Shown here piece by piece: positions 1-20,000 of a DNA stretch of 20,000 nucleotides; the stretch's first letter is position 1, and the number at the start of each line of letters is the position of its first letter. Origin of the DNA: an uncultured virus (IMG/VR IMGVR_UViG_3300024319_000691) (Duplodnaviria > Heunggongvirae > Uroviricota > Caudoviricetes). A program made the translations under genes and the position numbers. The DNA lies in IMG/VR virus record IMGVR_UViG_3300024319_000691. One strand, 5' to 3'. The notes under the pieces are model-generated. The model did not search any database and was not told where the DNA came from. It worked only from the letters and a program-made list of their open reading frames with translations.

Positions 1-528
1 ACCCTTTCATTTGTAGATATGCGTAGATTTGGCAAGTGGAAGCAGGGTTTATGGTGGAATGATACACGAGGGGAGGATCCAACGACCTCCTTTGATTCTT
101 TTTGGAAAGATATAATGACTAATCTAACGTCACGCGCTTTCAGGAAACCACTCTATGAAGTCCTGATGAACCAAAAATATTTTAATGGAATAGGAAATTA
201 CCTAAGAGCGGAGATTATTTATAGAGCCAAAGATGTAGATCCGTTTCTTCCAGCTGGAATGCAACTAGCAAAATACCCTAAAATACTAGAACTATGTAAA
301 GATATTCCAATGCTAGCATACGCAAAAGGAGGAGGAAGCATTAAAGATTGGGATAATCCATTCGGAACAGATGCTATTCAAGAAAAATTCATGCTATGTT
401 ATGGAAATCCTGTTATGTCGAAAAGAAAAGATTCGAATGGAAGAACATTTTGGTATGATTCTAAATGGGACAATGTTCCTACAAGTAGAGACGATTTAAA
501 AGAATATTTCCATGGCGATAGAAGCTAA
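1..528 (+). CDS. Fpg/Nei-family DNA glycosylase/AP lyase, NEIL1-like (5'-truncated by the window edge)
   Basis: Frame is open from base 1 (TLSFVDMRRFGKW). It has the H2TH motif LMNQKYFNGIGNYLRAEIIYR and the C-terminal CYG...DSNGRTFWY without zinc-finger cysteines. Confidence 0.88.
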   Translation, partial: TLSFVDMRRFGKWKQGLWWNDTRGEDPTTSFDSFWKDIMTNLTSRAFRKPLYEVLMNQKYFNGIGNYLRAEIIYRAKDVDPFLPAGMQLAKYPKILELCKDIPMLAYAKGGGSIKDWDNPFGTDAIQEKFMLCYGNPVMSKRKDSNGRTFWYDSKWDNVPTSRDDLKEYFHGDRS

Positions 529-697
529 GAAGTGGCTTAACGAAAACGAATGGCCAGATAATAATATAGACAGTGATGCATTTTCTCATTACACTAAAAT
601 GAGCAGTATCATGGAACAATATGCCAGAGAATATCATGCTAAGAAATTAGAAGAAGCTCGAAAAAAAGAAGTAACACAATTTAAAAAGTTCTTATGA
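512..697 (+). CDS. hypothetical protein
   Basis: 61-aa ORF overlapping both neighbours in an operon-like arrangement. Confidence 0.6.
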   Translation: MAIEAKKWLNENEWPDNNIDSDAFSHYTKMSSIMEQYAREYHAKKLEEARKKEVTQFKKFL

Positions 698-1326
698 AGA
701 AACTAGAACGCATGCAAAACTTAATCGTAGTTGGACATCCTGATAAAAAATCATTTTGTTATAACGGAATTTTTAAAACAATCCAAGAATCTCTATTAGA
801 TAGTGATTACCTAAATGAAATACAGGTAATAGATTTATATAGAGATGATTTTTCTCAACCAAGAAAAGATCTTATTAAGGAATATCAAGATGCTGTAACA
901 TGGGCGGATAGAATTTACTTCGTATCTCCTGTTTGGTGGTTTAGATTAACACCTAGAATGGAAATATTCTTTGACGAAGTATTTACCCCAGGTTTTGCGT
1001 ATAAGTTTGTTCCCCTTTTCGGAGCATACGCGTATCCAAAGCCATTCTTAAGTGATAAAAAGGTAAGGACATATATAACCCATGGAGCTCCTTCATTACC
1101 CGTAAGAACTCTATATTTAAACTCAGTTAAATTACGTTTAGTGATGGGAGTATTTACATTTGTATTTGGATGGAATATTTCAAGATGGTTAAAGACAAAA
1201 CAATTTTGGTCAGTTCCCTTCGTGAGCGATGCAAAAAGAAAGAAATATTTAGACAGAGTTAAAAAAGATATTAAGAGAGATCTTAAAAAACATCAAACAT
1301 TACCTATGCAACATGAAAGTATATAG
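694..1326 (+). CDS. NAD(P)H-dependent oxidoreductase, flavodoxin-like fold (Flavodoxin_2 / quinone reductase)
   Basis: Motifs IVVGHPDKKSF, IDLY, WADRIYFVSPVWW, FFDEVFTPGFAY and ITHGAP. Confidence 0.88.
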   Translation: MKKLERMQNLIVVGHPDKKSFCYNGIFKTIQESLLDSDYLNEIQVIDLYRDDFSQPRKDLIKEYQDAVTWADRIYFVSPVWWFRLTPRMEIFFDEVFTPGFAYKFVPLFGAYAYPKPFLSDKKVRTYITHGAPSLPVRTLYLNSVKLRLVMGVFTFVFGWNISRWLKTKQFWSVPFVSDAKRKKYLDRVKKDIKRDLKKHQTLPMQHESI

Positions 1327-1564
1327 ACCCACAAAAGAAATGAGAATTAATCCACTTTCCTTACAGGAGGGAGGATCTACAGTAACGGTGATTTACGATA
1401 ATTACGCCGTTGAATTTACAAACATTAAATCTCCTTATTCGTATATTTCTTCTATTCGCTTTGCTAAACGCAATGATATTTCTCTTAGAGGTTTTTTAAT
1501 AAACGGTGAAGTATATGACATGTGTAGTGGTAATAAAGAAACAAAAATAAATAAATCAGTATAA
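1313..1564 (+). CDS. hypothetical protein
   Basis: 83-aa ORF coupled to the upstream gene; no recognisable motif. Confidence 0.6.
   Translation: MKVYRPTKEMRINPLSLQEGGSTVTVIYDNYAVEFTNIKSPYSYISSIRFAKRNDISLRGFLINGEVYDMCSGNKETKINKSV
1538..1564 (+). promoter_or_regulatory. putative ECF-type (middle) promoter GAAAC-N16-GTATAA
   Basis: GAAAC at 1538-1542, a 16-nt spacer, GTATAA at 1559-1564, and the ATG at 1571. Confidence 0.65.
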
Positions 1565-1570
1565 TATTAT

Positions 1571-2464
1571 ATGAAAAACGTATTAGTCACAGGTGGTGCA
1601 GGATTTGTCGGAAGCAACCTCATTAAACACCTACAGGAAACCTACCCAAAAATTAAAATAACTTCATTAGATAATTACTTCACGGGAAAAGAAGAAAATC
1701 ATGTTCCTGGCGTAACCTATTATAGAGGACATACTTGGGAAGCAGATACTATTTTTGAAAAATTAACAGAAGAAAATTACTTTGACACTGTATTTCACTT
1801 TGGAGAATATAGTAGAATTGTTCAATCGTTTGAAGATATTGATTTTGTTCATAGGTCTATTCTATCTGGAACACCTGTTATATTAGAACTATGTAGAAAA
1901 TGGAATTCAAAGTTAATTTATTCTGCATCTAGTTCTAAATTCGGTAACAACGGTGAAGATGAGAATCTTTCTCCTTATGCTTGGATGAAATCTAAGATGG
2001 TAGAATTAATCAAAAACTATAATACATGGTATGATCTTCAATATGAGATCTGTTATTTCTTTAATGTATATGGACCTGGCCAAATTACATCAGGTGATTA
2101 TGCAACAGTTGTCGGTATTTTTGAAAGACAATTTAAAGCAGGTGAAAAGTGTTCAGTAGTTTCTCCTGGAAATCAAAGCAGAGACTTCACACACGTTGAA
2201 GACGTAGTTACAGCTCTTGGATTAGCAGCACAGAGAAAAGACAATCACGAATGGCACCTGAGAAGCGGAGTTAATACTACAATGATAGAATTAGCAGAAA
2301 TGTATGGTGATTGGGTAATGATTCCTGAAAGAAGAGGCGAAAGGTTTACAAGCGAAGACTTCCCATCAGACACTGAAGAAAAATTAGGCTGGAAACCAAC
2401 TTGGAAATTACAAGATTGGGTAAATTTAGTAACATCATCAAAACAAGAAAAAATTAATGCATAA
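1571..2464 (+). CDS. NAD-dependent epimerase/dehydratase (extended SDR)
   Basis: Rossmann motif VLVTGGAGFVGS, catalytic YxxxK (YAWMK), FNVYGP and RDFTHVED. Confidence 0.92.
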   Translation: MKNVLVTGGAGFVGSNLIKHLQETYPKIKITSLDNYFTGKEENHVPGVTYYRGHTWEADTIFEKLTEENYFDTVFHFGEYSRIVQSFEDIDFVHRSILSGTPVILELCRKWNSKLIYSASSSKFGNNGEDENLSPYAWMKSKMVELIKNYNTWYDLQYEICYFFNVYGPGQITSGDYATVVGIFERQFKAGEKCSVVSPGNQSRDFTHVEDVVTALGLAAQRKDNHEWHLRSGVNTTMIELAEMYGDWVMIPERRGERFTSEDFPSDTEEKLGWKPTWKLQDWVNLVTSSKQEKINA

Positions 2465-2948
2465 AAAAGGTAAAATAGTATTAGTAGGAAAGGCAGCCGC
2501 TGGAAAAGATTATTTAAGAACTAGATATGAAAATAGAGGTTTCGTTTTTGGAGTCTCTTATACTACTCGTCCTCCTCGTAAGAAGGCAAACGAACAAGAA
2601 GGAGTAGACTACTATTTTGTAAACGAAGATAGCTTTAAAAACATGATCGATAATGATGAATTCGTTGAGTATCAAAAATTTAACGGATGGTATTACGGAA
2701 TCACAAAGGAAGAATTTGAAAGATGTGACGTAATGATTTTAAATGCGGAAGCAGTCGATTTATTAAATGAAGAATATCGAAGCAGATGCTTTGTAACTTA
2801 TATAGATATACCAATTGACGTAAGAAGATCAAGGATCATAGAAAGAAACGACCCAGATGACAATTTTGAAAGAAGAATTCAGGCTGATGAAGATCAATTT
2901 AGAAACTTTTTCAATTATGATTGTAGAATAACTAACCACAACTTTTAA
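2457..2948 (+). CDS. gmk: guanylate kinase
   Basis: P-loop GKAAAGKD, SYTTRPPR, EGVDYYFV, FVEY and NGWYYG. Confidence 0.88.
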   Translation: MHKKGKIVLVGKAAAGKDYLRTRYENRGFVFGVSYTTRPPRKKANEQEGVDYYFVNEDSFKNMIDNDEFVEYQKFNGWYYGITKEEFERCDVMILNAEAVDLLNEEYRSRCFVTYIDIPIDVRRSRIIERNDPDDNFERRIQADEDQFRNFFNYDCRITNHNF

Positions 2949-2970
2949 AACAACAATAAATAATAATAAG

Positions 2971-3483
2971 ATGGCAGATTTAAAGATGAACTTATCACAA
3001 CTAGAAACAAAGAGAGACGAACTTATCAAAGAAATTGATGCGACTTCAAAGGATATGACTAATAAAACCTATGATGTTGATTTCGTAAGTAACGCTAATA
3101 TTAACAAAACATTATCTCATCTAGATAAAAATTACAAATGGACAGTTAAGAATGCTGCTCTTTTAATTAATCTTCACGAAGCTCTAAAGGCTGAAAAAAC
3201 TAGAATTTCAAAAGAAGGTGGCGATGCAATAGTAGCCCTAAAAACAGTTCCACTTAATACACTATACAGTGCTCTGACAACACTTGAAGGAACAGGTGTA
3301 TCTCAGGCAAAAGCATTTACAACTCTTCTTACACAGGTAGGTTTCAATATTAGTGAAGCCATGAAAACTATGCAGGAATCAAATAAAGAAATACAAACTC
3401 TTCATGTTTCTTTAGCTGAAGTTGAAAAAGAAATAGAAGAGAATAACGTAGAAACAGTAACACCGGATGAAGTTAGCAAGTAA
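2971..3483 (+). CDS. hypothetical coiled-coil protein
   Basis: 170-aa ORF with heptad-like helical N- and C-termini. Confidence 0.7.
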   Translation: MADLKMNLSQLETKRDELIKEIDATSKDMTNKTYDVDFVSNANINKTLSHLDKNYKWTVKNAALLINLHEALKAEKTRISKEGGDAIVALKTVPLNTLYSALTTLEGTGVSQAKAFTTLLTQVGFNISEAMKTMQESNKEIQTLHVSLAEVEKEIEENNVETVTPDEVSK

Positions 3484-3982
3484 ATCTAAAAACAGATTAG
3501 AACTCTTAGACGTAATTCAAGAAGGAATTACGGTCGAAGATACGACTCTATCTGTTGAAAAGATTAAGCAATTAGCCTATCCTAGCCTTTTAGAAAAGGT
3601 AAGTGGATGGGTTACTGAAAAGAAAGGTTTTAGCGGAGGTCTTGCAAAAGAGAAAGCTAAAACAATGATTAAATTTGATAGTAGTAAAACAACGGGTGCA
3701 AGAAGCATGCATTTTATGGGAACTACTAACAAGCCCACTCTCACCGTAGAGAGTGCTGGAATTAAGGTTGCTATAGAATTTATTAAAGGAGATAGAGGCT
3801 CAGATTTAAGAGAAGCCATCGGACAATCGATGATATACTCAACAGCGTATGATTTTGTAATGTGTGTATTTTTAGATTCAACTGATGATAAAAGAATTAA
3901 AGGAGGATCTTCTTCAATCACAGAACATTATTTTTTAAACAACCTTTGGGATAATTTTAACGTAAAGTTTACATTAGTATAA
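3467..3982 (+). CDS. hypothetical protein, possible degenerate PD-(D/E)xK nuclease fold
   Basis: VAIEFIKG...AIGQSMIY resembles the E-x-K plus QxxxY motifs; the expected PD reads PT. Confidence 0.45.
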   Translation: MKLASKSKNRLELLDVIQEGITVEDTTLSVEKIKQLAYPSLLEKVSGWVTEKKGFSGGLAKEKAKTMIKFDSSKTTGARSMHFMGTTNKPTLTVESAGIKVAIEFIKGDRGSDLREAIGQSMIYSTAYDFVMCVFLDSTDDKRIKGGSSSITEHYFLNNLWDNFNVKFTLV

Positions 3983-3992
3983 CAAACCATAT

Positions 3993-4523
3993 ATGCAAAT
4001 ATTCGTAACATCAAACCAACAGTTTGGGAGACCTGGGGCTATCAAGAAGTATGATAGGCCCTTTTCTTCGCTAGAAGAAATGAATGAAACATTAATAGAA
4101 AACTGGAACCTTACAGTTTCACCCGAAGATGTAGTATATGTTTTAGGTAATTTTGGATGGGATCCGACCACCGTAGAGAACTGTATTAATACATTAAATG
4201 GCCATATATATTTTATAGAAGGAGAATTTGATAAAGCGACTGTTGACGTTTCTATGCTTCCTAACGCAGATAAGAAGATGGAAGAAATAGGACAAATAGA
4301 CTTTTTACCAGAAATGGACGCATGTATGTCTTATTGGCCTCTTTCAATTTGGCCTGGTAAATACTTATTAAGCGGTCATCCTTCTAAGAAAATTAAAACA
4401 AGTCCTTCTAAAAAGATAATTAACGTATCATGTGACCAATGGTCTTATAAACCAGTTAACATAAAATCACTGATAGGGTTGTTCGAGGAAAATAATTTGA
4501 AAAAAAGTGAAAATAAACAGTAA
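3993..4523 (+). CDS. calcineurin-like metallophosphoesterase homolog with substituted metal ligands
   Basis: Family context is clear (RPFSSLEEMNETLIENWNLTVSPEDVVYVLG, INVSCDQWSYKPV). The catalytic motifs read SNQQFG, LGNF, EGEFD, SYWP and SGHP. Confidence 0.8.
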   Translation: MQIFVTSNQQFGRPGAIKKYDRPFSSLEEMNETLIENWNLTVSPEDVVYVLGNFGWDPTTVENCINTLNGHIYFIEGEFDKATVDVSMLPNADKKMEEIGQIDFLPEMDACMSYWPLSIWPGKYLLSGHPSKKIKTSPSKKIINVSCDQWSYKPVNIKSLIGLFEENNLKKSENKQ

Positions 4524-4568
4524 AAAGTTTTTTTATCTCAGATATTTTGCTTATATTAGTATAGTAAT
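4508..4568 (+). promoter_or_regulatory. 61-bp conserved repeat copy 1, putative early promoter
   Basis: TGAAAATAAAC...T7-ATCTCAG...GCTTATATTAGTATAGTAAT upstream of the sigma gene; five gap-free copies occur in the window. Confidence 0.75.
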
Positions 4569-4593
4569 TAATTAAAAACCAAAAATATAACGT

Positions 4594-5193
4594 ATGGCTA
4601 CCTACAAACAACTAACTCAAAACTTTCTAGAAACAGGATCAGATCAAGACTTCGCAGCTCTTTACAACAAGATAAAGCCAGGTCTAACTTCGTACATTTA
4701 CAAAATAGTTAAAGATCGTGAAATGGCAGAAGACATTGCAGTAAACACATTAACTAAGATGTGGACCAAAATAGAACAATATAACCCAAGTTACGGAATT
4801 ACTACTTGGTTATATAGAATCGCATTTAACGACTCTTTAGGTTATATTAAAAAAAGAAATCAAACTACGTCTTTGAGTAAATTATCAGAATATGGTGTAG
4901 AAGTAAGTGGCACTGGATCAGTTTCAAATACTCTAAAAGATTTAGTCTTAGATCATGAAGAAAAAACTGAACAAGATTATCTAGAAGAAGATGACGCTCT
5001 TCAAGACAAATACATTAAAACTCTAGAAGCTATGCAAAATCTAAAAGAAATGTATAGAGATATTCTAGTAGACAGAATGGTAAATCATATGAAATATGAC
5101 CAACTAGCAACTAAATATAAACTTCCACTGCAGACTATTAAAAATAGAATTCGTAGAGGTAAAGCTTTAATCGTTGAAGCTGTAGAAAAATAA
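4594..5193 (+). CDS. ECF-type sigma-70 family RNA polymerase sigma factor
   Basis: Region 2 (FAALYNK...AEDIAVNTLTKMW...TTWLYRIAFN) and region 4 HTH (MKYDQLATKYKLPLQTIKNRIRRGK); 199 aa with no region 1/3. Confidence 0.92.
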   Translation: MATYKQLTQNFLETGSDQDFAALYNKIKPGLTSYIYKIVKDREMAEDIAVNTLTKMWTKIEQYNPSYGITTWLYRIAFNDSLGYIKKRNQTTSLSKLSEYGVEVSGTGSVSNTLKDLVLDHEEKTEQDYLEEDDALQDKYIKTLEAMQNLKEMYRDILVDRMVNHMKYDQLATKYKLPLQTIKNRIRRGKALIVEAVEK

Positions 5194-5288
5194 ATATGAA
5201 AGGAAGCACAACATGCAAGAAGGAAAGAAGAATGACCCAGAGTTTGTGTTCTGTTATTGGGACGAATTTAAACCTAACGTAGAAAAAG

Positions 5289-5501
5289 ATGATAGTAGTA
5301 GTTTACAAGAAGAGCAAGACGGCAAAGAAATTATACATGACGGTATTCGAAAACGAAGCAACACCGGACAGGATAATAAATGCGAAAGCAAGAAAGCCTC
5401 TGATTCCGAATGAATATGAAATCGTAGAGTTAGGAATGGGATCAAGTTTTATTAAGTGGTATAAAGATAAGCATAAAATTAAAAAACATGAATTGGCGTA
5501 A
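5289..5501 (+). CDS. hypothetical protein
   Basis: 70-aa ORF with protein-like composition, overlapping the next small ORF. Confidence 0.55.
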   Translation: MIVVVYKKSKTAKKLYMTVFENEATPDRIINAKARKPLIPNEYEIVELGMGSSFIKWYKDKHKIKKHELA

Positions 5502-5628
5502 TCAAATTGACGAATGGGACGAAGAATTTTACGAAGATCGTCCTAGGAAGGGTAAATTGCCTAAAATGAAAGACGTTGAAAAATCGCTAGCAAGCAAAAA
5601 AAGAAAAGATATTGAAAATAAACAGTAA
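5488..5628 (+). CDS. small hypothetical protein (46 aa, MNWRNQIDEWDEEFYED...ENKQ)
   Basis: Not in the ORF track; translated by hand. It fills the gap, and its stop lies in repeat copy 2. Confidence 0.5.
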   Translation: MNWRNQIDEWDEEFYEDRPRKGKLPKMKDVEKSLASKKRKDIENKQ

Positions 5629-5673
5629 AAAGTTTTTTTATCTCAGAAATTTTGCTTATATTAGATAAGTAAT
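5613..5673 (+). promoter_or_regulatory. 61-bp conserved repeat copy 2, putative early promoter
   Basis: Near-identical to 4508-4568; ATG at 5688. Confidence 0.75.
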
Positions 5674-5687
5674 TAATTAAACAAGTA

Positions 5688-6245
5688 ATGAATCATCAAG
5701 AAACATCAATAGAAAAATTAGAATCAGCTCCTCAAAGTACAACTGAGAAAGCAATCGATACTCTATTTTCTGTACTATGTTCTTCTTCTAAAAAAAGCAA
5801 GAAGATAGTTTACGTGGATATGGATGGCGTCTTAGTAGATTTACATGCAAAACTCAGAGAATATCCTGAAGACGTTGTAAAATCTCTAGGAAACGATATT
5901 GATAAATTACCTGCTCTTTTCCTCGATCCTCCTCCAATGGAAGGTGCGATTGAAGCCTTTAACATTCTTTGTTCTTTATTCGATGTGTATATTCTATCAA
6001 CTGCACCTTGGGATAATCCTGAAGCTTTAATGCACAAAAGACTATGGGTTGAAAAGCATCTAGGAAAAAATGCATATAAAAGATTAATTCTTTCTCACAA
6101 CAAACATTTAAATGTTGGAGACTTTTTAATCGATGATAGAACTGCAAACGGAGCTGGTCAATTTACAGGAGAACATATTCATTTTGGAACAGAAAAATGG
6201 CCAGATTGGAAGGCTACTTTAGACTATCTTATACCTCACGCTTAA
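5688..6245 (+). CDS. 5'(3')-deoxyribonucleotidase (NT5C, HAD family)
   Basis: YVDMDGVLVD, ILSTAPW, KRLWVEKHLG, HNKHLNVGDFLIDD. Confidence 0.9.
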   Translation: MNHQETSIEKLESAPQSTTEKAIDTLFSVLCSSSKKSKKIVYVDMDGVLVDLHAKLREYPEDVVKSLGNDIDKLPALFLDPPPMEGAIEAFNILCSLFDVYILSTAPWDNPEALMHKRLWVEKHLGKNAYKRLILSHNKHLNVGDFLIDDRTANGAGQFTGEHIHFGTEKWPDWKATLDYLIPHA

Positions 6246-6606
6246 ATATAAGCTTAATCCAGTTATATCTTTTTCTGGATTCTAAGTATTTATAATTCTT
6301 TTCATTGGCATACGCTTCTCTTTCAAATGAGATGTTACGGTATGCTCCGGTTCCATAGATGAACAATTTTATAAACCATTCAGTAACATATAGAATATAG
6401 AAAGGAATCACTAAAAGTTCTTCCTGCTGCTTTATATGTATAGATTCATGATTAATAATCCTCTTCGCTCTTCCTCTCCACCATTTACCAGAATCATACT
6501 TTTCTCTTAGAACGATAAAGGGCCAAAGGGTAATTCCTCCAATTGACATAAACCAGCTTACTGCGTTTAAAAATCTGTCACTATATTTAATAATCGGTGT
6601 TTTCAT
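6229..6606 (-). CDS. conserved hypothetical protein with HExxH motif (possible zinc metalloprotease-like)
   Basis: GITLWPFIV...INHESIHIKQQ...AYRNISFEREAY. The start is moved to the ATG at 6606 (MKTPII), 4 nt after a GATATATA box. Confidence 0.7.
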   Translation of the reverse strand: MKTPIIKYSDRFLNAVSWFMSIGGITLWPFIVLREKYDSGKWWRGRAKRIINHESIHIKQQEELLVIPFYILYVTEWFIKLFIYGTGAYRNISFEREAYANEKNYKYLESRKRYNWIKLIFKREV

Positions 6607-6610
6607 ATAG

Positions 6611-6627
6611 TATATATCAGATATATA
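6611..6627. promoter_or_regulatory. palindromic back-to-back GATATATA boxes, putative bidirectional late promoter
   Basis: TATATATC-A-GATATATA is a perfect inverted repeat located between divergent genes. Confidence 0.55.
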
Positions 6628-6697
6628 ACCTAAGCCCACGTCAGAACGCTGACATTTAACTTCTTGGGCAGAAATCTATTAAACACTTTTTTTACAA

Positions 6698-7975
6698 ATG
6701 CTGAAATACTCAATGATAGCCTTTCTGGGGCTTTTCCTAGTTACTAGCGCCTATGCGCAAACCTGTGATTTAACACTCATAAGTCAAACACCACCTGCCA
6801 CAACAGAAGATGACCATTCTTTTGTAATTGAATTTGTTAATGCAGAAAATTGTGGATGTAATGAATTTACTCAATACGATGGAAATACTTGCGATGGCAA
6901 TGGGTCTAGTTCCGTAAATAATAATGAAAATGTATCTCATCTTGTTTTTGGTATTCATTATGTAAATGAAATCACTGGAGAAGACTTAGGAGAAAACACA
7001 GATTGTACTTCTACAACATTTCATCCAGGTTGGTCATATACTAATGTTACAAATTGGGGTGGTTGGGAAACTGGCGATGTTGTTACTATTAATATAAATC
7101 CACCATTTGCTTGGGAATGTATTTTAGCCACACCTCTTGAGGGATATTGTTGGGAAGTAGTAATATGGCAGATTAATCTTTCTCAAACTGCGGGTTATGA
7201 TGATTTTCCAGATAACGGATGGACTGTTGGTAATAGTTTTAATCAAACGCAAACATATCCTGATATTAATATAGATGATAATAGAATAGCTGTTTGTTAT
7301 GATCCTTGTGTACCTGACACTATAATCGAATACATTACTGATACGATTTATATAGAAACTATTGATACTCTTTATGTAACTGATACTATTATTGAATATG
7401 TAGACAATTTTATTACTGATACTCTTTATGTAGAAACCATTGACACAGTATATGTTGATGTTGAAGTTTTCGTTGAGGTTTTTATCACCGATACTATTAC
7501 TGAAATTGAGTACATTACAGAATATGTTACTGACACTCTTTTTATTACAACTGTCGATACAGTTGAAGTTATTGTATATGAATTCTTAACAGATACGGTT
7601 TATGAGTATATTTCTATTGATTGTGAAACTGGATTAGAATGTATTGATGATCCTGGATTAACTTGCCCAGATTGGACTTCAGTTTATCTTCCAAATACAT
7701 TTACACCAAATAATGATGGTTTAAATGATACATGGCAAATGGTTTATGATTTAGAATGTTGGGTCGATGTAGAATTTAAAATATTTAATAGATGGGGTGA
7801 CATGATCTATTCAGGTATGGGTGATTATTACGATTCATATCCTTATTGGGATGGAAGTGTAAATGGTGGTAATCACTATGCATCTGATGGCGTTTACACA
7901 TATACGTTCTACGCAAGAAAATTAAACTCAACCGAAATCTTTCAAAGACACGGACATATAACAATATTTAGATAA
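6698..7975 (+). CDS. secreted protein with gliding-motility-associated C-terminal (T9SS type B / CHU_C) domain
   Basis: Signal peptide ending AYA-Q; C-terminal LPNTFTPNNDGLNDTW, FKIFNRWG, YWDG, DGVYTY and GHITIFR. Confidence 0.88.
   Translation: MLKYSMIAFLGLFLVTSAYAQTCDLTLISQTPPATTEDDHSFVIEFVNAENCGCNEFTQYDGNTCDGNGSSSVNNNENVSHLVFGIHYVNEITGEDLGENTDCTSTTFHPGWSYTNVTNWGGWETGDVVTININPPFAWECILATPLEGYCWEVVIWQINLSQTAGYDDFPDNGWTVGNSFNQTQTYPDINIDDNRIAVCYDPCVPDTIIEYITDTIYIETIDTLYVTDTIIEYVDNFITDTLYVETIDTVYVDVEVFVEVFITDTITEIEYITEYVTDTLFITTVDTVEVIVYEFLTDTVYEYISIDCETGLECIDDPGLTCPDWTSVYLPNTFTPNNDGLNDTWQMVYDLECWVDVEFKIFNRWGDMIYSGMGDYYDSYPYWDGSVNGGNHYASDGVYTYTFYARKLNSTEIFQRHGHITIFR
7315..7620 (+). repeat. intragenic imperfect DT(I/L/V)(Y/I) peptide repeats
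   Basis: About 11 DT-hydrophobic units (DTIIEYITDTIYIETIDTLYVTDT...) within the T9SS-domain protein. Confidence 0.8.
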
Positions 7976-7976
7976 C

Positions 7977-8342
7977 ATGAAATCATTACTTATTTCCTTA
8001 TTATTTCTTTTACCATTTTACACAGTAGCACAATGCAATCAACATGTTTTTTCCTCAGTCGGAGCTGAGAAATGGACTAACTTCCAATATCAAGACTGTG
8101 ATGGATGGAATCATTACTTTGGTCTTCCCGCTGGAGGATATACTATAATCTTTTGTGCAGATATTGGCACCGCTTTTGTTTTAAATGGGGATGGATTTGT
8201 ATTTCCTTTGGCGAATGAACACCCCAATTACGCTTCCTGTATTCAACCAGAAACTGAATGTGAAGGTGATTTTGATGGAGATGGAATAGTAGGAGCAGAG
8301 GATCTTCTTACCTTTTTATCAAACTACGGTATGTGTGAATAA
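7977..8342 (+). CDS. small secreted protein with C-terminal dockerin/EF-hand-like motif
   Basis: Signal peptide; CEGDFDGDGIVGAEDLLTFLSNYG. Confidence 0.7.
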   Translation: MKSLLISLLFLLPFYTVAQCNQHVFSSVGAEKWTNFQYQDCDGWNHYFGLPAGGYTIIFCADIGTAFVLNGDGFVFPLANEHPNYASCIQPETECEGDFDGDGIVGAEDLLTFLSNYGMCE

Positions 8343-8355
8343 ATTTCATTTTTTT

Positions 8356-8416
8356 TGAAAATAAACAGCTAAAAGTTTTTTTATCTCAGAATTTTTGCTT
8401 ATATTAGTAGAGTAAT
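8356..8416 (+). promoter_or_regulatory. 61-bp conserved repeat copy 3, putative early promoter
   Basis: Gap-free match to the other copies; ATG at 8438. Confidence 0.75.
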
Positions 8417-8437
8417 AATTAATAAAAGAAACAAACC

Positions 8438-8725
8438 ATGTACACAGAACTTTCAAACAGAAACAAAGAATTACTTTTAAACGGAGCAAAAACAATAGGA
8501 TCCTTTACAGAAGGATATTACTATATTGAAGAAAGCCTATATAGCGATGAAGCTAATGAGCTTTATTCTTTTTGTGAATGGATCGACAATATTATTGGAG
8601 GTGCAGGCCCTGCAAACATTGAAACTCTATGGTTAGGATTTAAATATCCTGAAGTAGATGCATTTTCTGAATCTTGTGTCTATATAAAAAAGCAGATGGA
8701 CAGAATTAAAGCATACTCTATATAA
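8438..8725 (+). CDS. hypothetical protein
   Basis: 95-aa ORF directly after the repeat. Confidence 0.7.
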   Translation: MYTELSNRNKELLLNGAKTIGSFTEGYYYIEESLYSDEANELYSFCEWIDNIIGGAGPANIETLWLGFKYPEVDAFSESCVYIKKQMDRIKAYSI

Positions 8726-9084
8726 TGAAAACATATAAAATCCAAAGACAACCTCCATTCCGAGATTTTGCGATAGTTAAAACCTTAAGTGGAACTTATG
8801 TGTGCCCTGGATGGCATCCCGTTGAACCTGGAACTACACGAGAGCAGATAATCTTAGTAGAACCTGAAGACGCTCCAGTTATTAACAAACCTGTTAAAAA
8901 GTTAGTCACAAATCAAGTGAAACAAACTAAAACCTTTAAGGTATTATCTAGTAACGGTAAGTCATATTACAATGTTCAATTTAATGGTAAAGATTGGAGT
9001 TGTGATTGTCCCGCAAGTAATTTCTTTCGAGGTCCTTGTAAACACATTAAGGCAAAGAAAGAAGAATTAATAATTTCTAAATAA
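8725..9084 (+). CDS. SWIM zinc-finger protein
   Basis: YNV...WSCDCPASNFFRGPCKHI (CxC-xn-CxH). Confidence 0.82.
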   Translation: MKTYKIQRQPPFRDFAIVKTLSGTYVCPGWHPVEPGTTREQIILVEPEDAPVINKPVKKLVTNQVKQTKTFKVLSSNGKSYYNVQFNGKDWSCDCPASNFFRGPCKHIKAKKEELIISK

Positions 9085-9089
9085 TTTAT

Positions 9090-9269
9090 ATGAAAAAAGT
9101 TTTAAGTATTTTAAAAAGCATTGTAAGAGGATTGTCAAACCAATATTTCAGATTAATGGGATTTTTATGGATTTTTGCATCTTTTGCCTATATTGGAGAC
9201 CCTGAATTCTGGACAGTTTTAGGGTTTGGGACTGTATTTACAGGTATTCAAAGTATTATTGAAAAATAG
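9090..9269 (+). CDS. small membrane protein (59 aa)
   Basis: Hand-translated MKKVLSILKS...LMGFLWIFASFAYIG...WTVLGFGTVFTGIQSIIEK, with two hydrophobic segments. Confidence 0.6.
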   Translation: MKKVLSILKSIVRGLSNQYFRLMGFLWIFASFAYIGDPEFWTVLGFGTVFTGIQSIIEK

Positions 9270-9312
9270 TAAGATAATAATCAATAAATGGTAATTATCC
9301 AAGAGTAAAACA

Positions 9313-9320
9313 GATAAATA
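9313..9320 (+). promoter_or_regulatory. GATAAATA late-promoter-like box
   Basis: Lies upstream of the structural-like ORF at 9357 and resembles the T4 late box TATAAATA. Confidence 0.4.
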
Positions 9321-9356
9321 CTCTATAACAATTTTAAAAAAATCATAATTTTTAAT

Positions 9357-9905
9357 ATGGCATTACAAATAGGTGGGCAAATTAGCCTTTCAAATATTAC
9401 CGCAGAAATGGGACAAATTAATTCAAACGTTAGTTTGGGTGGTTTATCAACTCATTCAACTCTAAATGATCAGAGTCCAAGTAAACCGAATGAATCACAG
9501 CCACATGCTATGTCTGAGTTCTTTGCTTATGACCATTCCTACTCAAGTCTTAAAAATCTTATGGGAAGTTCAGAAGTTTCCACACGTGTTAAATGGTTTG
9601 ATGTATGTTTAGAAGATATGAAATTCTTCTACTTCCATAATGGAACCGGTAAATTACCGTTAGTTGGAAATTATATTTACACAAATCAATCCGGCTCGTT
9701 GACCGGGACTGCTCACATTAAAATACAAGGTGTTGAAGATTTCGATAAAGCAGAAATTGTTATAGCAACAGTTTCAGGTGGAAGAGTTACATCGATTAAT
9801 TCATGTGAAGGTATTGGAGAAGGACCGAACGATCCAGGTTTGAATCCAGGACCAAGTGAACCAAGCGAACCAGGCTCAGGCGACGAAGATCCATTCAGAA
9901 GATAG
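9357..9905 (+). CDS. putative virion-associated (tail-fibre/adhesin-type) protein
   Basis: N-terminus MALQIGGQISLSNITAEMG...VSLGGLS...PHAMSEF resembles the N-termini of small phage tail-fibre-associated proteins; it ends in a Pro/Gly/Glu-rich tail. Confidence 0.5.
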   Translation: MALQIGGQISLSNITAEMGQINSNVSLGGLSTHSTLNDQSPSKPNESQPHAMSEFFAYDHSYSSLKNLMGSSEVSTRVKWFDVCLEDMKFFYFHNGTGKLPLVGNYIYTNQSGSLTGTAHIKIQGVEDFDKAEIVIATVSGGRVTSINSCEGIGEGPNDPGLNPGPSEPSEPGSGDEDPFRR

Positions 9906-9938
9906 GACAAATAATATAGCTATTATTTAACATTAAAG

Positions 9939-9967
9939 AAAGTGAGATTTATTCTCACTTTTTTTTT
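9939..9967 (+). terminator. intrinsic terminator
   Basis: AAAGTGAGA-tttat-TCTCACTTT followed by a T-run. Confidence 0.8.
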
Positions 9968-9977
9968 GCTAAACAGT

Positions 9978-10004
9978 GAAACAAACACACCCTCCCTGAT
10001 ATAA
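9978..10004 (+). promoter_or_regulatory. putative ECF-type promoter GAAAC-N16-ATATAA heading the tRNA cluster
   Basis: GAAAC at 9978-9982 and ATATAA at 9999-10004, just after the terminator. Confidence 0.6.
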
Positions 10005-10014
10005 ATACAGTAAC

Positions 10015-10116
10015 ATGAACAAATTGAAAATCAAATTGAAAATGTGGATTATAGAAAAAACTATTCCAATTTGGTTTAGAGGTTTAAAGAAGCCTCGTTT
10101 GTGGAACGTTCTTTGA
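10015..10116 (+). CDS. small basic peptide (33 aa)
   Basis: Hand-translated MNKLKIKLKMWIIEKTIPIWFRGLKKPRLWNVL, 10 nt after the promoter motif. Confidence 0.4.
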   Translation: MNKLKIKLKMWIIEKTIPIWFRGLKKPRLWNVL

Positions 10117-10139
10117 ATTATAGGTTGTAAGTACTAAAT

Positions 10140-10225
10140 GCTCGAGTGGTGGAATTGGTAGACACGATGGACTTAAAATCCATTGAGCAGTAATGTTCGT
10201 GCGGGTTCAAGTCCCGCCTCGAGTA
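10140..10225 (+). tRNA. tRNA-Leu (UAA)
   Basis: Acceptor GCTCGAG/CTCGAGT, anticodon arm ATGGA-CTTAAAA-TCCAT, long variable arm, T-loop GTTCAAG; no encoded CCA. Confidence 0.95.
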
Positions 10226-10231
10226 CAACAT

Positions 10232-10345
10232 AGAAAAGCAAGAGATAAAGGTAAACTCCATATACACTATGGTCCGGCCGAAACAGCGTATCAAATTCTA
10301 ACAAGGAGACTGACGAGTCTCGCGCTTAAGGGTAGCTTCTTTTCT
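10232..10345 (+). ncRNA. candidate structured RNA in the tRNA cluster spacer
   Basis: Closing stem AGAAAAG/CTTTTCT with internal helices CCATA/TATGG, AGCG/CGCT and GAGAC/GTCTC; GC-richer than its flanks. Confidence 0.4.
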
Positions 10346-10379
10346 TTATAATTCACAAATCAAATTAAACTTAACGAAT

Positions 10380-10453
10380 GGACTAGTAGCTCAGCTGGAT
10401 AGAGCATCGCCCTTCTAAGGCGACGGTCGTAGGTTCGAATCCTACCTGGTTCA
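10380..10453 (+). tRNA. tRNA-Arg (UCU)
   Basis: Anticodon arm TCGCC-CTTCTAA-GGCGA with canonical D and T arms. Confidence 0.95.
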
Positions 10454-10457
10454 CAAT

Positions 10458-10530
10458 GATCTCTTAGCTCAGTTGGTAGAGCATCACACTTTTAATGTGA
10501 GGGTCCAGGGTTCGAGCCCCTGAGGGATCA
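10458..10530 (+). tRNA. tRNA-Lys (UUU)
   Basis: Anticodon arm TCACA-CTTTTAA-TGTGA; acceptor GATCTCT/AGGGATC. Confidence 0.95.
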
Positions 10531-10539
10531 CGAATATAT

Positions 10540-10613
10540 ACTCTTGTAGCTCAATCGGTTAGAGCAGGATCCTTATACGGTCAAGGTTACGGGTTCAAGT
10601 CCCGTCGAGAGTA
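10540..10613 (+). tRNA. tRNA-Ile (UAU)
   Basis: Acceptor ACTCTTG/CGAGAGT with discriminator A; anticodon loop CTTATAC (anticodon TAT); T arm ACGGG-TTCAAGT-CCCGT. Confidence 0.88.
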
Positions 10614-10622
10614 CCCTTTAAT

Positions 10623-10865
10623 ATGAAAGAATTTAATAAAGAAGAAATTAACAGAATAATAGAAATGGCATGGGAAGACAGAACTCCATTTAGCGCCATA
10701 GAATTTCAATTTGGTATTAAAGAAAATGATGTTAGAAAAATAATGAGATCTAACATGAAAGAATCTTCATTTAAGATGTGGAGAAAAAGAGTTAAGGGTA
10801 GAAAAACCAAACACAACTTCTCTCCTTCTGATTTTAGATTTAAATCAAGCAACCAAAAAAATTAA
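10623..10865 (+). CDS. TIGR03643/DUF2805-family protein
   Basis: RIIEMAWEDRTPF...IEFQFG...SSFKMWRKRV.GRKTKH. Confidence 0.85.
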   Translation: MKEFNKEEINRIIEMAWEDRTPFSAIEFQFGIKENDVRKIMRSNMKESSFKMWRKRVKGRKTKHNFSPSDFRFKSSNQKN

Positions 10866-10873
10866 ATCTAAGA

Positions 10874-11206
10874 ATGTACAAGAAGGAAATAATAAAATTA
10901 TGGAATCATTTTAAAAGGTGGTTTATTTCTAAAGTCTTAAAAAAGAAGATAACATTTACAAGTGACGATTGGACAGGAGAAGTAGAAGTGTACTATTATA
11001 AAGGTGAAACTAGAATGACATGGTCTAGGGGAAATAACGCAATGCCAGATGGTGTTAGAAATAGAGCGTTTATCTTTTGCCATTCAGATACTGCACGTCA
11101 TATACCTGAAGGATATTGCAAGTTCTTATACACTATAATAATACCAGAAGGATGGACAAACTCTGGAGAACAGTTTACGGTAACTAGGTATATTAAACAT
11201 TCTTAA
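10874..11206 (+). CDS. hypothetical protein
   Basis: 110-aa ORF in the operon; no motif recognised. Confidence 0.6.
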   Translation: MYKKEIIKLWNHFKRWFISKVLKKKITFTSDDWTGEVEVYYYKGETRMTWSRGNNAMPDGVRNRAFIFCHSDTARHIPEGYCKFLYTIIIPEGWTNSGEQFTVTRYIKHS

Positions 11207-11220
11207 AATTTGGAGTATAA
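11194..11220 (+). promoter_or_regulatory. putative ECF-type promoter TAAAC-N16-GTATAA
   Basis: One mismatch in the -35 element with the exact spacer; ATG at 11226. Confidence 0.5.
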
Positions 11221-11225
11221 ATACC

Positions 11226-11450
11226 ATGACAGGAACAGAATACATGGATTTATCCATAGAAAATACATTTAACGTACTAACAGGAGCTCAAACCTTCGAA
11301 GAGATATTACTCAACGCAACAGAACCGCCTATATTCTTTATAGAACCTGGTGAAGGCCTAGATAACGATCAAATAGACGTAATGATAGAACATTATGAAT
11401 ATTTTGAACAGTATGAGAAGTGTGGTCTTCTACTTAAAATGAAATCTTAA
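11226..11450 (+). CDS. hypothetical acidic protein
   Basis: 74 aa; the C-terminal EHYEYFEQYEKCGLL helix is UVR-like. Confidence 0.6.
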   Translation: MTGTEYMDLSIENTFNVLTGAQTFEEILLNATEPPIFFIEPGEGLDNDQIDVMIEHYEYFEQYEKCGLLLKMKS

Positions 11451-11558
11451 TACTATATCATTCTACTCTTTTACGTAAAATGACTCTTATGGAGCTACTT
11501 ATGAATATATAAGTTATATGAATGCACAACGCGTTCATTCTTAAAAATAGTGAAAGTC

Positions 11559-11837
11559 ATGAAAAAACTTATAAGTTGGATTAGCCAAATCTTACGAGAC
11601 GAAAGAGGCAATCCATCATCAAAAAGAGTTGTTGGCGTACTAGCTGGTCTTAGTTTATGTGTTACATTAATAATGAACCAATTTACTGATATAGCAATAG
11701 CGCCCTCAGACACACTAGTTAATGCAGTTGCTGCCCTTGCTTTCGGAGCCTTGGGTTTATCTTCAGCTGATAAGATTTGGGGTAAACTCCAAGGAAAAGA
11801 AGAAGCTAAAGAAGAAGCTAAAGAGGAAGAACTTTAA
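11559..11837 (+). CDS. two-TM membrane protein, holin-like
   Basis: DERGNPSSKRVVG followed by two hydrophobic helices and a charged KEEA-repeat tail. The ATG at 11559 is preferred to the GTG at 11550. Confidence 0.55.
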   Translation: MKKLISWISQILRDERGNPSSKRVVGVLAGLSLCVTLIMNQFTDIAIAPSDTLVNAVAALAFGALGLSSADKIWGKLQGKEEAKEEAKEEEL

Positions 11838-11870
11838 GAAAGAAGCGTAAGCGATTAGCATAATCTAAAT

Positions 11871-11898
11871 AAAGGGACAGAGAAATCTGTCCCTTTTT
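11871..11898 (+). terminator. intrinsic terminator
   Basis: AAAGGGACAGA-GAAA-TCTGTCCCTTT followed by TT. Confidence 0.8.
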
Positions 11899-11933
11899 AC
11901 ATTATATTCATTAAGATATAATTATTCGTATAT

Positions 11934-11960
11934 GAAACATTTATATTTAGATGAATATAA
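11934..11960 (+). promoter_or_regulatory. putative ECF-type promoter GAAAC-N16-ATATAA
   Basis: GAAAC at 11934-11938 and ATATAA at 11955-11960, after the terminator. Confidence 0.6.
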
Positions 11961-11980
11961 TTAGTAACAAAACTAATAAG

Positions 11981-12772
11981 ATGATAGCACACGTATTCGA
12001 CGTAGATGGGACACTAACCCCAAGCAGGCTTTCAATGGATCCTAAATTTAAAAAATACTTTTTAAAATGGATGAAAGGTAAAACTGTAATATTCGTAACA
12101 GGATCAGATAAAGATAAAACAATCGAACAAATAGGATTAGATGTATGGAATGAAGCAACTGCATGCATGCAGTCTTGTGGAAATCATATATTTGTTAAAG
12201 GAGAAGAGGTTTCTAGAAATTCTTGGAAAGCCGATGAAGGATTGATTTCTTTACTTGAACAATTTTTGGTAATTTCTAAATATAGAAAAAGAACATCAAA
12301 CCACATTGAACACAGAATAGGACTTTGTAATTTTTCAGTAATTGGAAGAGATTGTTCTCAAAGAGAAAGAGAAGACTATGCAGAATGGGATGATTTCAAT
12401 AAGGAACGATTAGATATGGCACAACTCATTAATGAAAACTTCCCTGAATTAGAGGCTTCGGTCGGTGGTCAAATCTCAATAGACATACACCCTAAAGGAG
12501 CAAACAAGAGTCAAGCTAAGAAATGGATCTTAGAAAATATAGGAGAAGATACGGTTATTAGATTCTATGGAGATAAAACTGAAAAAGGAGGAAATGACTA
12601 TGACCTTGCTAATGTTTTAAAATTACCTCATGAAGTATTTCAGGTTAAAGATTGGGAACATACTTATAGAATATTAAAGGACAGTAAGAAAAGAGATAAA
12701 TGGCTCGTAGACCAATATAATAGAAATAGATCTTCAGCAGATCAGATTAATAACATTGATGACATAAAATAA
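11981..12772 (+). CDS. eukaryote-type phosphomannomutase (HAD-IIB, PMM family)
   Basis: FDVDGTLT, VTGSD, IEHRIGLCNFSVIGR, GGQISIDI and FYGDKTEKGGNDY. The start is moved to 11981 because 11951 lies within the promoter motif. Confidence 0.88.
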   Translation: MIAHVFDVDGTLTPSRLSMDPKFKKYFLKWMKGKTVIFVTGSDKDKTIEQIGLDVWNEATACMQSCGNHIFVKGEEVSRNSWKADEGLISLLEQFLVISKYRKRTSNHIEHRIGLCNFSVIGRDCSQREREDYAEWDDFNKERLDMAQLINENFPELEASVGGQISIDIHPKGANKSQAKKWILENIGEDTVIRFYGDKTEKGGNDYDLANVLKLPHEVFQVKDWEHTYRILKDSKKRDKWLVDQYNRNRSSADQINNIDDIK

Positions 12773-12891
12773 TGGTTATAAAAATAATATTAGGTGCATT
12801 TGTAATATCATGGGTTGGAATAATCTATTCAATGATAACCGCCCCTCTAGTTGATGAAAACGGCAATATCATTAAAGAAGAGGATAAATAG
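12772..12891 (+). CDS. small single-TM protein (39 aa)
   Basis: Hand-translated MVIKIILGAFVISWVGIIYSMITAPLVDENGNIIKEEDK; TAATG coupling to the upstream gene. Confidence 0.55.
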   Translation: MVIKIILGAFVISWVGIIYSMITAPLVDENGNIIKEEDK

Positions 12892-12894
12892 AAT

Positions 12895-13488
12895 ATGAAA
12901 GCACATACCTTTAAAACACCTGAAAATCATGCAACTGATTTCTATTATTTTGATAATGGATTCGATTCAGCAGAATTAGAGAAAATATCTAAAATGGTAG
13001 GAGAACTCCCGTTTTATAATGCAACTACAGCTGCTGGTGAAATAGACTCAAGAAAATCTAAATTAAAATGGATTCCACAAACTAAAGAGTGGGATTGGCT
13101 TTATGAAAAATTAATGATGTTTGCAGAAACAGCAAATAATGAAATGTGGAATTTTGATTTAATATCTGCACCTGAAAATATACAATACACAGAATATCAT
13201 GGAACTAATATGGGTGAATATGGATGGCATCAAGATATTGGACCAAATGAATTATCTGTTAGAAAAGTTTCTATAACAGTTCAATTGTCAGACGATACTG
13301 AATATGAAGGAGGAGAACTATTATTTTGGATGGGTGGAAACAGCCTTGAAAATAATAATTTAATAGCACCGAGAGGAAAAGGAACCGTTGTCCTATTTCC
13401 AAGCTATATGGTCCATGCAGTTAAGCCAGTAACTAAAGGAATAAGAAAGTCATTCGTCCTGTGGTTAGGAGGAGGACATTATAAATAA
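12895..13488 (+). CDS. 2OG-Fe(II) oxygenase (PKHD/prolyl-hydroxylase-like)
   Basis: WHQD (HxD), RKVSITVQLS, YEGGEL, FPSYMVHAVKPVTKGIRKSFVLW. Confidence 0.92.
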   Translation: MKAHTFKTPENHATDFYYFDNGFDSAELEKISKMVGELPFYNATTAAGEIDSRKSKLKWIPQTKEWDWLYEKLMMFAETANNEMWNFDLISAPENIQYTEYHGTNMGEYGWHQDIGPNELSVRKVSITVQLSDDTEYEGGELLFWMGGNSLENNNLIAPRGKGTVVLFPSYMVHAVKPVTKGIRKSFVLWLGGGHYK

Positions 13489-13492
13489 ACAA

Positions 13493-13597
13493 ATGACAGA
13501 TCCTGAAGACGAATACGACGACATTGAAAATACCGAATATGATGGTATATCAATAAACAAACCCACTGAATATAACGATGACGATTATGACTACTGA
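13493..13597 (+). CDS. very acidic small protein (34 aa)
   Basis: Hand-translated MTDPEDEYDDIENTEYDGISINKPTEYNDDDYDY; it fills the intergenic gap exactly. Confidence 0.45.
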   Translation: MTDPEDEYDDIENTEYDGISINKPTEYNDDDYDY

Positions 13598-13598
13598 T

Positions 13599-13997
13599 AT
13601 GGAATTAATATCAACACATCCAGTAAAAAAATCAGACCTGGGTTTTCACGGAAATCTTTTTGGAGGTAAATTATTAGCATGGGTAGATGCAGCTGGAGCT
13701 TCTTATGCTTCACAAGTATGTGATACTCCTCGAATGGTAACCGTTCTTATAGATGAATGTGTTTTTAAAAAACCAGCAAAGGAAGGACATCTACTAAAAA
13801 TATATGGAGATGTAAAGAGCATAGGAAGAACGTCAGTCACTCTTTCTATTGAAGCAAGATCACATAATGTATATGACGGAAGACAAGCTATTATTCTAGC
13901 AACCAATATTAAATTTGTTAGAATAGATGAACAAGGAGAAGCTATTCCAGTAGGTCAAAAAGTTAAAGATAAATTTAAAAAATCAGAACAAAATTAA
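13599..13997 (+). CDS. acyl-CoA thioesterase (HotDog fold, YciA-like)
   Basis: DLGFHGNLFGGKLLAWVDAAG, FKKP, GRTS, FVRIDEQG. Confidence 0.9.
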   Translation: MELISTHPVKKSDLGFHGNLFGGKLLAWVDAAGASYASQVCDTPRMVTVLIDECVFKKPAKEGHLLKIYGDVKSIGRTSVTLSIEARSHNVYDGRQAIILATNIKFVRIDEQGEAIPVGQKVKDKFKKSEQN

Positions 13998-14006
13998 AGA
14001 CACTCT

Positions 14007-14014
14007 GATATATA
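14007..14014 (+). promoter_or_regulatory. GATATATA late-promoter-like box
   Basis: Intergenic, upstream of the ATG at 14040. Confidence 0.45.
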
Positions 14015-14039
14015 CCCTAAACAAAATTATAACCAAAGA

Positions 14040-14528
14040 ATGAGAGCACTTATCGTAATTGCACAACCAAATATGAATAGTTTCGAACAGACTACAATGT
14101 TAAGAACTATTGCAAGAGTATTTGACGTATTAGAAATAAAACATGAAGTATTAGATCTTTATGTAAACGGAAAAGTAGGTCCTGAGGCTAAGCCAAAAAA
14201 CTTTAATTTAAGAGTTAAAAATGCAACACATGTGTATATCATCGCAAATTCTGCATGGTTACCTTTAGTTGATTTATTCTTAGAACCATTTGATTTTGAA
14301 GGAAAGCATATTGAAGCTATGATTTCTCATAACAGATCTAAAAGTATTTGGAGATGGTTAAGTGCAGAATCTAGATTAGCACAATCTGCGTTTGGTTCTT
14401 CTATTAAAAAATTATTTAAGATTAAGGCAAGTCACCTATGGGATGTAGATGAACTTACTAGACTTGAGAAGACAAATTATATTAAACAGATTAGAGAAGA
14501 AATCTTAAATGATTTCGATGCAAAGTAA
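14040..14528 (+). CDS. divergent flavodoxin-like fold protein
   Basis: MRALIVIAQPNMNSF and EVLDLY resemble the Flavodoxin_2 N-terminus; the FMN-binding P-x-W-W motif is eroded. Confidence 0.55.
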   Translation: MRALIVIAQPNMNSFEQTTMLRTIARVFDVLEIKHEVLDLYVNGKVGPEAKPKNFNLRVKNATHVYIIANSAWLPLVDLFLEPFDFEGKHIEAMISHNRSKSIWRWLSAESRLAQSAFGSSIKKLFKIKASHLWDVDELTRLEKTNYIKQIREEILNDFDAK

Positions 14529-14548
14529 TCTATTTTATAGTATATCAG

Positions 14549-14576
14549 AAGGGAATAAAGCAATTTATTCCTTTTT
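14549..14576 (+). terminator. intrinsic terminator
   Basis: AAGGGAATAAA-GCAA-TTTATTCCTTT followed by TT, directly before repeat copy 4. Confidence 0.7.
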
Positions 14577-14598
14577 GGGGACTAAATTGAAAATAAAT

Positions 14599-14659
14599 TG
14601 AAAATAAACAGCTAAAAGTTTTTTTATCTCAGATTTTTTGCTTATATTAGTATAGTAAT
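14599..14659 (+). promoter_or_regulatory. 61-bp conserved repeat copy 4, putative early promoter
   Basis: Gap-free match to the other copies; ATG at 14677; its 5' end is part of an 11-bp tandem duplication. Confidence 0.75.
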
Positions 14660-14676
14660 AATCAAACAAACAAAAT

Positions 14677-15000
14677 ATGTCAAACATCCTAACATTCGTA
14701 CTTAGAAACTCTATGGGAGATTCAACAAACAATGGTCTATCTTCAAGAGAAGACTCTATTATTCTGCACTATGGCCCTGATGCCGATTTAGCAGATTTAA
14801 CCTTAATTCCAGATGATGAATTGGTTTTAGTAGAAAGACAGCTATTCGGAAAGGAAGCATGGTATGCAGTTCCTGCCGGATTATACAAGAACAATAAACA
14901 CACAATGTTTGGCGGCAATTTTATTCACACTTCAGACTCAAGATTTCCATCTTCTGCACCAATTGCAGTTCATGACAGAGTAGAATCTAATAACTATTAA
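14677..15000 (+). CDS. hypothetical phage protein
   Basis: 107 aa; GDSTNNGLSS...MFGGNFIHTSDSRF...IAVHDRVE. Confidence 0.7.
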   Translation: MSNILTFVLRNSMGDSTNNGLSSREDSIILHYGPDADLADLTLIPDDELVLVERQLFGKEAWYAVPAGLYKNNKHTMFGGNFIHTSDSRFPSSAPIAVHDRVESNNY

Positions 15001-15001
15001 T

Positions 15002-16294
15002 ATGAAAGAATTAAAACTTACACAAGAATTTGTAAACGAATCTAATTCAACAAATTCAAACACGGACAAGATTAACGTAATTAAGAAGTATTCTAATCAA
15101 CCAGATGTTCTTAAAGTGCTGCAGTATACATACGACACGTTTAAACAGTATTATGTTACTTCAAAAAACTGTAAGAAGAGAAGTGATCTAGTGCTTCCTT
15201 TCGGATCTTATACTGATATCTTCTCTTTGTTAGATGCATTGAGTTCTCGACAAATAACTGGTCATTCTGCGATTGAAGCGGTAAATACATTTGTAGAAGA
15301 GAATAAAGAATACTCTGATCTTATTTGGAATATCATTGACGGAAACCTAAAAACTAGGTCAACTATTTCTATGATTAATAAAGTTGTACCGGGTTTAATT
15401 CCAACCTTTGACGTAGCACTCGCTCAAGCGTATGACGAAAAGACTAAAAAGAAAGTAGATTGGAATGACGGATGGTATGTTAGTCGTAAACTAGATGGTG
15501 TTAGATGTCTAGCAATTATTGATGATAAAGGAGATGTTAATTTCTATAGTAGAGCAGGAAAAGAATTTACAACACTAGATTCTTTGAAACCTTCTATCCA
15601 AAGATTAGGTCTTACGAATATGGTGTTTGATGGTGAAGTTTGTATGGTAGATGAAAATGGAAATGAAGATTTCCAAGGTATCATTAAGCAAATTAAAAGA
15701 AAAGATCATACTATTACAAATCCATTTTATCATATCTTTGATTTATTGACCATTAAAGAATTTAACGATAAAGAATCTATTACCTCTTTTAGTGAAAGAC
15801 AATCTAACCTTAGAGCGTATGTTCTAGATGGCGATCAATTTATTAGCCACCTTGTTCAAATGTTAGGAGATGATCTTGTAATGGAAAGAATGATGGAACT
15901 ATCGAAAGAAGGAGGATGGGAAGGACTAATGCTTCGTAAGAATACAACATACCAAGGAAAACGTTCTAGTGATGTTCTTAAGGTTAAGAAATTCTATGAT
16001 GATGAATATTATGTAGTTGATTTAGAGAATGCTCTTAATAGAGTTATCGTTGACGGGAAAGAAGTTGAAGAAATGATGCTTAAGAATGTTGTAGTTGAAC
16101 ATAAAGGAAGTAGAGTTCAGGTTGGTTCTGGTTTTTCACATGAACAAAAAAGATTTTATTTTAAAAATCCTGATAAAATTCTAGGAAAGCAAATCACTGT
16201 TCAATATTTTGAAGAAACTACAAATCAACATGGAGAACATTCACTTAGGTTCCCTGTGATCAAAGCGGTTTATGAAACAGAGCGTACCTTTTAA
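15002..16294 (+). CDS. ATP-dependent DNA ligase
   Basis: Motif I SRKLDGVR, FDGE, IFDL, EGLMLR, LKVK and the OB-fold GSGF...LRFP. Confidence 0.95.
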   Translation: MKELKLTQEFVNESNSTNSNTDKINVIKKYSNQPDVLKVLQYTYDTFKQYYVTSKNCKKRSDLVLPFGSYTDIFSLLDALSSRQITGHSAIEAVNTFVEENKEYSDLIWNIIDGNLKTRSTISMINKVVPGLIPTFDVALAQAYDEKTKKKVDWNDGWYVSRKLDGVRCLAIIDDKGDVNFYSRAGKEFTTLDSLKPSIQRLGLTNMVFDGEVCMVDENGNEDFQGIIKQIKRKDHTITNPFYHIFDLLTIKEFNDKESITSFSERQSNLRAYVLDGDQFISHLVQMLGDDLVMERMMELSKEGGWEGLMLRKNTTYQGKRSSDVLKVKKFYDDEYYVVDLENALNRVIVDGKEVEEMMLKNVVVEHKGSRVQVGSGFSHEQKRFYFKNPDKILGKQITVQYFEETTNQHGEHSLRFPVIKAVYETERTF

Positions 16295-16300
16295 ATATAA
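16274..16300 (+). promoter_or_regulatory. putative ECF-type promoter GAAAC-N16-ATATAA
   Basis: GAAAC at 16274-16278, ATATAA at 16295-16300, ATG at 16318. Confidence 0.6.
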
Positions 16301-16317
16301 TTAATTAAATCCCATAT

Positions 16318-17010
16318 ATGACAATAGTTTTAGGAGACGGTTTATTAGCATCAGAACTTATAGGACAAACAGGATGGTCTTATATTTCAAGAAAACAGGA
16401 CTTTTTAAATTTTAATAGTCTTAGTAGTGTTATTAATTTAATTCCAAAGGACTGCACTACGATAGTCAATTGCATTGCATACACAGACACCTATTCTGAT
16501 GATAAATCTAAAATGCTTCAAACTAATTATCATTCAGTTGCAAACTTGGCTGAATTCTGTAATCATAGAGGAATAAAACTAATTCACTATTCTACAGATT
16601 ACGTATATGCTGGTTCAAATCCAAATGCAAGCGAAGAAGATATTCCTATTCCTGATAAAACATGGTATGCATATTCTAAATTATTAGCAGACGAGCATAT
16701 CATTAGACATTCAGATGATTATCTAATCGTAAGAGGGAGTCACAGAATTAATCCATTTCCTTATGCAACTGCATGGAACGATCAGATAGGAAATTTCGAT
16801 GATGTAGATGTATTAGTAAATCAGTGGATCAAGCTAATTAAAGCAGAGCAGAAAGGTGTATGGAATATAGGAACACCTTCGAAGAGCGTATATGAATATG
16901 CATCTAGAGAAAAAGATGTTGATTCAGCACCTGCCCCTGATCATTTCCCAAAGGATACGACAATGGATCTTACGAAACTTAATGTATTTTTAAAAAATTA
17001 TGAAATATAA
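16318..17010 (+). CDS. RmlD-like dTDP-4-dehydrorhamnose reductase (SDR)
   Basis: VLGDGLLA, NCIAYTD, LIHYSTDYVY, YAYSKLLA. Confidence 0.82.
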   Translation: MTIVLGDGLLASELIGQTGWSYISRKQDFLNFNSLSSVINLIPKDCTTIVNCIAYTDTYSDDKSKMLQTNYHSVANLAEFCNHRGIKLIHYSTDYVYAGSNPNASEEDIPIPDKTWYAYSKLLADEHIIRHSDDYLIVRGSHRINPFPYATAWNDQIGNFDDVDVLVNQWIKLIKAEQKGVWNIGTPSKSVYEYASREKDVDSAPAPDHFPKDTTMDLTKLNVFLKNYEI

Positions 17011-17146
17011 ATCAATAACAGATCATATATGGCGATGTGGATGTGGCTCAATGAATTCTCCTTATTTAGAAAAATGTGGATTCTGCGGCACTGATAATAA
17101 AAATCACAATGCGTTTATAGAAACAAATTCTCAAAAAGAAGTATAA
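17000..17146 (+). CDS. small zinc-ribbon protein (RanBP2-like, 48 aa)
   Basis: Hand-translated WRCGCGSMNSPYLEKCGFCG, i.e. W-x-C-x-C-x3-N-x6-C-x2-C. Confidence 0.6.
   Translation: MKYKSITDHIWRCGCGSMNSPYLEKCGFCGTDNKNHNAFIETNSQKEV
17120..17146 (+). promoter_or_regulatory. putative ECF-type promoter GAAAC-N16-GTATAA
   Basis: GAAAC at 17120-17124, GTATAA at 17141-17146, ATG at 17152. Confidence 0.65.
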
Positions 17147-17151
17147 ACTAC

Positions 17152-17436
17152 ATGGCAAGAGAAATAAAGTTAACAGTATGCTCGGGTTGTATCGAAGATT
17201 TTCCAGATGGAGATTTATATACAGTAACGAGATACATGAATAGATCACTACCCGATAAGACTAATATGTATTCTACGCCATATTGTGAAACTTGTATCAA
17301 AAAAGACAAAGACGGTTATGTAGATATTAAACTTGAACCTAAAAACGTTTTAAAGGAAAGAGCAAAGAAAGAAAAAGAAGCACTTAAGGCAAAGGAAGCA
17401 AAAAAGAAAGCAGCACTCAAAAAGAAAAAGAAATGA
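17152..17436 (+). CDS. CxxC...CxxC zinc-binding protein with Lys-rich tail
   Basis: CSGC and CETC motifs; poly-K C-terminus. Confidence 0.65.
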   Translation: MAREIKLTVCSGCIEDFPDGDLYTVTRYMNRSLPDKTNMYSTPYCETCIKKDKDGYVDIKLEPKNVLKERAKKEKEALKAKEAKKKAALKKKKK

Positions 17437-17666
17437 TAACAACACAAACTAACTTATACGACTCTTCGACTATTGTATCGTCTTCATATATTTATAAGAC
17501 AAAGGAATTATATGTTGGATTTAAACATGGAACTTATTTATATAAAGAAGTAGAAGAAAACGACTACCATGCCTTTAGAGATGCAACATCACAGGGAATT
17601 GCCCTTAATAATATAATTAAAGGTGTGTATAAATACGAGAAAATAGAAGAAGAACATGCAAAATAA
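17433..17666 (+). CDS. KTSC domain protein
   Basis: SSTIVSSSY...LYVGFKHGTYLYKEV...ATSQGIALNNIIKGVY. Confidence 0.82.
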   Translation: MITTQTNLYDSSTIVSSSYIYKTKELYVGFKHGTYLYKEVEENDYHAFRDATSQGIALNNIIKGVYKYEKIEEEHAK

Positions 17667-18123
17667 GAGAACCGGAATTACATGCTCTACATTTGATCTG
17701 TTTCATGCAGGTCATGTAAAGATGCTAGAGGAAGCTAAGAAAGAGTGCGATTATCTAATAGTTGCTTTACAAACAGATCCCTCAATTGATCGACCTGATT
17801 CCAAGAACCCTCCTATCCAGTCTTTAGTCGAAAGATACATTCAAGTTAAGGCTTGTAGATATGTAGATGAAATAGTCCCTTACCAAACTGAAAAGGATCT
17901 CGAAGATATTTTCGCAAGTTTCGATATTGATTGTAGAGTAATAGGTATCGAATATAAAGATAAGAATTTTACAGGAAAAGATACATGTGTAAAGAGAGGA
18001 ATCGAGATCATATATAATAAAAGAGATCATGGTTTTTCAAGCACAGAACTCAGAAATAGAGTATGGGAAGTAGAGCATGTAAAAAGTTTAGAATTAATTG
18101 AAAAAAAATTCAATAAAAGTTGA
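17656..18123 (+). CDS. cytidylyltransferase (TagD / glycerol-3-phosphate CT-like)
   Basis: TFDLFHAGHV (HxGH), ACRYVDE, RDHGFSSTELR. Confidence 0.9.
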   Translation: MQNKRTGITCSTFDLFHAGHVKMLEEAKKECDYLIVALQTDPSIDRPDSKNPPIQSLVERYIQVKACRYVDEIVPYQTEKDLEDIFASFDIDCRVIGIEYKDKNFTGKDTCVKRGIEIIYNKRDHGFSSTELRNRVWEVEHVKSLELIEKKFNKS

Positions 18124-18148
18124 AACTAAATTAAAGATATTGGTATAA
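18122..18148 (+). promoter_or_regulatory. putative ECF-type promoter GAAAC-N16-GTATAA
   Basis: GAAAC at 18122-18126 and GTATAA at 18143-18148, upstream of Hc1 and the ncRNA candidate. Confidence 0.65.
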
Positions 18149-18185
18149 TTACCGAATAACAATTAAATATTAAAAATTCAAAGAA

Positions 18186-18368
18186 ATGACAAATTTATTA
18201 TCACAAATCCAAGAAACCCTGGATTCAATTCAGGACGACGCTACTAAGTTTAACGAAAAAGGAAACAAAGCAGCAGGAACAAGAGTAAGAAAAGGAATGC
18301 AAGCTATCAAAGCGTTAGCGCAAGATGTAAGAGTTGCAGTTTCTGAAGCAAATAAAGCAAAAGTCTAA
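18186..18368 (+). CDS. histone H1-like protein (Hc1 family, Bacteroidota type)
   Basis: DATKFNEKGNKAAGTRVRKGMQAIKALAQDVR. Confidence 0.85.
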   Translation: MTNLLSQIQETLDSIQDDATKFNEKGNKAAGTRVRKGMQAIKALAQDVRVAVSEANKAKV

Positions 18369-18856
18369 GGTTATATACTAACCAAGGAAAACGTTCTTTA
18401 ACATATTGTAGAAGGCACATTACCAGATTGATCATCTAGAATGTGAGTGTATTGCCGAAAAAATCCTAATGGAAAGAGGGATTAAGGCACACTAAGACAC
18501 CGAACAAGTTTCGGCTCGATTGCAGAAGTGAGTAATTGAGACTCGACAGAGTAGATAGTGGTAGATCGGAAAAGATAAATCTAAACTGATTTTTCCGAGA
18601 GCATTGCAAGCAGCCGAAAGGAACCCTTGCCGTAAACTGACTGAATAATCCTATCTTATAGGGGATAAAGTACAACTAAAGCCATTGTGGCGCTATAACG
18701 AGATTAACCATCTTGAGTAGAACTTGAAATAATAGTAAAGTTAGTTGGTATGCAGTATATCATACAATAAGACGATCTTCTAAGGCTAGTATACCTTAGT
18801 ACACGATCCTTCTATGTTATAACCCAGAACCTAGTGAAAGCTAGGTTCTTAGGGGG
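18369..18856 (+). ncRNA. large structured non-coding RNA candidate
   Basis: No + strand ORF of 60 aa or more. Long-range closing helix 18399-18415/18808-18819 with more than ten nested helices and GAAA tetraloops. Confidence 0.7.
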
Positions 18857-18883
18857 TAAGTAATGATAAAAACAGTTTAAATC

Positions 18884-19027
18884 ATGAACAGTGAACAGTC
18901 AAACAACGGAAACACTCAGATAAACCACGAAAGAGCAAGTCTGAATAGTAGAGTTTCTAGGTTTAGAATTCTTGGTCAAACCAAGAAAGTACAATGGGAC
19001 GGTAGAAGAAGAAACCGAACTATTTAA
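18884..19027 (+). CDS. small basic protein (47 aa)
   Basis: Hand-translated MNSEQSNNGNTQINHERASLNSRVSRFRILGQTKKVQWDGRRRNRTI with an A-rich leader. Confidence 0.5.
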   Translation: MNSEQSNNGNTQINHERASLNSRVSRFRILGQTKKVQWDGRRRNRTI

Positions 19028-19040
19028 ATATTATTAAAAG

Positions 19041-19643
19041 ATGGAACTAATCTTAAACGTTCTTACGGTTTTTTTAACCCTGTTTGCGGTTATCGATATG
19101 CCAGGTAATGTACCACTAATCATCAAGCTTAGAAAGGAGAATGGTGAAATAGAATCGGCGAAGGCTACGTTAATCGCAATATGCATTATGATATCTTTCC
19201 TATTTGTAGGTAAAACCCTCTTCATGTTATTAGGTATTGAAACATTCCACTTTGCATTAGCAGGTGCAATGCTTCTTCTTTATTTTGGTGTAAAGATGGT
19301 TTTAGGAATCGAATCCAGTGCCGAGACAGAACCTATGCCAGCAACTATATTTCCAATAGCATTTCCAATTATAGCAGGACCAGGAACCTTATCAACTATC
19401 ATGTCCTTAACACAAGATCTTTCAGATTTGGTAATTATTATAGGAATAGTTTTAAACGCAATAGTAATTTACGTATTTTTAAAATCTGCAGACTGGATTC
19501 AACGTAAAGTTGGTGTAATAGGAATTACAATAATGGAAAGAGTTTTTGGTATTATTCTTATCGCAATAGGTATGAAAATCTTAATCACTTCCCTAGTTTT
19601 AAGCATTAATGACGTTAATGCCTCCTTAGTCACCAATATCTAG
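19041..19643 (+). CDS. MarC-family integral membrane protein
   Basis: LFAVIDMPGNVP, IFPIAFPIIAGPGTLSTI, MERVFGIILIAIG; about six TM segments. Confidence 0.9.
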   Translation: MELILNVLTVFLTLFAVIDMPGNVPLIIKLRKENGEIESAKATLIAICIMISFLFVGKTLFMLLGIETFHFALAGAMLLLYFGVKMVLGIESSAETEPMPATIFPIAFPIIAGPGTLSTIMSLTQDLSDLVIIIGIVLNAIVIYVFLKSADWIQRKVGVIGITIMERVFGIILIAIGMKILITSLVLSINDVNASLVTNI

Positions 19644-19650
19644 ATATATA
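19643..19650 (+). promoter_or_regulatory. GATATATA late-promoter-like box
   Basis: Directly after the MarC stop and upstream of the lipoprotein ATG at 19676. Confidence 0.45.
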
Positions 19651-19675
19651 AATAAATAAAATAAACGACTTAACA

Positions 19676-19870
19676 ATGAAAAAGAAAATGATTGCATTGT
19701 CGTTAAGTTTAATTTTATTATCTAGCTGTGGATCAAGCAAATCTACTTCTGACTCTCAATATGAATCTGAGCCAATTACTGAACAGGAGCATCATGAGAA
19801 GGTTCTAAATGGACTCTTATTTACGATTATAGTTTTTGCTATATTTAGTGCAATAGGAAATAAACCTTAA
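19676..19870 (+). CDS. small lipoprotein with C-terminal hydrophobic helix
   Basis: Lipobox LLSS-C and C-terminal TM LLFTIIVFAIFSAIG. Confidence 0.65.
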   Translation: MKKKMIALSLSLILLSSCGSSKSTSDSQYESEPITEQEHHEKVLNGLLFTIIVFAIFSAIGNKP

Positions 19871-19882
19871 CTACAATTTATT

Positions 19883-19943
19883 TGAAAATAAACTGCCCGA
19901 AATTTTTTTATTTCGGGTTTTTTAGTTATATTAGTATAGTAAT
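19883..19943 (+). promoter_or_regulatory. 61-bp conserved repeat copy 5 (divergent), putative early promoter
   Basis: Same length and conserved blocks (TGAAAATAAAC, T7A, TTATATTAGTATAGTAAT); ATG at 19957. Confidence 0.7.
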
Positions 19944-19956
19944 TAAATAAACTAAT

Positions 19957-20000
19957 ATGAAAATAACTAAGAAGATCAAATCAAAACTGTTAACGTATCT
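19957..20000 (+). CDS. hypothetical protein (3'-truncated)
   Basis: MKITKKIKSKLLTY..., open to the window end and following repeat copy 5. Confidence 0.5.
   Translation, partial: MKITKKIKSKLLTY

Follow-up and report, generated by a model that had tools for sequence, protein, structure and literature searches.

What does a phage encode in the stretch flanked by an Hc1-like gene of 60 aa on one side and, on the other, by a 47-aa ORF with the gene of a MarC membrane protein behind it, where no ORF of at least 25 aa occurs on the + strand (18369-18883)? The window, that is, the whole 20,000-nucleotide stretch of DNA analysed, corresponds to bases 82507-102506 of a 102,534-base IMG/VR virus contig with a CheckV completeness of 34%. 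It is AT-rich and contains four tRNA genes at 10140-10616. Its protein-coding genes specify a sigma factor and a DNA ligase as well as several enzymes of the sugar-nucleotide kind, namely an epimerase, a phosphomannomutase, a cytidylyltransferase, and an RmlD-like protein; a further product has a CHU_C type IX secretion domain. A reading of the letters without database searches, here called the sequence-only reading, had proposed a large ornate phage non-coding RNA on the + strand, and the fold energy, the covariation described below and the inspection of ORFs all agree with this proposal. The GC content of the flagged stretch is 0.37-0.39, as compared with 0.28-0.36 in the adjoining DNA, and the + strand folds with -133.2 kcal/mol (z -4.19), a value equalled by none of 100 shuffles; z for the - strand is -2.38. 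Two ORFs, of 42 and 69 aa, lie on the - strand of 18369-18883, but the longer one was ruled out as a gene, being stop-free and in frame in only one of 50 representative sequences, the window itself. Conserved coding signal was also absent from the alignment in that its variable columns have no 3-base periodicity (95, 89, and 80 by phase). Positions 18409-18814 (+) are thus a real conserved non-coding RNA gene of about 405 bases.

Relatives of the RNA were collected in several ways. With the Hc1 protein as bait, 14 viral loci were fetched, four of which carry the RNA; in five others (L006-L009 and L011) a tRNA directly follows Hc1 in its place. Three pattern scans of viral contigs gained one further contig (L099), and the RNA is present on five IMG/VR contigs. 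Matches of a 14-base pattern scan of viral contigs were mostly due to chance. A scan of metagenome contigs with a conserved-core pattern listed 119 loci of an estimated 170, and the RNA was found in at least 92 metagenome loci (92 of 119 among the matches listed, E ≤1.8e-47). The search pattern was taken from the 3' half of the RNA, named module 2 below, and conservation of the module 2 motif among the homologues is therefore by construction. The alignment was built from 84 full-length copies (83 from the metagenome scan and L155) plus the window, L005, and L010, and was reduced to 50 representatives of less than 97% identity, with a mean identity of 77% and a lowest value of 61%.

The fold was tested by covariation among these homologues. 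RNAalifold predicted 97 pairs in the 50 representatives, 58 of which have compensatory changes on both sides, far above the 7-15 counted when the partners were slid by 1-3 columns, although these pair counts are cells and not independent events. The paired cells reach 98.9%, against 35.3-43.9% in the slid controls, and none of 500 shuffles attained any of five covariation measures. The resulting helices, pseudoknots and neighbouring elements are collected in Table 1.

Table 1. Features of the RNA gene and its flanks in the window (positions of the whole stretch).
Feature	Position	Strand	Description	Support or remark
Sigma-70-like site	18120-18149	+	TTGAAA-18-TATAAT, ahead of Hc1	11 of 12 consensus positions; consensus match only
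Hc1-like gene	18186-18368	+	60 aa	Pfam PF07432, E 8.6e-23
5' box	18393-18407	+	GTTCTTTAACATATT, directly before P1	Nearly invariant in alignment
P1	18409-18415 with 18808-18814	+	Closing helix TAGAAGG/CCTTCTA	Both partners change in 4 of 6 pairs, e.g. AU 25 / GC 24
P2	18416-18445	+	Hairpin CACATT/AATGTG; self-complementary tip UGAUCA, 18429-18434	Covariation
Module 1 (manA-type)	18446-18563	+	118 nt: P4, P5 enclosing P6-P8, then GGUA	
P3	18447-18451 with 18800-18804	+	Long-range helix GUGUA/UACAC	99.2% of cells paired
P4	18454-18488	+	GCC/GGC and AATCC/GGATT	Supported
PK2	18470-18477 with 18590-18597	+	Pseudoknot from P4 loop	First-ranked of all segment pairs
P5	18490-18493 with 18557-18560	+	CACU/AGUG; encloses P6, P7, P8	Covariation
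P6	18500-18514	+	Hairpin CCGAA/TTCGG	Supported
P7	18515-18540	+	Hairpin CTCGATTGC/GTAATTGAG	Supported
P8	18541-18552	+	Hairpin ACTC/GAGT	Supported
P9	18563-18568 with 18773-18778	+	Long-range helix AGAUCG/CGAUCU	Both partners change in 5 of 6 pairs
P10 region	18569-18602	+	Short local hairpin and PK2 3' strand (18590-18597)	
P11	18606-18630	+	Hairpin GCAAG..CTTGC between modules	100% of cells paired; one pair CG 38 / UA 12
Module 2 (manA-type)	18632-18750	+	119 nt: UGACUGAAUAA, P12, AUAAAGUAC, P13 enclosing P14-P16, then GGUA	
P12	18640-18671	+	CCTAT/ATAGG	Supported
PK1	18654-18659 with 18767-18772	+	Pseudoknot from P12 loop	Second-ranked, 6.00 vs 5.05
P13	18673-18678 with 18742-18747	+	CAACTAA/TTAGTTG; encloses P14-P16	Supported
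P14	18681-18691	+	GCCA/TGGC	Supported
P15	18693-18720	+	CGAGAT/ATCTTG	Supported
P16	18722-18741	+	Third hairpin inside P13	
Conserved linker	18748-18772	+	GGUAUGCAGUA..., ends in PK1 3' strand	
P17	18780-18799	+	Hairpin CUAAGG/CCUUAG; GUAUAC-containing loop	Both partners change in 6 of 6 pairs
3' hairpin	18826-18849	+	9 bp, loop UGAAAG	Window subclade only

Several helices vary among the representatives. The final pair of P3 is AU in 37, GC in 10, and GU in three sequences, and in the divergent locus L223 P9 reads AAGUUA/UAACUU. P11 is capped by GAAA, replaced by GAGA in many relatives, and the GUAUAC sequence of the P17 loop is present in 38 of the 50. Both pseudoknots emerged from a comparison of matched with permuted complementarity over all segment pairs (6.50 vs 5.14 for PK2), in which no further covarying loop-loop pairs were found. 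PK2 occurs in 16 duplex variants, such as GGAAAGA/UCUUUCU, UCGUGAGA/UUUCACGA, and AGACAGA/UUUGUCU, and those of PK1 include CUUAUU/AAUAAG, UCCAAU/AUUGGA, UUCUAU/AUAGAA, and UCUUGU/ACAAGA. Kissing loops between the two modules (for example L6 with L14) showed no covariation, either by eye or in the complementarity ranking. A single-column covariation scan was dominated by clade structure and served only as a lead to both pseudoknots.

Twelve of the 16 helices drawn by the sequence-only reading are supported by the alignment, and four are replaced, unsupported or confined to a subclade. The AGTGT/ACACT helix gives way, by covariation, to P3 and P5, and TCGGAAAA/TTTTCCGA is mostly superseded by P9 and the pseudoknot from the P4 loop; GTATG/CATAC finds no support in the alignment. 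Several of the long-range pairings differ accordingly, P3 and P9 being those indicated by covariation. The outermost TAACA/TGTTA pairing and the hairpin at 18826-18849 hold in the subclade of the window (the window, L004, L005, and L257) and fail elsewhere.

What kind of RNA this is was addressed with Rfam. At gathering cut-offs tRNAs were the only matches in the window; ARAGORN and the Rfam models gave no match in the flagged stretch for tmRNA, RNase P or group I/II introns, as the sequence-only reading had anticipated. Ranked by E-value, a single family appears, manA (RF01745), at 18616-18807 with 27.4 bits against a cut-off of 55.2 (E 6.6e-5). This match is unique in the contig and absent from 14 control genomes, and it recurs in 20 of 20 representatives tested with 20.4-36.2 bits, all below the Rfam cut-off of 55.2. 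Among 20 pattern-positive loci that lack the RNA, nine have a manA match above the cut-off (55.4-75.7 bits) and four one below; as these manA loci were fetched with a pattern derived from the RNA, the motif common to both is partly by construction. R1, a covariance model of the 3' core (module 2), matches all 13 manA loci with 18.3-39.2 bits, mostly keeping the three-hairpin junction, and R2, a model of module 1, also matches genuine manA RNAs. In full-length alignments of both models to the manA loci the three-hairpin topology is retained.

The two halves of the RNA follow a common plan, which consists of a junction strand (UGACNGAANAA or a diverged form of it), a hairpin whose loop takes part in a pseudoknot, an A-rich strand (AUAAGGUAC), a helix enclosing three hairpins, and GGUA. 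The manA-type closing helix with its three hairpins and following GGUA is represented by both P13/P14-P16 and P5/P6-P8, and both covary. The core signature of manA (UGACUGAAUAA ... hairpin ... UAAGGU) is found in module 2 of all 50 representatives, by construction of the pattern; in module 1 it is complete in the most divergent clade (L223, L165, and L156), where it reads UGACCGAAUAAUCC...GGGGAUAAGGUAC as in module 2, and diverged elsewhere. The best match of R1 in the window other than to itself is module 1, at 18448-18563 (13.4 bits); its E-value alone is 0.39, and it carries weight because the coordinates coincide exactly and because of the reverse search. In the latter, R2 matched module 2 of the window at 18632-18750 (15.1 bits) and at the exact coordinates in 49 of 49 related loci (10.1-24.5 bits), 26 of them with E below 0.1, and only three unrelated matches fell in the same score range. 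The common plan, these cross-matches and the signature of the divergent clade therefore indicate that the RNA combines two diverged manA-type modules, fused in tandem. By the covariation, the modules are interlocked through the long-range helices P1, P3, and P9 and the two pseudoknots. Adjoining pairs of module matches also occur in the marine loci L219, L237, L199, and L210.

As judged from these model matches, the RNA is related to the manA family, of which it is a larger, two-module form. The single-module layout of manA, with about 190 nt, its own closing helix and a fourth hairpin, was not found here, and cmscan marks both helices as non-pairing. The suggestion of a possible new RNA class must thus be narrowed, the RNA being not wholly new but composed of two modules of a known family. 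In titles, abstract starts and passages of the literature on manA, neither a two-module manA RNA nor a link with tRNA or tmRNA genes was found.

The DNA ligase of the phage has at most 32% identity to any isolate phage protein and, lacking a close isolate, the phage cannot be placed among cultured phages. BLAST searches of 50,697 phage records gave no match for the RNA, and genuine manA as query likewise gave none. No copy was found by BLAST in four related large phage records, which are fragments, so the missing copy does not show absence of the RNA. Thirteen pattern matches were obtained in GTDB species genomes, and three of these are the RNA, all in Flavobacteriaceae or Flavobacteriales bins; the remaining ten, with no Rfam family at E up to 0.01, were taken as chance. 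These three bins, along with the CHU_C type IX secretion domain, suggest flavobacterial hosts, probably Flavobacteriaceae, with binning artefacts possible.

The neighbourhood of the RNA is conserved on the upstream side. Hc1, which is reduced to its 57-residue conserved domain, precedes the RNA in 27 of the 35 loci whose upstream flank spans 300 nt or more, with protein identity down to 65%; in the other eight, from two divergent clades, no Hc1 was found within 460-730 nt. Related phages without the RNA have a tRNA after Hc1, and for this reason the linkage may be a mere mark of the head of a tRNA operon. Downstream neighbours vary among loci. The 47-aa Arg-rich ORF, put forward earlier as a candidate partner, is kept in only two of 49 related loci and therefore is not a conserved partner. 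Transfer RNA genes occur in 28 of 49 loci, none of them on the strand opposite the RNA, and in 23 of the 30 loci whose two flanks each reach 400 nt or more, again on the same strand. The RNA often has a tRNA-Ala(UGC) or tRNA-Gly no more than 30 nt away, before or after it. Genuine manA RNAs are also located behind tmRNA genes and inside tRNA arrays.

The immediate borders of the RNA differ in their conservation. The 5' box has one exact copy in the 102.5-kb contig, and a weaker one precedes tRNA-Leu; every RNA copy that carries the box has it a single time alongside, and related loci without the RNA never have it. It may be a promoter, a processing signal or a leader. A role as general promoter was ruled out by counts with two mismatches, which gave 5+5 sites, as compared with 2+3 for a reversed control. 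No covarying complementarity of the box with the 3' tail or any loop was detected. On the other side, the hairpin at 18826-18849 has compensatory changes between the window and L005 and is missing in L010 and L099, and most relatives have a U-run or a tRNA gene after P1 instead. A U-run (at least six U in the 8 nt after P1) occurs in 34 of the 50 representatives; in the window none follows P1, and no terminator-like site was scored.

Transcription of the locus was examined in public sequencing runs, 20 of which hold the stretch, six of them RNA libraries. Contigs from RNA libraries are continuous from 18171 across Hc1 and the RNA, and in two RNA-library runs the contigs end at 18171, downstream of TTGAAA-18-TATAAT, a weak hint that is in line with the site as the candidate start of an Hc1-RNA transcript. 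The earlier proposal that the RNA is co-transcribed with Hc1 from this promoter is accordingly plausible, in view of the promoter match and the unbroken contigs. In run X17, one contig holds the RNA along with 2 kb of genes located upstream of it. In three of four RNA libraries examined, the contig with Hc1 and the RNA has a depth of 665-2849 against 2-8 on neighbouring genes, that is, 100-1000 times more, where each depth is one figure per contig that does not show the strand and may include DNA carry-over. For these reasons the depth is taken as a hint of high expression and not as a measurement. Parts of the window uncovered by RNA-library contigs were not counted as evidence.

Several functions might be envisaged for such an RNA. 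Weinberg et al. (PMC2864571) put manA forward as a candidate riboswitch of 5' UTRs; on this model, the two homologous aptamers could jointly sense a metabolite and control read-through into the 47-aa ORF and MarC, or into tRNAs elsewhere. Sugar-nucleotide genes are abundant in the window, two homologous modules in one fold resemble tandem aptamers, and the U-run placed right after P1 in 34 of 50 representatives could form a terminator closed by P1. A regulator of this type is nonetheless unlikely, since the downstream neighbour that it would control is not conserved (the 47-aa ORF in two of 49 loci, flanking tRNAs in 23 of 30) and the window lacks both a U-run and a terminator-like site. No alternative pairing of an expression platform was seen, except for a possible competition of P10 with PK2, and the position of genuine manA RNAs behind tmRNA genes and inside tRNA arrays also argues against this function.

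The RNA might instead serve as a scaffold for a bound protein, either the co-encoded Hc1-like one or one captured from the host, and not assemble by itself. The frequent position of Hc1 directly upstream and the RNA-library contigs that join both genes are consistent with such a ribonucleoprotein, and protein could be bound at extended unpaired segments that are invariant, for example GGUAUGCAGUA and GAGCAUUG. It appears improbable, however, given that two divergent clades carry the RNA with no Hc1 nearby, that the protein has little beyond its conserved domain, and that in related phages lacking the RNA Hc1 is retained with a tRNA behind it, so that the linkage may reflect operon position only. 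A catalytic or self-processing RNA tied to maturation of the tRNA operon would account for copies lying flush between tRNA genes in several loci, and the many conserved junction nucleotides and two pseudoknots do give the fold a ribozyme-like complexity. Yet no Rfam ribozyme, intron or RNase P matched at E up to 10, the RNA-library contigs examined contain no joints or gaps within the RNA, and related manA RNAs are reported, in a preprint, as structural assemblies (10.64898/2026.07.01.735769); this explanation is thus very improbable.

The evidence moderately favours a stand-alone structured RNA of uncultured marine phages, a fused manA-type pair, that would act as a self-assembling RNA particle. 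The reasons for this preference are the changing downstream neighbours, the position among tRNA genes, the abundance in RNA libraries and the kinship to a self-assembling fold. According to the cryo-EM preprint, of July 2026, manA RNAs form RNA-only 8-, 10-, and 60-mers held together by kissing loops and GNRA contacts, described as pentamer-based closed oligomers, the data being in vitro and from RNA refolded at high concentration (10.64898/2026.07.01.735769). The preprint is silent on manA biology (10.64898/2026.07.01.735769), and the words 'tandem' and 'tRNA' are absent from its main text. By analogy, the RNA described here probably self-assembles like these manA RNAs.

In the proposed scheme, the RNA would be transcribed at a high level together with the upstream Hc1 and the phage tRNA genes, and might be released by tRNA-processing enzymes where tRNAs abut it. 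It would then act as an RNA particle itself, and not on any downstream gene. Copies would most likely join at the P2 tip, which is self-complementary, and at other loops, giving a closed RNA-only multimer. The P2 tip is GAUC in 43, GGCC in three, and another loop in four of the 50 representatives, and thus is self-complementary in 46, the switch from GAUC to GGCC being one event in one clade. In the minimum-energy fold of the isolated hairpin all four tip bases are left unpaired in 32 of 50. This palindrome may be regarded as an indirect sign of self-contact.

A bolder version, possible but on balance doubtful, is that the RNA is a covalently linked manA double protomer that builds a closed RNA-only particle, made in bulk with tRNAs by phages of marine Flavobacteriaceae. 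With its modules welded together by P1, P3, and P9, the geometry of such a particle would differ from that of the manA 10- and 60-mers. If true, manA-type RNAs as a class would not be cis-regulators but a third family of phage RNA compartments beside GOLLD and ROOL; these compartments, encoded in linkage with tRNA and tmRNA genes, might serve during infection to enclose or shield tRNAs. More immediately, the locus points to two manA modules fused in nature into one interlocked fold of about 405 nt, and to abundance of the RNA in seawater RNA libraries. Both the two-module RNAs and genuine manA lie inside tRNA/tmRNA clusters, not in front of protein genes, which would shift manA-type RNAs towards the GOLLD/ROOL kind and away from their filing as riboswitch candidates since 2010. 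A natural "dimer" construct is also offered for structural work on the manA fold. The gain is tempered by a family relation that was already known in kind.

In the glycine riboswitch, tandem homologous structured modules are packed together in one transcript and jointly sense their metabolite. The RNA of the window likewise has two homologous modules packed within one transcript; unlike those of the tandem glycine riboswitch, these modules are interleaved by Watson-Crick helices, and they come without a known ligand or expression platform.

The sequence-only reading had compared the RNA with GOLLD and ROOL, phage RNAs near tRNA islands that form cages (Kretsch et al. 2025, PMC12286853); these cages are RNA-only and held by kissing loops (PMC12286853). 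The comparison stands in kind, with a phage origin, tRNA islands and cage-forming kin, and fails as an assignment, as the GOLLD and ROOL models of Rfam matched nothing within 18100-19100 at E up to 10, nor any part of the window at the gathering cut-off. The setting in tRNA islands is shared (23 of 30 loci), a common setting that is not evidence of membership. Like GOLLD and ROOL, this is a large ornate phage RNA near or inside tRNA islands and without a known protein partner. It differs from them in being smaller (405 nt here, as compared with roughly 580-800) and in having no sequence or model similarity.

The closest relative is manA, proposed by Weinberg et al. (2010) as a riboswitch candidate of marine phages (PMC2864571), with sites in 5' UTRs of mannose, fructose, and nucleotide genes (PMC2864571) and a pseudoknot marked 'pseudoknot?' (PMC2864571). 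The RNA described here has about 405 nt and two modules, against about 190 nt and one module in manA, and P3 and P9, which tie the modules, replace the closing helix and fourth hairpin of manA. P1, P2, and the conserved 5' box are additions. The hosts differ as well, the phages here being probably flavobacterial and manA coming from cyanophages or Photobacterium. Shared with manA are the core signature UGACNGAANAA ... GGGGAUAAGGUA, the three-hairpin closing helix followed by GGUA, a final hairpin with a GUAUAC loop, and perhaps the pseudoknot, which in the present RNA is a covarying one from the loop of the first hairpin of each module. Both RNAs come from marine phages, and their models match each other in both directions.

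The region of the RNA around its short local hairpin P10 (window 18569-18602) is a possible conformational switch. In some clades one 3' segment can pair either with the 5' strand of P10 or with the loop of P4, the first hairpin of module 1, as in the case of AGAAAGAU and GGAAAGA, both of which are able to pair with AUCUUUCU, and these two pairings with the common segment would exclude each other. In other clades the P10 and P4-loop pairing sites adjoin, side by side.

In five viral loci fetched through Hc1 (L006-L009 and L011), related phages with 66-88% Hc1 identity, a tRNA gene occupies the RNA's position, 50-90 nt 3' of Hc1 (approximately 3226-3334). Hc1 seems to head the stable-RNA operon. 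Contigs from RNA libraries in two runs diverge from the window at 19028 and then run into tRNA-like sequence; a co-occurring strain carries a tRNA at the site of the window phage's MarC gene.

Around the tRNA cluster of the window, an ORF-free gap at 9906-10139, 5' of the cluster (fold z -2.75), contains a strong hairpin with a U-run 3' of it (AAAGUGAGA...UCUCACUUUUUUUUU) and, 17 nt 5' of tRNA-Leu, a weaker copy of the RNA's conserved 5' box (10108-10122, GTTCTTTGAATTATA). The 153-nt spacer from tRNA-Leu to tRNA-Arg (10227-10379) has a folding energy that is not unusual (z -1.19), and an Rfam search of it gave no match. The auxiliary genes that this phage carries in the window, those for sugar nucleotides among them, make up an unusual set (see table).

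Features in the window and in metagenome loci (L-numbers)
Feature	Location
NAD epimerase/dehydratase, guanylate kinase, phosphomannomutase	within window 694-17010
RmlD-like protein, cytidylyltransferase	within window 694-17010
2OG-Fe(II) oxygenase, thioesterase	within window 694-17010
Phage's own sigma-70-family factor	window 4594-5193
CHU_C type IX secretion protein	window 6698-7975
Paired module matches	L219:538-840
Paired module matches	L237:297-598
Paired module matches	L199 and L210:568-839
manA + tmRNA region	L216:463-951
manA + tmRNA region	L199:686-1211

Module matches of the manA type occur two side by side in each of four metagenome loci (L219, L237, L199 and L210), and marine sequence elsewhere thus holds such modules in tandem, though apparently not fused. 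In L216, L199, L238, L250 and L210 a complete tmRNA gene of the alpha (permuted) type is followed, about 10 nt 3' and on its own strand, by a genuine manA RNA (55-61 bits, over the Rfam cut-off), and tRNA genes surround the manA-like RNAs of L171 and L221. This placement beside tmRNA and tRNA genes does not fit the filing of manA as a 5' UTR element.
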